Source: a virus. Taken from it: 64,000 bases of DNA. How positions within the stretch are numbered: the stretch's first letter is position 1; each line of letters begins with the position of its first letter. The position numbers were made by a program, and so were the translations under genes. Below, piece after piece: positions 1 to 64,000 of the stretch. The DNA is taken from IMG/VR virus record IMGVR_UViG_3300005098_000017, positions 32,001 through 96,000 of that record; one strand, 5' to 3'. The notes below the pieces were generated by a model that saw only the letters and a program-made list of their open reading frames with translations, searched no databases and was not told the DNA's origin.

Positions 1-57
1 TTACATATAACAATGTTATTATAATAGCAAAAGGATCCGCATTCATGATCTTTCCTC

Positions 58-318
58 TTATATTTCTTTCAATTTCTTAAGAATCCATCTCTTCAAACTA
101 TCTGGTACCTCTTCCCATGCAACTCGCCGCCCTAATGATGATAGATTAACATCAGATTTCTTACCGATATAGTATAGAACACCAAGAGGATGCTCTGGAT
201 CCTTTGAAGCACCATATACATCTCTATTATTTATTATTACCGTATAACAATCCATAACACCGGGATTATAATAGATTTTCACTTCAGATGGCTTCGGATA
301 TTGCTTATATGAAAACAT
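58..318 (-). CDS. hypothetical phage protein
   Basis: ORF with AGGAGG RBS, co-oriented with cluster. Confidence 0.7.
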   Translation of the reverse strand: MFSYKQYPKPSEVKIYYNPGVMDCYTVIINNRDVYGASKDPEHPLGVLYYIGKKSDVNLSSLGRRVAWEEVPDSLKRWILKKLKEI

Positions 319-339
319 TTATCCTCCTATGGTATTTAC

Positions 340-834
340 TTAATCCTCCTCTTTTTTATTCAATGCTCTCATATAAAGATATGAAAGCCGATCCATATTA
401 AGCTCCGCGCAATGCTCACATATTGGGATGGGATTACAAAGATATCCTAATTCGCTATGTATCACTAGCTTCTCATCATAATATGAGGTGCCTATATACA
501 TGTCTCTGGTAAGAATCCTACCACAAATACCACATCTTTTTTGTTCTTCAGGCGGTTTTCTCAAAGTATCAATCATATCGGCTAATTCATAGAGGCGGGC
601 TTCAATTTCTTTGATACTTTTTTCAACTTCTTTCCGCATTTCATTATGATATTCACTATGGTCAATTTTGTAGCTCCTCATGTCGCGAAATAAACCATTG
701 ATCTTCGTTTCAATACTTTCCTAGATGTTATTAAGATCCTCTTTTAGTCTTCTAATGTCTAATTCTAATGTATGAATCCAATTATGCACCATGGAAATAT
801 TTTCTATTTCCTTCCTTTTCTTTCTACCAAACAT
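340..834 (-). pseudogene. coiled-coil/Zn-finger protein interrupted by in-frame TAG at 721-723 (distal ORF 340-681)
   Basis: AAGGAGG-ATG at 834; frame continues through one TAG into 340-681, which has two CxxC motifs. Confidence 0.55.
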
Positions 835-867
835 TTTATACCTCCTTATTTTTGTTCATCAAACTGA

Positions 868-1332
868 CTATAAATCATTAGATTCAAGAAACTGGTGGAC
901 CTCTTCCACTATCCGCCTTATTATGTCGTATTTCCTTATCGAATTCAATAATATTACTTCATCCATTGTTAAATACCTTCCATACAATGCTCTTACCTGC
1001 CCATTTTCTAACTTATAGCCGTACAATGATCCGTCTTCAGCAACAAATTCAACTTGCGCTTTCTCAAGGTAAGGCGAGAGGGCTTCAAGCAGAACATCAA
1101 AGTCGTTCCATTTATCAAAGAAATCGCAGTCCTCGATCACCAGAAAATTACTGCCGGTAAGCTCATTACTAATTATGGATATATCACAGTCTTGTAGAAT
1201 CCACGCAGATCTAGATATCGGAGTAGCCTTCTTTATGGCTTCTTTTATGTCGCAAGCTGTAACACCATCCTTTACCTTTATCACATACAAAATGAGTGTA
1301 CTATACTGAGACATCTTATTCCTCCTTTGCAA
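868..1332 (-). CDS. hypothetical protein, paralog of 1316-1762
   Basis: AQVEFVAEDGSLYGYKLENGQV vs ANVEMLRDDDNLVGYWVEDGQI. Confidence 0.75.
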   Translation of the reverse strand: MQRRNKMSQYSTLILYVIKVKDGVTACDIKEAIKKATPISRSAWILQDCDISIISNELTGSNFLVIEDCDFFDKWNDFDVLLEALSPYLEKAQVEFVAEDGSLYGYKLENGQVRALYGRYLTMDEVILLNSIRKYDIIRRIVEEVHQFLESNDL

Positions 1333-1762
1333 TCATGGAAGCCACCTCCTTTATTAGTCTCCTTGCTATCTTTCCAGACTTGCTTCCAAACAGTGCGCTT
1401 ATTAGTTGCGCGTCATCCACTGGTACGAATATGCCTCTTGTCTCTATAATCTGTCCATCCTCTACCCAATACCCTACGAGGTTATCATCATCACGAAGCA
1501 TTTCAACATTTGCAAGATCAACCTTATCCTTAATAGCATCTAGTATTTCCTTTGCATCTTCTACAGGAAGCCACACATCGGGATCAAATCTCGCAAGGTG
1601 TGCATAATCATCATCATTACTAACAATACAACGCGCGTAGGTTATATAACTAGAAACCTCATTACCAATATCCTCTATAATATTAATGATCTCATCAGCC
1701 TTCCCTTTATCTACAGAGAATTCAAAATTTAGTAGTATAGCCTTATCACCCATTTTTATCAC
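1316..1762 (-). CDS. hypothetical protein, paralog of 868-1332
   Basis: RBS, overlaps neighbours, shared motif. Confidence 0.75.
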   Translation of the reverse strand: MIKMGDKAILLNFEFSVDKGKADEIINIIEDIGNEVSSYITYARCIVSNDDDYAHLARFDPDVWLPVEDAKEILDAIKDKVDLANVEMLRDDDNLVGYWVEDGQIIETRGIFVPVDDAQLISALFGSKSGKIARRLIKEVASMIAKEE

Positions 1763-2030
1763 CTTCCTTTCTTGGAGGCGGCGGCTTCACCCCTGCATGC
1801 AATGCTAAAATAAACCATCGTCTCCTAGCTTCATCTAAGCCTGCCAGCGCGGCCTCCCTTGTCTCACCCATACTCATGCATCCCGGTAGATCCTCTATCT
1901 CCGCAACCCACTCATCATTCCACTTCCATACCTTAATCGCATAGCTGCGCTTCATATACTTCTCTATTTCATCCTTGTACTTTATCGCTACGTCCTCAAG
2001 TTCCTTATTACTTATGTATCTACCTTTCAA
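1746..2030 (-). CDS. HicB-like antitoxin domain protein
   Basis: WVAEIEDLPGCMSMGETREAAL matches the HicB N-terminal signature. Confidence 0.8.
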   Translation of the reverse strand: MKGRYISNKELEDVAIKYKDEIEKYMKRSYAIKVWKWNDEWVAEIEDLPGCMSMGETREAALAGLDEARRRWFILALHAGVKPPPPRKEGDKNG

Positions 2031-2042
2031 GACAATCCTCCT

Positions 2043-2294
2043 TTACTGACAATCCAATTCAAATATTTCAAACCAGTCGTGGGCTTCATTATAGATTATA
2101 ATATATGTCCCGGGTACATCATTCAATAAAGCTTCCATCATCTCTTCATCCGTCGTATCTTTGTAAGACTCACGATCATCCCATTTCTCAATAGACATAC
2201 CTGTCAGCTTGTGAAACTCCTTCTCAAGTGAGAATGTACGAACAAACTCACACAAATCAGAAACCACCCAATAGCCCTTGACATTTGCTAACAC
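2043..2294 (-). CDS. hypothetical protein
   Basis: AAGGAGG RBS, GTG start. Confidence 0.65.
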   Translation of the reverse strand: MLANVKGYWVVSDLCEFVRTFSLEKEFHKLTGMSIEKWDDRESYKDTTDEEMMEALLNDVPGTYIIIYNEAHDWFEIFELDCQ

Positions 2295-2332
2295 AATATC
2301 ACCTCCTTCATCAAATATAAATAATGTAACGA

Positions 2333-2566
2333 TTAGTTAGATCCATCATAAATCATATAATACTCATAGAATCCTGATTCACCTAGATAAAACTCATCAC
2401 CAGATTCCAGTTCATCCAGATCACATCCTATTATATCTTCTATTTCATCCCGTGTTAAACCGACAAGTTCTGACACCTCATCAAGCGTAAGCCCATGGTG
2501 CTCTGTGCTTTTATTTGTCTGGATATTAAACACCTCAAGTGTGAAGAATCTCTTCTTTTTAGCCAT
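2333..2566 (-). CDS. hypothetical acidic protein
   Basis: AGGAGG RBS. Confidence 0.65.
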   Translation of the reverse strand: MAKKKRFFTLEVFNIQTNKSTEHHGLTLDEVSELVGLTRDEIEDIIGCDLDELESGDEFYLGESGFYEYYMIYDGSN

Positions 2567-2603
2567 AATAAACCTCCTAATGTGTAATAAAGGTATTACA
2601 ATA

Positions 2604-2795
2604 TTACTGTTTCTTCATATGAGGTTTGGCAGCTTTAACTAATGTACTCATCATCTTCTTGCAGAACTTCTCCCATTTACAACCTTTGCAGGTCGGGCGC
2701 TTCACATTACAAGACCTGTATATATGTTCTACAAGGACATCACCATCCTTGCCTCTGAGAGGCCTGCACTTTATGCTAAATTCTACTTCTAACAT
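2604..2795 (-). CDS. small Cys-rich hypothetical protein
   Basis: GGAGG RBS, coupled to upstream ORF. Confidence 0.6.
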   Translation of the reverse strand: MLEVEFSIKCRPLRGKDGDVLVEHIYRSCNVKRPTCKGCKWEKFCKKMMSTLVKAAKPHMKKQ

Positions 2796-3106
2796 TTATC
2801 ACCTCCATGTAATTCTTTCAAATCCTTCTCCATTTCATCAAGACATTTTTCACATCCATCATATCCTCGCGGAAACCATCTTTTGTGTCTCTCACACCAT
2901 TCAAGGCCCGGTTCCCACAAGGGACATTGGTGGTCTTCATCTGTTCCTACTTCTCCATTAATACCGAGTCTTTCAAGCTCTTCCTCTTTCATACAACCAG
3001 CATCTAACATGCTGCCACTAGACAATGCTACACCTGATGGAGACGGATCGAACCATTCCTCATAATAATGCTTACATGTTTTACATACCCCCACTTTTAT
3101 ATCCAT
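2789..3106 (-). CDS. Cys-rich hypothetical protein
   Basis: CxxC motifs, AAGGAG RBS. Confidence 0.65.
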   Translation of the reverse strand: MDIKVGVCKTCKHYYEEWFDPSPSGVALSSGSMLDAGCMKEEELERLGINGEVGTDEDHQCPLWEPGLEWCERHKRWFPRGYDGCEKCLDEMEKDLKELHGGDKC

Positions 3107-3545
3107 TTGAATTCTCCTTTTTGCAAAGTCTACTTTCTATAACATAATTCCTTACTACAAGCATTGCTGACACTATTACTACAAAAATGCCTGTGGTTAG
3201 GGTGAACATTCTGTCAGAACCAACACATGTATTCCATGGTAGCAAAAAGAGACCAGAAAGCAAGTACAAGATGTTAAGTATTAATAGTTTTGCCTCCTTA
3301 TATGGGCTTTTCTTTATATTTGGAAGAAAAAGGTATAAACTCATTATTCCTTGTAAGATTACATAGAGTCCAAGAAAAGTTCGCATTTGATTGATATGCC
3401 ATGTAGCTAATAACATAAAGATATAAGCAACAACACCTGCCTCATGAATGCAAAAATATGACCTACTTTCTTTTGTAAAGGCCTCATGTAACGCATAACA
3501 CATTAATGTAATCGTTGCTATTCCTAATAAACATAGAGTTAACAT
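3081..3545 (-). CDS. multi-pass membrane protein
   Basis: about five hydrophobic segments, AGGAGG RBS. Confidence 0.7.
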   Translation of the reverse strand: MLTLCLLGIATITLMCYALHEAFTKESRSYFCIHEAGVVAYIFMLLATWHINQMRTFLGLYVILQGIMSLYLFLPNIKKSPYKEAKLLILNILYLLSGLFLLPWNTCVGSDRMFTLTTGIFVVIVSAMLVVRNYVIESRLCKKENSNGYKSGGM

Positions 3546-3549
3546 ATAT

Positions 3550-4647
3550 CTACCTCCTTTTAATCTCTTCTATCATTCTGACTCTCCTAGCTCTGATCCG
3601 TCCTTTCATGCATGTTAAAATATCTTTAACATCAACCTCAACTGCTATAAGAGCATCACCCTCAATCTCGTTCTCATCAAACGGCATGTAGCAATAGATG
3701 CCCTCCACACCATCTTCCGGAAATTCATCTGGTCCTTCATGAAAACACGTATTCGGTCTGGGGGCTTCTGTTACTCTTCCGGGCTCATAGAACAGGTTTC
3801 CATCAGTATAAGTGGTACTGCGATATGCTTCATCCGGTGTATCTAGTTGATATATTCTGCGTATCAAGTGTTCCATATCCAGATCACTCGTTCTCTCCAT
3901 TTTATCAACCCGCTTGTACAAAATATACTTACCACCTACGGGATATATATTCAGACTGCAAGCAATGTACTGTATGATATCATCCTTTATATCCTTAGTT
4001 AAATCACCATGTCGTATCACAGCAGTACTATAAGCCTCTGCATTTCCATGCAACCTTGCTGTCCCCATTATAGCTGCATGACCATATACCCTAGCATTAT
4101 CACAAACCTCGGCACACTCTTGGATACGTGCATTACCGTATATTTCAGCATTCCCATATACTCGAGCATAATTCCATACGGATGCATAATCATGCACTCG
4201 TGCATTTCCACCTATTACGGCTTGGTTCATTATCTTCGCATAACCATACACACGAGCATTACCATATAATCTAACATTACCACATATGCGAGCATTATCG
4301 TACACTTTCACATTATCGTACATCGTAATGCATTGACCCTCCACAATAGCATTACCAGCTATTTCAACATTGTCAGTTATCATAACAACGCCATATATAC
4401 AAGCATTGTCCCTCACTTTGGCATTCCCGATTATTCTGACATCACCATAAACCATTGCATCATCATAAACCCAACAATCCCCTTCATGCGAGAGGTTACT
4501 TTCCTTTTCGATAAAACCACCAACATCCCCGGCTTTTACATCACTGAAATCTCTTAATGCTTTTATCCGGTAAAGCCTTACTCCATTGAATGTTATTGTG
4601 TCGTTATGCATCAGCTTGTATTTCCTCTTATTATTTATGTCCGACAT
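3550..4647 (-). CDS. phage hexapeptide-repeat (left-handed beta-helix-like) protein
   Basis: LYRIKALRDFSDVKAGDVGGFIEKESNLS followed by many NARVYG-type hexapeptides. Confidence 0.85.
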   Translation of the reverse strand: MSDINNKRKYKLMHNDTITFNGVRLYRIKALRDFSDVKAGDVGGFIEKESNLSHEGDCWVYDDAMVYGDVRIIGNAKVRDNACIYGVVMITDNVEIAGNAIVEGQCITMYDNVKVYDNARICGNVRLYGNARVYGYAKIMNQAVIGGNARVHDYASVWNYARVYGNAEIYGNARIQECAEVCDNARVYGHAAIMGTARLHGNAEAYSTAVIRHGDLTKDIKDDIIQYIACSLNIYPVGGKYILYKRVDKMERTSDLDMEHLIRRIYQLDTPDEAYRSTTYTDGNLFYEPGRVTEAPRPNTCFHEGPDEFPEDGVEGIYCYMPFDENEIEGDALIAVEVDVKDILTCMKGRIRARRVRMIEEIKRR

Positions 4648-4730
4648 ATTACCTCCTTTTTGTGATTTGCATATTTTAACACCTTCTTATCAATAATAAT
4701 AAAAACCATAATGACAATGAAGCCGCGGCT

Positions 4731-5150
4731 TCACACATAGTGCTTCCTATAATAATATACACCTAACCTATAAGCATCCTTAATACAGTCAGGCATATCA
4801 GGAAATTTTTCATCCATTTTCTCAACCTTATCGGTCCATGATGCATCAATCAAACTTAGAATCCGAATTTTATCTCCATAAAAATTCTGTGCGATGGCTG
4901 TATAAAGACAATGATGTATCCGATCTTTATCCTCGCTATAAGCATCGCCTATTGCAACAGCATCAAAATCTTTAAACTTTTTTATTACATGGTCAACAAC
5001 CTTCTTTATATAATTGACACAATCATGTGGTTCCACTCCCGCGAAAGACATTGATCCAAGCTCGCGGGCTTCCCCTGTCTTTTCATCCATAACAGCATAA
5101 CCTATCACAGGATATCCATGATATATGTCTACAACAAATGAAAGTAACAC
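4731..5150 (-). CDS. degenerate RuvC/RNase H-fold protein
   Basis: VVD...IGYAVMD, DAVAIGD and DAYRLGVYY resemble RuvC motif spacing. Confidence 0.4.
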   Translation of the reverse strand: MLLSFVVDIYHGYPVIGYAVMDEKTGEARELGSMSFAGVEPHDCVNYIKKVVDHVIKKFKDFDAVAIGDAYSEDKDRIHHCLYTAIAQNFYGDKIRILSLIDASWTDKVEKMDEKFPDMPDCIKDAYRLGVYYYRKHYV

Positions 5151-5177
5151 TTCTGATCCTCCTTACCTTATTTGAGA

Positions 5178-5286
5178 AGGCGGCGGTTTTTACGGGTCTG
5201 CACCTAGACCCTATTAAACTACCGACCTGACAGCCCGGTGCGAGGCCTTCAACAGTCGGGTGGGATTGATACCCACATCGCCGCCT
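5178..5286 (-). ncRNA. multi-stem RNA with predicted kissing loops
   Basis: outer stem AGGCGGCG/CGCCGCCU, three inner hairpins, complementary loops GCACC/GGUGC. Confidence 0.5.
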
Positions 5287-5349
5287 GCTTATAATATCAC
5301 TCATCCTTTTGTTTTGTTGCCTTATAATTGACAATAACTTATTCGTCAA

Positions 5350-5592
5350 TCAAAGAAGTGCGTCTTCCTTCTTCAAGAAAGCGCGGCTCTTTCCTAAAAA
5401 CACTACCCTTACAAGATCCATAAATGCATCTACATAGACTCTACCTCTTACCTTCCATGGTAGCGAGCTCCACCTCTCATCATATTCCAATCTGCCTATC
5501 AATGACATTGCACAACATAAGAATATGATCTTGTACAAAAGACCATCAATAAAATTATTAAACTTCTGCTCCATTCTTCGCATTAATCTCAT
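5350..5592 (-). CDS. hypothetical protein
   Basis: GGAGG RBS, ATGA overlap. Confidence 0.6.
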   Translation of the reverse strand: MRLMRRMEQKFNNFIDGLLYKIIFLCCAMSLIGRLEYDERWSSLPWKVRGRVYVDAFMDLVRVVFLGKSRAFLKKEDALL

Positions 5593-6050
5593 TGTGGTTC
5601 CTCCATCATCTTACTACAGGGCGCGGGCTTCACCCTCTTTACCCACATATAAATCTTCGCCAATAACTCAGCGAGGCCGCCGGCTTCATACATCACCACA
5701 TAACTATTACTATCCCATCCGTGGTCGACATAGCCACCACACAACTTACTACCATCTAATCCTTCTATACCAAGACATACTCTTATCCTACCACCTACTT
5801 CTATTTCGTCATCTACCATAACACAATGAGGACACTCAGAGATTATTTCATCAGCGACAGGCGCCTTAATAGCCACACCTTGCATAATAAGCCGCCGCAG
5901 TTCTGCATTATTAAAGTGGTACTCGAGCTCCCACTTATCACCCTTATGCTTCCGCCAGTAAAAGCCGCCGCCTCCCTGAGGGAAGCCGGCTTCCTTCAAC
6001 TTCCTACATAACTCCAAACTAGGAACAAGCTTTTCAATGTTACTCATCAT
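5589..6050 (-). CDS. hypothetical protein, paralog of 6040-6423
   Basis: LVPSLELCRKLKEAG vs LVPSVDLCMQLEKLG. Confidence 0.75.
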   Translation of the reverse strand: MMSNIEKLVPSLELCRKLKEAGFPQGGGGFYWRKHKGDKWELEYHFNNAELRRLIMQGVAIKAPVADEIISECPHCVMVDDEIEVGGRIRVCLGIEGLDGSKLCGGYVDHGWDSNSYVVMYEAGGLAELLAKIYMWVKRVKPAPCSKMMEEPQ

Positions 6051-6423
6051 CTGCCTCCTTTTTCTTTATTTCTATTAACTGCTCCGCCACCTTATTTGTA
6101 AGCAACCCTATTACCTCTCTTACAAAATCACTCCTTTCCATTAGTACATACAACAGGCGACATATGAGCACATCAAGGGTCGGGGCTTCATACATACACA
6201 CAACCCTATCATGTTCAATAAAATTCCTATGAACTAGGTAAAATGCATCCCTTATATCCGTTGTATAATCACGACGGATGCTATGGTCCTTACCACTATC
6301 ATCCTCATATAGCACCCAATAATATTCGGTATCCTTATGATGAATTCCCAGCTTCTCAAGTTGCATACATAGGTCAACACTTGGTACAAGACACTCGAAT
6401 GTTGGTGATAAACGCTCAAACAC
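6040..6423 (-). CDS. hypothetical protein, paralog of 5589-6050
   Basis: shared N-terminal motif and APxxDxI motif. Confidence 0.75.
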   Translation of the reverse strand: MFERLSPTFECLVPSVDLCMQLEKLGIHHKDTEYYWVLYEDDSGKDHSIRRDYTTDIRDAFYLVHRNFIEHDRVVCMYEAPTLDVLICRLLYVLMERSDFVREVIGLLTNKVAEQLIEIKKKEADDE

Positions 6424-7115
6424 TATTTATCCTCCTTATTACTTCTATTACTTTTTATCTTTTGAGGACGGAGCGCTTCCATTTTCCTACTAAGACACAA
6501 CGGACACAGAACCTTGCCATTGTACAGACCCCATTTCGCCCGCTTAACCACATCCCTTAGCTCATCTAGGTCGGCGGCTTCAACCTCCCTACTACATTCA
6601 TCACACTCCAACACCCATACCTCAATACCCGCCGGCTCCCTATCCACACTAAACGAACCCTGACGCTCCCAATGAAAAGCGCGGGCTTCAACCTCCTCTA
6701 CCAATCCACTAACATAACCAACAGCCAAAACATCAGCATTGTCATACACATTACCCACAACTTCTATATTATGTAACTCATCAATAAAATAACAATTACC
6801 ATCCAATGTAACAACAACCCAGCAGTCATCCACAGACCTAACAATACCTCTTATTCTTTTATCACTCCCTTCACAATGTAAATCAGCCTCAACTATATCA
6901 TCTTCATAAATTTTCCTATCTCTCACATCCACAACATCTATATACCGACCTACAGTCTCAGGATAAACCATTCTTAATGATCCGTCCTCCCTATCACGAA
7001 TGAATACACCACCAATACCTTCCTCTATCTCACCATATATCCACGCGCCACCTCTTCTGCTACCATCCGCAAAGTACCCATTATGACACATACCACGATA
7101 CTCACTACATCCCAT
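6423..7115 (-). CDS. YopX-family protein with C-terminal Zn finger
   Basis: VGRY...D...KIYEDDIV and IEVVGNVYDN; C-terminal CxxC..W..CPxC as in 7934-8155. Confidence 0.8.
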   Translation of the reverse strand: MGCSEYRGMCHNGYFADGSRRGGAWIYGEIEEGIGGVFIRDREDGSLRMVYPETVGRYIDVVDVRDRKIYEDDIVEADLHCEGSDKRIRGIVRSVDDCWVVVTLDGNCYFIDELHNIEVVGNVYDNADVLAVGYVSGLVEEVEARAFHWERQGSFSVDREPAGIEVWVLECDECSREVEAADLDELRDVVKRAKWGLYNGKVLCPLCLSRKMEALRPQKIKSNRSNKEDK

Positions 7116-7133
7116 GATGGGCCTCCTATCATT

Positions 7134-7403
7134 TTACACATAAATTGATACCTGCTCAACATCAATAATCTTAACTAATCCACTTCTCTCAAGTTCCTCC
7201 ATAACAGCATCATAACTCCACTCAATATCTTCGGGCCTCAAACGGGCAATGATATTACCTATGATTCTTCTTAAATCCTCCCAATCCAACGAGGTCTTTA
7301 CAAGATAAACATCCTGCCGCTCTCCATTGTATGAATCCTGTATTTTGATTATCTTCAAATCTTCCTTCATGTTATACCTCTCTCCCAAGGGCGCGGGCTT
7401 CAC
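7134..7403 (-). CDS. hypothetical protein
   Basis: ORF in co-oriented cluster. Confidence 0.6.
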   Translation of the reverse strand: MKPAPLGERYNMKEDLKIIKIQDSYNGERQDVYLVKTSLDWEDLRRIIGNIIARLRPEDIEWSYDAVMEELERSGLVKIIDVEQVSIYV

Positions 7404-7897
7404 AACAAATACTCCCGCTTAATCCTCTCTATTTTTGCATCAATCTCCTCTACACGCCTCCTTACATCCTTCAACCGATCCCAGTCCTCACCCGATACCA
7501 AAAAATCATCCAAAATAACCACCTCACTCCAAGGAGTAGACGTAGCCTCACGCGGTAACACACGAACCTCCACAGGCTCATTAGATAAACGCCGCCTCTC
7601 CTCAGCTAACTCCCTCACCTTCTCACGCATCCGCTCCCTCACATGCAAAAATCCCTTTGCAATACTTACAATATACTTCACCCTAAAGAAATCAACCTCA
7701 CCTCGTACCTCCAACGGCATCTCCTCAATGAGAGACTCTTCTACCTTCTTGCCATGAATACAACGAACCCTGTCAAGCAAACACATTATAACATCCGGTG
7801 TCGTAGTAACATACGATAACGACTCAAAATCACGCTCAATGTCACGCGATATCGAAGCTATACGCCTCGCATTGATCAACGACTTAAACATCGCCAT
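7400..7897 (-). CDS. coiled-coil hypothetical protein
   Basis: AAGGAGG RBS. Confidence 0.7.
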   Translation of the reverse strand: MAMFKSLINARRIASISRDIERDFESLSYVTTTPDVIMCLLDRVRCIHGKKVEESLIEEMPLEVRGEVDFFRVKYIVSIAKGFLHVRERMREKVRELAEERRRLSNEPVEVRVLPREATSTPWSEVVILDDFLVSGEDWDRLKDVRRRVEEIDAKIERIKREYLL

Positions 7898-7933
7898 GAC
7901 AACACCTCCTTATATTAACATCTATAATATCAT

Positions 7934-8155
7934 TCAATCCCCATCACCCACAACCGGACAATAATACTTGTGATAACAATCAGGACATATAAATAAATCA
8001 TCCTTATAACTGTACCTCCATCCCTCACGAAGAGCCCTATCAGCTAACTTGCGTGGTGTGTCATCAGACATTATAACACCACACTCAAAACACTTAATAT
8101 AATACGGCGACCTATAATACACATCTAAATAACTGAATTTTGTGAATCTACTCAT
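7934..8155 (-). CDS. small Zn-finger protein
   Basis: CFEC...EGW...CPDC. Confidence 0.7.
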   Translation of the reverse strand: MSRFTKFSYLDVYYRSPYYIKCFECGVIMSDDTPRKLADRALREGWRYSYKDDLFICPDCYHKYYCPVVGDGD

Positions 8156-8158
8156 TAC

Positions 8159-8536
8159 TTAACCTCCTTTCCTATTCATAATATCCATGGCATACTGCGC
8201 GGCTTCCTCTATATCACCAAACTCCTTATACCTAACATTCCACTTCGACGGCTTCCTCCCACGCCCAACCTCCCTCCCCGTCCTCGCATCTACCACAATA
8301 ATCTCACCAGGAATAAAAACATCCCTCATAATACGATGAATATGCCACCTCCTTCCCTCATGCTCAATATCAAACTCATGAAGCTGCGAAAACAACACCT
8401 TCTCACCAGCACAAGAATCAACAAACATATACCCATCATCCGTCAACGATATACACATATCCGCACAACAACGCTCACCATGCTCAGATGTAGGATCCGA
8501 AATTACACCCTCAATAACAATAAACTTCAAATCCAT
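8159..8536 (-). CDS. hypothetical protein, first gene of leftward cluster
   Basis: AGGAGG RBS just downstream of a promoter. Confidence 0.7.
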   Translation of the reverse strand: MDLKFIVIEGVISDPTSEHGERCCADMCISLTDDGYMFVDSCAGEKVLFSQLHEFDIEHEGRRWHIHRIMRDVFIPGEIIVVDARTGREVGRGRKPSKWNVRYKEFGDIEEAAQYAMDIMNRKGG

Positions 8537-8569
8537 GTTATTACCTCCTGTTAATGTTGTTAATACCCC

Positions 8570-8599
8570 ATTACATCCAATGCATAACCTCTATGTCAA
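8570..8599 (-). promoter_or_regulatory. sigma70-type promoter
   Basis: TTGACA-N18-TGTAAT heading the cluster. Confidence 0.5.
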
Positions 8600-8687
8600 T
8601 CCATTACCCAACCATAACCAAGCCAAACCATGCAGGCCAGCACTGAGTCTACGAAGTCCACCAAGGTCCACCAACCCTCCACAAACC

Positions 8688-8796
8688 CTCTACAAACTAC
8701 TCTACTTCTACAAATGGTTCTACAAAGTCTACAAGCGGTCCTACAAACGGTCCTATACATGGCCCTACACATGGTCCTACAACGGTCCTACAAACT
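8688..8796. repeat. degenerate 11-12 bp tandem repeats (TACAAACGGTCC-like); candidate origin or terminus
   Basis: about seven adjacent units; + strand switches from A/C-rich to G/T-rich here. Confidence 0.7.
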
Positions 8797-8957
8797 GAAG
8801 AGGCCTATGGCGCCTGCTGGCTTCGTCGGGCTTCGCTCGACCTCTGATGGGTTTCGTTAGGTATCCTGACCTCGCTGGCTGGTTTTCGGCGGAAATTTGG
8901 CATTGTTGCAGCATGTTTGGCTCCTTGCTTGGTTATGTTTGGTTGTTGTTTTTTGTG

Positions 8958-8970
8958 CCAGTAGATTGAC
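8958..8970 (-). promoter_or_regulatory. GTCAAT-N4-TGG motif (candidate phage-RNAP promoter)
   Basis: GTCAATCTACTGG. Confidence 0.55.
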
Positions 8971-8972
8971 TA

Positions 8973-9251
8973 TTATGTAGGTACATGTGCACCTCTTATG
9001 AATTCTTTTAATCTTATGGGTTCATCGTGTAATATGAGGATGCTTGCGTTGTTGCGTGCTATGATATCGCGCCAGAATTCATCCGGTGTGACATATGTAT
9101 TACTTATTATGATGATGCCTTTGATTTGAGCTACTTTCATCCATAGAGGGATGTGCTGCTGAACATATAGGCATGGTATATCTTGTGGTGCTATTATGCT
9201 ATAGATACGGCGGAAGGAGAAGGGGAAGCCGCCACCTCTGCTGGCAGCCAT
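8973..9251 (-). CDS. hypothetical protein
   Basis: ORF only. Confidence 0.45.
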   Translation of the reverse strand: MAASRGGGFPFSFRRIYSIIAPQDIPCLYVQQHIPLWMKVAQIKGIIIISNTYVTPDEFWRDIIARNNASILILHDEPIRLKEFIRGAHVPT

Positions 9252-9616
9252 GGTGGTTCATCGGGTTCGTTGTTAGTTGGAGGTTGATCTACTCGTGGTA
9301 GTGGATGTATCTCCTTGCGTGAGAAGATGAAGGAAGCCCCGCCTTCTTTATATATATCATATAAATTACTAATAACATCACTTTTATTAAATATATAATT
9401 CCACACGAGTAGGTTATCTTGGTTCGTAAATGCTGGTTCTAAATACAACTTAGGAGGGATACCTATTTTAGTTGGACTGAGTATGACATAGTAGTAATCG
9501 TCTGTCATGAAGCCCGCGCCTCCTTTTTTTATCACCTCTCTTTCTCTTCGCCGCCCCTCCCTTGCCCCACCGCCCCGCTTCATCGCCCTGCCTATGGTTA
9601 TGATATATTTTACCAC
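9194..9616 (-). CDS. hypothetical protein (start uncertain)
   Basis: internal AGGAGG before MTDDYY suggests a later start. Confidence 0.5.
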   Translation of the reverse strand: MVKYIITIGRAMKRGGGAREGRRREREVIKKGGAGFMTDDYYYVILSPTKIGIPPKLYLEPAFTNQDNLLVWNYIFNKSDVISNLYDIYKEGGASFIFSRKEIHPLPRVDQPPTNNEPDEPPWLPAEVAASPSPSAVSIA

Positions 9617-9697
9617 ATTATAATGAAAATTTTATTATCTTCAAGATTTTCTTTTCTTTCTTTCCTCATTGCGATGCCGACAGTTATGGTTTAGTTA

Positions 9698-9710
9698 CCG
9701 CAAAATTGAC
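9698..9710 (-). promoter_or_regulatory. GTCAAT-N4-CGG motif
   Basis: GTCAATTTTGCGG, followed by TAACTAAA as at 13001. Confidence 0.55.
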
Positions 9711-9726
9711 CAAAAAAATTTACGGT

Positions 9727-11703
9727 CTACTTATTAGGCCGCCAGCCTGACGCTGTCTTGAATGCGTAGAACAAGCTCTTCGCCTCCTCTTTACTTATAC
9801 CGTTCTTTATCGCGATCTGCTCGATGACCAGATCCTCGTTAGCAGGAAGAGGAACGATATCAATCTCGGATGGATCCTTATCGTCTCTGAATCTGATGAA
9901 GCGCGGCGCCCTTAGTGCTTCCTTGCCAAGATCCATCGCGCGGACTTCGATGACTCTTCCTTTATATTTCTCAGGATGGAGCCACATGTCATCCCTTATT
10001 TCATCTGTGAAGCCGGAGCCGACCATCGCGACTACTTTACCCGTAGCATCAGCTGCTGCTACCTTCCCTGCGGAGTTAGATAATCTTCCTGTACCGGGCA
10101 GAATATCAACGATCTTCAGATCATAGGTATCGAATCTTTTTATCTTGTACCACTTATCCTCTCTTGGCAATCCGTTAGGATCCTTTATAACGATGCCTTC
10201 ACCCAGTGGCAGATCGTCATCGATCATATCGCGGAAGAAGTCGGCGGCCTTATCAGGATCACTGGACTTGAAGTGTATCATCTTTGGCACCGTGAACATC
10301 CTCTTGGTCGCGGCTTCAGGTATTTGGTATTTACCATAATAACTCTCATTAAGAAGCCCGACGATATCCTCGTATATGGTTCTTCTTTCCATGTATGAAG
10401 CCGGCGCTGGTATCAGTACTCCGTCCTCTGTAGCCCATCCGATCCAGTCGAATACCATTAGTCGGATTAAGCCGCGCTCCTTCTGTGCAAGGACGGCATT
10501 CTCGGGACTCGCGTTGAGCATCCCGCTGAGGACATTAGCTCCATCAGGATGCCACAGCTCACCCCGCAGGACCATCCCCACCGCTCGCTCCGGTAGCCAT
10601 AAGCCCGCGCTCATGTGAGGAACATTACCCTCTCTGTGGATCGGATATCCCTCAACGGAATACCTTCTACTTACTACAGTAAGAGTAACAGGCACTCCAT
10701 CAGGCAGATAACCCTCATATTTGAGGAAGGCGCGCTTCAGTGCGTTAATCGCGGCTCTATCTAAGACTGGTTTGACTATAGCTGGCTGGCTTACTTTGAA
10801 CGACGGACCGGGATCCTGACCTCTCTTGGCAGCGGTGAAGACCTTGAGGACCCCGCCGATGGTCCCCACCGCCCGCCCCGCTTCTTCCCGCGGGCTTACT
10901 ATGATTTGATCCTCCGCCTTAAGAACCTCATACTCTCCTGTCTCGAAGAACGGTGCGTTTATTCTTATTATGAAGTTGGCACCATCGACCTTCCGCTCTG
11001 CGATAAGCTCCTTACCTTCCTCGACTCTCTTGGTGACATCCTCCGCTGTTTCGAGGGCTTCATACACTCGCCTCGGGAACCATAATTCCGTAAATCCAGA
11101 ATGACGGATCGCGATATAATTTTTATCTGACACCTTGATGAACTCCCACCAGCCGGACCACGGCTGGTCTGTTCTATATGGTGTGAATACCTCAACAGAT
11201 TTCAGGTTGGATCTTACTACGCCCGGACTTTGGTATTCGATGGTCATTAAGCCGGCGCCGTATTGCCCTTCGGGGATTTCACCTTCGAAGTCCTCTGCTA
11301 GGATTTTATGATCCTGGGATCTTATCACATTTGTTTTCCATCCGCTTGGTTTCTTAGGATTATCGTCAGCATGAAGCGGCGGCTTCTTCTTGAACACGAA
11401 CGATATCAGTCTTTCGCTAGCACTTTTGAGGAGGCGCTGGCTCCGTGTCACAGGATATCTGAACCGGAAGTCCCAGTGAAGCCCCGCCGCCCGCGCCTCA
11501 TGCCTATGCACCGTTACCCTAGTAGGATATGGTTTCAGAGGTCGCAGCTCCATGTTCTTCTTATAGAGCGCCCGCTTAGTGGACCCTTTAATAACACGCT
11601 TTGCGGCTATCTGCGTATACGCTTTAATGAGACCGTTAGTAACAGCCTTATGCAGGAGAGCACCGGTTATCTTCGTACCAAGGGTTGCTGCTATGTGCCA
11701 CAT
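9727..11703 (-). CDS. ATP-dependent DNA ligase fused to an N-terminal LigD-type 3'-phosphoesterase domain
   Basis: PE: HEARAAGLHWDFRF, DH...FEGEIPEGQYGAG; ligase: ERKVDG, GEL, FD, EGIVIK, WYKIK, VGSGF, RAPRFIRFRDDK. Confidence 0.9.
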   Translation of the reverse strand: MWHIAATLGTKITGALLHKAVTNGLIKAYTQIAAKRVIKGSTKRALYKKNMELRPLKPYPTRVTVHRHEARAAGLHWDFRFRYPVTRSQRLLKSASERLISFVFKKKPPLHADDNPKKPSGWKTNVIRSQDHKILAEDFEGEIPEGQYGAGLMTIEYQSPGVVRSNLKSVEVFTPYRTDQPWSGWWEFIKVSDKNYIAIRHSGFTELWFPRRVYEALETAEDVTKRVEEGKELIAERKVDGANFIIRINAPFFETGEYEVLKAEDQIIVSPREEAGRAVGTIGGVLKVFTAAKRGQDPGPSFKVSQPAIVKPVLDRAAINALKRAFLKYEGYLPDGVPVTLTVVSRRYSVEGYPIHREGNVPHMSAGLWLPERAVGMVLRGELWHPDGANVLSGMLNASPENAVLAQKERGLIRLMVFDWIGWATEDGVLIPAPASYMERRTIYEDIVGLLNESYYGKYQIPEAATKRMFTVPKMIHFKSSDPDKAADFFRDMIDDDLPLGEGIVIKDPNGLPREDKWYKIKRFDTYDLKIVDILPGTGRLSNSAGKVAAADATGKVVAMVGSGFTDEIRDDMWLHPEKYKGRVIEVRAMDLGKEALRAPRFIRFRDDKDPSEIDIVPLPANEDLVIEQIAIKNGISKEEAKSLFYAFKTASGWRPNK

Positions 11704-11704
11704 A

Positions 11705-11914
11705 TTATGACCTCCTTGCTAGATCTTCTATATCATCACGGATCATCGCGAGGAACCTATACAGGTCGTCTGCAGATGCTTCGCCTCTTTCGTACTTATC
11801 CAGAAGTGTGACGATTGACTTTCTTAGTTCTATCAGGAAATCGGCGGCTTCATTATCAAACGAGACGGATGTGGCAGCTAGCTCTAACGCCCTATTTATA
11901 TCTATTTTACTCAC
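11705..11914 (-). CDS. hypothetical protein
   Basis: coupled ORF. Confidence 0.6.
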   Translation of the reverse strand: MSKIDINRALELAATSVSFDNEAADFLIELRKSIVTLLDKYERGEASADDLYRFLAMIRDDIEDLARRS

Positions 11915-12132
11915 TTCGTTCTCCCCGTGAGTTTATCAGCCATCTTCGCGGCACATTTTATACAGTACGGCCCGAAGGTTTTTTCGGTCTGAAACGCTCG
12001 ATAGTCATCCTCATCATCGCTGGTTTTTCTTATGTTACCAGCAACGATGAGGAATGCGAGGTCCTTCGGACCATAATTTTTACCACATATTTTACATTTC
12101 CATTTTTTGTTTTTCTTGAATAGCATACTCAT
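11911..12132 (-). CDS. small Zn-finger protein
   Basis: CKIC...CIKC, AGGAGG RBS. Confidence 0.65.
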   Translation of the reverse strand: MSMLFKKNKKWKCKICGKNYGPKDLAFLIVAGNIRKTSDDEDDYRAFQTEKTFGPYCIKCAAKMADKLTGRTK

Positions 12133-12188
12133 CCTCCTTTTCAGGTGAGGCCCCGCTCCTGCCCCACCCCGCCGCCCCCATCAGCTTA

Positions 12189-12626
12189 TTAAGCTTCTTG
12201 GGCGGCCTTCTTCATCGCATAAAATTCCTTGAGCTCTTTTGCGCTCAAGCCCAGCTTAACAGCACCAGTCATAATAACAGGCACCGATACCACAGGTGGC
12301 GCCATCGTTGCGATGATAGCACCAGTTATAGCTCTTCCTACATTCAGCATGGATTTCAGCGTGTAATGTTTTATGTCTTTACATTCCTCAGGTCTTATAT
12401 CCTTGGTTAACGCCGTACTTCCGAGGACGACCTTGGCAACGGGCCCAACGATCGGCAGCAATGTCAGGCCAGCGCCGATAGCCATGGTTGGCTTATCGGC
12501 CTCTATGATCGCGTTTCTTGCCGTTTGATATTTTTCCTTTATGAAGCCGCGGCTTCTTTCTGCTATATCCTTTATCTTTTCGCGCGGCTTCACCTTCTTT
12601 ACTTTCATAGCGAGTTTCTTTACCAC
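12189..12626 (-). CDS. putative membrane protein
   Basis: hydrophobic segments, AAGGAGG RBS. Confidence 0.65.
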   Translation of the reverse strand: MVKKLAMKVKKVKPREKIKDIAERSRGFIKEKYQTARNAIIEADKPTMAIGAGLTLLPIVGPVAKVVLGSTALTKDIRPEECKDIKHYTLKSMLNVGRAITGAIIATMAPPVVSVPVIMTGAVKLGLSAKELKEFYAMKKAAQEA

Positions 12627-12627
12627 A

Positions 12628-12972
12628 TTACACCTCCTTGCTTCTGATTTTTATTAGCTCCTCCTCTATTTTTATATCAGGATCCATCACAAAGAAGATG
12701 AGGCGCGCGTACCTGTTAACAGGATAATCAGGATAACCACCGATTGTTTCCCATGTGTGCAGACATATTATATATGTATCGCTTTTATACACGACCTCAA
12801 GCTCATCATATGTGCAACAGTCTCTTAGCATGTTACCAGAATTAGCTATCCATCTCTGTCCTACTTCTGCTTTTTCTAGGTCACTCCATGTAATCGTAAT
12901 CTCATCGCCCTCTCCATTATAGTCGAGGGCCGCGAGTCTGAATGCAATGTTCTGCTGCACTGTTTCTACCAT
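12628..12972 (-). CDS. hypothetical protein
   Basis: RBS, preceded by motif at 13001. Confidence 0.7.
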   Translation of the reverse strand: MVETVQQNIAFRLAALDYNGEGDEITITWSDLEKAEVGQRWIANSGNMLRDCCTYDELEVVYKSDTYIICLHTWETIGGYPDYPVNRYARLIFFVMDPDIKIEEELIKIRSKEV

Positions 12973-13000
12973 CCTAATACCTCCTTGTTTGTTTTAGTTA

Positions 13001-13013
13001 CCACTAAATTGAC
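13001..13013 (-). promoter_or_regulatory. GTCAAT-N4-TGG motif
   Basis: GTCAATTTAGTGG, 15 nt before AGGAGG. Confidence 0.65.
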
Positions 13014-13025
13014 ACCCGCCGGGCT

Positions 13026-13217
13026 TCACTCCTCCTCATATTCCTCCTTGTAGTATTTTTCCTGATCCGGTAACAATTCTACCAATGTCCCGCAGTATAC
13101 GCATTCATATGGAGGGTTGTCGATCCTGGCATTTTTTCCCGTCCACATTCCACACACAGGACATATCACATTGCCTGTAACGCTTACATCACCTATAACG
13201 GCGATTTTTTCACACAT
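13026..13217 (-). CDS. Zn-ribbon protein (start revised to MCEK)
   Basis: AAGGAGG before ATG at 13217; CPVC...CVYC. Confidence 0.65.
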   Translation of the reverse strand: MCEKIAVIGDVSVTGNVICPVCGMWTGKNARIDNPPYECVYCGTLVELLPDQEKYYKEEYEEE

Positions 13218-13396
13218 TTTTACCTCCTTCCTGCCTTTTTCCTTACTGTTAAACATTATCCTGCGGGGCTTCCGCCCCCACCGCCCGCCCCTTAAAGGCG
13301 GCGGCTTCTTATGTCCTCTGACCCTATGATACACAATATAAACGATGCTGCTAATAATGGTAACACAGCGAGTAACATCTTGATCCTCCTTTTGTG

Positions 13397-13669
13397 TCAG
13401 ATCGATTCCTTTTTCTTCCCAAGCAGTGCACTCAGTTGGATGTATATGCTTATAAGAACGCTCGCGATTAACCCTATTATCATGCCGGTTACCCCGACGA
13501 ACAGGGTAACCCCAACAGCTACCAGAATGCAGCTGATAGCGAAGTCTCTTAAGTAGCGATTATCCTTGAGTCCCTTTATCAGCCCTCGTTTCTTTATCTG
13601 TTTCAGTCCTTTCGTCAGACTTATATACATCCATACTAAGCCCGCGGCTGCTATCAAATATAACAGCAT
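13397..13669 (-). CDS. small membrane protein (start revised to MLLYL)
   Basis: AAGGAGG RBS, hydrophobic segments. Confidence 0.6.
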   Translation of the reverse strand: MLLYLIAAAGLVWMYISLTKGLKQIKKRGLIKGLKDNRYLRDFAISCILVAVGVTLFVGVTGMIIGLIASVLISIYIQLSALLGKKKESI

Positions 13670-13696
13670 GATCACACCTCCTTGCTTTTTTATTCG

Positions 13697-13709
13697 CCAT
13701 TTGATTGAC
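13697..13709 (-). promoter_or_regulatory. GTCAAT-N4-TGG motif
   Basis: GTCAATCAAATGG, 13 nt before AGGAGG. Confidence 0.65.
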
Positions 13710-13979
13710 CGAGCGGTTATGATATCATGGCCGCCAATGCTTCGGTGGCTTCCGGCGGCCCTTCTTTTTCTTTCTCTTGTCCTCAAACACCCTGCCCGGC
13801 TTAATGGGACCGATTACCTCCCTTGATAGGTATTTAATCATTTTCAGCACTTCGCTGCCGGGCTTCTTTCCTTTGCGGCGCTTCCTCTTGCTCATTACCC
13901 ACCGCCTTTGCGAAAAGGGGGGAGGGGGCCCCAAACATCAGGACCTCCTCCCATCTGCTCTGGCTACCCTCAGCTATTC

Positions 13980-14363
13980 TTAAAACGGCGCTTCCTCGTT
14001 ATCTTCCTCCTCAACTGGCTCAGGTGTGGATGCAGGCCTGCTCCGATGCCAGCTCGGACGCATGAACTCACCGATCGCTACTTTACATATCATTTGGAAC
14101 ACTGGAAGGGTGCAGATCTTGGTCTTGCCAAGCTTCACAACCTTACCATCGGATGTGAGGGTCTTGATGGTACCATCGTTTCTTTCATGCATAATTTTCC
14201 ACTCAGGTTTCGCTGCGCACATGGCAACCTCGGTACCATTTAGGCTGATAGAATTTCTGATAGCGTTATTGCTTGTTGAGCGGAGCATGATGAACAACCT
14301 GTTAGGACGTCTTTGAACACTAATACCACAATACGTCTTGTCAGTAATACGGAAGGTAAACAC
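13980..14363 (-). CDS. possible SSB-like protein with acidic C-terminal tail
   Basis: ends EEEDNEEAPF, like bacterial SSB tails. Confidence 0.45.
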   Translation of the reverse strand: MFTFRITDKTYCGISVQRRPNRLFIMLRSTSNNAIRNSISLNGTEVAMCAAKPEWKIMHERNDGTIKTLTSDGKVVKLGKTKICTLPVFQMICKVAIGEFMRPSWHRSRPASTPEPVEEEDNEEAPF

Positions 14364-14389
14364 GCTACACCTCCTTTCTTTTTGGTTTT

Positions 14390-14402
14390 CCAGTTGATTG
14401 AC
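14390..14402 (-). promoter_or_regulatory. GTCAAT-N4-TGG motif
   Basis: GTCAATCAACTGG before AGGAGG. Confidence 0.65.
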
Positions 14403-14407
14403 TATGC

Positions 14408-14788
14408 TTAATTTTGGTTTCCATCTCCCTCGTGTGGACAGTAATATATTTTTACATAGTCGTAGATTCTGCCAAGGCTGTCGCCATAGTCTTTTCTGAA
14501 GATCAGCATTCCGCCTCTGCCGAGCTTGAACCTGACTGTCCTCTTCTTACATTGCGCAAGCCCCGAACTCCAGGAGCGTTCGTGTTTCTCTACGATTTTA
14601 TAGTTTCCTGCTAGGATTCTGGAGTCGGCGCTGAAATTAGCGCCCATTCCGTCCAATTCCTCGACCTCGTGCTCCTCTTCTTTTCCGCATATTTCAATTA
14701 TTATCTCTACGTTCCCCTTTTCCCAGGATTCCCAAGGAAGATCTGGGTACCTTGTCTTGGCTTTTTCTATTACCTTTTTCCTTTCCAT
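14408..14788 (-). CDS. hypothetical protein
   Basis: RBS and upstream motif. Confidence 0.7.
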   Translation of the reverse strand: MERKKVIEKAKTRYPDLPWESWEKGNVEIIIEICGKEEEHEVEELDGMGANFSADSRILAGNYKIVEKHERSWSSGLAQCKKRTVRFKLGRGGMLIFRKDYGDSLGRIYDYVKIYYCPHEGDGNQN

Positions 14789-14815
14789 TTTACCTCCTTT
14801 CTTTGTTTTTTAATA

Positions 14816-14828
14816 CCATTAAATTGAC
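14816..14828 (-). promoter_or_regulatory. GTCAAT-N4-TGG motif
   Basis: GTCAATTTAATGG before AGGAGG. Confidence 0.65.
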
Positions 14829-14989
14829 TTTTTGAGGTAGAATGGTAGCGCTATTAGTCCAGCAATGAGGCCGCCGCATTGGGCAGCTGTTACATTGCCA
14901 GTTAAGATCGCAATGAGAAGTGATGTTGGGAATGCAACCGCGAAGCCGACGGCTGCTCCCCTTAATGAGGCTCTTAATACTCTCTTCAT
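14819..14989 (-). CDS. 56-aa membrane peptide (not in ORF track)
   Basis: AAGGAGG then MKRVLRASLRGAAVGFAVAF...YLKKSI. Confidence 0.6.
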   Translation of the reverse strand: MKRVLRASLRGAAVGFAVAFPTSLLIAILTGNVTAAQCGGLIAGLIALPFYLKKSI

Positions 14990-15255
14990 TTCCCCTCCTT
15001 GTTGATAAACGAGCGCACTGTGGTTATCAATCTCTCCTTAGCCTCCTCGGCGCGCTCCTTAATCTCTTTCTGTCCTATCCTTTTCAATCTCAGGAATCGG
15101 AAGAATCCTATGACTCCAACCGCTGCTAACACGGCACCCACTGTGCCGCCTAACAACAACGCCAATATAGCGGTAACCCAGCATGCAAAGTCGGGCTCAT
15201 CGCTGATTATGTATGGTGCGAAGTAAGCAGGGATGGCCAATATGATCCTATGCAT
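14986..15255 (-). CDS. small membrane protein
   Basis: RBS, hydrophobic. Confidence 0.65.
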   Translation of the reverse strand: MHRIILAIPAYFAPYIISDEPDFACWVTAILALLLGGTVGAVLAAVGVIGFFRFLRLKRIGQKEIKERAEEAKERLITTVRSFINKEGK

Positions 15256-15345
15256 TTTTACCTCCTTCTGATGAGAACATCATAGCTATTATCGTGCCTA
15301 GACAAAAGCCTAGCAAAAAGCTAATATATCCTATATATTCCGGGA

Positions 15346-15537
15346 TCATAGTTCTCTTACCTCCGCTTTTATGTTTTCGAGTCCCTCCTTCTCAATCTTT
15401 TTTACCATGTTTCTGAGGCGGGTTATCATTACCCACCTCCGTATTTCATTGATGATTATGCCGATTCCGATGGCTATGAGGAACAACCCAGCAACTACCA
15501 TTGTGCTTTTTGCAGCTATATCCATTAGAACTACCAT
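15346..15537 (-). CDS. small membrane protein
   Basis: RBS, N-terminal TM segment. Confidence 0.65.
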   Translation of the reverse strand: MVVLMDIAAKSTMVVAGLFLIAIGIGIIINEIRRWVMITRLRNMVKKIEKEGLENIKAEVREL

Positions 15538-15729
15538 TTATACCTCCTTTGACTCCAATAATGCTTTCTGAAGCGCGTCTATGATGAATTGCGCTTCGTG
15601 ATTCCATAACTTCTGGACGAAGATAGCACCGTCCCGATAGTTGATAAACGAGATCATGATCTTCCGAGGGTCATACTTGTCATTAACCGTTTGCACCGAT
15701 ATCTCGAGATCTTCTGATTTATACTCCAT
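15538..15729 (-). CDS. hypothetical protein
   Basis: RBS and upstream motif. Confidence 0.65.
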   Translation of the reverse strand: MEYKSEDLEISVQTVNDKYDPRKIMISFINYRDGAIFVQKLWNHEAQFIIDALQKALLESKEV

Positions 15730-15753
15730 TATTATTACCTCCTTTTTTTTATT

Positions 15754-15766
15754 CCATCAGATTGAC
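15754..15766 (-). promoter_or_regulatory. GTCAAT-N4-TGG motif
   Basis: GTCAATCTGATGG before AGGAGG. Confidence 0.65.
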
Positions 15767-15883
15767 CCTCCTCCCCTCCTTGGTATGGCGGGGCTTATGG
15801 TGGGACAAGGGGAGAGAGCTTGGTGAGGGAGACCTTTTAAGGGATCAAGGTGGGAGAGGGGAGGAGAGCCGTGTTAATCCCTC

Positions 15884-16123
15884 TTACTTATAATGTATTT
15901 TGATTAGAGCCTGCTTTCCATACTTCCATCTAAGCCTCCGCTTCAGTTCACTAACGTCCGCAGCAAAAACCTCGTGGAGGCCGTCAGTTCTGGTAAACTT
16001 CCAGCATTTTATGTTACCAACCTGTGTCGGTTTCCCGTGTGGAACATAAGCATGTACTGTCTCCTTCGTCCTCACGGAGATTATATCTATGTTTTTTACT
16101 AACGGATAAAATTTCAACGACAT
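15884..16123 (-). CDS. hypothetical protein (start revised to MSLKFY)
   Basis: AAGGAGG RBS downstream of pseudoknot. Confidence 0.65.
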   Translation of the reverse strand: MSLKFYPLVKNIDIISVRTKETVHAYVPHGKPTQVGNIKCWKFTRTDGLHEVFAADVSELKRRLRWKYGKQALIKIHYK

Positions 16124-16148
16124 AGAATACCTCCTTTTTTTTAATGTG

Positions 16149-16201
16149 AAGCCCGCCATTAAATCGAAGCGCGCAACCCGGCGGGCTTAGGTCGCGCGCT
16201 T
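16149..16201 (-). ncRNA. 5'-UTR H-type pseudoknot PK1
   Basis: stem AAGCGCGCGACC/GGUUGCGCGCUU; loop AAGCCCGCC pairs with GGCGGGCUU. Confidence 0.7.
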
Positions 16202-16214
16202 ATTTTTTATTCCA

Positions 16215-16227
16215 CCATTTTATTGAC
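16215..16227 (-). promoter_or_regulatory. GTCAAT-N4-TGG motif
   Basis: GTCAATAAAATGG just upstream of PK1. Confidence 0.65.
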
Positions 16228-16886
16228 TATAGCCAGTCGACTTTAGCATATGGCTTGCCGTTTACATACCACCTCTTCTCGGACGTTATGAGCACGGTTT
16301 CATAGCGCTCAAGTGGGTAATCGTTACGCTCCCTCACCACGACAGCTTTAGGCTCAGGGATGATGGCATCGGTACCATGTGGAGGTGTGGGAGGGAAAAT
16401 TGAAACGAGCTGACGTGGAAGGATGACAAGAGAAAGGTGTTTGCCTTTCTGTTTGATGCGACTCCTGATGGTCTTCTCGAGACCCTTCTCGACGATTACG
16501 TAGCCATACGAATCCGCAGCCTCCTGGGCGAGTGTGTTCGCCATTTTATTCCCTGTTCTGGCTGTGTGTTTTACAATAACCTCCTTATGCTGGTTATCAG
16601 CGTAGTACCTAGCCAGCTCATATAATTCCATAAGCTCAGGCTTCTTAATATCATATTCTTGGTTAAACTGCTTCACCACTAACTGTGAGTCGCTGTGTAT
16701 TGTGGTATCACCCTGGATGTACTGGCTAATGTATGTCGCAAGAACTAGTGCTGCCCATTCAGCCTCGTTGTTTGTTGCCTCCCCAATGGGTATTGATAGT
16801 GATATACCAACCTCCGGAATATATATCCCAATCCCAGCGGGACCGGGATTGCCTTTTGATGAGCCATCAATGTAAATGTTAGTCAT
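16227..16886 (-). CDS. rnhA: ribonuclease HI with C-terminal extension
   Basis: [31 protein letters not shown] (last Asp replaced by Asn). Confidence 0.85.
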
Positions 16887-16900
16887 AATACCTCCTTTAT

Positions 16901-17323
16901 TTATGGTTTAACTTTTCGTAAGCCGAGGCAACCTATCGGTCGTATGCTTCCACTGCTGGTCTTTTCATATACAGGATGAGCAATCGTGTATAACTTGTCT
17001 ACGTTAGGTAGGTTGAGAGCAACTGCTGCAGAAGCATATTGATTACTAACAATTATTATATCAGCATCATCAGGGATGGGATCAATATCCTGCACCCTCT
17101 GTGTTATAACTGGGATCATAACCTCATCGTTCACTGGACATTCGTAAAAGATGCTCGGAAGTAATTCAGTTTCATGATGGACGTTCAGAAGGGTTCCAGA
17201 GGGTGGAATTATGATAACTAGCTTGGTTTTTCCAGGTTCTATGAAGTATTTCCTGTGTTCACTTATGTAAACAGCATCCTCAAAAATACATATCTCGTGA
17301 GGAGTGCAGTTTAAGATTTTCAT
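16901..17323 (-). CDS. conserved phage hypothetical protein
   Basis: ILNCTPHEI...IPPSG...IIVS...IGC pattern; RBS. Confidence 0.75.
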
Positions 17324-17345
17324 TACATACCTCCTTTTATTAGGC

Positions 17346-17404
17346 GGGCCTCATTACACCCCATGCAGAGCAGCAGGGCGAGGCCCTTAACCCTGAAGCT
17401 CTGC
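17346..17404 (-). ncRNA. 5'-UTR H-type pseudoknot PK2
   Basis: stems GCAGAGC/GCUCUGC and CAGGGU/GCCCUG; loop GGGCCUC pairs with GAGGCCC. Confidence 0.6.
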
Positions 17405-17419
17405 GAAGAAAGAGAGCTA

Positions 17420-17752
17420 TTAGGACAAGCGTTCTGCTTCCTGTCTAATCCGAACGGCATCCCTTACTACCTCTAACAGCGAAGGCGGTATAACCCTATT
17501 GTTCGAGGTTTTCCCAGTGCGCAAATCAACTGCGACAGCACAATCATGCTCGTAAAAGTATACTATATCCCCATCCGGGAAGAATGTTCCATTAGCAGTA
17601 GCAACATTATAAATCAGATCGTTGGTGTATTCGCCGGGATCGCGATATGGTGTATAATGATCCTGAGCGTCCGGTGTTTCACAACCGGTAGTGCTTCTCA
17701 CACATACATCACACCTGCCACTTCTACACAGACGGCACTTATCAAATAACAT
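17420..17752 (-). CDS. Cys-rich hypothetical protein
   Basis: RBS downstream of PK3. Confidence 0.7.
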   Translation of the reverse strand: MLFDKCRLCRSGRCDVCVRSTTGCETPDAQDHYTPYRDPGEYTNDLIYNVATANGTFFPDGDIVYFYEHDCAVAVDLRTGKTSNNRVIPPSLLEVVRDAVRIRQEAERLS

Positions 17753-17778
17753 AATACCTCCTTATTTTAATGTTTTAT

Positions 17779-17833
17779 GCCCGCCATTAGAACCAAGCCA
17801 GGTGAGGCCGGCGGGCTTAGCCCTACCCGGCTT
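17779..17833 (-). ncRNA. 5'-UTR H-type pseudoknot PK3
   Basis: stem AAGCCGGGU/ACCUGGCUU; loop AAGCCCGCC pairs with GGCGGGC. Confidence 0.7.
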
Positions 17834-17842
17834 TTTTAATTT

Positions 17843-17855
17843 CCAGCTGATTGAC
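17843..17855 (-). promoter_or_regulatory. GTCAAT-N4-TGG motif
   Basis: GTCAATCAGCTGG upstream of PK3. Confidence 0.65.
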
Positions 17856-18221
17856 CTATACAAGAGATGGTCCAACTGCATCCTGAACCTGAGGCTTTCC
17901 ATACTCAAGCTTCCACCCATTCTTCGGTCGTAAATTTCTCTTGAACCATTCGAACCATGCACGATCCATGACAACGATCTTCTTACTTCTTCTGAATGCA
18001 ACTGCAATCCACTTGCGGTTACCAGTCCTGTTAATCCTGAAGAACCATACGATATCATTAGCATGTAGTTTACCACTGCGTACTAGCCTGGCCCACTGGC
18101 TGCTCTTCTCAGGATTCTGAGCAGCCAATACAAATGTGTAACTATTTTTCCACCTCGCTATAGAGGTGGTGCCTCCCAGAATCTTGGGGAGGTTGATTTT
18201 TAGAAACTGAGTCAATGACAT
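17856..18221 (-). CDS. basic hypothetical protein (start revised to MSLTQF)
   Basis: GAGGAGG RBS downstream of PK4. Confidence 0.7.
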   Translation of the reverse strand: MSLTQFLKINLPKILGGTTSIARWKNSYTFVLAAQNPEKSSQWARLVRSGKLHANDIVWFFRINRTGNRKWIAVAFRRSKKIVVMDRAWFEWFKRNLRPKNGWKLEYGKPQVQDAVGPSLV

Positions 18222-18245
18222 AATACACCTCCTCTTTTGGAGGTT

Positions 18246-18303
18246 GCCTGCCACTTTTACCCACAGATAAGGCGAGGCCGGCAGGCTTTACCCCGCCTTA
18301 TCT
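18246..18303 (-). ncRNA. 5'-UTR H-type pseudoknot PK4
   Basis: stem AGAUAAGGCG/CGCCUUAUCU; loop AAAGCCUGCC pairs with GGCAGGC. Confidence 0.7.
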
Positions 18304-18310
18304 TATCACT

Positions 18311-18323
18311 CCAGCTCATTGAC
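18311..18323 (-). promoter_or_regulatory. GTCAAT-N4-TGG motif
   Basis: GTCAATGAGCTGG upstream of PK4. Confidence 0.65.
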
Positions 18324-18412
18324 TCCATCACGAGCCAACAAGCCGGCCAAACCCTCCGGCACTCTTGCGGCACCGCTCCTCGCAGGCCGCACACAGGGGA
18401 GGAGAGGCTTGG

Positions 18413-18479
18413 GGAGGCCTCTTAGACCCTCTATGAGGGAGCTCCAGCGCCACGTCAAGGCGGGCCTCCAGTGCTGGAG
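18413..18479 (-). ncRNA. HDV/CPEB3-like ribozyme fold, copy A
   Basis: P1 CUCCAGC/GCUGGAG, P2 GGAGGCC/GGCCUCC, P3 GCC/GGC, L3 UUGACGU, P4 CCCUC/GAGGG, J4/2 UCUAA. Confidence 0.8.
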
Positions 18480-18577
18480 TAGCCCCCCGGTGCGGGGGCT
18501 TCATTTTTTTCACCTCCTTTCTAGCGGGATGAACTAGCCCGGCCATCTAGCCCATCCCGCGGTTTAAGGTTTAACCT

Positions 18578-20983
18578 TTAATCAAGTTTCCAGAAGTTGA
18601 GCCAGAATTCGCGATCGGCAGTAGCAAGAGGATGAAGACCAACAGGGGTTTTGATTCCAAGAATCCGCGCGAGCTGCCAGTTGCGCTTCTTACCAGTATG
18701 CAGTTCTACAAGAAAGCGTACATGTGCTTCAAGATCAGATTCAGTACCGGCAACAATAGCCAAGAAATCGCTCTCAGCGACAGTAAGAGATTTCCAAGTG
18801 GTAAGAATCGCCTGAGGTTCAAATCTAGCAAGAAGCCTGCGGAAACGCCTGTTTAGCCTCCGGAAGTTCCTAGTAAGAAGTACACGAAGTTCAGATACTT
18901 TACTCGCAAGGAAGCGCCGACGCCTGTCGAGCTCTCTGCGCCGCCTGCCAAGGGTAGCCAGAGCATCAGAAAGGTGATCAAGCCTAGGTAGCAGCCACTT
19001 TTCCATTTTTCGCCTCAGAACTTCGTTTCTGATCCCAGATGCTAGGAACCTGACTTTAGTTTCAGGTCTCGCATTAGCGAAGAGTCTACGGCTCCGATTA
19101 ACTACCGTATCAATCGCCGTTACTTTCTCTGCAAGAGCATTCACTTCATTCTCTATCTTCCGTATTCGAGAGAGCGTCCGTCCGAACATGCGCCTCCTTA
19201 TGCGATCCCACTTGAGGAACAATGCCTTAACTTCTGGATCAATGGTGCCATCAGGAATAAGATCCTTAAGAGACCTAACCTCTGGCTCAGCAAACTCAAC
19301 TTCAGGAATAAATTCAGCAAGAGGACCTGTTGGAGTTATTGCTACTGGATCCGCCTTCGCAGTCCTATTAGCGATCATTTGAGTAACAGTATCAAGCCTG
19401 GCAGTCGTACTCGCGAGTAGATGCAGTCCCGCTTCTACCTCATGACGAAGCTCCGGTTCTTTACCATTAGCAAGATTCACTGCAGCTTGGAGTAGCGCTC
19501 CAGTTCTCGCAACAAGATCCATATTAAGTTCAGTATCAGAAAGAAGCATTCGGGTAAAACCAGCATCAGCTCTCGCAATCATTTCCTTACCCAGCTCAAT
19601 ATTTTCCACTTCGGTACTAGGATCCATTCTCCACTCTCCGAAAGATATCTCCTTTATCCGGCTTCGTACGCTATCGAAGAATTCCTTAGCAACGAGAGGT
19701 TCCTTGAAGACCTTGGATGCCGCGGCGAGAGCCACTTTGTCGCCATCGGCATCCCATCCGCTAGGCATATCTGCAGGGTGTACCAGAATCGCATGCGCAC
19801 GATGGTCAACAATAATAGGAAGGATAAGAGTATCACCAGGCAAGATGGGCGACTTCTGTATGAGTAGGAGTTCTCCATCTTTCAGACCAAGCATCCGTGC
19901 AATCACAGGAGGAATAACAGCAGTGCCGGGATGTGCATTCTGAAATCCCAGATAGAAGCCCGGGCCTAGTCTCAACTTCCGAAGTGCAATCTTTAAGTGG
20001 TCCAGAAGCACTCTCCGCAGGAAGCCTGCCTCCTTTATGAGGCCGAATTTCCGCAGAATATCAGCAGTCAGAGTCAGCACTGCACTAGGTTCATTGATCG
20101 GATCAGCGTTTTTAACAAGGATATCAGCCGCTACCTCAGGATCAGAAAAACCATTAATAGCTTCAGCAATCTGCTCCTGAATCCGTTCAACAAACTCAGG
20201 CGCTGGATTAACATTCCATCCGAGTTTCCTTGGTAGAAGGAACCAGCGCGGCAGAGCTTGGCTGAGACTGATGCCGCCCGCGAATACGGCACCAACCTCA
20301 TGCAGCATGATGGTTCGCCCGAGTTCGAGTACGAAGCGCCGCCTCTTGATGAGTTTTGCGGTGTCAGCATCAGCAACGATATCAGTCCCTGTTTCCAGCT
20401 CCGTGAGGACCTCATCTGCAAGAGCTTCATTTCCAAGATACAACATCAGCCTCTGGAACCCAACTCTGCCGGGAAGAACTGGTACCGCTATCCCTTTCAG
20501 ACCAATAGCAGTCACTTTAAATCCATTCTTCACAAGAGCACGGGTAACCTTAGAAACCTCAGCCTCTGTAGGAGCATATGCTGCTGCCACAAGTTTTGTA
20601 AACCGTTCGCTAACGAAGAAGATCCCATCCACATTCATTTTCATATTGAGCTTGAGACCACGGATGCGAAGATCCATACCAGCCACACGTTCCGGCTTGA
20701 AATCCCAGCCTTTATTCGGAATTTCCGGCGTTGTCATCATCTGGATGCGCTTTCCAGGAAGAGATCTCAGATCAAATTCAGGATCACCGAGAATATTCGC
20801 AATCACTCTATTAACAGTCTCTATAGCAGAAGTAGGAACCACCTTGAAGATCCTACAATCTGGAATCATAGTAGGCTTCATTGGAAGATCAGAGTTCAGA
20901 TCAGGATCAAATGCGAAGAAGACACTAGCACCAGCTTCAGTAAATAACGCTTGCAGAGGAGACCTCGGTATTCTTTCCATCAT
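18578..20983 (-). CDS. single-subunit two-barrel (DPBB) RNA polymerase, eukaryotic RdRP/YonO-like (start revised, 801 aa)
   Basis: motifs DGIFFVS, GLKG, KSPILPGD and SGWDADGD in the same order as cellular RdRP DGIGxIS, GYKG, KNPCLHPGD and SGxDLDGD; AAGGAGGTG RBS before 20983. Confidence 0.8.
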   Translation of the reverse strand: MMERIPRSPLQALFTEAGASVFFAFDPDLNSDLPMKPTMIPDCRIFKVVPTSAIETVNRVIANILGDPEFDLRSLPGKRIQMMTTPEIPNKGWDFKPERVAGMDLRIRGLKLNMKMNVDGIFFVSERFTKLVAAAYAPTEAEVSKVTRALVKNGFKVTAIGLKGIAVPVLPGRVGFQRLMLYLGNEALADEVLTELETGTDIVADADTAKLIKRRRFVLELGRTIMLHEVGAVFAGGISLSQALPRWFLLPRKLGWNVNPAPEFVERIQEQIAEAINGFSDPEVAADILVKNADPINEPSAVLTLTADILRKFGLIKEAGFLRRVLLDHLKIALRKLRLGPGFYLGFQNAHPGTAVIPPVIARMLGLKDGELLLIQKSPILPGDTLILPIIVDHRAHAILVHPADMPSGWDADGDKVALAAASKVFKEPLVAKEFFDSVRSRIKEISFGEWRMDPSTEVENIELGKEMIARADAGFTRMLLSDTELNMDLVARTGALLQAAVNLANGKEPELRHEVEAGLHLLASTTARLDTVTQMIANRTAKADPVAITPTGPLAEFIPEVEFAEPEVRSLKDLIPDGTIDPEVKALFLKWDRIRRRMFGRTLSRIRKIENEVNALAEKVTAIDTVVNRSRRLFANARPETKVRFLASGIRNEVLRRKMEKWLLPRLDHLSDALATLGRRRRELDRRRRFLASKVSELRVLLTRNFRRLNRRFRRLLARFEPQAILTTWKSLTVAESDFLAIVAGTESDLEAHVRFLVELHTGKKRNWQLARILGIKTPVGLHPLATADREFWLNFWKLD

Positions 20984-21039
20984 ATCACCTCCTTTCCGCC
21001 GCGGATTTCGTTGCCCTCGGTGCGGCACTCCGAGGGTCG

Positions 21040-21124
21040 CCGGGCTTCGAGCGTCATTGGTGCCAAGGCTGGCCATAGAATGAAGCCCGGAAATTCTATG
21101 GCCATGGCCGGGCGCCTTGACACC
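21040..21124 (-). ncRNA. elaborated 5'-UTR pseudoknot PK5 (polymerase leader)
   Basis: stems GGUGUCAAGGC/GCCUUGGCACC and UGGCCAUAGAAU/AUUCUAUGGCCA; loop CCGGGCUUC pairs with GAAGCCCGG. Confidence 0.65.
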
Positions 21125-21155
21125 TCTGCTCTTTCGCGCATTTTATTTAACCTTA

Positions 21156-21596
21156 TTATCGATTAAATTCTCCATCCAATACAGCAAGCAGTAATCTTTG
21201 GAGTCTTCTTGGATCGGGTAAACCATATGCAATTCCATAGATTGGGGACCATGAATCCACATTCACCCTAACTGTTGTTCCCAAAATTTTGAATTCGAAA
21301 GCATAATCATCGATAGTATAGCTACCCTCCATTACCGATTGGAAAATGAGTGCGTCTACTAGATCCTCACAAGCCCACTCCGGATGTTGCTCAAGAATAA
21401 CTCTCTGGATCTCTAAAGTATCACACCAACCCACAATAACTCTACGTTCATCATCCATAACGTACCCCGACCGCAGATGCAAATTGTACCATTTCTCACC
21501 CACCTTGGCAGTTACCCAAGGCGGTGAGAAGTAGTAGTCGCCGACTTTAACTTTGTCGGCGATCCAGTCACCGATTACGTCCCACAACCATGACAT
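21156..21596 (-). CDS. hypothetical protein
   Basis: AAGGAGGTG RBS just after ribozyme B. Confidence 0.75.
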   Translation of the reverse strand: MSWLWDVIGDWIADKVKVGDYYFSPPWVTAKVGEKWYNLHLRSGYVMDDERRVIVGWCDTLEIQRVILEQHPEWACEDLVDALIFQSVMEGSYTIDDYAFEFKILGTTVRVNVDSWSPIYGIAYGLPDPRRLQRLLLAVLDGEFNR

Positions 21597-21627
21597 TTTA
21601 CACCTCCTTTAGTTTGACTTTCTTCTC

Positions 21628-21699
21628 GAGGGACTCTTAGATCCCGCATAAGCGGGAAGCCCCGGCGCCACGACAAGGCGGTCCCTCAAAAAGCCGGGG
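21628..21699 (-). ncRNA. HDV/CPEB3-like ribozyme fold, copy B
   Basis: P1 CCCCGGC/GCCGGGG, P2 GAGGGAC/GUCCCUC, L3 UUGUCGU, P4 UCCCGC/GCGGGA, UCUAA; begins immediately after the stop codon of 21700-22170. Confidence 0.8.
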
Positions 21700-22170
21700 T
21701 TAACTCAATTTGACATCATTATTATCCTTCTCTTTCTTTATCCACTCTATCAATTCATCCACTAGGCGCTCCACATTATAATCATCAATAATAAGAAGCG
21801 CCCTCCTGACCTTGTAGCCGAGCACCTCATGCGCTTTTAGCACATGCCTCGGCATCCAAGGCCAGGTCTCATTGTATCCCCCATTATATTTGATTTGGAG
21901 AAGGATTACCTCCTTCTTATGGGGGATACCAATGCTGACGTCGATTTTAAATACGACGTCAGCTTTACTCCCGACAGGATAGTCTATTAATTTCCATCCC
22001 GCCGGAAGCTTGGAGGATAGTTCTTCAATGAATCTATCCTCCGCTTCGAAGCCAGCTCTATGCGCCTCATGTGCGATAGAGCTAACCTCGAAATCCGGGC
22101 GGATTATTTCATGACATTCCGCCCAGAATTTTCGCGCTATAGTGCGGGCCTTCTCCATTTCATTTCTCAT
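21700..22170 (-). CDS. possible PD-(D/E)XK nuclease-fold protein
   Basis: GFEAEDRF...D...IDV...LQIK spacing. Confidence 0.4.
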   Translation of the reverse strand: MRNEMEKARTIARKFWAECHEIIRPDFEVSSIAHEAHRAGFEAEDRFIEELSSKLPAGWKLIDYPVGSKADVVFKIDVSIGIPHKKEVILLQIKYNGGYNETWPWMPRHVLKAHEVLGYKVRRALLIIDDYNVERLVDELIEWIKKEKDNNDVKLS

Positions 22171-22233
22171 TTATTACTCCTCCATATGCATTCCGCCAAG
22201 GAAGTGACAAGTCCCCAAGGTCTTCTACCGTTG

Positions 22234-23070
22234 TCATAATATCACCTCCCTTACTTTGATAACAGGGTTAACCCAATCAACAAAATGATAGATTTTGTTT
22301 ATACGAGGGGGACAACCTTGGTCTCCCTTTATTTCGATATCATTATGATCAGCTATCCATACCTCATGAAACTGATTAAACAGTTTCTTAAATATAGGCG
22401 CCGCCTCCATCTCATATCCCGGCTTAACCTCTATATTATTCGCCAGAAGAACATTATCGTTACCGGTCACCGCTACCATAAGCGCACGAATCTTATTGTT
22501 TTCCACATCTTCCATCACATATGTGATGGCATCACCAAACGTCATGGTGTGCCATCCGTCATGGAAGATGTGTGCGCAGCAATGTACATGGAACCCTAAG
22601 AACGGAAATCTTGGATCTTTACGCGATAGTGGACGAAGTAACCAGCGTTCCGTTCTAATTACAGGTAAATCTGTTATGTCCACAGCCGGTAATGAGATCC
22701 ATTCCCGAAATAATTTCTGAATTTTACCACTATGAAGGTCTATTTTTGTATACCTTGGATGCCACCGCCAAAATTCTTTCCAAAATTCGCGGTGGCCATA
22801 TCGTCTAGCCCAAGATGTCACCAAGTTTTCCCTCGGTGACATCCTCTCATCGAGGCCTGTTTCATTAGCGGCCTCAATGAGATGGGGGCTTAGTGGCCCC
22901 CTAAACTTAAAGATATACCCTGCAAATTCTGGCCGCAAAAGTGGCGTTAGAAGCCACAAGGCATCGCGGCCGATTTTATTTAAATTATCACGGCCGTATG
23001 CCCTTATGGCTATCTCGATAAGAGGTTGCAATGTCTTATTCTTCATCAAGCCTTCCAAATATGCATTCAT
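22234..23070 (-). CDS. hypothetical protein (LG..CC..NNIE motif, PcfJ-like by weak resemblance)
   Basis: AAGGAGG RBS; family call from recalled motif only. Confidence 0.55.
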   Translation of the reverse strand: MNAYLEGLMKNKTLQPLIEIAIRAYGRDNLNKIGRDALWLLTPLLRPEFAGYIFKFRGPLSPHLIEAANETGLDERMSPRENLVTSWARRYGHREFWKEFWRWHPRYTKIDLHSGKIQKLFREWISLPAVDITDLPVIRTERWLLRPLSRKDPRFPFLGFHVHCCAHIFHDGWHTMTFGDAITYVMEDVENNKIRALMVAVTGNDNVLLANNIEVKPGYEMEAAPIFKKLFNQFHEVWIADHNDIEIKGDQGCPPRINKIYHFVDWVNPVIKVREVIL

Positions 23071-23107
23071 TTTTACCTCCTTTATTTTTATACATATTCT
23101 CCATTTT

Positions 23108-23166
23108 TGCCCGCATTAGTTTACCAAGGGCACCATCTGACCTGCGGGCATTGATCAGATGGCGCC
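23108..23166 (-). ncRNA. 5'-UTR H-type pseudoknot PK6
   Basis: 14-bp stem GGCGCCAUCUGAUC/GGUCAGAUGGUGCC; loop AAUGCCCGCA pairs with UGCGGGCA. Confidence 0.7.
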
Positions 23167-23232
23167 TATATACAAAATGGGCACCGTATAGTCATGGTAA
23201 CAATACGGTGCCCTCACAACATCCCCTTTTAT

Positions 23233-23310
23233 TAGGGTGCTCTTAGACCCTTAGGGATTGGACCTAAGGGAGCCCCTCCACCACGTCAAGGTGGCACCCT
23301 ATCGGAGGGG
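23233..23310 (-). ncRNA. HDV/CPEB3-like ribozyme fold, copy C
   Basis: P1 CCCCUCC/GGAGGGG, P2 UAGGGUGC/GCACCCUA, P3 ACC/GGU, L3 UUGACGU, P4 CCCUUAGG/CCUAAGGG, UCUAA. Confidence 0.8.
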
Positions 23311-23363
23311 TAGCGGGGTCTTGGACCCCGCTCTTGACTCTTGAGGCCGGCCGGTTTATTTTT

Positions 23364-23570
23364 TTAATATTTCCTGTAATCATGATACAAATGGATTATA
23401 CTTTCATACCTGCCAAATATTTTGACAGGCATAGCATGCAAATCTGTTACTTTCATGCCTTCATAGAAGAATTGACCTTCTCCAAAATACTTATGGAGAA
23501 GGTCTGTTTCCTTTATAGGATGATCTAGCAAGAACAAAACTCCTTCTTTTATAAACCCAATCACCGGCAT
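23364..23570 (-). CDS. 68-aa cassette protein (start revised to MPVIGF)
   Basis: AGGAGG directly after PK7. Confidence 0.7.
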   Translation of the reverse strand: MPVIGFIKEGVLFLLDHPIKETDLLHKYFGEGQFFYEGMKVTDLHAMPVKIFGRYESIIHLYHDYRKY

Positions 23571-23582
23571 GATAAACCTCCT

Positions 23583-23643
23583 CGCCGCACCTTGGTTCAA
23601 CTCCCAGTATGCATACGGTGCGGCACTTATATGCATACTGGGA
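23583..23643 (-). ncRNA. 5'-UTR H-type pseudoknot PK7
   Basis: 15-bp stem UCCCAGUAUGCAUAU/GUAUGCAUACUGGGA; loop AAGUGCCGCACC pairs with GGUGCGGCG. Confidence 0.75.
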
Positions 23644-23659
23644 TACCGGCCGGCCTTAT

Positions 23660-23734
23660 GGACACTCTTAGACCCTTAGGGATTGGACCTAAGGGAGCCC
23701 TCCAGCCACGTCAAGGCGGTGTCCTTCTGGAGGG
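23660..23734 (-). ncRNA. HDV/CPEB3-like ribozyme fold, copy D
   Basis: P1 CCCUCCA/UGGAGGG, P2 GGACAC/GUGUCC, P3 GCC/GGC, L3 UUGACGU, same P4 as copy C, UCUAA. Confidence 0.8.
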
Positions 23735-23786
23735 TAGCAAGGCCATCATGTGAGACCTTGCTTTGGCTTGGGCGGCAAATCCTTCC

Positions 23787-23993
23787 TTAAAATTCGTAAT
23801 ACCAGACTTTTTTTCCAATTCTTTCAATATATTTGGCAAGTTTCCTTACTTTTCTAGTAGGTCTACCACCTGTGTAAGCCATACCTGATACCAAAGGCCT
23901 AAGAAGACTGACTCTGCCATCTGGAAATAATTCCCCAACAAACCTGATCAAATCCTTGCCTATCCAGAGATCAACTATAACTGTCCTTGTCAT
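23787..23993 (-). CDS. 68-aa cassette protein
   Basis: AAGGAGG directly after PK8. Confidence 0.7.
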   Translation of the reverse strand: MTRTVIVDLWIGKDLIRFVGELFPDGRVSLLRPLVSGMAYTGGRPTRKVRKLAKYIERIGKKVWYYEF

Positions 23994-24006
23994 TTTTTCC
24001 TCCTTT

Positions 24007-24067
24007 CGCCGCGGTCAGTTTTAACCACCAGTGGGCCCACACCGCGGCATTTATGGTACCCACTGGC
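24007..24067 (-). ncRNA. 5'-UTR H-type pseudoknot PK8
   Basis: stem GCCAGUGGGU/GCCCACUGGU; loop AAAUGCCGCGGU pairs with ACCGCGGCG. Confidence 0.75.
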
Positions 24068-24083
24068 TTGCCGCCCAAGCCAT

Positions 24084-24154
24084 CGGACGCTCTTAGACCT
24101 AGCCACAAGGCTAGGAGCCCCTCCACCACGTCAAGGTGGCGTCCGTCGGAGGGG
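24084..24154 (-). ncRNA. HDV/CPEB3-like ribozyme fold, copy E
   Basis: P1 CCCCUCC/GGAGGGG, P2 CGGACGC/GCGUCCG, P3 ACC/GGU, L3 UUGACGU, P4 CCUAGCC/GGCUAGG, UCUAA. Confidence 0.8.
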
Positions 24155-24207
24155 TAGCAAGACCCCAAGGGGCCTTGCCTCGTCTACGGGGGCGCCAATA
24201 GACCGTA

Positions 24208-24492
24208 TCAATAAACATCAACTAAGCACTTGATATACGGCCTGATTAAATACACATAATCTCCAATCCTCTTTATATTGTGGCTCGAAACAAGTTGCGA
24301 TTTAACACATACTTTCGCATGACTCGGAACTCTTATAACGTACCCAAAGTATAATCTTTGGCCAAGGAGGATCAAATCCTCCTTGTCCAAAACGATGACC
24401 CTGTGTGTGTAACCTTCATAGCGATCATCAGGGTATATTACTGCTGCAAATTCTTGCTCATGTATTCTCACATCTTCAATCCACACTATCAT
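24208..24492 (-). CDS. 94-aa cassette protein
   Basis: AAGGAGG directly after PK9. Confidence 0.7.
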   Translation of the reverse strand: MIVWIEDVRIHEQEFAAVIYPDDRYEGYTHRVIVLDKEDLILLGQRLYFGYVIRVPSHAKVCVKSQLVSSHNIKRIGDYVYLIRPYIKCLVDVY

Positions 24493-24507
24493 TTTATCCT
24501 CCTTTTT

Positions 24508-24568
24508 CGCCGCGCCTTGGTTCTACGCCCAGCATGTACGCGGCGCGGCATTTACGCACATGCTGGGC
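24508..24568 (-). ncRNA. 5'-UTR H-type pseudoknot PK9
   Basis: 15-bp stem GCCCAGCAUGUGCGU/GCGUACAUGCUGGGC; loop AAAUGCCGCGCC pairs with GGCGCGGCG. Confidence 0.75.
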
Positions 24569-24686
24569 TGGCGCCCCCGCAATCCCCTATTAGCCGAGGA
24601 AGCAAATCAAAAATCAAGGGGGCAGGGGGGTCGAAATACAATCCGACCCCCTCAAAATCCACAATAGAGACCTCCTGAATTTTTTG

Positions 24687-24720
24687 CCGGTTTTTTGACC
24701 CTTATAGGCCTACGATTGAC
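24687..24720 (-). promoter_or_regulatory. two variant GTCAAW motifs heading the cassette array
   Basis: GTCAATCGTAGG and GTCAAAAAACCGG. Confidence 0.35.
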
Positions 24721-24743
24721 TCCATCAAATGGGGAATTACCTC

Positions 24744-24771
24744 TTGACATGTGCATTCAAATATTTAATAT
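24744..24771 (+). promoter_or_regulatory. sigma70-type promoter
   Basis: TTGACA-N16-TAATAT. Confidence 0.5.
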
Positions 24772-24810
24772 TTAGTATGTAGGTATTAAATTATAACAAG
24801 GAGGTTGGAT

Positions 24811-24969
24811 ATGTTGGTATTTAGGAGGTATACGCATCCTAGGGAGGTTCGCTGGTTGGGCTGGATAGAGACTCATGATGGTTGTTGTGTTGGGTTTATT
24901 AGGCTTGATGGTAGGGTTGTATTTGATTGGGATTCTGGGTTCTCTGGTAGTAATAGTAGTGTTAATTGA
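24811..24969 (+). CDS. 52-aa protein (not in ORF track)
   Basis: AAGGAGG RBS, MLVFRRYTHPREVRWLGWIE..., own promoter and terminator. Confidence 0.7.
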   Translation: MLVFRRYTHPREVRWLGWIETHDGCCVGFIRLDGRVVFDWDSGFSGSNSSVN

Positions 24970-24994
24970 AGCATAGGGTATATGTTGGTATGTT

Positions 24995-25024
24995 AAGCCG
25001 GCCGCTTTTGAGGCCGGTTTTTTT
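24995..25024 (+). terminator. intrinsic terminator
   Basis: GCCGGCC/GGCCGGT stem plus T-run. Confidence 0.7.
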
Positions 25025-25569
25025 ATTTTCTCTTATAAGTACTATCTAAGTAACTATGTGATCAGTCTACTGACACATGGCAGACTTGGGGTTAGTGAAA
25101 AATGGACCTCTTGTAGCTTGTTTGTGACTATGTGGGTTGGTGGAACATTCTCATCCGTATGCACCATGGTTAGCGAAAGTGTTAAGGTTGGTGCATGTGA
25201 TTGAGAGTGTTGTTGGTAGGTATTAGTCCGTTGATATATAATATAATGGGTAGCCCATGGGAAATATATCTTAACTGTGGGCTGCCTTTATGACAATTTG
25301 GACACCAGTGGGCTGCCCTTTTTTAAGTGTGTGGGCTAACCGTAAGGCTTCCTGTTTCAGCGAGGGGTGGCTAGGCTTGTGTGAAGCCCCGCCAGAGCCC
25401 TCTCCGCAGGCGTAAGTTCGGGCCGCCCCGGCCCTACCACCCGTGAGGTGGGTGAGCCCGTTTTATCTGTTTTAATACTCATATTCCTTAACATGGCAAG
25501 CAAGATCTTTGACTTATTTAGTGACTTGATCGATTTACTTGTCTGTCCCTTATTATCCACATTAACTTA

Positions 25570-25722
25570 TTAATCCTCTCTCAGAGATAAGAGGATAGAT
25601 CCCAACAACACTCCTGCGATACCACATAGGGCAACAAACCAGTTATTTACCTGGCAAGCGGTTATCGAGCTTATAATCCCAGAAGCATACATCATATAAC
25701 CAATGAATCTACCTTTGTTCAT
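25570..25722 (-). CDS. 50-aa membrane peptide (not in ORF track)
   Basis: GGAGG RBS, two hydrophobic segments. Confidence 0.55.
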   Translation of the reverse strand: MNKGRFIGYMMYASGIISSITACQVNNWFVALCGIAGVLLGSILLSLRED

Positions 25723-25905
25723 AGGTTACCTCCCCATATTAATTCTTTAAAGCTTTAATCTTTTCACTTTATACATTCTTTAAAGCCTTTTGAATGGGTT
25801 TTGACCAACGCCCTACCCAATTTCAAAGAGCATAGTATTATCAATAGCCTGATAAAATACTGGTATTGAAAGATGCCCTATACCCGTACTTCCAAATCTA
25901 CATGA

Positions 25906-26136
25906 TTATGTGTCGTTGCTATAGGCATCATTATTATTGTGATTAATAGGTTTGATGCCTAGTGTCCACTGGGCACCGCATTCACATATTAGTGTCATCC
26001 TTTTATACCCTTGCGTATCGGATGCTGTGAATACGATGGACACCGATTGGCCGTCTTTTAGGTTCCATCCTTCTATTATGTTTGTTTTACCGCATACGGG
26101 GCATGTGAAGAAGCCCGCCCATTTTTGTTCCTTCAT
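25906..26136 (-). CDS. Zn-ribbon protein
   Basis: CPVC...CEC, AAGGAG RBS. Confidence 0.65.
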   Translation of the reverse strand: MKEQKWAGFFTCPVCGKTNIIEGWNLKDGQSVSIVFTASDTQGYKRMTLICECGAQWTLGIKPINHNNNDAYSNDT

Positions 26137-26528
26137 TTTATCTCCTTATTATTTTTATCGTTGAAATATGTTTTTCTAAATTCCTCTAGGATAGGTTCAT
26201 CACCTGTACCATAGAGGACGGCGTGCATCCATTCAGTTACCTGATCTGCTGTATGGTGTGGAAATACATCCTTCATGCATCCGAAGTATTTTTGCCAGTT
26301 GGTTGGTTTAGGTTTTTTATGTTCTTTTATAGTCCATTTTTTGGTAGCTGTGGCGGATCCGTAGGTTGTGAGGATGAGGCCTATAATTATTATTATTATG
26401 GTGTATGTAGTGGGATTATTGGTGTAGTGGTGGAGGAGGAAGCCGGCCGCAGTGGTAAGTAGGCCCCAGAATCGTTTGCTCCTCCAGAAGGGTTTGGTGT
26501 TATTATTGTTATTATCGTGTGTGTTCAT
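26133..26528 (-). CDS. holin-like two-TM protein with soluble tail
   Basis: KPFWRSKRFW followed by two TM segments. Confidence 0.5.
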   Translation of the reverse strand: MNTHDNNNNNTKPFWRSKRFWGLLTTAAGFLLHHYTNNPTTYTIIIIIIGLILTTYGSATATKKWTIKEHKKPKPTNWQKYFGCMKDVFPHHTADQVTEWMHAVLYGTGDEPILEEFRKTYFNDKNNKEIK

Positions 26529-27756
26529 TTTGGGTCTCCTTTATGTTATGAAGCCCGCGCTTCAGTATATTAATACTTGCATTATAATCTCTATCGAGGG
26601 TTGCACCACAGAACGGGCATTTATGTATACGATCGTGGAGTGCCTTAGGTACCTTATGTCCACATGAGGAGCATGTCTGCGTAGTATATGCTGGGTTAAC
26701 CTTGATGACTTGTGAGCCGTGAAGCCGCGCCTTGTAGGATGTTAGATTGATAAGTGTGTTCCATCCTGCGTCGTAGATGTATTTAGAGAGGTGAAGCCGG
26801 CGGCGCTTGCTTACAAGATCATGTATTTTTATATCCTCGAATATAATAACATCATAGTTAGTAGCGAGCTGATGTGAGATATGATGGAGGAAGCCGCGCC
26901 GCATGTTAGCTAATCGTTCATGAAGTCTGGCTAGTTTACGCCTCTGTTTCATATAATTAGCACTCCCTCGCTGCTTGCGCGAGAGCTGTTTTTGTACACG
27001 CTTTATACGTTTTTCGAGTTTGGAGATGAAGCGCGGGTTAGATACAATATTACCATCACTTGATACGATGAGATTCGTAAGCCCGAGATCTATACCGATG
27101 ACGCGCTGCTTACTATTAATATCGGTAACGATAGTAGTGTCATTATTATTGGGTACTTCAACTGTTACATATGCATACCATCTACCACTGGGATGTCTCT
27201 TTATAGTAACATTTTTGGCTTTAGTCCATTCGATAGGTCGGTGAAGGCGGATTTTTAAGCCGCCGAGTTTGGGTAAATGAATATATGCGAACTTATCATT
27301 CAGTTTCTCAAATTTAATGACAGGATACCCATCCGGATAGTTTTTATGAGTCATCCAAACTTGTGGATATGTAAGTGATAAGTATTGATCAGGGTTTTTG
27401 GGTTTAGGCGGACTTATATGTCCTTCTTTATTCCTGATGGCTACAAAGAAACGCTTATATGCCCAGTCAATCTTATCAATTATAGCCTTTAAGACACCTG
27501 AATAAACGAGCCTTAAGGCAGGTTCCTCTCTTTTAAATGCGGTTAGGTTACGTTGCCTCTCAAATTTTGTAGGGGTTCTATGTTCTTCATCCCATATACG
27601 TCTGTATTCATTTATTTCGTAATTATAGAACCAGCAGAGGATGGACAGCCAGTTTTCTAGTTTATATTCCTGTAGTGTTGTTGGATAGGCTCTGAATTTG
27701 TAGGTGAGGTAGGAAGCCGCCGCCTTATCAGTATTTTTTGATCCTTGTTTATTCAT
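26512..27756 (-). CDS. tnpB: IS200/IS605-family TnpB RNA-guided endonuclease
   Basis: YKFRAYPT, IGIDLGL, FEDI, TTQTCSSCG, CPFCG..DRDYNAS; RuvC D/E/D intact. Confidence 0.92.
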   Translation of the reverse strand: MNKQGSKNTDKAAASYLTYKFRAYPTTLQEYKLENWLSILCWFYNYEINEYRRIWDEEHRTPTKFERQRNLTAFKREEPALRLVYSGVLKAIIDKIDWAYKRFFVAIRNKEGHISPPKPKNPDQYLSLTYPQVWMTHKNYPDGYPVIKFEKLNDKFAYIHLPKLGGLKIRLHRPIEWTKAKNVTIKRHPSGRWYAYVTVEVPNNNDTTIVTDINSKQRVIGIDLGLTNLIVSSDGNIVSNPRFISKLEKRIKRVQKQLSRKQRGSANYMKQRRKLARLHERLANMRRGFLHHISHQLATNYDVIIFEDIKIHDLVSKRRRLHLSKYIYDAGWNTLINLTSYKARLHGSQVIKVNPAYTTQTCSSCGHKVPKALHDRIHKCPFCGATLDRDYNASINILKRGLHNIKETQNEHTR

Positions 27757-27804
27757 TTCATTATGTTACCATATAATGGAACATTTTATATTGGATATGT
27801 TACA

Positions 27805-28095
27805 CTATGGTATAACATCTCTCTCCTCTGTCTCTATGGACATATTGATCATATCTATTATGTCCTCAGGTAGGGAGTGAAGAATCTCTCTGAACTCGTC
27901 CTCACCATCGAATACATAAACAGATAAGCGCCCGCATTTTTCATAGTCACCACACGGATGAATGCGTCTTATATCCCATGCGACCTTATCTTTTGATGTT
28001 ATCACCTTTATGTTGAACTCAGCATTGACTATCGTTGACTCTCCCTTCCATATGTTAACGCAAGGATTAACGCAATAGTTAACGCATAGGTACAT
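27805..28095 (-). CDS. hypothetical protein
   Basis: ORF; 5' end has three 12-bp CVN repeats. Confidence 0.5.
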   Translation of the reverse strand: MYLCVNYCVNPCVNIWKGESTIVNAEFNIKVITSKDKVAWDIRRIHPCGDYEKCGRLSVYVFDGEDEFREILHSLPEDIIDMINMSIETEERDVIP

Positions 28096-28548
28096 TCATG
28101 CATCTCCAAACCGTTGCATCAACCGTTCCATGCTTTTTCTAAAGAGCTTCACCGATGCGTACAATAGATTGGCAGCAATAGCAAGATAAAGCACACCTAT
28201 AGGAGGCTTTGAGAGGAACGGTACGACACTTGATACAATAAATGCAATACTCATGTTAGCAGCAAACTGATGATAACGAAAATAATGATTCAGTATTCCT
28301 TCGTAGACACTAACATCATCACTTGATAGATTTTCAAATGTTATGTGAGTTTTTGATGAAATACCACATATGAAATTATAACGAATCGTATCAATAATAA
28401 GCCCCAGCATGAAGGATGATACAGCAAATGCACATGCCCATAAGCCCCACGGTATAGTTGGACCAAAAAGTCCTATCTTATATATATGGAGAAGAAGGAA
28501 GAAGCCCGGCAGAAAATGAGCAATAAAAACACCATATAAGAAACTCAT
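28096..28548 (-). CDS. four-TM membrane protein
   Basis: hydrophobic segments, AAGGAGG RBS. Confidence 0.75.
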   Translation of the reverse strand: MSFLYGVFIAHFLPGFFLLLHIYKIGLFGPTIPWGLWACAFAVSSFMLGLIIDTIRYNFICGISSKTHITFENLSSDDVSVYEGILNHYFRYHQFAANMSIAFIVSSVVPFLSKPPIGVLYLAIAANLLYASVKLFRKSMERLMQRFGDA

Positions 28549-28574
28549 TAAGGTCCCTCCTTATTTTGATAACC

Positions 28575-29117
28575 TTAGAATAAACTGAATCCTACATAAA
28601 GATCCCAACCACGATCAAATGATTCATTAGAATTAACGAACTGGCTATTATCGTAGGAAGCCCCGACATAGAAGGTGGGTGATAATATAATAATGCCCTG
28701 ACAGAATGATTCAGAAAGAAGAAACGGATTCATAAGCGCCACAATGATTGATAGATCTATACCTACAGACCCAGAAAGACGCATGTTGGTGTAGTCGAAG
28801 CCGCCGCCCCTTCCGTAGCCAAGCCGGCCGCCTAAACGTATGAAGGATAACTCCTTAATAAGTGGTATATCAACATCCATTGATGCAAAAAGACCATTAC
28901 CAGATCCCTTGGGGGTTCTTATGTGTTCATACCCGAGGCCGGCGTAAAGAAGTGGATATGATTCCTCATCATGGTTGAGTAGATATTTGAAGCCCCCGCT
29001 CCAGTCCTTGTTGTAAACATTTTTGTCAATTTCAATATTGATCGGGAGAATATGAGGCAGGGCATTTGATATAGCAAGAGCAGAGAGGATTAATAAAACA
29101 GTGAATATTTTACGCAT
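28575..29117 (-). CDS. putative outer-membrane beta-barrel protein
   Basis: signal peptide, alternating G/aromatic strands, C-terminal LYVGFSLF. Confidence 0.65.
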   Translation of the reverse strand: MRKIFTVLLILSALAISNALPHILPINIEIDKNVYNKDWSGGFKYLLNHDEESYPLLYAGLGYEHIRTPKGSGNGLFASMDVDIPLIKELSFIRLGGRLGYGRGGGFDYTNMRLSGSVGIDLSIIVALMNPFLLSESFCQGIIILSPTFYVGASYDNSQFVNSNESFDRGWDLYVGFSLF

Positions 29118-29148
29118 GTTATCACCTCCTTTAATAGTATGTTACAGT

Positions 29149-29176
29149 ATTATATGTATGGTCATATTATAGTCAA
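29149..29176 (-). promoter_or_regulatory. sigma70-type promoter
   Basis: TTGACT-N16-TATAAT. Confidence 0.7.
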
Positions 29177-29272
29177 GCAGAAATTTTTGGGGTAAATCGT
29201 TCTGTATATAGAACAGTTTTTGGGTAATTTTGTTCTGTAGACATTACAAAAAGACCCTAATTTTTGATGTGG

Positions 29273-29452
29273 TTATTCAGTAAGAATATCTTCTCTTTTT
29301 TCTAATACCCATTCTAATGCTTCGATTTTACCAAGGTGACTAAAATATGCAGGTAGAGAATTAAATCCTTTATCTCCAGTTATTTCCCACAGCTCACTTG
29401 CCTGCGTATTCAACTCTTCTAAAGCTATCTTAATTTCCTTTTTACTTCTCAT
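29273..29452 (-). CDS. 59-aa protein (not in ORF track)
   Basis: GGGAGG RBS, MRSKKEIK...IEALEWVLE. Confidence 0.7.
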   Translation of the reverse strand: MRSKKEIKIALEELNTQASELWEITGDKGFNSLPAYFSHLGKIEALEWVLEKREDILTE

Positions 29453-29483
29453 GTTAACCTCCCTTTTTTAATAATATGCAACT

Positions 29484-29511
29484 ATTATATTGATAGATAC
29501 TGCTATGTCAA
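29484..29511 (-). promoter_or_regulatory. sigma70-type promoter
   Basis: TTGACA-N16-TATAAT. Confidence 0.75.
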
Positions 29512-29536
29512 GTCCAAAATGAAGCCGGCAGGACTC

Positions 29537-29649
29537 AAATAAAACCCGCCGTGCCAATCCTAGATCCTTATAGGCCTAGGGGGACGGCGGGGAGTTTAAT
29601 TTATACGGTGCGAAGCGGCGCGCCTTACGGACCCATACCTCGCACCATC
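29537..29649 (-). ncRNA. candidate ~110-nt sRNA
   Basis: own TTGACA-N16-TATATT promoter (29653-29680), two hairpins, U-tract, no ORF. Confidence 0.55.
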
Positions 29650-29846
29650 TATAATATACCACGATAATAAATCATGTCAAGAAATTAATCATACAGTAGG
29701 GATAATCAGTCAACCATACTGATCAAATAGTAGGGATAATTCATCAAGTTGACGGATATGTTGACGATAAAGTTGACGGAACCAACTATTCTGGAAGGTG
29801 CTGATGGTATGATAAGAGAAGCAAACCCAACCAATGGAGACCCCAG

Positions 29847-30779
29847 ATGAGCAAAAAACACAAGAATGGCCGTTCATTCTATTCCATCACAATCCCAACA
29901 TCTCTTAAGGTCAACTGGGACATTATGTCTAGGTTCATTGAAGATGAGTTCAACATAGTACTTAAGATTGAGGATGATACACTATACTTATCGGGACGTA
30001 ACAAGAAACTTATGAAGGAGGTTGGTAATGTCATTATAGAACTATCCTTATCAGGAGTTACGTATAAGAGCGTCGAGGAACTGGCGGCTATATGGGGAGA
30101 TTATCTAAGCGCGCGCCATATAATAACATATGATAAAGCCGGCCGGCCTATAACGCCTCTATCAGAGAACCAGAAGCACTTTATCAAAGCTGTACAGGAA
30201 AATGATATTACGTTTGTAATAGGCCCCGCCGGAACTGGTAAGACATATCTTGCTGTTGCACAGGCTGTGGGGATGTTAAGAAGCCGCCAGATAAACAAGA
30301 TTGTAATAACGAGGCCTCTCGTTGAGGTTAATGAGAAGTTGGGGTTCCTGCCAGGGGATATAAAGAACAAGGTAATGCCATTCCTTATACCAATATATGA
30401 TGTACTTGGGGAACTCTTCACCAAAAGTGAGCTTGAAAATTTAGAGAAGAATGGTGTTATCGAAATTATTCCTATTGCATTCATGCGTGGGAGGACTATA
30501 AAAAACAGCATCGTTATTGCTGATGAGGCACAAAACCTTACGATTTCACAGATGAAAATGTTGCTTACTAGGATTGGGTTAGGTACTAAATATATCATTA
30601 TAGGAGATGTAACACAGAGTGACATACATAATGGTAAAAAGAATGGGCTTCTTTATGTTGTTGAGCGCATAAAGAGGGCGGGAAGCCGTGGCTTCGGCAT
30701 CGTTAAAATGACAGATGCCGACATAAGACGGCACCCTATTATAACAGAGGTGCTCAAATTGTTTGATAATTTGACTTGA
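29847..30779 (+). CDS. phoH: PhoH-family ATPase
   Basis: GPAGTGKT, RPLVE..LGFLPG, FMRGRT, DEAQN, GDVTQSD. Confidence 0.95.
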   Translation: MSKKHKNGRSFYSITIPTSLKVNWDIMSRFIEDEFNIVLKIEDDTLYLSGRNKKLMKEVGNVIIELSLSGVTYKSVEELAAIWGDYLSARHIITYDKAGRPITPLSENQKHFIKAVQENDITFVIGPAGTGKTYLAVAQAVGMLRSRQINKIVITRPLVEVNEKLGFLPGDIKNKVMPFLIPIYDVLGELFTKSELENLEKNGVIEIIPIAFMRGRTIKNSIVIADEAQNLTISQMKMLLTRIGLGTKYIIIGDVTQSDIHNGKKNGLLYVVERIKRAGSRGFGIVKMTDADIRRHPIITEVLKLFDNLT

Positions 30780-30803
30780 CATATATCAATATATCTATAT
30801 ACT
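30776..30803 (+). promoter_or_regulatory. sigma70-type promoter; likely leaderless HNH mRNA
   Basis: TTGACA-N16-TATACT, ATG 10 nt later with no RBS. Confidence 0.6.
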
Positions 30804-30812
30804 AACAGTCAT

Positions 30813-31316
30813 ATGTGGATAGAAAATAAATATCCATATAAAGATTATAGGGTTTATGGTATCTACGAAACTCATGAAGGGCGTCAGTTTGTTATAGTTA
30901 TATCACCACAAGGTAAGAGAACAACAGTATCATATGCGAAATATCTTATAGAAATTAAATATGGTAGAAAGCTTGCCCCTGATGAAACAGTCCATCATAT
31001 TGATGGAAATCCAAAGAATAATGATTATAGCAATCTACAAGTTATAACAAGGTCAGAGCATGCAAAACGGGATGTACATCGTTTAAAGCCAAAAACTTTC
31101 AGATGCCCTATGTGTGGAAAAACATTTAGTTTATCTGGCAAGAAATTACATGATGCAATACTGAACCGAAAATACGGTCGGGCGGGACCATTCTGTTCTA
31201 AGAAATGTGCTGGTAGATATAGCCGTTTAGTACAACTTAAACGCATATTACCATTACCTGTTAAACGTATTAAAGCTGAATATTACAAACTATCTGAACA
31301 TCCACCATCCAAATAA
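30813..31316 (+). CDS. HNH endonuclease with Zn finger
   Basis: VHHIDGNPKNN..SNL...H, CPMC, FCSKKC. Confidence 0.9.
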   Translation: MWIENKYPYKDYRVYGIYETHEGRQFVIVISPQGKRTTVSYAKYLIEIKYGRKLAPDETVHHIDGNPKNNDYSNLQVITRSEHAKRDVHRLKPKTFRCPMCGKTFSLSGKKLHDAILNRKYGRAGPFCSKKCAGRYSRLVQLKRILPLPVKRIKAEYYKLSEHPPSK

Positions 31317-31496
31317 GAGAAAGACTCCAAGAATAACCAATATGAAAATCAATAATCCACCACAAATACAAAATATAATATCTGATACGCCATTAAACGG
31401 TAAAAACCACTGCACATATGGAGGTATAAATAAAAGACAGAGGAAACCAATAAGGCCCGCTAACAAAAGAATGAAGATTAATTTAATAATAGACAT
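31290..31496 (-). CDS. small membrane protein
   Basis: two TM segments. Confidence 0.5.
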   Translation of the reverse strand: MSIIKLIFILLLAGLIGFLCLLFIPPYVQWFLPFNGVSDIIFCICGGLLIFILVILGVFLLFGWWMFR

Positions 31497-31530
31497 TTTG
31501 CATTAACCTTTGTGTCAACTTTTGCGTCAA

Positions 31531-31713
31531 CTACTCACTAGCACGTAATTCACTTGGATATTCCTCCTCCACACGGAATATATCCATGATTGGATACTTA
31601 AGTACTTTCTCTTTCCTCAATAGACAGTAAAACCCTGCTTTCACATATGTCTGTGAGACATTTTCATAAACGATCGGATATGATGTACCTTTTAACCACA
31701 GTACAACCTTCAT
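31531..31713 (-). CDS. small hypothetical protein (start revised to MKVVLW)
   Basis: AAGGAGG RBS. Confidence 0.65.
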   Translation of the reverse strand: MKVVLWLKGTSYPIVYENVSQTYVKAGFYCLLRKEKVLKYPIMDIFRVEEEYPSELRASE

Positions 31714-31724
31714 AAATACCTCCT

Positions 31725-32219
31725 TCACAATATAAATTGTTTCATAATTACATTCTTTGGTACATGTATAATATAAAGTCCGATACGAGGCTGCCCTATA
31801 GCTATAACTTTCCACCGAGGGAAGCGGGGCTTCTTCTTATATATCTCAACACTACCATGATATGTACTATCCTCCATTATAATAGCTTTATCAGCAGGGA
31901 TCTGAACCAATTGGAAATGATCATTATTTTTCCTATAAGCTATGTAAACCAAATTCCCATTAGTATTACCGGTACCCAAAAGAAACTTACCTTTCATGCC
32001 CTGGAAGTAATCTATTGATACTATTGTATATTCATCTGATTTATATAGCCCTTTGGGCATGGATTCATATATAATAATTCCTGCCACATAAGATGCAAGG
32101 CATACGAGCACAACATGTATGATATCTAACCTCACTTTCTTGAATAATAAACGCAAAATAATAACGAGACAAATTGGTAATATAAGCCAAACCATAAGCA
32201 GCCTCCTTTCACAAGACAA
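31725..32219 (-). CDS. membrane-anchored protein, paralog of 32209-32679
   Basis: shared DEYTIVSI, EDSTY.GSV, KPRFP.WK, YIIHVPK. Confidence 0.8.
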   Translation of the reverse strand: MSCERRLLMVWLILPICLVIILRLLFKKVRLDIIHVVLVCLASYVAGIIIYESMPKGLYKSDEYTIVSIDYFQGMKGKFLLGTGNTNGNLVYIAYRKNNDHFQLVQIPADKAIIMEDSTYHGSVEIYKKKPRFPRWKVIAIGQPRIGLYIIHVPKNVIMKQFIL

Positions 32220-32679
32220 ATTGCTTCAACATAGCGCCTTTTGGTACATGTATTATGTAATGGTGAATGGTTGGTTTACCGATAGCAACTAATTTCCACT
32301 TAGGAAATCGCGGCTTCATTTTATAAACACACACGCTACCATAATATGTGCTATCTTCTAGAATAATAGATTTGGATGCCGGGACATATACCAATTGAAA
32401 TTCATCACCAACCTTTTTATAGGCTACATATACCATCTTCTCCTCGATATGACCTACACCTAAGAAAAACTCTTCCCGCATATGTTGAGATGAGTTGATC
32501 GATACGATAGTATACTCATCATCCTTATATACCTCCTTATTCAACGATTCATACGCAAGCATCCCAAAAAGAATGGTCCCCGCATATGACGCTATCATTA
32601 CAGGTATGGAAATAATAATACTACGTGTACGCAATAGGGCATATAACATAATCAATATTGGTAATATAAACCAAATCAT
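32209..32679 (-). CDS. membrane-anchored protein, paralog of 31725-32219
   Basis: same shared motifs. Confidence 0.8.
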   Translation of the reverse strand: MIWFILPILIMLYALLRTRSIIISIPVMIASYAGTILFGMLAYESLNKEVYKDDEYTIVSINSSQHMREEFFLGVGHIEEKMVYVAYKKVGDEFQLVYVPASKSIILEDSTYYGSVCVYKMKPRFPKWKLVAIGKPTIHHYIIHVPKGAMLKQFVL

Positions 32680-32688
32680 AAGACCTCC

Positions 32689-33051
32689 TTAGCTTGTCCT
32701 TAGATATATCAGGACTGTTACAATATCATCATCAGTAATGCTTCCATAAGCCTGCTTCAACTGGTACTTTAACGTATTATAATCCCTTGCTGCCATATTG
32801 TGTTCAATCTCAAGAAGCGGGCGTGGTATATCCTTTAGCTTACCGACCCAATGACCTAATATCCACCCCGTACCGACAAGCTCGTACACAAAGGGAGGCC
32901 GGCACCTTCCATAATGATCCTTGTGACACACCCATAATTCAAGCTCTTCACCCAATTCAACCTTAGCCCATCCAGTACCCTTCCTTACTGTCGTAGCAAT
33001 ATGCCCTACAGGTACATCGAATTCATGACACCTGTTTCTCAATCGTCTCAT
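32689..33051 (-). CDS. ASCH/PUA-like protein
   Basis: TTVRKG and LKQAY...DDIVTVL. Confidence 0.45.
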   Translation of the reverse strand: MRRLRNRCHEFDVPVGHIATTVRKGTGWAKVELGEELELWVCHKDHYGRCRPPFVYELVGTGWILGHWVGKLKDIPRPLLEIEHNMAARDYNTLKYQLKQAYGSITDDDIVTVLIYLRTS

Positions 33052-33137
33052 TATGATTCTCCTGAATCTTTTCTAATATATTTATAGAAAACAAATCCTA
33101 ATATAAGCCCCACAACGAACCAAAAGAATCCCATAGC

Positions 33138-33749
33138 TCACCTCCTTGTTTTTATTATTACATCACCTTGAATTTCCAAGTCAAAGAAGCAGTTAGGCGC
33201 GCGCTCCTTGAGAATCTTTAAGATATCAATAAATATCCGCCTTATCTCCCATTGTGCTGAAGCCGCGCCCCTTAGCTCTATCATATGTCTCCATTGGCGG
33301 AAATTAGCAGTCACAACGATCTGCGATGTACATGCATTGGGTAAAACAAATCTCGCATCCTCTTTAGGAATACCTAATGTCAGGAGGACGCTATATAACT
33401 TCTGTAAATATCGCATTATTTCTTCATATAGAAGGCGGGCTTCCTCATTACCTTCTATTGAAGGTGGTACTATATAAGTGAAGCCGGCCTCCTTTACATA
33501 TCTTTGCGATCTTTGTGTATAGGAACATAACCTGTGCCTAACAAGCTGGTGAGTCGCCGCACGGGATATATTCTTAATAAGGAAGGTAGCAGATGCATGC
33601 TCTAATACTGATAGATGACCCCACTTTATAAGCTTACGTATGAGTTCACCAGGTTGACCTTTAGGTTCCGATGCATGTGATACTCTACCAGCCTGCTCAA
33701 TAAGCTCCTCAGCATTGGGAGTTATTGATAATAATGTTATGTCAGCCAA
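33138..33749 (-). CDS. thyX: FAD-dependent thymidylate synthase
   Basis: GHLSVLEH, RHRLCSYTQRSQRY, EDARFVLP, AQWEIR. Confidence 0.95.
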   Translation of the reverse strand: MADITLLSITPNAEELIEQAGRVSHASEPKGQPGELIRKLIKWGHLSVLEHASATFLIKNISRAATHQLVRHRLCSYTQRSQRYVKEAGFTYIVPPSIEGNEEARLLYEEIMRYLQKLYSVLLTLGIPKEDARFVLPNACTSQIVVTANFRQWRHMIELRGAASAQWEIRRIFIDILKILKERAPNCFFDLEIQGDVIIKTRR

Positions 33750-33806
33750 CTGCTCCTCCTTTTAATGAATACATTATCATCATCCTCTTGCAATATCTTT
33801 AACTAA

Positions 33807-34148
33807 TTATCCATTATGATCCTTTTCCTTTAATTTATTAACTATATTTTCCAAGTTTTTAAATTTATTAATATAATAACCCATAATTTCTATTGCCGTA
33901 TCAATATCAATGGGAATGTCAAAAGCAACAGCCATAATTTCTTGATCATCATAATTCAATTCACAAGATATTGTTAACACCCCTTCATCAAATTCTAAAT
34001 CAAAATCCCCTACTGCCCCCTCAAATGCTAATGGATCTTTCTCTTTTATAAATTCATCATCATAAATCTGTCTTGCTTTTCGTCTTGCTTCTTCTACATA
34101 AGATTCAAACCTCTTATTAAATACATCTATGAATGCCGATAGACTCAT
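33807..34148 (-). CDS. hypothetical acidic protein
   Basis: AAGGAGG RBS. Confidence 0.7.
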   Translation of the reverse strand: MSLSAFIDVFNKRFESYVEEARRKARQIYDDEFIKEKDPLAFEGAVGDFDLEFDEGVLTISCELNYDDQEIMAVAFDIPIDIDTAIEIMGYYINKFKNLENIVNKLKEKDHNG

Positions 34149-34351
34149 AATCCCTCCTTTTTTATTTTTGGAACATACATTACCTCTCCATTACTAACTA
34201 TCTTATGTGCAGGCATGCAATTTCTACAATCAGCACCACATGGCATCAGATCATCAACACCACATCCGCAACCCTCATCCGGTGAACATAATCCATCATA
34301 ACCATGATTGACTAACCATTCCTTTACAATCTCCTCTACTGTTTTATCCAC
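34145..34351 (-). CDS. small Cys-rich phage protein
   Basis: GYDGLC...CGC..DDLMPC. Confidence 0.7.
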   Translation of the reverse strand: MDKTVEEIVKEWLVNHGYDGLCSPDEGCGCGVDDLMPCGADCRNCMPAHKIVSNGEVMYVPKIKKEGL

Positions 34352-34363
34352 AATTCCTCCTTG

Positions 34364-34609
34364 TCAAGATTCTAACAATTCCTCATCAAATATTTTTATT
34401 AACCGCTGCCTGCAGTCATTCCAGCCACTAAAATAAGCCTGCAATTCTCTCTCTGATTCTGATGGAATGTTTTCTTGCCGTAATCTTGCAAGCACAAAAT
34501 TTTTAATGTCTTTAACCAACTCCTTCACAAACCTCTCATAGATAATTCTCTCATAATAATCATTGGATAATAACATATCCACCTCCTTTTTTCCCACTAT
34601 AATATGCAT
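34364..34609 (-). CDS. hypothetical protein (start probably later, after AAGGAGG)
   Basis: GWNDC motif; promoter TTGACA-N16-TATTAT at 34599-34626. Confidence 0.65.
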   Translation of the reverse strand: MHIIVGKKEVDMLLSNDYYERIIYERFVKELVKDIKNFVLARLRQENIPSESERELQAYFSGWNDCRQRLIKIFDEELLES

Positions 34610-34641
34610 AGAAGCCTAAATGTCAAGGTATAATTTCAAAG

Positions 34642-35331
34642 ATGAAACGAATACAACACATACTGTTATTAATAATAGTATTAATAATTATCGCTATAGG
34701 ACATCCCTTCCGTCCATTTTATGTCTTCTTCCAAGAGGGCTATAATGACACAGCATATGTGGACACTACAGATGCATGCATCCCTTGTTCAACATCATAT
34801 AATGTAACGATCTGCACAACAGCTGTCATATCATCGCTACCTATTGACACAACAGACGATACACTATGGCATGGTTACTTATTAAAGCTGTGGATAAAAG
34901 ACACCTCAGGATACACAAGCGATACATTTTATGTGAATGATACATGCTTCAGAACATTGTATCAAGTAGTACCTTGCAATATAGCACCTACATGTTCACT
35001 GGTATGGGGATACCATTTCTGGGTCATAAATCTAGATTGCATCAATATACAATATGGCATCTATGTAGGCGATGGTGATAGCGTATGTGTTTACATCGGG
35101 AAAGATATGCAACATGGACAAAAATGCGTAGCGATAAATAGTAGCACACCAGTACATCAACTAAGAGTGATAGCCGGAGATACAACACCCGTTTACATAA
35201 GTGAATTCCCTGTCATCCCATATCCAGCTTATTCGGATACGTACTGGTATGACATACGTGGAAGAAGAACACTACCGTATAGAAGTGGCGTTTATCTACA
35301 TAGAAGACGGGTTATCGTAATAATAAAATAA
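34642..35331 (+). CDS. secreted Cys-rich protein with T9SS-CTD-like tail
   Basis: signal peptide; ends WYDIRGRR...GVYL...VIVIIK. Confidence 0.65.
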   Translation: MKRIQHILLLIIVLIIIAIGHPFRPFYVFFQEGYNDTAYVDTTDACIPCSTSYNVTICTTAVISSLPIDTTDDTLWHGYLLKLWIKDTSGYTSDTFYVNDTCFRTLYQVVPCNIAPTCSLVWGYHFWVINLDCINIQYGIYVGDGDSVCVYIGKDMQHGQKCVAINSSTPVHQLRVIAGDTTPVYISEFPVIPYPAYSDTYWYDIRGRRTLPYRSGVYLHRRRVIVIIK

Positions 35332-36033
35332 TCATTTGAGGTGCACCTTCACCTTACCATCTTCTATATAAACAGTAGGTGGGGTCCCTCGAAGCCGGCG
35401 TCCTCTAAGATCAAATCGCCCTTTTAGGTAGGGAAGCCGCGGCTTCTTCTTATCATCCTCTATAATAAGACTACTTGTATCGGGCAGAACAATCCTCATA
35501 ATTTGATAAAGTGATAGATTATCATATGCAATGCACTTGCGTCCCCAAATGCTGCCTTTCGTTATATAGACACATAATGAATCACCACTTGCTAAACTAG
35601 GATATGCACTTCTGCCTATATCAATGATCCAAAGGTGATAACCCCAAACAGTACTGCATGTTGGAGCAAGATGATCTATGCAAGGCTGCACCCTCCACAA
35701 AGGTATAGATGCTGATGGACATGAATGTATGTCACAGCTATCCCAAATGGTATCCGCAGAACTATCATAGATAAAAAACTTGAGAGAGAACCCATACCAT
35801 ACATCATCAGTACTATCCGTATCAGTACCCATTGACGATATTACTTGTAGTGTACATAGATTGCGGTTGAAAGAAGCCGCGCACTTTGAACAGATGCCCA
35901 TCGTATCAACATAAGCTGTATCATTATATCCCAACTGGAATAGAACAAAGAACCACCGAGGTGGCGGAGGTGGGTCGGCAGCAACCAATGATATCCCGAT
36001 CGCTAATAGTATAATAATACTAATCTTCTTCAT
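35332..36033 (-). CDS. secreted paralog with T9SS-CTD-like tail
   Basis: shares GYNDTAYVDT and APTCS.VWGYH.W; ends FDLRGRRL...VYIEDGKVKVHLK. Confidence 0.65.
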   Translation of the reverse strand: MKKISIIILLAIGISLVAADPPPPPRWFFVLFQLGYNDTAYVDTMGICSKCAASFNRNLCTLQVISSMGTDTDSTDDVWYGFSLKFFIYDSSADTIWDSCDIHSCPSASIPLWRVQPCIDHLAPTCSTVWGYHLWIIDIGRSAYPSLASGDSLCVYITKGSIWGRKCIAYDNLSLYQIMRIVLPDTSSLIIEDDKKKPRLPYLKGRFDLRGRRLRGTPPTVYIEDGKVKVHLK

Positions 36034-36223
36034 CTTTATCTTTTTTAGATGGCATAAGCAATTTAGCTATAAGTACAATCACACCTACAATTACAACACC
36101 AATTATGCCAAATGTCCCTATCAGCGCCAATGCATCCATCTCGGGACCTGTGAATGGATCCTGAGCAAAAGCGACGTTAAAGATACCAAGTGCCCATAAT
36201 ATGTAATATAGTCTCGCCATCAT
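36020..36223 (-). CDS. small membrane protein
   Basis: signal peptide plus TM segment. Confidence 0.6.
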   Translation of the reverse strand: MMARLYYILWALGIFNVAFAQDPFTGPEMDALALIGTFGIIGVVIVGVIVLIAKLLMPSKKDKDEED

Positions 36224-36299
36224 TCAATAATACCTTAATCAAAATTCATTGAAGATTCCCAGAAATACGGTATAATCAGACCAAAAGAAAGGAGCGTGT

Positions 36300-38204
36300 A
36301 TGATTATAAAGGTCCCACTCAGGCAAGACACAAAAACTGTTTCACAGAAAGGTTACCCTGTCATAGCGGTAATATCTGGTAATACACATTTTTATTCCGG
36401 TGGGAGATATTATATGTACGAGGTAGCTGTTGCATTATCTGAATTAGGAGCCGAAGTGCATTTCATTACGAATGTGCGTCCAAGGCATTTTGAAAAGGAT
36501 TTCAAAGATTATGATATCAGTAAAATTCATTGGCATGTTGATAGAAATTATAAAGCCGATCTACCTCCCTTAGATGCTGTTATCGGCTCCCCTCTTCATA
36601 CAGCTCTCATAGCCGTTGATCTTGCGGGCTTACATTCATGCCCTTCAATTATCATTGTCTTTGAAACACCTAACTGGTATGCAAAATATGAAGAGGATGA
36701 ACATAAATATATGCCACGAAAACCACCATTTGAGATGTTCAAGCAAGCCTTAATAGAGTGTGATCGTATTATAGCAATTAGCCACGAAGGTGCCAAACAT
36801 ATCCCCCAATGGGATAGCAGGATTCCACCAGATAAAATTAGTGTTATAAGACCCGTTGTAAATCATAAATGCGCTGATAAATATAAAAATAAATCCGCAA
36901 GAGAACGTAGTGTTACATACGTGGGTAGATTGGTGTTTAATAAACAATTTTGGGAGCTCTATGATGTTATAATGAATGATCCCGAACCATATGTATTTCA
37001 TGTTGTTACATCAACGATATCAGAAGCCGAGCGCAAAGCACACATGGGAAATGAGAAACACCCCGTCCAGTGGCATCTTAAGGTTGGTGATGACAAAAAA
37101 TTCGAAATATTATCAAAAACATCAGCCTTAATTTTACCAACCAAGTTCGAGGGTTATGGTATGCCTCCACAGGAATCATTATATCTGAATACACATACTA
37201 TTGTTACGGATCTACCTGTTTTCCGTAATGAGCATGCAATAAAGGATGATGCACACTTTGTTAAGGACATGAAAGAAATTCCAAGTGTAGTTCACAAGGT
37301 ACTTGGTAAGACATGTACACCTAAGGGACACATACCAACGATGGAGGATATGAAAAGAGAGCTTCTGCAGGTTAAGGAGATACCATTTAAGTGGCGCTCC
37401 GAAGACGATATCCTCATAAGCTTTTCATGTTGCGTCTTTAATAATGCTAAACATATAAGAGAGTGTATTGAATCAATTTATGATCATGCATATGAGATAA
37501 TCATTGTTGAAGGAGCTACCGATTGGTGGGCTAACTACTTTAAGAGTCCTACAGGTATCAGCACTGATGGAACACATGAAATAATTATGGATCTTATAAA
37601 AAATGATAGCAAGGGGGTTATAAAATATTATGGTCCCCTGCGTTTCCCTCATAAGGTACAGATGAGGCGTTATGCGGTAAATAAAATTGATAAAGAAGCT
37701 GTGAGAAGCGGGCGCCTCGTCTATTGGATCGTGGATGCTGATGAAATCTATACTGATGAAAGCATTAAAGCAATGAAACGCGCCATCCTAACGCATCAAA
37801 GAGGCATTGTTTTTCAACCAACATACAGACATCACTGGATTGATCCACGGTATGTCATAGAAGGCGGGCCATGGAGCGCGCCTCATACAAGAGTCGTCGT
37901 GTGGAATAGGAAATATGGTTACCATAAGCGTGATCAATATTATATACAGAGACATAACGAACCATTGGATGAGCAGGGCATAGGGCTTAATATAATGAGG
38001 CCAAAGTATTATGTAAGCCGCGGCTTAGGTGTATTAGTCCCTGACTGCATCGTTGACCACTATGCATATGATTATAACCTAGAAGCCAAAATGCAATTCT
38101 ATAAGGAACGTGGCGATAATGCATACAAATTAATGGTTGCTGTTATGCAATGGAAGCCTGGCAAACCATTACCAAAAGGTATTACGATTAAGCGCATAAA
38201 TTAA
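36300..38204 (+). CDS. bifunctional glycosyltransferase (GT4-like plus GT2-like)
   Basis: SGG, YVGRL, FEGYGMPPQE; then FNNAKHI..CIES, STDGT, DADE. Confidence 0.85.
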   Translation: MIIKVPLRQDTKTVSQKGYPVIAVISGNTHFYSGGRYYMYEVAVALSELGAEVHFITNVRPRHFEKDFKDYDISKIHWHVDRNYKADLPPLDAVIGSPLHTALIAVDLAGLHSCPSIIIVFETPNWYAKYEEDEHKYMPRKPPFEMFKQALIECDRIIAISHEGAKHIPQWDSRIPPDKISVIRPVVNHKCADKYKNKSARERSVTYVGRLVFNKQFWELYDVIMNDPEPYVFHVVTSTISEAERKAHMGNEKHPVQWHLKVGDDKKFEILSKTSALILPTKFEGYGMPPQESLYLNTHTIVTDLPVFRNEHAIKDDAHFVKDMKEIPSVVHKVLGKTCTPKGHIPTMEDMKRELLQVKEIPFKWRSEDDILISFSCCVFNNAKHIRECIESIYDHAYEIIIVEGATDWWANYFKSPTGISTDGTHEIIMDLIKNDSKGVIKYYGPLRFPHKVQMRRYAVNKIDKEAVRSGRLVYWIVDADEIYTDESIKAMKRAILTHQRGIVFQPTYRHHWIDPRYVIEGGPWSAPHTRVVVWNRKYGYHKRDQYYIQRHNEPLDEQGIGLNIMRPKYYVSRGLGVLVPDCIVDHYAYDYNLEAKMQFYKERGDNAYKLMVAVMQWKPGKPLPKGITIKRIN

Positions 38205-38599
38205 ACATGCCGTTCAAAATGGGGTACATCCTTGAATGTCTTAAAGTTGCCGCCCCATCTGTTCTTCTTATCAAGACTCTCCCAGTACTCACCAAACGGT
38301 TTAATATCATTATAGTCCCATGTTAAAGTGTAATATTTCCCATCAACAACAATAATCGTCTGCTCATACTTATACTTTTCACCCTCCTGTATTGGCTTAA
38401 AGAAATTAAGGTCAATAGCGAGCCGCTTCAAATGATATGAATTCATTGTCTTACTGCGCCCCGTTTCCACATATATCCGTTGCGTTTCAGGAGAGCGCCA
38501 GAGTTCTCCCCCCGTAACAACCCAGCCTCTTTCTTCGACATACTTAATCAGTTTCGCTACATCCTTCAGAAACTCCCACTGTTCCTTCACTAATGACAT
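38201..38599 (-). CDS. M15-family peptidase (endolysin)
   Basis: RSPETQ, SYHLKRLAIDL, RWGGNF..DVPHFE. Confidence 0.9.
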   Translation of the reverse strand: MSLVKEQWEFLKDVAKLIKYVEERGWVVTGGELWRSPETQRIYVETGRSKTMNSYHLKRLAIDLNFFKPIQEGEKYKYEQTIIVVDGKYYTLTWDYNDIKPFGEYWESLDKKNRWGGNFKTFKDVPHFERHV

Positions 38600-38876
38600 C
38601 TTCCTGAACCTCCTCTTCTTTTGGTTTCTCCTTTGACCCTTGGAAAATAAGACGATGCCCTTCTTCCTTGCTTATTAATGCAATGGTACCTCCAAAGTCA
38701 ATCTTACCAATATAATTTTCATCCTCATATTCAATATAGATCCATCCAGTGTGCTGCCCACTCGCATCTACAATTTTACCATCCTCTTCGATATAGAATG
38801 CTGGATCACCACGTTGTGTAATAAGACACGCCTTATAGTTACCATAATCATAATAAAATTTGTGAAAAAATAGCAT
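38544..38876 (-). CDS. hypothetical protein
   Basis: AAGGAGG RBS. Confidence 0.7.
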   Translation of the reverse strand: MLFFHKFYYDYGNYKACLITQRGDPAFYIEEDGKIVDASGQHTGWIYIEYEDENYIGKIDFGGTIALISKEEGHRLIFQGSKEKPKEEEVQEDVISEGTVGVSEGCSETD

Positions 38877-38887
38877 CTAACACCTCC

Positions 38888-39601
38888 TTATGCTATAAGC
38901 CCTGCCTTTACCTTTGATAAATATGATAACAAACATTGTTCCTTCTCTTCATCTCTATATTCTTTTGTTATTACAGGCCAGCCGCGCTTCTTACAACTAT
39001 TATTAATCCATGAGCGACGGTGGAATATAGTAAGCCCGCGGCTTCTCATCTCATCAATTGCCTGCTTACTAAACCCACCGCTATATTTATATCCAAATAA
39101 TTCAACAAACAACCTCCGAAACTCATCATAGACATATCGTGCAATGATGCTTGCCGCCGCTATTGAATAATGCGTCTCATCACCACCATGAACACCAAAT
39201 TGAGGCACACTTAATCCATCAACATCATAATAATCCACGAATACAACCGCATTACCATTATCCTTAGTGATTCGATCTACTATATTCTTAATAACATCTA
39301 ATTCGTGCTTACGATAATTGCCACCACCATCTACAATGTGGAAATCACAGTAATCAACATAAACAGGAAACCTTTCCATAAGTGATAATGCCACCTTCTT
39401 GCGTTCCTTTACCGTAAGTACCTTGCAATCAGCAACAGGTATTAATGGATATTCAACAGGCGGAATAATTTTAACTGCACCCACAATAATAGGTTGCAGG
39501 GAAGAAAAGACATTTACCTCATCAAATCCAATGATAGTCATACCTTCATCAATGTACTGTTTCTCATCAGGATCAAAATCTGTTAACCAATGCTTTCCCA
39601 T
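38888..39601 (-). CDS. rnhB: ribonuclease HII
   Basis: IGFDEV, DCKVLT, VD, GD...SIAAASIIAR, HRRSW. Confidence 0.85.
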   Translation of the reverse strand: MGKHWLTDFDPDEKQYIDEGMTIIGFDEVNVFSSLQPIIVGAVKIIPPVEYPLIPVADCKVLTVKERKKVALSLMERFPVYVDYCDFHIVDGGGNYRKHELDVIKNIVDRITKDNGNAVVFVDYYDVDGLSVPQFGVHGGDETHYSIAAASIIARYVYDEFRRLFVELFGYKYSGGFSKQAIDEMRSRGLTIFHRRSWINNSCKKRGWPVITKEYRDEEKEQCLLSYLSKVKAGLIA

Positions 39602-40068
39602 TATTCCTCATAAACATTTTGTGTTGCCCAATACCCTAAACAAATAGCATCTGCTATATTATGGTTATCTATCTCCTGTCCTGATAGCTCAGACGCGAGC
39701 CTCATAGAATAACGTTTGCGATCAACACGTTTTGTCTGTGACGAACATTGCAATATATTTGTTTGCCATGTCTGGGGTTGCACAACCACAGGAATCCACC
39801 CATTACATTCAAAAATTGTTGCAATAGAAGCCCGCACCTCAACCAATCTTTCAAAAGTTAATACATTTCTCTTACTTGCCCGGGGATGAAGCCATTGACC
39901 TTCTATAACAAGCACCCGCGTATCTTTATCATATGTTGTGGATAGCTTGTGCATTTTATCCAAAAATTCTTCATCTCTTTCAATTAAACCCCAGCTTTTC
40001 AAGCGTCCATCCTCCCATATACTATAACCAATACGTTTCGTATCAGGATCAATAGCTATAATGATCAT
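39601..40068 (-). CDS. RuvC-like Holliday junction resolvase
   Basis: IAIDP...GYS, VIE, P.TW, ADAICLG. Confidence 0.8.
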   Translation of the reverse strand: MIIIAIDPDTKRIGYSIWEDGRLKSWGLIERDEEFLDKMHKLSTTYDKDTRVLVIEGQWLHPRASKRNVLTFERLVEVRASIATIFECNGWIPVVVQPQTWQTNILQCSSQTKRVDRKRYSMRLASELSGQEIDNHNIADAICLGYWATQNVYEE

Positions 40069-41000
40069 TTCTTAAGCCTGCTTTCTATAAATTCCTTTAG
40101 GTTATCTTTATTTTGATAAATCTCTAGAGGATAGATACCGTTTTCAAGTAACCGATCAATCGAATATTTTTTACCATCAATTTTTATAGAATTACCTTCC
40201 ATTGGTATGCCAAAATCTGAAGCCGGCGCCAAATCAGACCACATATCAATCAAACCAATGTTCGGTTCAACCAACAAAATGTGATTCTTGCCCTCAATAA
40301 TGCTTGATGTTTTGGTTTTGACAATCGTAATCTTCACTGTGTCAAACTTATATTTACCACTTATACGGTGGAAAAACAATTTCAAATGATAAAGGTGTTT
40401 TAACAAATAAGGACCTGGCTCCCTATAACTCATATAAGCTTTAGTATATCTGGTAACCTGTCCACCTATGAGATCTCTTATTTGATTTATAATGATCGCA
40501 AGAATTTCTTTTTCACCTATCGCCGGAGCCCATACCTTAAGCTCGCGGCTTAATAAGCGCGCCAGTTCTGATACCTTCTGCTCCTGTGGCTTCGCTCTCT
40601 TCTCAAATTCAGTACTCATAGCCACAGCACTATCGAAGACAAACCCAACAATATCATCCAGATGTTTGGCATAAACATTACGCACATCCTCAAATATCTC
40701 CTCAGCTGTTGAACCACGTATAACAATCATTTCATCAAGCTTGCAACCTTGGATCTCAGCCCATCTTCCATCAAACATACGCTCTGCATCAACATAGACA
40801 GTAAGCCCGCCCTTCTTTTGTTCCTGTAAAAGACCTATTAGCGATAGGGCCAATGTTGTCTTACCAGTAGAAGGGCCACCCCAAAATCCTATGAACCTGC
40901 CTAACGGTATGCCATATAATGCTTTCGCCATAAAGGGGAAACGGGCTGACAGATCCAAATACTTGGTACTTGATAGTTCAGTCGCTTTTATTATTGCCAT
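40065..41000 (-). CDS. recA: RecA/UvsX-like recombinase
   Basis: GIPLGR, GPSTGKTT, VDAE, FDS, INQIR. Confidence 0.85.
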   Translation of the reverse strand: MAIIKATELSSTKYLDLSARFPFMAKALYGIPLGRFIGFWGGPSTGKTTLALSLIGLLQEQKKGGLTVYVDAERMFDGRWAEIQGCKLDEMIVIRGSTAEEIFEDVRNVYAKHLDDIVGFVFDSAVAMSTEFEKRAKPQEQKVSELARLLSRELKVWAPAIGEKEILAIIINQIRDLIGGQVTRYTKAYMSYREPGPYLLKHLYHLKLFFHRISGKYKFDTVKITIVKTKTSSIIEGKNHILLVEPNIGLIDMWSDLAPASDFGIPMEGNSIKIDGKKYSIDRLLENGIYPLEIYQNKDNLKEFIESRLKK

Positions 41001-41015
41001 CTTAAACCCCCTTTA

Positions 41016-43391
41016 TCAATCACACTTCCCACCATACCCACATTTTGGACATGGGTTATTACAATCAAATGCATATTCAACACCTCTGGTTATAATTTTA
41101 TAACCACACATGGGGCATACATTTATTATAGCATCATCTGGTACCTCACCATCCGGTAGAGCACCATTATACATATTTGATGCTTCTTGCACAGCCCTCT
41201 TGCGTTGCTCATATTCCTCCTCAGGCGTAATACCACGCAAGAAGTACTTTAGTGCTAATCCCCAGAATCCCACAGGAGATGCAATCTTGTGTCCTTTATA
41301 CCATGTCATACCATCAGCAGATTTTATGCTTGCAAACTCATTAATAATATGGTCAACAACACGGTGATATAACTCTTCATCTCCAAGGGCATAAATCTGC
41401 TTGAGGAATATCGATGTGATCACATCTAGAGCAATAATAAAATCCGAATGTGGTATATCCTTACTGCCCAAAAAGATTTCTAGTGGTTTACCCTCAACAC
41501 CCGCTACGATAAGATAATAGTTTCGGTCCCTATAAGGAAACTTATAAGCCTTCGCATCAAGTGTATCAGGCCTCTTCCAATCAGATAAAAAGAGGAACTT
41601 GCTCTTCTTCTTGCCACTTCTTATTACAGCCTGCCGGCTTCCTTCTCTGAACACAGTTATACCTTTTACCCCATTTTTCCAAGCATCAATAAAGAAGCGC
41701 GACAGATCATCCGTTGTCCATTGAGCTGGTATCGTATATGTATTGCTAATAGCATTATCGATATGTTTCTGTATCGCTGCATGGATGGCTAATTTATCAT
41801 AAGGATCAACATCATGTGCTGTAACCATGTATGGTGCATTTACATCATAACCATCGGTATTTTCTACCCATTCATATATAGGTTGCTTAAATTTCATCAT
41901 CTTATTGAAGCTCTCGCTCCACCGTTCGATCTCGAAATAAAAAATTGGCTCAAATGCTGCATTAACCCCTGTTAATAATGATATTGACCCCGTCGGCGGC
42001 ACAGTTAACAACGCAACATTCCTTATACCGTGTTCAGCTACCTGCATCATAAAGTCCTTATTAAAATGCTTTTTGATAAATAGCGCCTGCTCAACATAAT
42101 CCTCGTATGAACCATCCCTTTTAAATTGTTCAACAGCAGGCGCGGGGCCTAACTGCTGGGCGAGCTTAACAGATTCATCATATGCTATGTTACATATAAA
42201 TTCAGCTATGCGCTCGGCTTCCCTGACAGACTTAAGGGTACCATACTTAATGCGTTTAATAATAAAATAATCAGCCAGTCCCATAAACCCTATACCAACC
42301 CGCCTCTCAAACTGAGCCTGCTCCTTTACCTTATCTATAGGATAATATGCCCTGTCAATAATAGCATCACCTAATCTAACGGCAAATCGCACCGTTTGTT
42401 CTAACTTCTTCCAATCCATACGGCGAGTAGACAGATCCACATGAGCAACAAGATTGACGCTTAAGAGGTTACAAACGGAATAAGCCGGCAGCATCTGTTC
42501 CCCACACGGATTGCTTGTGGCAATCTTTGCATAACCTGATGAATTTGATGTGCGTTCGACATTGTCTATAAAAATAAGCCCCGGCTCCGCTGACTCCCAT
42601 GCGGTCCTTACAATCGTATCCCATAACTTCTTCGCCCTTATACTACGCTGGACCTTCACAACATCATTTTTGAATGATAGAGTGAAGTCATCATCAGAAA
42701 TCATAGCATCCATAAATTCATCAGTGACCTTAACAGATATGTTAGCATAGCGTACCTGAAGCCGGCTTAATATATACCTCACAAAATCGGCCTCCTCATC
42801 ATCAACATTCAGAAGAGTAAAATAACTCTCCATCGCATTGTTTAAATCACACTTCATTTTTACGAATCGCTCGATATCAGGATGTGTTATGTCAAGACTT
42901 ATCAACAGAGCTCCACGACGCCCGCTCTGACCAACCAACCCTGTAACAGCAGAATATAACTCAGCCCAGCTCCATGCACCCGTAGAAACCTTCGCAGATC
43001 CTGTGTGAACCTTTGCACCCTCAGGACGTAGCGTTGATATATCTATACCACATCCACCACCTGACTTATAAACGATTGCCAATTCCTTCGCCGTATCAAA
43101 AATGCCCTCCATGCTATCCTCTGGTGATGCTATGACATAACAGTTAAATGGCGTTATACGTTGTTCAACACTCCTTCCAGCCGCATACAAAACACGACCG
43201 CCAGGAACAAGCCGCCAGCTTAAATTACAATCATCATCAAAAAAGATGTTATCTGTCTCTATAGGATATGGTTTAAGGAAGTAATCATACACACGCTGAA
43301 AGATTGACTCAATCGGTTCATCAGGTTCTGCCTGATATTTTTTGGCTATCGTATCTCTTATGGTCTTATACTCATCAGATATTGGAATCAT
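41016..43391 (-). CDS. nrdJ: class II (B12-dependent) ribonucleotide reductase
   Basis: PGGR, FNCY, GGGCG, RRGA, SNPCGEQ, CNL, PPTGSIS; no small-subunit gene nearby. Confidence 0.9.
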   Translation of the reverse strand: MIPISDEYKTIRDTIAKKYQAEPDEPIESIFQRVYDYFLKPYPIETDNIFFDDDCNLSWRLVPGGRVLYAAGRSVEQRITPFNCYVIASPEDSMEGIFDTAKELAIVYKSGGGCGIDISTLRPEGAKVHTGSAKVSTGAWSWAELYSAVTGLVGQSGRRGALLISLDITHPDIERFVKMKCDLNNAMESYFTLLNVDDEEADFVRYILSRLQVRYANISVKVTDEFMDAMISDDDFTLSFKNDVVKVQRSIRAKKLWDTIVRTAWESAEPGLIFIDNVERTSNSSGYAKIATSNPCGEQMLPAYSVCNLLSVNLVAHVDLSTRRMDWKKLEQTVRFAVRLGDAIIDRAYYPIDKVKEQAQFERRVGIGFMGLADYFIIKRIKYGTLKSVREAERIAEFICNIAYDESVKLAQQLGPAPAVEQFKRDGSYEDYVEQALFIKKHFNKDFMMQVAEHGIRNVALLTVPPTGSISLLTGVNAAFEPIFYFEIERWSESFNKMMKFKQPIYEWVENTDGYDVNAPYMVTAHDVDPYDKLAIHAAIQKHIDNAISNTYTIPAQWTTDDLSRFFIDAWKNGVKGITVFREGSRQAVIRSGKKKSKFLFLSDWKRPDTLDAKAYKFPYRDRNYYLIVAGVEGKPLEIFLGSKDIPHSDFIIALDVITSIFLKQIYALGDEELYHRVVDHIINEFASIKSADGMTWYKGHKIASPVGFWGLALKYFLRGITPEEEYEQRKRAVQEASNMYNGALPDGEVPDDAIINVCPMCGYKIITRGVEYAFDCNNPCPKCGYGGKCD

Positions 43392-44095
43392 ATGCCACTC
43401 CTTTCGCTACATGCCTCCCTGCTTCTTAATAATAATGACACACGCTTTATAAATGCATAAAATAACCCGAGATATACAAGATAGTCTCTCACAGCATCCT
43501 CGTACGAATCGTTCTCAACTAATAGTTCACCCTTTTTATTAAATGTTATCATCCTGCTGACCTTATCAGCCATGCGCCATATGAAGCCGAGGCCTATATC
43601 ATAAAAATCCTCCCATTCATTGTATTCCCGGGGAAGCCGCGGCTTCATAACAGCAACAAACATAAAATTAGCCAACGCATCACCACCCAACCCCGTTGCA
43701 TAATCATGGTTCTTTTTGGTATGTAACTCCTTTATTGATTTGATAATATCATCCAATGGCTGGCGCTTCATAGATGTATAGTAGTTAAGCAATTTAGCGC
43801 CTTCTATAATGATAATTGACAACATTAAATCCAACCCCTGGCGGCGGACCTCATCACAGTTGCACTTAGGATGCGCAATGATCTTTACTAAATTACGCAG
43901 CTGCGCTAGTGATCTTACTCTATCCGATATATCCAACCTATCAAGGCGTATACCTCTCTTCGATATGAGATCTAAATATTCCAAAAACAGACGGTCACCT
44001 CTAAACCCATCCTTCTCAATAATAAAATCATCGCGATAAAAATAACACAAGGTGGGGTCAATAACAACATCGGATGGACTTGAACCCATATCCAC
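43388..44095 (-). CDS. nucleotide-modification-associated / DUF1599-like helical domain protein
   Basis: KKNHDYA...ANF...RMADKVSR...D...D..VY. Confidence 0.6.
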   Translation of the reverse strand: MDMGSSPSDVVIDPTLCYFYRDDFIIEKDGFRGDRLFLEYLDLISKRGIRLDRLDISDRVRSLAQLRNLVKIIAHPKCNCDEVRRQGLDLMLSIIIIEGAKLLNYYTSMKRQPLDDIIKSIKELHTKKNHDYATGLGGDALANFMFVAVMKPRLPREYNEWEDFYDIGLGFIWRMADKVSRMITFNKKGELLVENDSYEDAVRDYLVYLGLFYAFIKRVSLLLRSREACSERSGI

Positions 44096-44133
44096 CTCCT
44101 TTTGTCATACATTATAATTATTTACTATATGTT

Positions 44134-44556
44134 TTAATATAAGTGATGGCGTATGGCATTGCGGAAGATTTTGGCAGGTAATCCCATCAAGGACCTCATA
44201 ACCCTGTTGAGCAAACCGCGTCTTGTTATCCTTCCTATCTGCCACTTCTTGCTCCTCATCAGATTCATCACAAATGTATCGATGCGCTTCGATGCTGTCA
44301 AGTGATTTTTTAATATAGGTATTGGTTGATCTATCTTCTTTACCATCTCAGGCGCCTTGGATAGAGCCGCAAGACGTGTCCCAACCTGCGATATCTCCCA
44401 CTTTAATCCTGCATATCGTGCTGGCATGCGTAACAAGGATGGTTTGATGCGTAATGGTAGGTCTACATAACGAGGGGACCATAGCCTTTTGGTATAACGA
44501 TTCGTATCCTTTATATTACGACCTAACTCTAATAACCTGTGATTTAACTTAAACAT
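44134..44556 (-). CDS. highly basic hypothetical protein
   Basis: R/K-rich. Confidence 0.6.
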   Translation of the reverse strand: MFKLNHRLLELGRNIKDTNRYTKRLWSPRYVDLPLRIKPSLLRMPARYAGLKWEISQVGTRLAALSKAPEMVKKIDQPIPILKNHLTASKRIDTFVMNLMRSKKWQIGRITRRGLLNRVMRSLMGLPAKIFRNAIRHHLY

Positions 44557-44559
44557 CTC

Positions 44560-46251
44560 TCACTGTGTGTCGGCCCCGAACCATCTCCGCTGTCGGACAC
44601 CCTCGGGGTTCCCACCTCCACACGGAGGTGAGTTTATCCGCACGGGGCCTGAAACTTTTTTTGTTCCCCTCACTGTCCCACCATGAAGCCCCGCCAAGGG
44701 CTCATTGTCTATGTTAATTATACCACCTATCGATTTTACATATCCATGCTTTTGCAACAGATACAGGAGAGATGTGTGTATATAGACCAAACGACTTGTG
44801 TTCCTACATTCAAGTCTACCGAACTCCTTATAGGTTCCGATAGGTAATCCTATCTTCTCAGCTATGTCATATAGACACCTTACAGCATCGATGAGTAACT
44901 TGTACTTAAACGTATAACGATTGCGGTCCTTAAGGACTCTTATCTTACCGTCAGGTATGTCGATATCCGTCAGTTCCAATGGTTGATTACGCATGTACCG
45001 TACGTATAGATCAATTATATGATTAATGTCATTTTTTATAAGTATGTTATCTAATAGATATTGATGTGATGATAGGATCTTGTGTAAACATCTTGCTATT
45101 ATGTGTAGCAATGGCTGCCTTCGTAGGAATTTCATATTGGTAAGTCGTCTGGGTGTTATGCGTCGTATCTGTAGGTTATGTATGGCCTGTGCTATGGGTT
45201 TGTAGTGATGAGCAAGCTGGTGTATGTGTCGTTGGCGTATGTACTTTAATGACTGTAGTTTCTTATCGAATGTGGTGTTTAGTGACCATGTTGATGCATA
45301 TGAGTAGTCAGGTGATGTTGATGGTCGTATGTTATAGACTGATATGTATGCGTCGTTAGATGGTGATGCATCCTTATACTTACTATGTATAATGTGCTTT
45401 TTGTAATATTTACGTATCTTAATGGCATGATTAGTCTGTTCCGTGGTTCGTTTATAGGATCTGATGTGACGGACGGTTAGAGGTAGTGCATACCACTCGG
45501 ACTGAGGCAGGCTGTAGACTTTAATGTCCTTATGAGGAATGTATCTATATGCAGATGGCTGGTATGCGATCTGTGTGTTGATGGGATCGTTGCGGTAGTA
45601 GGTACCTTTATTAGTATGTTTTTTTCTTATGAAATGATATGTTGGTATAAGGCGGAGAAGTTTATGTTTTTTAAGATATGTTATGTGCCGCCTTATAGTT
45701 GGTATGGATAGCTGAAGAAGTGAGGATATGAAATCTTGTGACTTGGGCATGTGTTTGGGATCGGCGGCAAGGAATGATAGGAGTGTTATTATCTGTGTTT
45801 GGGTATGTGCTGGTAGATTATTTAAGTAACTATATAATTGATCTGGTATGTAGACGAGCTTGAGAGGCCAGCCCTCTGGTGCGAGAAGCCGCGGGTTTAT
45901 GTCCTTTAGATCCTTGAGAGAGAATGAAAATGATGCATATGATGTATTAGTATCTTTATCATATTTTATCTTGAAGCCGATGGTTCTTGTTATGTTATAA
46001 ACCTGTGTGTAGTGTTTTTTAAAGGCCGGCAGGTTCTGTCTGACATATGATTTGAAATCATCATAGGGGATAAGCCCGCCGTTGTGCCATATGTAAAGGA
46101 GTGCGTTGAGTGTTTCGTAGAGAAGCCGCGGCTTCAAAGGACTGCGAGGTGCATAATAATTTGATAGAGCATCACCTACATACCTGAGAACGCCGCCTAA
46201 TGTGCTCACTATAATACAGTCATGTATGTCATCAGTGTAATACTTCATCAA
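44560..46251 (-). CDS. large basic protein with winged-HTH-like motif (replication initiator/regulator candidate)
   Basis: SQDFISSLLQLSIPTIRRHITYLKKHKLL; own promoter at 46273-46300. Confidence 0.55.
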   Translation of the reverse strand: MMKYYTDDIHDCIIVSTLGGVLRYVGDALSNYYAPRSPLKPRLLYETLNALLYIWHNGGLIPYDDFKSYVRQNLPAFKKHYTQVYNITRTIGFKIKYDKDTNTSYASFSFSLKDLKDINPRLLAPEGWPLKLVYIPDQLYSYLNNLPAHTQTQIITLLSFLAADPKHMPKSQDFISSLLQLSIPTIRRHITYLKKHKLLRLIPTYHFIRKKHTNKGTYYRNDPINTQIAYQPSAYRYIPHKDIKVYSLPQSEWYALPLTVRHIRSYKRTTEQTNHAIKIRKYYKKHIIHSKYKDASPSNDAYISVYNIRPSTSPDYSYASTWSLNTTFDKKLQSLKYIRQRHIHQLAHHYKPIAQAIHNLQIRRITPRRLTNMKFLRRQPLLHIIARCLHKILSSHQYLLDNILIKNDINHIIDLYVRYMRNQPLELTDIDIPDGKIRVLKDRNRYTFKYKLLIDAVRCLYDIAEKIGLPIGTYKEFGRLECRNTSRLVYIHTSLLYLLQKHGYVKSIGGIINIDNEPLAGLHGGTVRGTKKVSGPVRINSPPCGGGNPEGVRQRRWFGADTQ

Positions 46252-46272
46252 CCTCTATCTTGTTTTTGTATG

Positions 46273-46341
46273 ATTATAATCATAATGTACATGGAGTCAA
46301 GAAAAAAATTGTTGACAAGATTTATCTGATGAATATATAGT
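46273..46341. promoter_or_regulatory. divergent sigma70-type promoters
   Basis: minus: TTGACT-N16-TATAAT; plus: TTGACA-N16/18-TATATA/TATAGT. Confidence 0.7.
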
Positions 46342-46369
46342 AGTTGAAACCTATATCAGGAGGTTATCC

Positions 46370-46642
46370 TTGATCAAAATGATTGGTGATCATGTTCTTT
46401 TGAAGCCGCGCAAAAAGGAGCAGGTGGGTGGGATATATCTCCCCGAGGCAAAGGTTGAATTTTTTGAGGTTGTTGATGTCGGTGATGGTATACCGCTCCC
46501 TAATGGTACATATGCACCAGTTGATGTCCATGTTGGTGATATCGTTTTGGTACCAGAACATGTAGGTGTTGAATATGAAGATGGTGATACTACATACGTT
46601 ATTGCCCGCCTATCCGATATTGATGCCGTTGTAGAGGAATAA
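46370..46642 (+). CDS. groES: co-chaperonin GroES
   Basis: GDHVLL, GGIYLP, VVDVGDG, VHVGDIVL, SDIDAVVE. Confidence 0.9.
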   Translation: MIKMIGDHVLLKPRKKEQVGGIYLPEAKVEFFEVVDVGDGIPLPNGTYAPVDVHVGDIVLVPEHVGVEYEDGDTTYVIARLSDIDAVVEE

Positions 46643-46657
46643 GAGGAGGATGGAGAC

Positions 46658-47119
46658 TTGCGCGTCAAGCGATCTGACAAGGTCCTTCTATTTTCATCAG
46701 ACAGGCAGTTGAAATTACACCTATCCGAACGGTATAAGGTTGTAACTCCGGAATCTAATCGATTACCATTATTTATTATATTGGATGCTGTTTCACGGTA
46801 TCAGCACCTCGATGTCTTTTCATTATTAACGTATATGTTTGGTTACTTATATTTTAAGTTAGGTGAGTATGCGCGTCATAAGCAGCATTGTTATTTGGTT
46901 GTGTTGATGAAGCCGCGCGTTTTGAAGGTTTCATTGCTTGAAAAGAGATTAGTCAACCCCTTAAGCCGGTTGTTTAAGACTAAGAGATTTATACGTCAGA
47001 CGTCAGTTCAATCTGTGCGGTCGTTATCGCAGCTTATATCCCACCTTGGTGATTATTATAATGATAAGGGTTCGTATAAGGTTGCTATTTATCGGATAGG
47101 AGGATTTCATGAACGTTGA
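46658..47119 (+). CDS. hypothetical protein
   Basis: RBS, operonic. Confidence 0.65.
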   Translation: MRVKRSDKVLLFSSDRQLKLHLSERYKVVTPESNRLPLFIILDAVSRYQHLDVFSLLTYMFGYLYFKLGEYARHKQHCYLVVLMKPRVLKVSLLEKRLVNPLSRLFKTKRFIRQTSVQSVRSLSQLISHLGDYYNDKGSYKVAIYRIGGFHER

Positions 47120-47717
47120 TATTACAGCAAAGAGGGTTGTTGATGATTATTTGGACAAGGCTGGTATCGTTAGTTCAATAGAGACACCAGATGATTTAGC
47201 TCTTTATATATTAAGGTATGGTCATCGTTATCCGTCTTTATTGGTTGATGCAGTACAGAGGGTATGGAATGAGAAGATTGATCATTATGATGATGTCATA
47301 TATGTAACGGCAGATAAGTTTGCGCAGTCGTATTTGAAGGAGCTTGAGGGGATTGTATATGATTATAGGAAGCCCGCCGGGCTTATTGACACATATCTCC
47401 ATTTATTAGATGTAGCGCCGGCTTCAACACTAATGTTCGGTTACTACTTTTACATACATTCATCGGAGCTTATATTAGTTGCGCCTCTTGATTATTATAA
47501 CATGATAAAAGGTGCTTATGAATCATATTTCTGGGATTTTGAACCTAATTTAACGATTTTTGACCTTATAACATATGCATTTTTCGCCAAGTCCTTGAAC
47601 ATGGGTGTTGCAATTTTAGAAGGCAGTGATATATCACTTAGTATTGTAAAGAAGTTTATGTATCGCGTTAAATCCTTATATACGACAGAGGAGGTGATGG
47701 ATGATTCAAAGGAGTGA
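47109..47717 (+). CDS. hypothetical protein
   Basis: AGGAGG RBS. Confidence 0.75.
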   Translation: MNVDITAKRVVDDYLDKAGIVSSIETPDDLALYILRYGHRYPSLLVDAVQRVWNEKIDHYDDVIYVTADKFAQSYLKELEGIVYDYRKPAGLIDTYLHLLDVAPASTLMFGYYFYIHSSELILVAPLDYYNMIKGAYESYFWDFEPNLTIFDLITYAFFAKSLNMGVAILEGSDISLSIVKKFMYRVKSLYTTEEVMDDSKE

Positions 47718-48981
47718 ACCTGTTGTTATACCGTTACCTGTTAATATTTACACACAGTGGGATGAAATCAAAAGGTTCATTATTGAACACAAACACGATA
47801 TGGTTAGTATAAATAAGTTGCTTCACGATGTTTTTGGTTTGCCAAAGTCGACTGTCTATGCATTGTTAAAGACATTGGATCTGTTTATTGGTAGCTGGAA
47901 GGAATTAGACCGTATTGATGTTGAACCAGTATTGGGGCAGAAATTGTCCGAGCAGGATGTAATGGATTTATGGCCGGAGATTGAGAGTTATAAGAAGTTA
48001 GGGCGCGAGGGCTTCATAAAAACGCTAATGGACAAGTATAGATTGACATATTGGGCGGCGAGTAAATTATATTATCATGAAGGCGGGCATTCTAAGTATG
48101 ATAAGCGGAAGCACGAGGAGCCTATAGGGAAGGGATTCAAATCTGATGAAATATTAGACTGGCGGGCTTACTTGGAGGAAATGGAACATTTTCGTCATCG
48201 TATAAATTATAGTGAAGGTGATGTGAATTATGATTCCGTTTATGAGTGGCATGTACCGTCATCAAAGGTTGGTGTCATTTTTACATCCGACTGGCATCTT
48301 GGTTCCCGGTTTACTGATTATAAACGTCTTAGAGAACACATAGAGCTTCTTATGGATAATTTTCATGTATTTCTGGTTGGTGACATGGTCGATATGTTTT
48401 TATCATTTAAGAGTAAAGCTGTTGAGTTTCAGCAGATCGTGCCGCCAACGACGCAGTTGAAGCTATTGTATAGTATATTATTGGAGTTACAGCAGAAGGG
48501 GCGGCTTCATGTGATTTTATTGTCAAGCCAGCGCGTTCATGACTCAGCTGTTAGTGCTACGGCCGGCTTCGATCCTTACCAGTTTTTTGATGGTTTAAAT
48601 ACAGTCTATTTCAGGAATAAGGGTACTGTTTATGTACGCATGCCACAGAGAACATGGGAGGTATTAATTTTACATAAATATGGTCGTAATTCTTATAGGA
48701 ATCCGTTTAGCAGACATGTTTATGCTATTGATAATGTTTCAGCGACAGCGGATGTGATTGTTATGGCTCATCTACACCGCAGAGATTATGCCAGCTTCTA
48801 CTTTGGTGGAAAGCAACGAGTTTGTATAAACCTGCCGGGCTTCAAATATAACGATCCTTATACACAATCATATTTTGATCAACATGAAGCGCCGTTCCCT
48901 GTTGTTGTATTTGATGATGATGACAATACGGTTGATGTATATCCATCACCGGAGGTAGCGCGTTATGTTATTAGCAATTGA
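47701..48981 (+). CDS. calcineurin-like metallophosphoesterase with N-terminal extension
   Basis: SDWHLG, GDMVD, VHD, ILH, AHLH. Confidence 0.85.
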   Translation: MIQRSEPVVIPLPVNIYTQWDEIKRFIIEHKHDMVSINKLLHDVFGLPKSTVYALLKTLDLFIGSWKELDRIDVEPVLGQKLSEQDVMDLWPEIESYKKLGREGFIKTLMDKYRLTYWAASKLYYHEGGHSKYDKRKHEEPIGKGFKSDEILDWRAYLEEMEHFRHRINYSEGDVNYDSVYEWHVPSSKVGVIFTSDWHLGSRFTDYKRLREHIELLMDNFHVFLVGDMVDMFLSFKSKAVEFQQIVPPTTQLKLLYSILLELQQKGRLHVILLSSQRVHDSAVSATAGFDPYQFFDGLNTVYFRNKGTVYVRMPQRTWEVLILHKYGRNSYRNPFSRHVYAIDNVSATADVIVMAHLHRRDYASFYFGGKQRVCINLPGFKYNDPYTQSYFDQHEAPFPVVVFDDDDNTVDVYPSPEVARYVISN

Positions 48982-49070
48982 TTACAATGTTGTTCATAAA
49001 ATTTACAGGTATATGATGCATATAACATTAAATTATAATGAAGATTTACCAATTGAGGATTTGATAGGAG

Positions 49071-49466
49071 GTGTATATGCGAACGAGGCGAGAGGGCAGG
49101 TATCTGTTGATACAGGGTATCGATCCTCCGATAACGAGGGATGATGTATCCGCTGCAACAGCGATCCCGTTACGTCGTTTGTGTGATATTATGCATGTTA
49201 CTGATGATGGTCGTTCTGCGAAGATTGATTTAAGGTCTGTTGGGTTAGCTGAGTTGCTTGCTATAACATCATATCTTACCTTGCCGTGGGTTCCTGTGGC
49301 GATTGATTGGTTCCGTGTTAATATGAAGGCGCGATCTACATATGCTGTTGGTGTTATATTAGGCCGCGCGGCTTCATATATCCGTAAACAATTAGGCATA
49401 AAATTAGAGGGGGCAGATGAGGAAGATTCAGTACAATCTGAAGAAACGGTTGAGGCCAATCAGTGA
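49071..49466 (+). CDS. hypothetical protein
   Basis: AGGAGG RBS. Confidence 0.7.
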   Translation: MYMRTRREGRYLLIQGIDPPITRDDVSAATAIPLRRLCDIMHVTDDGRSAKIDLRSVGLAELLAITSYLTLPWVPVAIDWFRVNMKARSTYAVGVILGRAASYIRKQLGIKLEGADEEDSVQSEETVEANQ

Positions 49467-49857
49467 GGTTACGGCTGTTGTTGTTGATCTGCTTATCAGG
49501 CCGCAGACAAATCTGTACATTCCGGAGTCTGTGTTCGTGTTGCAGTTTGGGCTTGTTCTAAATCCGGGGATTATCAAAAGATTGCCATTGGATTTACATG
49601 AGGGGGACATAATTTTGCGGGCTGCATGGAAGGCCGACCTCATACGAACATGTAGTGGTGAGTATGTTAAGTCTGCTGATTATGTTGATATAGATGTACC
49701 AGATGTACCGGGCTTCATCATCAAACCGGATGACTATCTCAAGCTAGTTTATCATAGAGATATTATAGCAATTTTCGATGATGTTGATGATTGGGTAAAA
49801 TTTGTTAAACATTTAAGCAAGATGGAGGGAAATTATGGGAATCAGTGTACCAAATAA
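49417..49857 (+). CDS. divergent GroES-like protein with insertion
   Basis: LRPI, LYIPES, GLVLNPG, PLDLHEGDIIL, RDIIAIF. Confidence 0.55.
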   Translation: MRKIQYNLKKRLRPISEVTAVVVDLLIRPQTNLYIPESVFVLQFGLVLNPGIIKRLPLDLHEGDIILRAAWKADLIRTCSGEYVKSADYVDIDVPDVPGFIIKPDDYLKLVYHRDIIAIFDDVDDWVKFVKHLSKMEGNYGNQCTK

Positions 49858-50188
49858 TGTTAGGGATGAGATGGAACGAGAGCGTCGTGAGAAGATTGTG
49901 AAGCACGCGCTCCTTGGTGAGTTGATGCCTATTATGGTCGATCTTACGCGTCTGGTTACTGAAATACGTCATATACGTAACAAGGATGGTGATGATGCAC
50001 CACATCCTCATGTGAAAGATGATGTGCTTAATAAAATTGATTCATTGGTTGAGCTATTCTTTACGACATATACTGACTTTATGAAGACTTATATCAATGA
50101 TATCGATGGTCTTGCGCGTAGTGCGCTTGAGCGTATGATGCAGGAGAGTATGACAATGGGGCCGGGGCCTCGCATACCACGAGAGTAA
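49835..50188 (+). CDS. hypothetical helical protein
   Basis: GGAGG RBS. Confidence 0.7.
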   Translation: MGISVPNNVRDEMERERREKIVKHALLGELMPIMVDLTRLVTEIRHIRNKDGDDAPHPHVKDDVLNKIDSLVELFFTTYTDFMKTYINDIDGLARSALERMMQESMTMGPGPRIPRE

Positions 50189-50189
50189 T

Positions 50190-50534
50190 ATGAAACTATG
50201 TAATGGATACTACATAGGTGAGATCATCGATGATGGATCTGTTGCGCAGCGTACTGATATTATTGTGCCATTTGGGGAATTGTCGTATTTGTTAAGAGTG
50301 CGCATTAAGTGGAAGGCATCATCTGCTTTGGTATATTCAAGGAGACAGGACAAGTATATTGACCTACCAGTTTCAGTTAACGTTGGTGATGAGGTGTTGG
50401 TTCTGAGGTTTGATACGCAGCCTCTCGCTTTACGTGGTACCAATGAGCCGCGCTTCGTTATCGGTAGGTTGGTAGACATCTTGGGAGTATATGGGAATAA
50501 GAACAATATTGGCGAAAATAAAGAAGCGCGATGA
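50190..50534 (+). CDS. divergent GroES-like protein
   Basis: DIIVP, PVSVNVGDEVLV, VDILGV. Confidence 0.55.
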   Translation: MKLCNGYYIGEIIDDGSVAQRTDIIVPFGELSYLLRVRIKWKASSALVYSRRQDKYIDLPVSVNVGDEVLVLRFDTQPLALRGTNEPRFVIGRLVDILGVYGNKNNIGENKEAR

Positions 50535-50985
50535 GGCTGCTAATTATGATTATAAATACGAGAAAAAATATGGAATCCTGAGGCGTAAAGGACGCAAGTG
50601 GGATTCGGAACAGGAACGTATATTATATAGTATATTAAGGCAGATATATACGGGTCGTAAGATCTTTAACCATGTTCGTTTTGAGGAAGCGCCGACCCTT
50701 GAGTATGATTTTTTTATACCTGATGAATCCCTTGTTATTGAATATAACGGTCAGGAGCATTACTGTGTCGTTGAAGGTATGACTGTATATGATTTCTATG
50801 GCCGTGTGTATCGTGATCGTTGTAAATTAAATAATGCTTGCAAGCGTGGTTATACATACATACCCATTCCATTCGATATAGGTCTTACTGTTGGTATAGT
50901 AAAGAAGTGGATTGATAGTGGGTGGGATAAGGAAAAGGTAATACAACATTATCTTGAGTACTACGAAAAAAACAAATTCGGATAA
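50491..50985 (+). CDS. Vsr/DUF559-like PD-(D/E)XK endonuclease
   Basis: YDFFIP...VIEYNGQEH...D..K. Confidence 0.75.
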   Translation: MGIRTILAKIKKRDEAANYDYKYEKKYGILRRKGRKWDSEQERILYSILRQIYTGRKIFNHVRFEEAPTLEYDFFIPDESLVIEYNGQEHYCVVEGMTVYDFYGRVYRDRCKLNNACKRGYTYIPIPFDIGLTVGIVKKWIDSGWDKEKVIQHYLEYYEKNKFG

Positions 50986-51598
50986 GCTTGCGCGGGCTTA
51001 TGATGAAACAATCCAGCGTGTCTGGGATACATTTTTCCCCGGTGTTGATATCGATTTTGTCGTTGGTATGAGGGATGCTGCATCTGTTGCCAAGCTACCT
51101 ATCAAAAAATGTACCCCGGCGTGTCCATTGTATGATCAGTGTGAGGTAAGGAAGAAGTATTCGCCCTCATATTGCCCTATGGAGTTTGTTAAGTTCTTTG
51201 AGCAGTTGACTAACATGGCAAAGGAGCTTGATATTGATCCTGATAATGTAGTTGAGGCATCGCGTGTATTGGATTACCAGCTATTATCTCTTATACAGGA
51301 TGCGATATTGGAAAAAATACAGCATAATGGAATAAGTCAGTATGTGCCTGTTGTATCGGGGGAGGGTGTTATAGCGGAGGTTGAGGAGGTATCACCGTTT
51401 GTGAAGACGCTTATGGAGATTGCGAAATTGAAGGGTAAGATATTGGAGGAATTTTTAGCAACGCGTCAGTCGAAGAAAAAATTTGGTGAGGGCGAGGATA
51501 GTGATCCCGCGCGTTACTTATCAGGTTTACCTATTGTTGATGCGGAGGTTGAGGATGTAGATACTGAGAAGAAGGATGATGATAAAAAAGCAGATTAA
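50954..51598 (+). CDS. candidate terminase small subunit
   Basis: Cys cluster plus helical core; located upstream of terL. Confidence 0.4.
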   Translation: MSTTKKTNSDKLARAYDETIQRVWDTFFPGVDIDFVVGMRDAASVAKLPIKKCTPACPLYDQCEVRKKYSPSYCPMEFVKFFEQLTNMAKELDIDPDNVVEASRVLDYQLLSLIQDAILEKIQHNGISQYVPVVSGEGVIAEVEEVSPFVKTLMEIAKLKGKILEEFLATRQSKKKFGEGEDSDPARYLSGLPIVDAEVEDVDTEKKDDDKKAD

Positions 51599-52103
51599 AA
51601 TATTAGAGGGACTTGCTAAGTCAGGTAAAGAATTCGTGAGGCATTTTGGACAGTTCTTGCGTGGTTCACATAATTTAGAGCCGCTGATTGAGTTACCCGC
51701 GAAGACATTTAGGAAGCCGCCGCCTCTCCTTCTGTTCAAGAGATCAGCGGGTTTAATAGAAACAAACATCGTTAAACCTAAGTTGGTAAGATCTACGGTA
51801 AGGCGGTTGGAATATGCTATGACACAAGATGTAATTAAGCGGATGCGGCAGAAGCTTAATTATAAGTTTTTGAAGAATAAGGTCGTACCGTTGACCAAAA
51901 ATGTAAGAAGGGCGCGGCTTCGTACATCTTATAAGCTTATGAGACCCAAACCGACAGGCAGGCATATACGTGATGTGATGTCTATACAAGGTGCAGGTAT
52001 TGCTTGGGAGAATTTACATAAGCAGTCTTTAAATAAATTAGAGGTAACAAGGATAGGTTTTAGACCGAGGGTCAGGAAGCAATGGATAGGTTCGATCAGT
52101 TAA
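51576..52103 (+). CDS. highly basic hypothetical protein
   Basis: R/K-rich. Confidence 0.65.
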   Translation: MMIKKQIKILEGLAKSGKEFVRHFGQFLRGSHNLEPLIELPAKTFRKPPPLLLFKRSAGLIETNIVKPKLVRSTVRRLEYAMTQDVIKRMRQKLNYKFLKNKVVPLTKNVRRARLRTSYKLMRPKPTGRHIRDVMSIQGAGIAWENLHKQSLNKLEVTRIGFRPRVRKQWIGSIS

Positions 52104-52864
52104 ATTTATATGCGCAGCAGACTGATGAGTATTTCCTTCCCGAAGATAAATATAGACCATTGCCATGGAGGGTTGCTGCTAGTTATGTAGGTCTTATCAA
52201 ATCACCTTTTACGGCAAGTATTGGTATTGGTAAGGCCTATGCTACCTTAGCAGGCACATCAATCTTATATCATTATGTGTATCGTCCCAAGATATGGCGT
52301 ACTGCTGTTAAGACAGGAGAACTTAAGTGGGTTGGTTTCCCGGGCTTCAGAGGATTTGCGCAGGGTCCACGTGGTGGGGTGATGCGCAAGACAGGTCACT
52401 GGTTGTTTGGGCAGATGTTGAGACCTGTATTGAAGACGCAGGCTTATGATCTGTATAGGAAGCGCGGCTTAATGGGTGTTGCCATGTATATGAAGCAGGC
52501 TGGTAAGCCGGGTCTAGCGAGAAAGATTTATAAGGTTGCTCGTGTTTTGGGTGGTGGCAGCATCAAGGTTGGACGTGTTGCTGCAAGCTTGGGTCGTACT
52601 GCTGCTTGGGGTATGCTTGCGTATGATGTTGTTCGTGGTGGTATAGCACTAGCAGGGGCGGCTATGAACCGCGGGCTTCGCATTCTGGATAGAGTGCATA
52701 CTACATTAGTGCGTCTCAGGAGAAATCAATTACCGGAGGCCTATAGGATGCCTCAAGCGGCAACACTAAGGTCGTTGGCATTACAAGAGATTCATACATC
52801 ACGTACTAATGTAAGAAGTGTTTTACTGGGTAATGAGGCAGCTTATATGCATAGGGCATTATGA
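52082..52864 (+). CDS. basic Gly/Ala-rich putative virion protein
   Basis: R/G/A-rich; ends LGNEAAYMH. Confidence 0.65.
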   Translation: MDRFDQLNLYAQQTDEYFLPEDKYRPLPWRVAASYVGLIKSPFTASIGIGKAYATLAGTSILYHYVYRPKIWRTAVKTGELKWVGFPGFRGFAQGPRGGVMRKTGHWLFGQMLRPVLKTQAYDLYRKRGLMGVAMYMKQAGKPGLARKIYKVARVLGGGSIKVGRVAASLGRTAAWGMLAYDVVRGGIALAGAAMNRGLRILDRVHTTLVRLRRNQLPEAYRMPQAATLRSLALQEIHTSRTNVRSVLLGNEAAYMHRAL

Positions 52865-53208
52865 GAGCATTACGTAGATTAAGGGAAATATATAATAGGC
52901 CGCAGATAGCACCACGGAATGTTTACCATTTTGTTGATCCTTTAGCTCGTGTCAAACGGTTACGGTTGTGGAGGGGTCGATTAGTTAACAGTCAAGGCAA
53001 AAAGGTTGTTAACAAGATTTTGCCGTCTATAAAGCGCAGGAGGCCGCGGGCTTCAATGGCATTGAGTCGTAAATTACTAAAATTAACCAAACGCAGCTGG
53101 ATTGGATCGCGGCTTAGTCATTTTATGGTCTCAAAGGGGCGGCTTCGTAAGTGGGTTGGTGTATTAAATATATTGAAGGATGCTATAAGAATTAGGATGG
53201 TAGCATGA
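52861..53208 (+). CDS. highly basic hypothetical protein
   Basis: R/K-rich, ATGA-coupled. Confidence 0.65.
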   Translation: MRALRRLREIYNRPQIAPRNVYHFVDPLARVKRLRLWRGRLVNSQGKKVVNKILPSIKRRRPRASMALSRKLLKLTKRSWIGSRLSHFMVSKGRLRKWVGVLNILKDAIRIRMVA

Positions 53209-53930
53209 CAACTCAGATAATAAAAAGTTTACGCTCCCAAGTTTTTATACCGCCGTCGTTGCAGGAAATGGAGCATATTGCTACACGTATGCGACATTTT
53301 ACACAGTTGAAGCAGGCACGTAGCGCGTTCCAGCGGGCGTGGAGTTTCGCACGCAAGACTGGTTTAGGAGCTGAGTATATTGCATCAGCGCGTCCATATA
53401 TTTTAGGTAAGTATTGGAAAGCTGTAACTGGAATATCAGGTGGTTATAAAGGTAAGGTATGGGCTGAAGAGGTTTTTAAAACGCTGAGTACGCACTATGC
53501 TAGGTTTACAAGGGCGCCGTTGACTACAACTGTGGGTGTGCGTCAGGGACTGCGTACACCATTACTTGTATCGGAGTCGATTTTAGGTAAGCGAGTTATA
53601 TCATTGAAATCTGTTGCTGGTGCTGCAGCGGCTTCCCGTGCTGCTGCACAGGCTGGTGCTACAGGTGCTGCGAAGGGAGTAACAAATAGGATAATGAGGA
53701 ATCGTTTATTGAAGCGTATTGCTCAGGGAACGTTTAAATTTGCACAGAGCAAAACGGGTGCTTTTACAGCTGCTGTGCTCGGCGGGCTTATAGCATTAAC
53801 AATTGCTGGTGCAAGTTATGTAAGAAGGAATCCATCAGAGGTTGCTTTGGCCCAGCTTAGGCAGCGTAGGGCCACACGTTATCCAAGGGCGCCTTCTGGT
53901 TTGGTCTTTGCACTACATGCAACAAGATAA
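53205..53930 (+). CDS. basic Ala-rich putative virion protein
   Basis: ATGA-coupled, one hydrophobic segment. Confidence 0.65.
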   Translation: MTTQIIKSLRSQVFIPPSLQEMEHIATRMRHFTQLKQARSAFQRAWSFARKTGLGAEYIASARPYILGKYWKAVTGISGGYKGKVWAEEVFKTLSTHYARFTRAPLTTTVGVRQGLRTPLLVSESILGKRVISLKSVAGAAAASRAAAQAGATGAAKGVTNRIMRNRLLKRIAQGTFKFAQSKTGAFTAAVLGGLIALTIAGASYVRRNPSEVALAQLRQRRATRYPRAPSGLVFALHATR

Positions 53931-53931
53931 T

Positions 53932-56388
53932 ATGGAAGGGAAAAGGTTATCATTAAAAGAGCTGAGTGCTGATGAACTTTTGCGCATACGCAAATCCGCT
54001 TCTTACTTTGTTGAATTATTCCTGCGTGATCCAACCGATCCGCGCCGGCCTCTAAAACTCTACGATTACCAGCGTGAGGTTTTGGATTATCCCGGTAAGA
54101 AGGTTGTTATAAGAGGCGGCCGTGGTGTCAGCAAAACAACAATGATGGCATGGAAGGCATTACACCGTGCCTTCACAATACCAAGGCATGTTATTATTTA
54201 TTTAGCACAATCGGAGACGATGCTGCTCAGATTTTTTACTGATTACCTTGACCGCTTCATTACAGATTCACCTCTAAGTAAATCGAAGGTTGCCTACCGC
54301 AAGCAGCCTCAGTATGAGATTGTATTGAGTAATGAGTCAAAAATTTTGGGGTTTGTTGGTAATTCTACGCAGACAATCAGAGGCCCGCGGGCTGGTACCA
54401 TTCTTATTGATGAATGTTTTCACGGTATGACGAAGGTCTTAACACAGCGCGGGCTTATTCCCATCAGTCGTGTTAGGGATGGTGATTATGTTCTTGATGC
54501 TGATAGCAAATGGGTGCGTGTTATCCGCGCTGCGATGACGGGTGTTAAAGAAATGTGGGTTATTGAGCTACCTATATCAGATGAAAAATTGGTTGTTACA
54601 CCTGATCACCCTGTTTTAACAAAGGATTCAGGGTTTCAGCCTCTTAATACGGTTGATGAGATACCGATTAGCTGTCGTTATTATGAGCCTTTTGAGTATC
54701 CTAAGGAAGCGGCGCTGGCGCTTATTTATGCACGATATATAAGCGAGCGTGAATCACTTGTATTTAATAATGAAGGTGTGCGGCTTATTATGTCTGGTTA
54801 TCCCAGATTCCGCACATTTTATGAGCGTTTCACGGCGGGCAGACATATTAATCCTGTGCTTATTGAGAAGGATTTTATAGACGGAAAAATTGATCAGCGT
54901 CTTTTTGTATATTATCTAGCTGCATTTGTTAATAGATTTCCTAAGATTGTCATCGATTATCTGACGGGGTTGGGTTATAAGGTTATAGCGGGTTCGCTGG
55001 CTAGTGATGATGTACCTAGATATGAAAAGGAGATAGGTTTTCCATTTTTTGAGTCAGGATGGTCAACGATTGTAAAATTAGCTGATAAGTTGAACCGTGA
55101 TCCTGTTGAGTTATATAAGGAGATGAATTGGTACAATACAGGCATATTTGTTCCTTATAAGAAGAAATCTACCATTAAGGCGGCGGCTTATAACCTTACT
55201 ACCGAATCGGGGACTTATTGTGTCTTTATTGGTGGATTCCGCATTCCTGTTCACAATTGTGATTATATACCTGAGCGTAAGTTTGTAGAGGTATTTGGTA
55301 CAACAATGTCAATGGAGGATGTTGTTATATGGTTATCATCCACACCCAGTCCTAAGAGAGGTTACTTTTGGCGTGCATGTAATGATGAACGCATGGGATT
55401 CAAGGAGTTTCATTTACCAAGTTGGTTGCATCCGACATGGACGTGGATGAAGGATGCTGAGAGATTGGGCATACCTATCGAAGAGACAACAGAGTATCAA
55501 ACTCGTGTTGAGTTTCCTAATCAAGCTGACTGGTTGCGTGAAATAGCCGCTGAGTTTGTTGATCTTGAGGAGAGCGCTATACCATCAAAATATATAGATG
55601 AAGCATTCCAGCATTATGACGGTGAGGTGAGCAGGAAGCGCGGCTTCCGCATCCTTGGTATCGATTGGAATGCGATGGCAGCAGGGGTTGTTATGGTGTT
55701 AGTAGAATACGATAATAAAAATAATGTATTTAGGGTTATCCATTCAGAAACGATTTCTAATGTTGAATATCATCACCAGAAGGCATTGCAACGTATTGTT
55801 GAGATGGTTAAACAATATCGCATTGATGCTATTGCAGCTGATTGGGGTTATGGAGAAAGTGATATACAGCAGCTCCAGCTTATTGGTAGAGCTAAAGGGA
55901 TTCGCGCGCTTACTGACATTATGGCCGTAAAGTTTAATGAGAAGATAAAAATACCGCTTTTCTCTGGTGGTTATGATGAATGTTATGCTAAGGAATACCT
56001 TATGCGGTTGGTCAGGAAGTTATTTGAGATGGGTGCTATCATGCTGCCTCCATCGGAGGATGAAAGGTTGCCTGAAAATTACGCTGATGCTACGAATATG
56101 TTGGGATACCAGTTGCGTAATTTGCGTGCTAAGGTAACAGGGACTGGTCACCTTACCTATGTTGTTGAACCAGACCATAAATTTGCTGCATTTTTAGCTG
56201 CTGTCTATGGGTTTTATAGAACATTCCAACCACGTATAGACCCGGTGCAGGGGCTTATTATTTATAATGATTTAGAACGGCAAGAACAGAAGTTGGATCA
56301 TGTTCCTAGTATAACATTACAGCCGAAGAAGACACAGCGGTTTGTCCATAGAGTTACAAATAGGTATAAGCCAATAAGAACTGTATGA
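53932..56388 (+). CDS. terL: terminase large subunit with intein (start revised to MEGKRL)
   Basis: LYDYQ, GRGVSKT, IRG, ILIDE, SSTP, GIDWN, ADWGYG. Confidence 0.93.
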   Translation: MEGKRLSLKELSADELLRIRKSASYFVELFLRDPTDPRRPLKLYDYQREVLDYPGKKVVIRGGRGVSKTTMMAWKALHRAFTIPRHVIIYLAQSETMLLRFFTDYLDRFITDSPLSKSKVAYRKQPQYEIVLSNESKILGFVGNSTQTIRGPRAGTILIDECFHGMTKVLTQRGLIPISRVRDGDYVLDADSKWVRVIRAAMTGVKEMWVIELPISDEKLVVTPDHPVLTKDSGFQPLNTVDEIPISCRYYEPFEYPKEAALALIYARYISERESLVFNNEGVRLIMSGYPRFRTFYERFTAGRHINPVLIEKDFIDGKIDQRLFVYYLAAFVNRFPKIVIDYLTGLGYKVIAGSLASDDVPRYEKEIGFPFFESGWSTIVKLADKLNRDPVELYKEMNWYNTGIFVPYKKKSTIKAAAYNLTTESGTYCVFIGGFRIPVHNCDYIPERKFVEVFGTTMSMEDVVIWLSSTPSPKRGYFWRACNDERMGFKEFHLPSWLHPTWTWMKDAERLGIPIEETTEYQTRVEFPNQADWLREIAAEFVDLEESAIPSKYIDEAFQHYDGEVSRKRGFRILGIDWNAMAAGVVMVLVEYDNKNNVFRVIHSETISNVEYHHQKALQRIVEMVKQYRIDAIAADWGYGESDIQQLQLIGRAKGIRALTDIMAVKFNEKIKIPLFSGGYDECYAKEYLMRLVRKLFEMGAIMLPPSEDERLPENYADATNMLGYQLRNLRAKVTGTGHLTYVVEPDHKFAAFLAAVYGFYRTFQPRIDPVQGLIIYNDLERQEQKLDHVPSITLQPKKTQRFVHRVTNRYKPIRTV
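54415..55257 (+). mobile_element. intein (281 aa) inserted after the terminase Walker B motif
   Basis: IDE|CFHGMTKV...TPDHPV...AYNL...VHN|CDY. Confidence 0.9.
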
Positions 56389-57776
56389 AAATATATGTAA
56401 GTAACATAAGTGAGGATGATGTTATATCTTATGAGGGGCGGCGCAACCGTGTGCTTGTAGTTTATGAAGGTGGCCGCAAGGATGTTGTCTATGCTGAGTG
56501 TGGTAATGGATTCATTGATGTTGATACTGATAGGCGTGATATAAAGAAGATCAAGGGTGTGTTAAAGGGCGGGCGCTTAATTGACATTGATGTCCATGCA
56601 GACATGTTTGATTTTATACCTGATGTTGTAGAAAAACCCACCAGAGAGCGCAGACCTGCTGAACCCTTAAGGGTTGAGACACCAGAAACGCTGACGCCCG
56701 AGAAGGAGGAAGAACTAAAATTAGAAATGTTGGGGATTCTTACCAGCATTATCACTGGTTTACAGTATGCGCATAATTTGAAGACGTTAAATGAGGTTGA
56801 AAAAGTATTGGATGAGAAGCTTGCCAATTTATGCGTTAAATTTGACCCATCAGAGCGTCCTATGCTAGTTAAATCGTTGGCTTTTGTTCGCGGGTGTAAG
56901 GAAAATCAGGTTGGTAATTGCGCTTATGTTGAGGATTTTAATAGAGCAATGAATATTATTAATGCCGCGCCTATATTATTAACAGGTACGAACCCTTTAT
57001 TAATACCTGCTAGTGAAAAGGTTCCTCGTTATAAACTACCGGCGGGGCTTCCTCCGAACATCATAGCACGTAAGGATTTTTATAGGCAGTTAACAGTTGA
57101 CAGAGATGTATCGACGAGTGCTATTGAGGATTTAAGGAGCGTTCAGCTTATTGATGTATGGCGTATTATGATCCTTAAGGCTAGTATTGAGTTTTTGAAA
57201 TTATTGCGTAGCATATTTAGTGTTCTAAGCAAGGTACCGGGGTTAAAAGCGATTCCTCGTACGCTTGATCGATGGATTGAGGATTTAGGTAAACAGTTAT
57301 CGCATTATGTGGATCCTCAAGGTAATGTGTATGTAGGTAATGAAGGATATACCCCGCCATTATCTGTAATACTGGATGAAGAAACTGATTATAGTGATGA
57401 GGATATAGACGATGCAGTAAGTGAATATGAACAATTTAAGGGTGAGCTTAACAAGGGTGTTGCGGGTATAGGTGGTGTTGAATCTTCTAATGCCTTAACA
57501 TATGCTAATACCATTATTAAATTTTTTGCAGCTGAGTTCCCCAAGCAGTATCCTGATAAGATGCATTTGTTAACAGCAAAGTATTATTTACCGCAAGCCA
57601 AGGATAAGGTTATGGCGGCAATTGGTACTGATTGGATGCACTTATGTACCCCTGAGAGGAAGGCTATAATGCGTGAGATTGAAGCGGATCCGCGGCTTAA
57701 CTTTTACTGGGGTACTCTTATTAACCGTTTGGAATCCGAGGAAGGTGTTCATTGGGTGATGGGAGAGAATGGCTAA
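56385..57776 (+). CDS. hypothetical structural-region protein
   Basis: long ORF between terL and portal. Confidence 0.75.
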   Translation: MKIYVSNISEDDVISYEGRRNRVLVVYEGGRKDVVYAECGNGFIDVDTDRRDIKKIKGVLKGGRLIDIDVHADMFDFIPDVVEKPTRERRPAEPLRVETPETLTPEKEEELKLEMLGILTSIITGLQYAHNLKTLNEVEKVLDEKLANLCVKFDPSERPMLVKSLAFVRGCKENQVGNCAYVEDFNRAMNIINAAPILLTGTNPLLIPASEKVPRYKLPAGLPPNIIARKDFYRQLTVDRDVSTSAIEDLRSVQLIDVWRIMILKASIEFLKLLRSIFSVLSKVPGLKAIPRTLDRWIEDLGKQLSHYVDPQGNVYVGNEGYTPPLSVILDEETDYSDEDIDDAVSEYEQFKGELNKGVAGIGGVESSNALTYANTIIKFFAAEFPKQYPDKMHLLTAKYYLPQAKDKVMAAIGTDWMHLCTPERKAIMREIEADPRLNFYWGTLINRLESEEGVHWVMGENG

Positions 57777-59622
57777 ACTTAGTGAAATATTAGCGGATGT
57801 TGAGGGCTATGTTTCGTCTCATTACCCTGAATACATGAATTTTATAAATGATAGATCTGTTGAATATGCTAGGGTATCTGAGTCTGAAAGAGATCGTTGG
57901 TGGAATTTTTGGTATAGTGCGATACGTTCATCTACTGAGTATGTATGCGAGAGTATTTGGCGGGATGCTGAAAATGATGTAGGGTTAACGTATGTTATTT
58001 TTGTACGGGATGTTGTTGTAGATTTATTAGAGGAACGATTTAGGGGTAATGATGTGTATATAAACTCGATAATAACCGATATAGCTGGTGAATCATCATA
58101 TATTTATGCTGTGAGGGAGGGTACGGCTGGTGAAGATGAGCGTGGTAGCGAGGATGAGGCAGAAGAAGGTGATATACAATCTAAGATTTTAAATCTGATT
58201 GAGTCAGTAGATTGGCGGGCGCTTAGCGTTGCTTATGAAGAGGATAAAGGATTTCATCTACGTGCGTTGGGTACTTATCATCTTGAGATGTTATCCCGTC
58301 CTGATACATTTATAAATCAAGTGTGGAAAGAATACCGTTCATGGGCAAGAGAGAATGGTTTATCACTAGATGTTACGCATACCAATATTAGGGCATTTTT
58401 GGCGGCTAGGTGGGGGCTTCATTATCCAACAGATGCAGATGTAAAGGTTGATGAAGGGCGTATGGTTACGGTTACGGTTGCCCGTCCCGGTGAACCTTTT
58501 GCAATAGGTCTTGGGTTTGATGATTCATGGAATATTATAAAGGAGGATATGCAGCACATATGGAATTCGTTTGTTAGACGTTATGATGTCCTCAAATCAT
58601 TTGATTGGAAAACCTATTTTATGAAGCAAGTGCAGGATATCGTTGATCATTTTGTTCATATAATTGATGTTGATCCTATTTATATGGCATGTTGTCTTTT
58701 GGATACGGGTTTAACATTGGAGAGATATCTGAATCCAAGGCTTCTAGGAGCTATAGGACGTATTCTTGAGATCTTGACATACTCGCCTTATATAGGATTG
58801 TCATTTGGGTTTGATTTCATGAAGGCAATAAATGCTACATTAAGTTTCATGATACGATCCGGTTGGATAATATTTTTGAAATTTACTGTTTTTAATGCTG
58901 TTTCCAGCATTTGGTATAAGATTGATAGATTTTTGTATGAGTTGGGGACTTGTATTACAGGGCCGGGCATAAATAGGGATTGGTGTAAGGGTTGGATGGC
59001 TTTTTTGAGGTGTGTCCCGCTTATGGATTTTTTGTATTTCCTATATAATAAGCTTACAGGTATAAAGAATAGTATACTAGCATTTTATTTTAACTTATTA
59101 GATGATTTGAAATTTCGGGAATGGCATTTTTTGGAACATTTAAGGGGTATAACACGCAATGCTATTAATATTAACATAATTAATAATTGGCGTACTTATT
59201 TTAATAAATTATTAACAATAGCTGATGCATTAGCATTGTGTATATCATCAGCTGATGTGCAGGATTACAAGGGTCGGTTCAGACAATATAGAGAGCCTAT
59301 TATACCACCGCCGGGTGGTATACCGGAGGATGAAGAGCATATCCATACGTCGGGACGTATACCTAGTGAGCACCATGATGTTGCCAGACAGAGGAGTCGG
59401 CGTTCATCATTTTATTATAGTCCTGTTGGTATAAGCGCTGATGATATGGTAAATATGCCTGTAGACAGCGTTATTGCTACAGTTGTACCAAATGAATTGT
59501 ATAGAAGACTTGTGGAATGGTATAATTTTGTGCAAGAACACGTTCATACAGAAAGTAAGGATGAATGTGATCGCCGGTTGATAACCGGCTTGTTTAAGCT
59601 AATGGAGGACTTGTATGAATAG
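57769..59622 (+). CDS. hypothetical structural-region protein
   Basis: long ORF between terL and portal. Confidence 0.75.
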   Translation: MAKLSEILADVEGYVSSHYPEYMNFINDRSVEYARVSESERDRWWNFWYSAIRSSTEYVCESIWRDAENDVGLTYVIFVRDVVVDLLEERFRGNDVYINSIITDIAGESSYIYAVREGTAGEDERGSEDEAEEGDIQSKILNLIESVDWRALSVAYEEDKGFHLRALGTYHLEMLSRPDTFINQVWKEYRSWARENGLSLDVTHTNIRAFLAARWGLHYPTDADVKVDEGRMVTVTVARPGEPFAIGLGFDDSWNIIKEDMQHIWNSFVRRYDVLKSFDWKTYFMKQVQDIVDHFVHIIDVDPIYMACCLLDTGLTLERYLNPRLLGAIGRILEILTYSPYIGLSFGFDFMKAINATLSFMIRSGWIIFLKFTVFNAVSSIWYKIDRFLYELGTCITGPGINRDWCKGWMAFLRCVPLMDFLYFLYNKLTGIKNSILAFYFNLLDDLKFREWHFLEHLRGITRNAININIINNWRTYFNKLLTIADALALCISSADVQDYKGRFRQYREPIIPPPGGIPEDEEHIHTSGRIPSEHHDVARQRSRRSSFYYSPVGISADDMVNMPVDSVIATVVPNELYRRLVEWYNFVQEHVHTESKDECDRRLITGLFKLMEDLYE

Positions 59623-62035
59623 ATTGCTTAAGCAGTTATTGCAGCGTCTTGCAGGTAGGGACTTGAATGCGGAAGCGTTATCTAGTATCACTGCTGAGCT
59701 GCCTCGTGCGGCAGTACATACGGTTAAGTATATGGATCCAAACAGAAGTATTATTTATGACGAACCGCCGCGGCCTCGCAATGCTGTTATGATCCATCCG
59801 CATTTTGATATGCACCAGTTAGCACAAATCTATGATTCTGTAGCGGGCGACCGGCCTATAATAGTTAAATTCAGAGATGATATAACTATAACAACACATG
59901 CTTTTTTATTTTCATGGATGGGTAGCCTGTTTGGTATAAGGAATGAACATCCATATGAGGTTGTTTATCCTGATGATCTGGAAACAATCGTACCTGTATC
60001 AAGTGATGGGTTTGTGTTTACAGGGACCTTTAGGCCTGTAAAAAAGCTTATCCGTCATGCTGTTGATAAGGATTTGGTTATGTTCCGTAGCACATTAGGT
60101 GAAACGGTGGTAACAAAAGATCATTCTTTAGTATTTATAGATGGAAGCACTGGCACTGTAGATGATGTTGAAAAGAAGGTGCCTGGTATTATTGCATATG
60201 TAAAGGATGTATCATTTTCTAAGGCGATAACATATAAACATTCGACGAGCACGTTTTTGGGATTCGCACGCAATAGAGTTGTTGTACATGCACCATCTCT
60301 AGCTGAATTTGTGAAATTCATGATTGTATTATTTGAGCATGGTGATTATGGTGTTTTTAATGATCAGTTAGGGTGGCGGCTTCCCGTCTGCCCATTTTTA
60401 ATAAGGTTAATTGATGATAATAATTATCAGGTTACATATGATGACGAGTATGTTTTTGTACCGAATGATAGTGCATTAGGAGAGGTTCTTTCCTACTTGT
60501 TACCATATGGGTTGGATGCATTGCCAAAGTGGTTCTTTGATGAAAAGTTTATTAATATTGCTATATCAGTCTTTTATAATGAATGGGAAGGGTATTTAAG
60601 GAGTCATATACCATTAATTGCATCGTATATATCATTTTTATTAAGGCATAAAGGTGTACAATTTGCGTTAAATTATGATGAGAACGGTTATAAATTCATG
60701 GATATACGCAATTTTGAGATTCCTATTATTTATTCGGATATACAGGTGTTGCCATATATGAGTGATGATCCATATGTTTATGATATATCAGTTGAGGGTG
60801 AGGTTTTTGTAGATCCTGTTGGATTTTTGACATTACATAATACAGAGGCCATTGTCCGCCGCGGGATTGAGGAATATGTTATTCGTATTCCATGGCATGA
60901 GGTTGAGGTTATTAGTGATAGCATAAAGGCTAAAAATCACTTATTGCGGCGGCTTCAAATTATGAGGCGCCGCTTCAACTGTGACCTATTAGGTGAATTT
61001 TCGCAGTCATTTATAAGACAATTATTATTATTTGGTAATGTTTTTATCAGAATTGTATATTCACGTGAAACCTATGAAGGCCGCAAGCTGCCACTCTATC
61101 CTGAATTGCTCTATCCACCTGATGTAGCTATAATGTATGATATAAAGAGAGATAAGATTATTGGGTATACATATGATCGTTATGTATTTAAACCTGAACG
61201 CATTATTCATGTGACCTTAGCAAAGTTTCCCGGGTATTTTTATGGAAATTCTATCCTATCTGCAACTGTGGAGGATGTTAAGGTTCTCAGGTTATTGGAA
61301 CAGCAAGCAGAGATTATGTCTGTTTTATATTCGTCACCACAGATATTTTTGAAGGTTGGTACGCCAACGATACCAGCTGGGCGGCCTCCTAATGATCTTT
61401 TAGATAGACCGATGATGATTGATGCATTAACAGAGGAGGATTTAGCGCGTGAAGGGCGCCGGCTTGAAGGTTCGGAGCCTCATTCACTAAAAATTATTCC
61501 ATATTATGATGAACCTGTGGCTATATCACCGGAGGCACCGATTGATTTGGAACCGTTCTTGAAGCATTTTAAGAATCGTGTCTATCAAGCGCTTGGGATC
61601 GATCCTGTTATATTGGGTGATCCCCAGGGGTCAAATAGAGATACATCTGTTATTGGTGAGTCAGCAACGAATAAACGCATTGAATATATAGCACGTCTTT
61701 GGCAGAGACATATTAATTTCATTATAAATGATATATTTATGAGTGAGGTGCCTTATACAGAGCCTGTTTATGTGCATTTACCGAAGATTGATACAACAGA
61801 TTACATGGCACGCATAAGATTAGGGCTGAACTTGTATCAAAATGGTATAATTACCAATGACGAAATGCGTCGTTTGTATCTTGGTTATGATCCATTAAGT
61901 GATGATGGACTTGCGAGGACCATTTTTGGTTTAACGGGGCGCTTAGTAATTAACACAAATGAAATTGAGTCTCAGTTAAGCCCCGAGAATCAATATGGGA
62001 GGCAGATGGCGCCTCCTAAGGTGAAGAGGAGGTGA
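59615..62035 (+). CDS. portal protein with intein
   Basis: LLLFGNVFI, FKPERIIHV, YGNS, ALGIDPVILG, NGIITNDEMR..LGYDP. Confidence 0.85.
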   Translation: MNRLLKQLLQRLAGRDLNAEALSSITAELPRAAVHTVKYMDPNRSIIYDEPPRPRNAVMIHPHFDMHQLAQIYDSVAGDRPIIVKFRDDITITTHAFLFSWMGSLFGIRNEHPYEVVYPDDLETIVPVSSDGFVFTGTFRPVKKLIRHAVDKDLVMFRSTLGETVVTKDHSLVFIDGSTGTVDDVEKKVPGIIAYVKDVSFSKAITYKHSTSTFLGFARNRVVVHAPSLAEFVKFMIVLFEHGDYGVFNDQLGWRLPVCPFLIRLIDDNNYQVTYDDEYVFVPNDSALGEVLSYLLPYGLDALPKWFFDEKFINIAISVFYNEWEGYLRSHIPLIASYISFLLRHKGVQFALNYDENGYKFMDIRNFEIPIIYSDIQVLPYMSDDPYVYDISVEGEVFVDPVGFLTLHNTEAIVRRGIEEYVIRIPWHEVEVISDSIKAKNHLLRRLQIMRRRFNCDLLGEFSQSFIRQLLLFGNVFIRIVYSRETYEGRKLPLYPELLYPPDVAIMYDIKRDKIIGYTYDRYVFKPERIIHVTLAKFPGYFYGNSILSATVEDVKVLRLLEQQAEIMSVLYSSPQIFLKVGTPTIPAGRPPNDLLDRPMMIDALTEEDLAREGRRLEGSEPHSLKIIPYYDEPVAISPEAPIDLEPFLKHFKNRVYQALGIDPVILGDPQGSNRDTSVIGESATNKRIEYIARLWQRHINFIINDIFMSEVPYTEPVYVHLPKIDTTDYMARIRLGLNLYQNGIITNDEMRRLYLGYDPLSDDGLARTIFGLTGRLVINTNEIESQLSPENQYGRQMAPPKVKRR
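59837..60841 (+). mobile_element. intein (335 aa) in portal
   Basis: YD|SVAGDRPIIV...TKDHSL...VYDISVE...LHN|TE. Confidence 0.85.
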
Positions 62036-62036
62036 T

Positions 62037-63383
62037 ATGGCTATAAAATATAGGGATGAAGATGGTAATCTTATTATAGAGGGTGTTGAAATATCACATC
62101 CCAATGTAGTTAATGATAATTTTAGGTTCTATGTTAATGCAGCTGAAAAAATAAATACTCTTTTGGAGCCGGCTCCTGTGCCAGTGCTTTTATATCATCA
62201 GGATCATGTAGATCCGATAGGAGAGGTGAAGGATGCTAAGTTTACTGACTCGGAGTATGTTGAGGGTGCAAAAGCTATTAGTGCTACGCTTGTAATAAAG
62301 GATGAGGAGGCGGCTAAAAAGTTTGAAAAAGGTTTATATAAGAGGTTTTCTATTGGGACAAAACCGAAGAAGGTTGTCTGCAGCATATGTGGCAAGGAGC
62401 GTGGTGAATGTGAACATATAGTAGGCAAAATTTATGATGGCAAGCTTTGTTATGATAAGGTTTTCGTTGATAGGTTTCTGGAGGTATCTGTTGTTAATAT
62501 TGCAGCTGATAAATTTGCTGTATTACATGAGAAGGATGATTTGAAAGATGCCCTTTTTGACGAAATAAATTTAGAATTAGACACGGAGGAAGATATGGCA
62601 GATAAGGACAAAACGATTGATACAGATTTCGTTGAATATGCTGAGAGTATTTTAGGGGAGGATCTTAGTGAGGAGGAATTGAATGATCTTGAAACGATTA
62701 TAGCGGGGCTTGATGAATGTGATGAGTGTGGTGATGAGGATGTTGAAGATAGCGAGACAGAGGATAGGAAGCTTCCTCCTGCGGGATCAAAAGCACGTAA
62801 GAAAATGAAGACCACATTCTGCGGTCCTAATAAGACATTTCCTGTTCCTGATTGTAAACATGGTGCTGTCGCGTTGGCGATGCTTAATTGGCCGCGTGTC
62901 AAAGCAAAGTATAAAGGCCAGATTTCGAAGATACGCGCTTGCATAATGAGAGTTGGCCGCAAGCTTGGCTGCGCATATGCGAAGAAGAAAAAGGATGAGC
63001 TTCAGGCAGCTCTTGATGATCTCAAGCAGATTGTTGATTCTATGAACCAGGCGCCGGCTTCACTCGATATAGATTTCACCCCCATTAATGAGCGTTTTGA
63101 CCGTATTGAGGAAACGCTGGCTGAATTGGTGGCACTTATGAAGGATCTTATAAAAGGTATAACGGATAAGATGACAGTACCTGTGCCTGTTAAGGAATAT
63201 GCTGCTGGTGGCAAGCTTCTTGATGAGATTAAGGCGTCGCTTAGTGAAGCCGTGAAGGAAAACACTGATAAAATATTGGAGTTTTTATCCAAAGCTACAT
63301 CGGAAACCGATGATACGAAGACCGATGATGAGGTACCTAATAAGGTACTCGATGGAAGTGTGTTTGGGAAAATAAAATCGTAA
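62037..63383 (+). CDS. prohead protease with scaffold-like C-terminus
   Basis: PVLLYHQD..PIG, FSIG, CSICG..CEH, EVSVV..AD; acidic coiled-coil tail. Confidence 0.8.
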   Translation: MAIKYRDEDGNLIIEGVEISHPNVVNDNFRFYVNAAEKINTLLEPAPVPVLLYHQDHVDPIGEVKDAKFTDSEYVEGAKAISATLVIKDEEAAKKFEKGLYKRFSIGTKPKKVVCSICGKERGECEHIVGKIYDGKLCYDKVFVDRFLEVSVVNIAADKFAVLHEKDDLKDALFDEINLELDTEEDMADKDKTIDTDFVEYAESILGEDLSEEELNDLETIIAGLDECDECGDEDVEDSETEDRKLPPAGSKARKKMKTTFCGPNKTFPVPDCKHGAVALAMLNWPRVKAKYKGQISKIRACIMRVGRKLGCAYAKKKKDELQAALDDLKQIVDSMNQAPASLDIDFTPINERFDRIEETLAELVALMKDLIKGITDKMTVPVPVKEYAAGGKLLDEIKASLSEAVKENTDKILEFLSKATSETDDTKTDDEVPNKVLDGSVFGKIKS

Positions 63384-63409
63384 ACTAAGTAATATTATAG
63401 GAGGAAATT

Positions 63410-64000
63410 ATGGCAACACTTAGGCCTGAAGGTTATTACCGTAATATGGCGCTTCGTGACATTCCGTGGAAGCATAAGCGGAATGTCGTTCCTTCAATAG
63501 GTGTTATAGCGGATATAAGAGCGGTTGGTCCGTTTGCACCACATCCTGCCCTGCCAACAGCGTGGATTAATAAGGTTGATGAGAGACCATTTGTCATACC
63601 TGTTGGTAAGATTGTATGTGTGGTGCCTATAGATTATTCAACAGCGAAGACACTTGGCAGAACAGATCTTTATACAGAGATGATATATCGTTCTGGGGAG
63701 AAATCTACTTATAAATGGACGATACCTGAATCGGAGCTGGGTTCAACCACATATGCTGATCCCTATTATGGTTATGGTGGAATACTGGGATTTATGATAC
63801 CTTTTGGTAGAGGTACCGGAGGTGCTCATTATAGTCTTACGCCTGGTTATAAAATATCTGGAGAGGATGCTATGCCTTATTTTGTTGAAGGTGAATATGA
63901 CTATGAAGGTTGGGTCCCATTTGGATTTGTAATACATGATGTGGAGAGGTTTGTTGCAGGGGATGATCTCAACTATAGGACGCGCCAAGCATATCCCATA
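63410..64000 (+). CDS. partial head-region structural protein (runs off the window)
   Basis: AGGAGG RBS, MATLRPEGYY..., follows the protease gene. Confidence 0.7.
   Translation, partial: MATLRPEGYYRNMALRDIPWKHKRNVVPSIGVIADIRAVGPFAPHPALPTAWINKVDERPFVIPVGKIVCVVPIDYSTAKTLGRTDLYTEMIYRSGEKSTYKWTIPESELGSTTYADPYYGYGGILGFMIPFGRGTGGAHYSLTPGYKISGEDAMPYFVEGEYDYEGWVPFGFVIHDVERFVAGDDLNYRTRQAYPI

Follow-up and report, generated by a model that had tools for sequence, protein, structure and literature searches.

Perreault et al. (2011; PMC3088659) observed that hammerhead ribozymes are clustered in prophages, where they flank single genes or short gene blocks and cleave both in vitro and in vivo, and the authors proposed that transcripts are processed in this way into single-gene mRNAs. 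Kienbeck et al. (2024; PMC10879173) described Theta and minimal HDV-like ribozymes of Caudoviricetes, including 526 'isolated' copies that lie in non-coding regions, are co-oriented with genes and have no known role. Most small ribozymes in bacterial and phage genomes, hundreds of 'isolated' HDV-like phage copies among them, are without an established function.

The window analysed here is a stretch of 64,000 nucleotides from a large, uncultured phage of at least 147 kb, whose 147-kb record is estimated to be 84% complete. Its minus strand holds an operon of ~6.4 kb, from about 24.7 to 18.3 kb, that is punctuated by five copies of an RNA with HDV double-pseudoknot topology. Three small cassettes (E, D and C) each combine a long-range closing helix, a covarying 5′-UTR pseudoknot and a GC hairpin ending in GCU-A. 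As in the prophage hammerhead clusters, several ribozymes, here predicted to self-cleave, lie on one phage transcript and bracket variable, often accessory genes; the copies are co-oriented, and the single genes or short blocks between them vary in identity. The first-pass annotation had named the locus its top candidate for a new system, which is too strong a claim, since ribozyme clusters flanking phage genes had already been published (PMC3088659). The published clusters are of the hammerhead class, whose members can cut on either flank of a unit, whereas the ribozyme here is HDV-like and would be retained on the downstream product; their description mentions neither closing arms nor leader pseudoknots nor a fixed 3′ hairpin (PMC3088659). 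The new element would be a selected helix closing 5′ flank on 3′ flank, which is compensatorily maintained while the enclosed genes are replaced.

Flanks that pair over a long range are also known from rRNA operons, where processing stems flank the 16S and 23S rRNAs, and from the early RNA of phage T7 with its RNase III sites; in both, a protein cuts the duplex. The resemblance lies in flanks that pair within a long precursor and in a polycistronic phage RNA that is cut into gene-sized pieces; the protein cuts within the duplex in those systems, whereas here an RNA is predicted to cut outside a shorter one. Two engineered designs are similar in other respects. RiboJ-type insulators use a ribozyme and an adjacent hairpin to standardise mRNA ends whatever the cargo, and in Tornado-type circular RNA expression a stem holds ribozyme-made ends together. 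The pairing of ribozyme with hairpin and the end-holding stem are common to these designs and the present cassettes. However, the Tornado type removes both ribozymes and its stem juxtaposes the termini, neither of which is true here.

Ribozyme copies and fold

Each of the five copies in the window follows an ORF, and together they form an array between ORFs on the minus strand. Ribozyme E spans 24084–24154 (79 bits with model R1; predicted cut at 24155/24154), and ribozymes D (23660–23734) and C (23233–23310), both supported by covariation, follow it. Ribozyme B (21628–21699) is without an upstream hairpin, and ribozyme A (18413–18479) forms, with its hairpin and A(−1), an element at 18413–18500. 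The J4/2 cytosine lies at 24096 in E, 23671 in D, 23246 in C, 21640 in B and 18425 in A.

The fold is a nested double pseudoknot in which P1 crosses P2, P3 and P4 are nested, and P1.1 forms between L3 and J1/4. In the five window copies 96.9% of cells are paired and 11 pairs have changed on both sides; across 21 copies from the phage and its relatives the corresponding values are 96.0% and 13, compared with 36–54% paired when the partners of these 21 copies were slid. By helix, pairing in the 21 copies reaches 97.6% in P2, 98% in P3, 100% at the base of P4, 100% in P1.1 and 91% in P1, which was outside the search model. The five helices P1, P2, P3, P1.1 and P4 are all supported by covariation. 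The J4/2 motif UCUAAGA, including the catalytic-type C, is invariant in 21/21 copies. L3 reads UUGNCGU (~7 nt), and its U at position 1 and G at position 6 are invariant in all 21. Of 17 distinct copies scored at the first P1 pair, 16 have C-G and one has U-G. On this comparative evidence, the window RNAs are HDV-like ribozymes by fold, and self-cleavage is predicted for them.

In HDV-like ribozymes the general acid is a cytosine that opens J4/2 and is followed by A-A. The J4/2 strand of antigenomic HDV reads C-U-A-A-G, a sequence that is matched here within a longer J4/2. The present core also has in common with the HDV antigenomic ribozyme and the Ackermannviridae HDV-like ribozyme (PMC13635239) a P1 of 7 bp, a P3 of 3 bp and a 7-nt L3 whose U and G match those of the reverse wobble; for this G a role at the metal site has been described (PMC13635239, PMC3774820). 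P1.1 contains a U-U pair and in this resembles the phage ribozyme of solved structure, an active HDV-like ribozyme whose P1.1 consists of one Watson–Crick pair and a U-U pair (PMC13635239). In contrast with HDV, the first P1 pair is C-G rather than a G-U wobble (G1-U37), and the Watson–Crick pair of P1.1 is inverted, with G(L3)-C in place of C(L3)-G. The C-G pair is a difference and not a disproof, because in active R2 ribozymes the sequence of P1 is unconstrained. None of the Rfam HDV-type models (HDV_ribozyme, HDV-F-prausnitzii and the drz families) scores this core, and over 18000–25500 no Rfam family was found at gathering score or at E values up to 10. If active, a core with a C-G first pair and an inverted P1.1 would widen the definition used in searches for HDV-like ribozymes.

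Theta ribozymes likewise form an HDV-type double pseudoknot in dsDNA phages, but they have a G1 cleavage site and a minimal P4 and adjoin the 3′ end of a tRNA (within 5 nt; PMC10879173). Here the +1 nucleotide is C, P4 has 5–8 bp, the window is free of tRNAs according to ARAGORN, and the copies are arrayed between ORFs. Identity with the tRNA-associated Theta class was rejected because the window holds no tRNA and every copy lies 3′ of an ORF.

Architecture of the cassettes

The ORFs of cassettes E (24208–24492, 94 aa) and D (23787–23993, 68 aa), on the minus strand like that of cassette C (23364–23570, 68 aa), belong to no known family; the cassette C ORF is identical in the related contigs L006, L143 and L145. 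Pfam and PHROGs gave no match to cassette ORFs except for a KH domain in the ORF of one relative. These small ORFs had been called unrelated, which is true only in part, as the 94-aa type is distantly paralogous to a type of 96–98 aa found in relatives. Measured between successive ribozyme starts, the E–D and D–C units are 420 and 424 nt long, close to the ~420 nt initially estimated. The initial description of units lying between two ribozymes does not extend to the first unit, which is preceded by the operon leader only, without an upstream ribozyme. Downstream of cassette C, a further leader (23108–23213, minus strand), made of a hairpin at 23179–23213 and a pseudoknot at 23108–23166, precedes a 278-aa ORF (22234–23070, minus strand). 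No terminator-like site was found on the minus strand among the cassettes. Upstream, at a distance of 2 kb, there is a tnpB gene.

The closing arms of cassette E (slot 1), at 24569–24579 and 24187–24197, form a perfect 11-bp reverse complement, or 15 bp when G-U pairs are counted, in which case the 5′ arm extends to 24568–24582; the 3′ arm starts 9–10 nt past the stop codon. In cassette D (slot 2), the 5′ arm at 24068–24082 begins 1–2 nt beyond P2 of ribozyme E and pairs over 15 bp (16 bp including one G-U) with 23764–23778, and in cassette C (slot 3) 23645–23656 pairs over 12 bp with 23344–23355. The perfect complementarity of 11, 15 and 12 bp read in the first pass is therefore borne out in all three cassettes. 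The duplexes join sequences 350–440 nt apart with a constant geometry: 73–78 nt separate the end of the 5′ arm from the ATG, and 3–12 nt separate the stop codon from the start of the 3′ arm. When the 3′ flank was shuffled in cassettes D and C, the two covered, the observed helices were reached in 0/300 cases. Folding of the 420-nt unit yields the D helix in the MFE structure and again in the centroid structure.

Across ~10 related metagenomic contigs, the arms have undergone only compensatory or G-U-compatible changes. Differences in slot 1 are confined to G-U-compatible transitions, and slot 2 shows multi-base compensatory replacements, with compensatory variants of the 3′ arm in L006, L143, L146 and L011. 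This pattern indicates that the closing helices are under selection. The first-pass annotation had staked its cassette design on such covariation; the arms covary and the anatomy survives, including the pseudoknot leader and the 3′ hairpin, and every position given for it was verified in the sequence.

The same annotation had both ends of each unit held together by the arms, which does not follow from the fold. HDV-type cleavage takes place at the 5′ edge of the ribozyme, and a released unit would therefore retain the upstream ribozyme (71–78 nt) at its 5′ end, so that the arms join the UTRs and not the termini themselves. The two larger units (C to B and B to A) have no significant arms, and the arms are thus unnecessary for processing as such; long-range pairing in the polymerase unit is only marginal relative to shuffles. 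Gating of the ribozyme by the leader was rejected, because the complementarity of the 3′ and 5′ arms to adjacent ribozymes is no greater than in shuffled sequences.

Between the 5′ arm and the ORF, each small cassette carries a leader pseudoknot on the minus strand. That of cassette E (24508–24568) is of the H type, with an S1 of 15 bp and an S2 of 9 bp that ends 4 nt before the Shine–Dalgarno sequence (24498–24503); those of cassettes D and C lie at 24007–24067 and 23583–23643, and in C S2 abuts the Shine–Dalgarno sequence (23577–23582). In four co-linear copies, 100% of cells are paired and 8 pairs have changed on both sides; the count was confined to these four because a MAFFT alignment of all copies was structurally inconsistent. 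A scan for such pseudoknots returned six on the minus strand, one on the other strand and 0–1 in shuffles.

The four hairpins proposed initially (24156–24179, 23736–23762, 23312–23332 and 18481–18500, the last preceding ribozyme A) are confirmed, with folding energies of −15 to −18 kcal/mol and an end that reads GCU and then A(−1). Counted with this A, which lies at 24155 in cassette E, they occupy 24155–24179 (−17.1 kcal/mol) in E, 23735–23762 (−15.0 kcal/mol) in D and 23311–23332 (−18.1 kcal/mol) in C, all on the minus strand. A genome-wide scan found GC-rich AGC...GCU hairpins at ribozymes only, and a genome-wide family of such hairpins was rejected for that reason.

Relatives and cassette exchange

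Megablast and tblastn searches of deposited phages gave no matches. Pattern scans returned five loci in IMG/VR, of which two are real and distant, no loci in species genomes, and 120 in metagenomes, where only L025, L093 and L099 are real and the remainder are chance matches. Between the window and L011, identity is 86% in the 5′ UTR and likewise 86% in the 3′ UTR with the ribozyme, compared with 58% in the ORF and 75% in the polymerase gene; the cassette E ORF is 38% identical to its L011 orthologue. Sequence comparison thus indicates that the framing RNA structures are conserved on the minus strand, and better than the genes they frame.

Cassette order and content, which had been proposed as a point to compare among related phages, differ in nearly every relative, with at least nine layouts and different ORFs. 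The leader that follows ribozyme C is found before different ORFs in L006, L011, L025 and L141. In L006, the ribozyme at 2780–2860 combines a 5′ half of the C type with a 3′ half of the D type and is a recombinant of two copies. This chimaera indicates that DNA recombination inside the repeats reshuffles the cassettes.

Possible functions of the locus

The unit between ribozymes B and A encodes a polymerase of 801 aa (18578–20983, minus strand). Its DxDGD loop (GWDADGDKV) is invariant in six homologues, and the Atlas clusters closest to the protein carry PF05183 (RdRP; score 0.95). No match was obtained with Pfam, PHROGs, the PDB or tblastn, no relatives were found in IMG/VR or species genomes, and the AlphaFold model (pLDDT 49) is too poor for fold comparison. 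From its sequence, the protein looks like a two-barrel enzyme of the YonO/RdRP type. The motif GAGTCAAT-N4-YGG, a candidate promoter for this polymerase, occurs at downstream gene boundaries (8958–18325) and has no copy between 18.4 and 24.7 kb.

Three roles had been offered for the released units in the first pass: stable processed mRNAs, circular mRNAs, and templates for amplification or RNA-mediated shuffling by the neighbouring polymerase. The evidence favours stable, processed monocistronic mRNAs over the other two, and it is probable that the locus is a self-processing operon that yields insulated, end-protected mRNAs of this kind and shuffles its cassettes through DNA recombination at the repeats. 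It is unlikely that the closing helix instead serves as the substrate of a double-strand-specific RNase such as RNase III, perhaps while stacked on P2 and the 3′ hairpin, with a cut that would trim ribozyme and hairpin to leave a mature mRNA with ordinary ends. A perfect duplex of 12–16 bp within 1–10 nt of two further helices would suit such an enzyme, but bacterial RNase III usually needs roughly two helical turns, more than these helices offer. A second endonuclease step would also be redundant, because the ribozymes already set both ends, and the sequence bears no mark of a cleavage site. Sealing of the 2′,3′-cyclic phosphate to the 5′-OH by a host RtcB-type ligase, with translation of the exonuclease-proof circle from its internal Shine–Dalgarno sequence, is a distinctly improbable fate. 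Ends of exactly this chemistry are RtcB substrates, and the closing helices are selected. Circular products were considered by Perreault et al. for clustered hammerheads, but no circles were found (PMC3088659). In the present units the 5′-OH nucleotide would be paired in P1 of the retained 71–78-nt ribozyme, the 3′ end would sit on a separate hairpin, and the arm does not juxtapose the two; ligation would recreate the hairpin-A-ribozyme junction, which is expected to cut again. Furthermore, RtcB is absent from the 147-kb phage record, itself an estimated 84% of the genome, and circles cannot explain the arms of the first cassette because it has no upstream ribozyme. If circles did form, they would give bacteriophages a first natural example of circular protein-coding mRNAs, used to express small accessory proteins, and would be a natural counterpart of engineered ribozyme-plus-stem circularisation.

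Cassettes that act at the DNA level, with the inverted repeats or modules as integron-like recombinase or inversion sites and the RNA folds incidental, are very unlikely. Order and content do differ between close relatives, a recombinant module exists and a tnpB gene is near. However, the arm variants keep pairing through G-U and are therefore workable only in RNA of the minus strand, as the other strand would have A-C mismatches, and the ribozyme and pseudoknot helices covary. Pfam and PHROGs reveal no integrase in the locus, none of the relatives examined shows an inverted cassette, and ordinary homologous recombination between ribozyme cores, which are identical over 55 nt, suffices for shuffling. 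It is scarcely conceivable that the polymerase copies panhandle units in the manner of a deltavirus, or that cassettes are gained through RNA. Some viral RdRPs use panhandles as promoters, and the DxDGD motif and the PF05183 clusters would fit an RdRP-like enzyme. However, the candidate promoter lies at gene boundaries downstream, neither antisense signals nor a constraint on unit length are apparent (units of 420–507 nt), and the characterised phage member, YonO, is DNA-dependent (PMC5467207). Co-occurrence of ribozyme and polymerase, the proposed check, fails as well: more distant relatives of the polymerase (38–40% identity) carry no such ribozyme, even with filters off. With the chimeric ribozyme attributed to DNA recombination, the amplification and RNA-shuffling option is left unsupported.

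For the self-processing operon, the proposed mechanism begins with one long early message that five HDV-type ribozymes would split into single-gene messages. Each ribozyme would cut at its own 5′ edge during transcription, immediately past A(−1), the nucleotide next to the GCU end of the hairpin. The product would then start with a compact ribozyme fold bearing a 5′-OH and end in a GC hairpin with a 2′,3′-cyclic phosphate, and both ends should be poor substrates for end-dependent nucleases. In the small cassettes, the 12–16-bp helix from the start of the 5′-UTR to the 3′ UTR would loop out leader and ORF, shield both UTRs and keep cargo sequence from disturbing the neighbouring ribozymes, while the pseudoknot would give the Shine–Dalgarno sequence a constant context. 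We infer from these elements that they stabilise and insulate the mRNA. Small accessory genes that evolve fast would thereby be expressed from plug-and-play modules, in which the repeated ribozyme cores may double as DNA recombination sites for cassette swapping.

Such an operon would offer orphan ribozymes a testable job, namely self-processing into standardised mRNA modules. The ribozyme with its hairpin, the arms and the pseudoknot leader would correspond in nature to synthetic insulators and could be put to the same use. The predicted cut site of ribozyme B directly abuts the TAA stop codon of a 156-aa gene, and a cut there looks costly for a stable message, which counts against the self-processing operon. 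The position of ribozyme B is kept in those relatives whose sequence covers the site.

Cassette architecture and its relatives

Every element that the first-pass annotation placed on the minus strand between 22900 and 24900 was confirmed on reading the sequence. The closing arms of cassettes E, D and C (slots 1, 2 and 3) are perfect reverse complements over 11, 15 and 12 bp, or 15, 16 and 12 bp with G-U pairs included. For D and C, the two helices to which the test was applied, the 3' flank was shuffled 300 times without once giving a helix to match. The D helix is present in both the MFE and centroid folds of the 420-nt unit 24154-23735 (z-score -3.7). In every case the 5' arm stops 73-78 nt short of the ATG; the 3' arm begins 3-12 nt beyond the stop codon. 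Four hairpins of -15 to -18 kcal/mol each end in GCU, followed by a single A before the ribozyme repeat; elsewhere the 147-kb genome has no GC-rich AGC...GCU hairpins.

About ten related contigs were gathered through the 801-aa polymerase (18578-20983, minus strand), the conserved 156-aa gene and the metagenome contig L025. A set of 5.8 billion proteins contains just three close homologues of the polymerase; the 156-aa gene gave more relatives. Ribozymes B and A flank the polymerase block in all relatives covering those positions. The small upstream cassettes are absent from L007, L147 and L148; L011, L141, L146, L144 and L025 have two each, and the window, L006 and L143 have three each.

Arm covariation, which the first-pass annotation had named as a test of its reading, is borne out in these relatives: no variant breaks the pairing. 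Slot 1 arms carry four variants, all C/U or G/A transitions that yield G-U pairs and that would be A-C mismatches on the opposite strand. In slot 2, a multi-base compensatory replacement exchanges GGCGGCAAG with UUUGCCGCC for GUCCUGCCUU with AAGGCAGGGC, a G-U pair becomes A-U in L143, and both sides change in L146 and L141. Slot 3 arms are invariant. The RNA structures are present and under selection.

The same slots are filled by different, sometimes unrelated, ORFs among relatives. In slot 1 the ORF is 94 aa long in the window and 74-77 aa long in L006 and L141, between arms that are unchanged. The 94/98-aa and 96/98-aa ORF types are distant paralogues; neither is related to the 68-aa ORFs or to the 74-aa ORF. 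Between the window and L011, identity is 86% in the 5' UTR, 86% in the 3' UTR and ribozyme, 75% in the polymerase gene and 58% in the enclosed ORF. The target of selection is the RNA rather than the cargo.

A variant HDV-like ribozyme fold

A core pattern search recovered five ribozyme copies, all on the minus strand (E, 24154-24084; D, 23734-23660; C, 23310-23233; B, 21699-21628; A, 18479-18413), and a covariance model built from them detected no further copies in the genome. All five form a nested double pseudoknot with P1 of 7 bp, P2 of 6-8 bp, P3 of 3 bp and P4 of 5-8 bp. Across the five, 96.9% of cells are paired and 11 pairs have changed on both sides, compared with 36-53% pairing in slid controls. 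When relatives and three distant contigs are added, bringing the total to 21 copies, 96.0% of cells are paired, as is 91% of P1, which was left out of the model.

The repeat has no match in Rfam, even at E up to 10. L3 (UUGNCGU) retains the U and G that form the reverse wobble in HDV, and the invariant J4/2 (UCUAAGA) resembles the antigenomic HDV sequence C-U-A-A-G. P1.1 would combine a single G-C pair with a U-U pair. The solved structure of a fast-cleaving Ackermannviridae ribozyme has exactly this make-up of P1.1, a Watson-Crick pair and a U-U pair (PMC13635239). In contrast with HDV, the Watson-Crick pair of P1.1 is inverted and P1 opens with a C-G pair (U-G once) rather than a G-U wobble; P1 sequence is, however, free in active R2 ribozymes (PMC3774820). 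Weighed together, the fold, L3, J4/2, P1.1 and this freedom of P1 make self-cleavage of the predicted ribozymes likely.

The 156-aa gene ends in a TAA stop and ribozyme B follows it directly (21699-21702), so a cut message would end exactly at the stop codon. At the 3' end of the polymerase message, immediately before hairpin A and ribozyme A, every relative keeps a strong SD and ATG (18501-18520, minus strand); the frame that runs on through the ribozyme varies among them, so no protein is conserved. The copy at L025:1013-1093 has U for C at the fifth L3 position (UUGAUGU) and may be weakened or a sequencing variant. Two AT-rich viral contigs carry single copies of the same subtype (L001:6825-6891 and L002:2552-2619) with identical L3 and J4/2, each lying just before an ORF and closing a conserved stretch of some 450 nt in which no ORF is obvious.

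Proposed processing of the cassettes and their reshuffling

Perreault et al. described hammerhead clusters flanking single, variable genes in prophages, demonstrated cleavage and proposed processing into single-gene mRNAs; their search for circles found none (PMC3088659). Reviews repeat the processing idea for hammerhead and twister ribozymes (PMC6765202). Kienbeck et al. reported HDV-like ribozymes in phages, mostly behind tRNAs, with 526 isolated copies left without explanation (PMC10879173). No HDV-like ribozyme array with closing arms was found in literature searches. Given this earlier work on hammerhead and HDV-like ribozymes, in which ribozyme clusters flanking phage genes are already known (PMC3088659), what is new here is limited to the ribozyme class, its variant core, and the well-documented closing helix combined with a pseudoknot leader.

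Known HDV-type chemistry, taken with the layout, suggests that transcripts would be cleaved, stabilised and insulated. Self-processing into end-protected, insulated monocistronic mRNAs, one of the options first proposed, is accordingly the reading we favour, and we consider it probable. The circular mRNAs proposed alongside it would need the arms to bring the termini together, which they do not; a sealed junction would be recut, the first cassette has arms yet no upstream ribozyme, and the 147-kb phage record encodes no RtcB, so circles are kept as very improbable. An RNase III-type stalk model of the cassettes is also judged unlikely. Gating of the ribozyme by the arms found no support at this locus.

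Reshuffling of the cassettes is explained by homologous recombination in the identical ribozyme core (about 55 nt). The ribozyme at L006:2780-2860 is chimeric: its 5' half derives from the C copy and its 3' half, with the following arm, from the D copy, so that P2 joins a C-type 5' strand to a D-type 3' strand through three G-U pairs. The two parental layouts are those of L025 and the window, and the chimera indicates recombination inside the repeat. The RNA-mediated shuffling suggested in the first-pass annotation is thus not needed.

Operon context and the phage polymerase

Four co-linear leader pseudoknots pair in 96 of 96 cells, with eight pairs changed on both sides. A generic scan of 15.5-25 kb returned six pseudoknots on the minus strand and one on the other (0-1 in shuffles). 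They also precede genes without a ribozyme, and so represent a general leader design of the operon region. Before several larger ribozyme-free genes, a GC hairpin, AUUUUGUAUAUAG or AUAUUAUAG, and a pseudoknot leader recur in that order (23179-23213 and L011:5330-5370); the module could be a processing or promoter element.

The motif GAGTCAAT-N4-YGG, also given as (N)AGTCAAT-N4-YGG, occurs nine times in the window, a count reached by none of 100 shuffles. Downstream of the polymerase gene the minus strand carries seven copies at gene boundaries (8958-18325); the motif may, as originally proposed, serve the phage polymerase as a promoter. No minus-strand copy lies between 18.4 and 24.7 kb, and no terminator-like sites were found on that strand among the cassettes; the ribozyme-punctuated block, which takes in the polymerase gene itself, is therefore a stretch without internal promoters or terminators.

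The polymerase motif GWDADGDKV is invariant in six homologues, and the nearest Atlas clusters carry PF05183 RdRP (score 0.95, 193-201 shared features). Pfam, PHROGs, PDB and tblastn gave no match, and the AlphaFold model (pLDDT 49) is too poor for comparison. The protein is plausibly a YonO-like enzyme; YonO is DNA-dependent (PMC5467207). Its relatives L134-L136, at 38-40% identity, lack the ribozyme even when filters are off; the ribozymes thus characterise the phage clade rather than the polymerase family. The 5' UTR of the polymerase gene contains an unpaired 10-nt bulge (21104-21113, minus strand; GCCCGGCCAU) complementary in sequence to the apical loop of a 3'-UTR hairpin that is conserved (18538-18547, minus strand; AUGGCCGGGC). 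An A-to-G change in relatives retains a wobble pair, and the match is marginal against shuffles.

The source record, a 147,433-bp IMG/VR virus estimated to be 84% complete, of which the window covers bases 32001-96000, resembles no deposited phage at the DNA or protein level. Its genes include a portal protein, ribonucleotide reductase, YopX, RNase H, TnpB and a large terminase with a Hint/intein-like insert (53842-56388). The phage also encodes a ligase with a LigD-type phosphoesterase domain: the 658-aa protein at 9727-11703 (minus strand) combines a LigD-type 3'-phosphoesterase domain with a ligase OB domain, matches the RNA_ligase family weakly and is kept in relatives.
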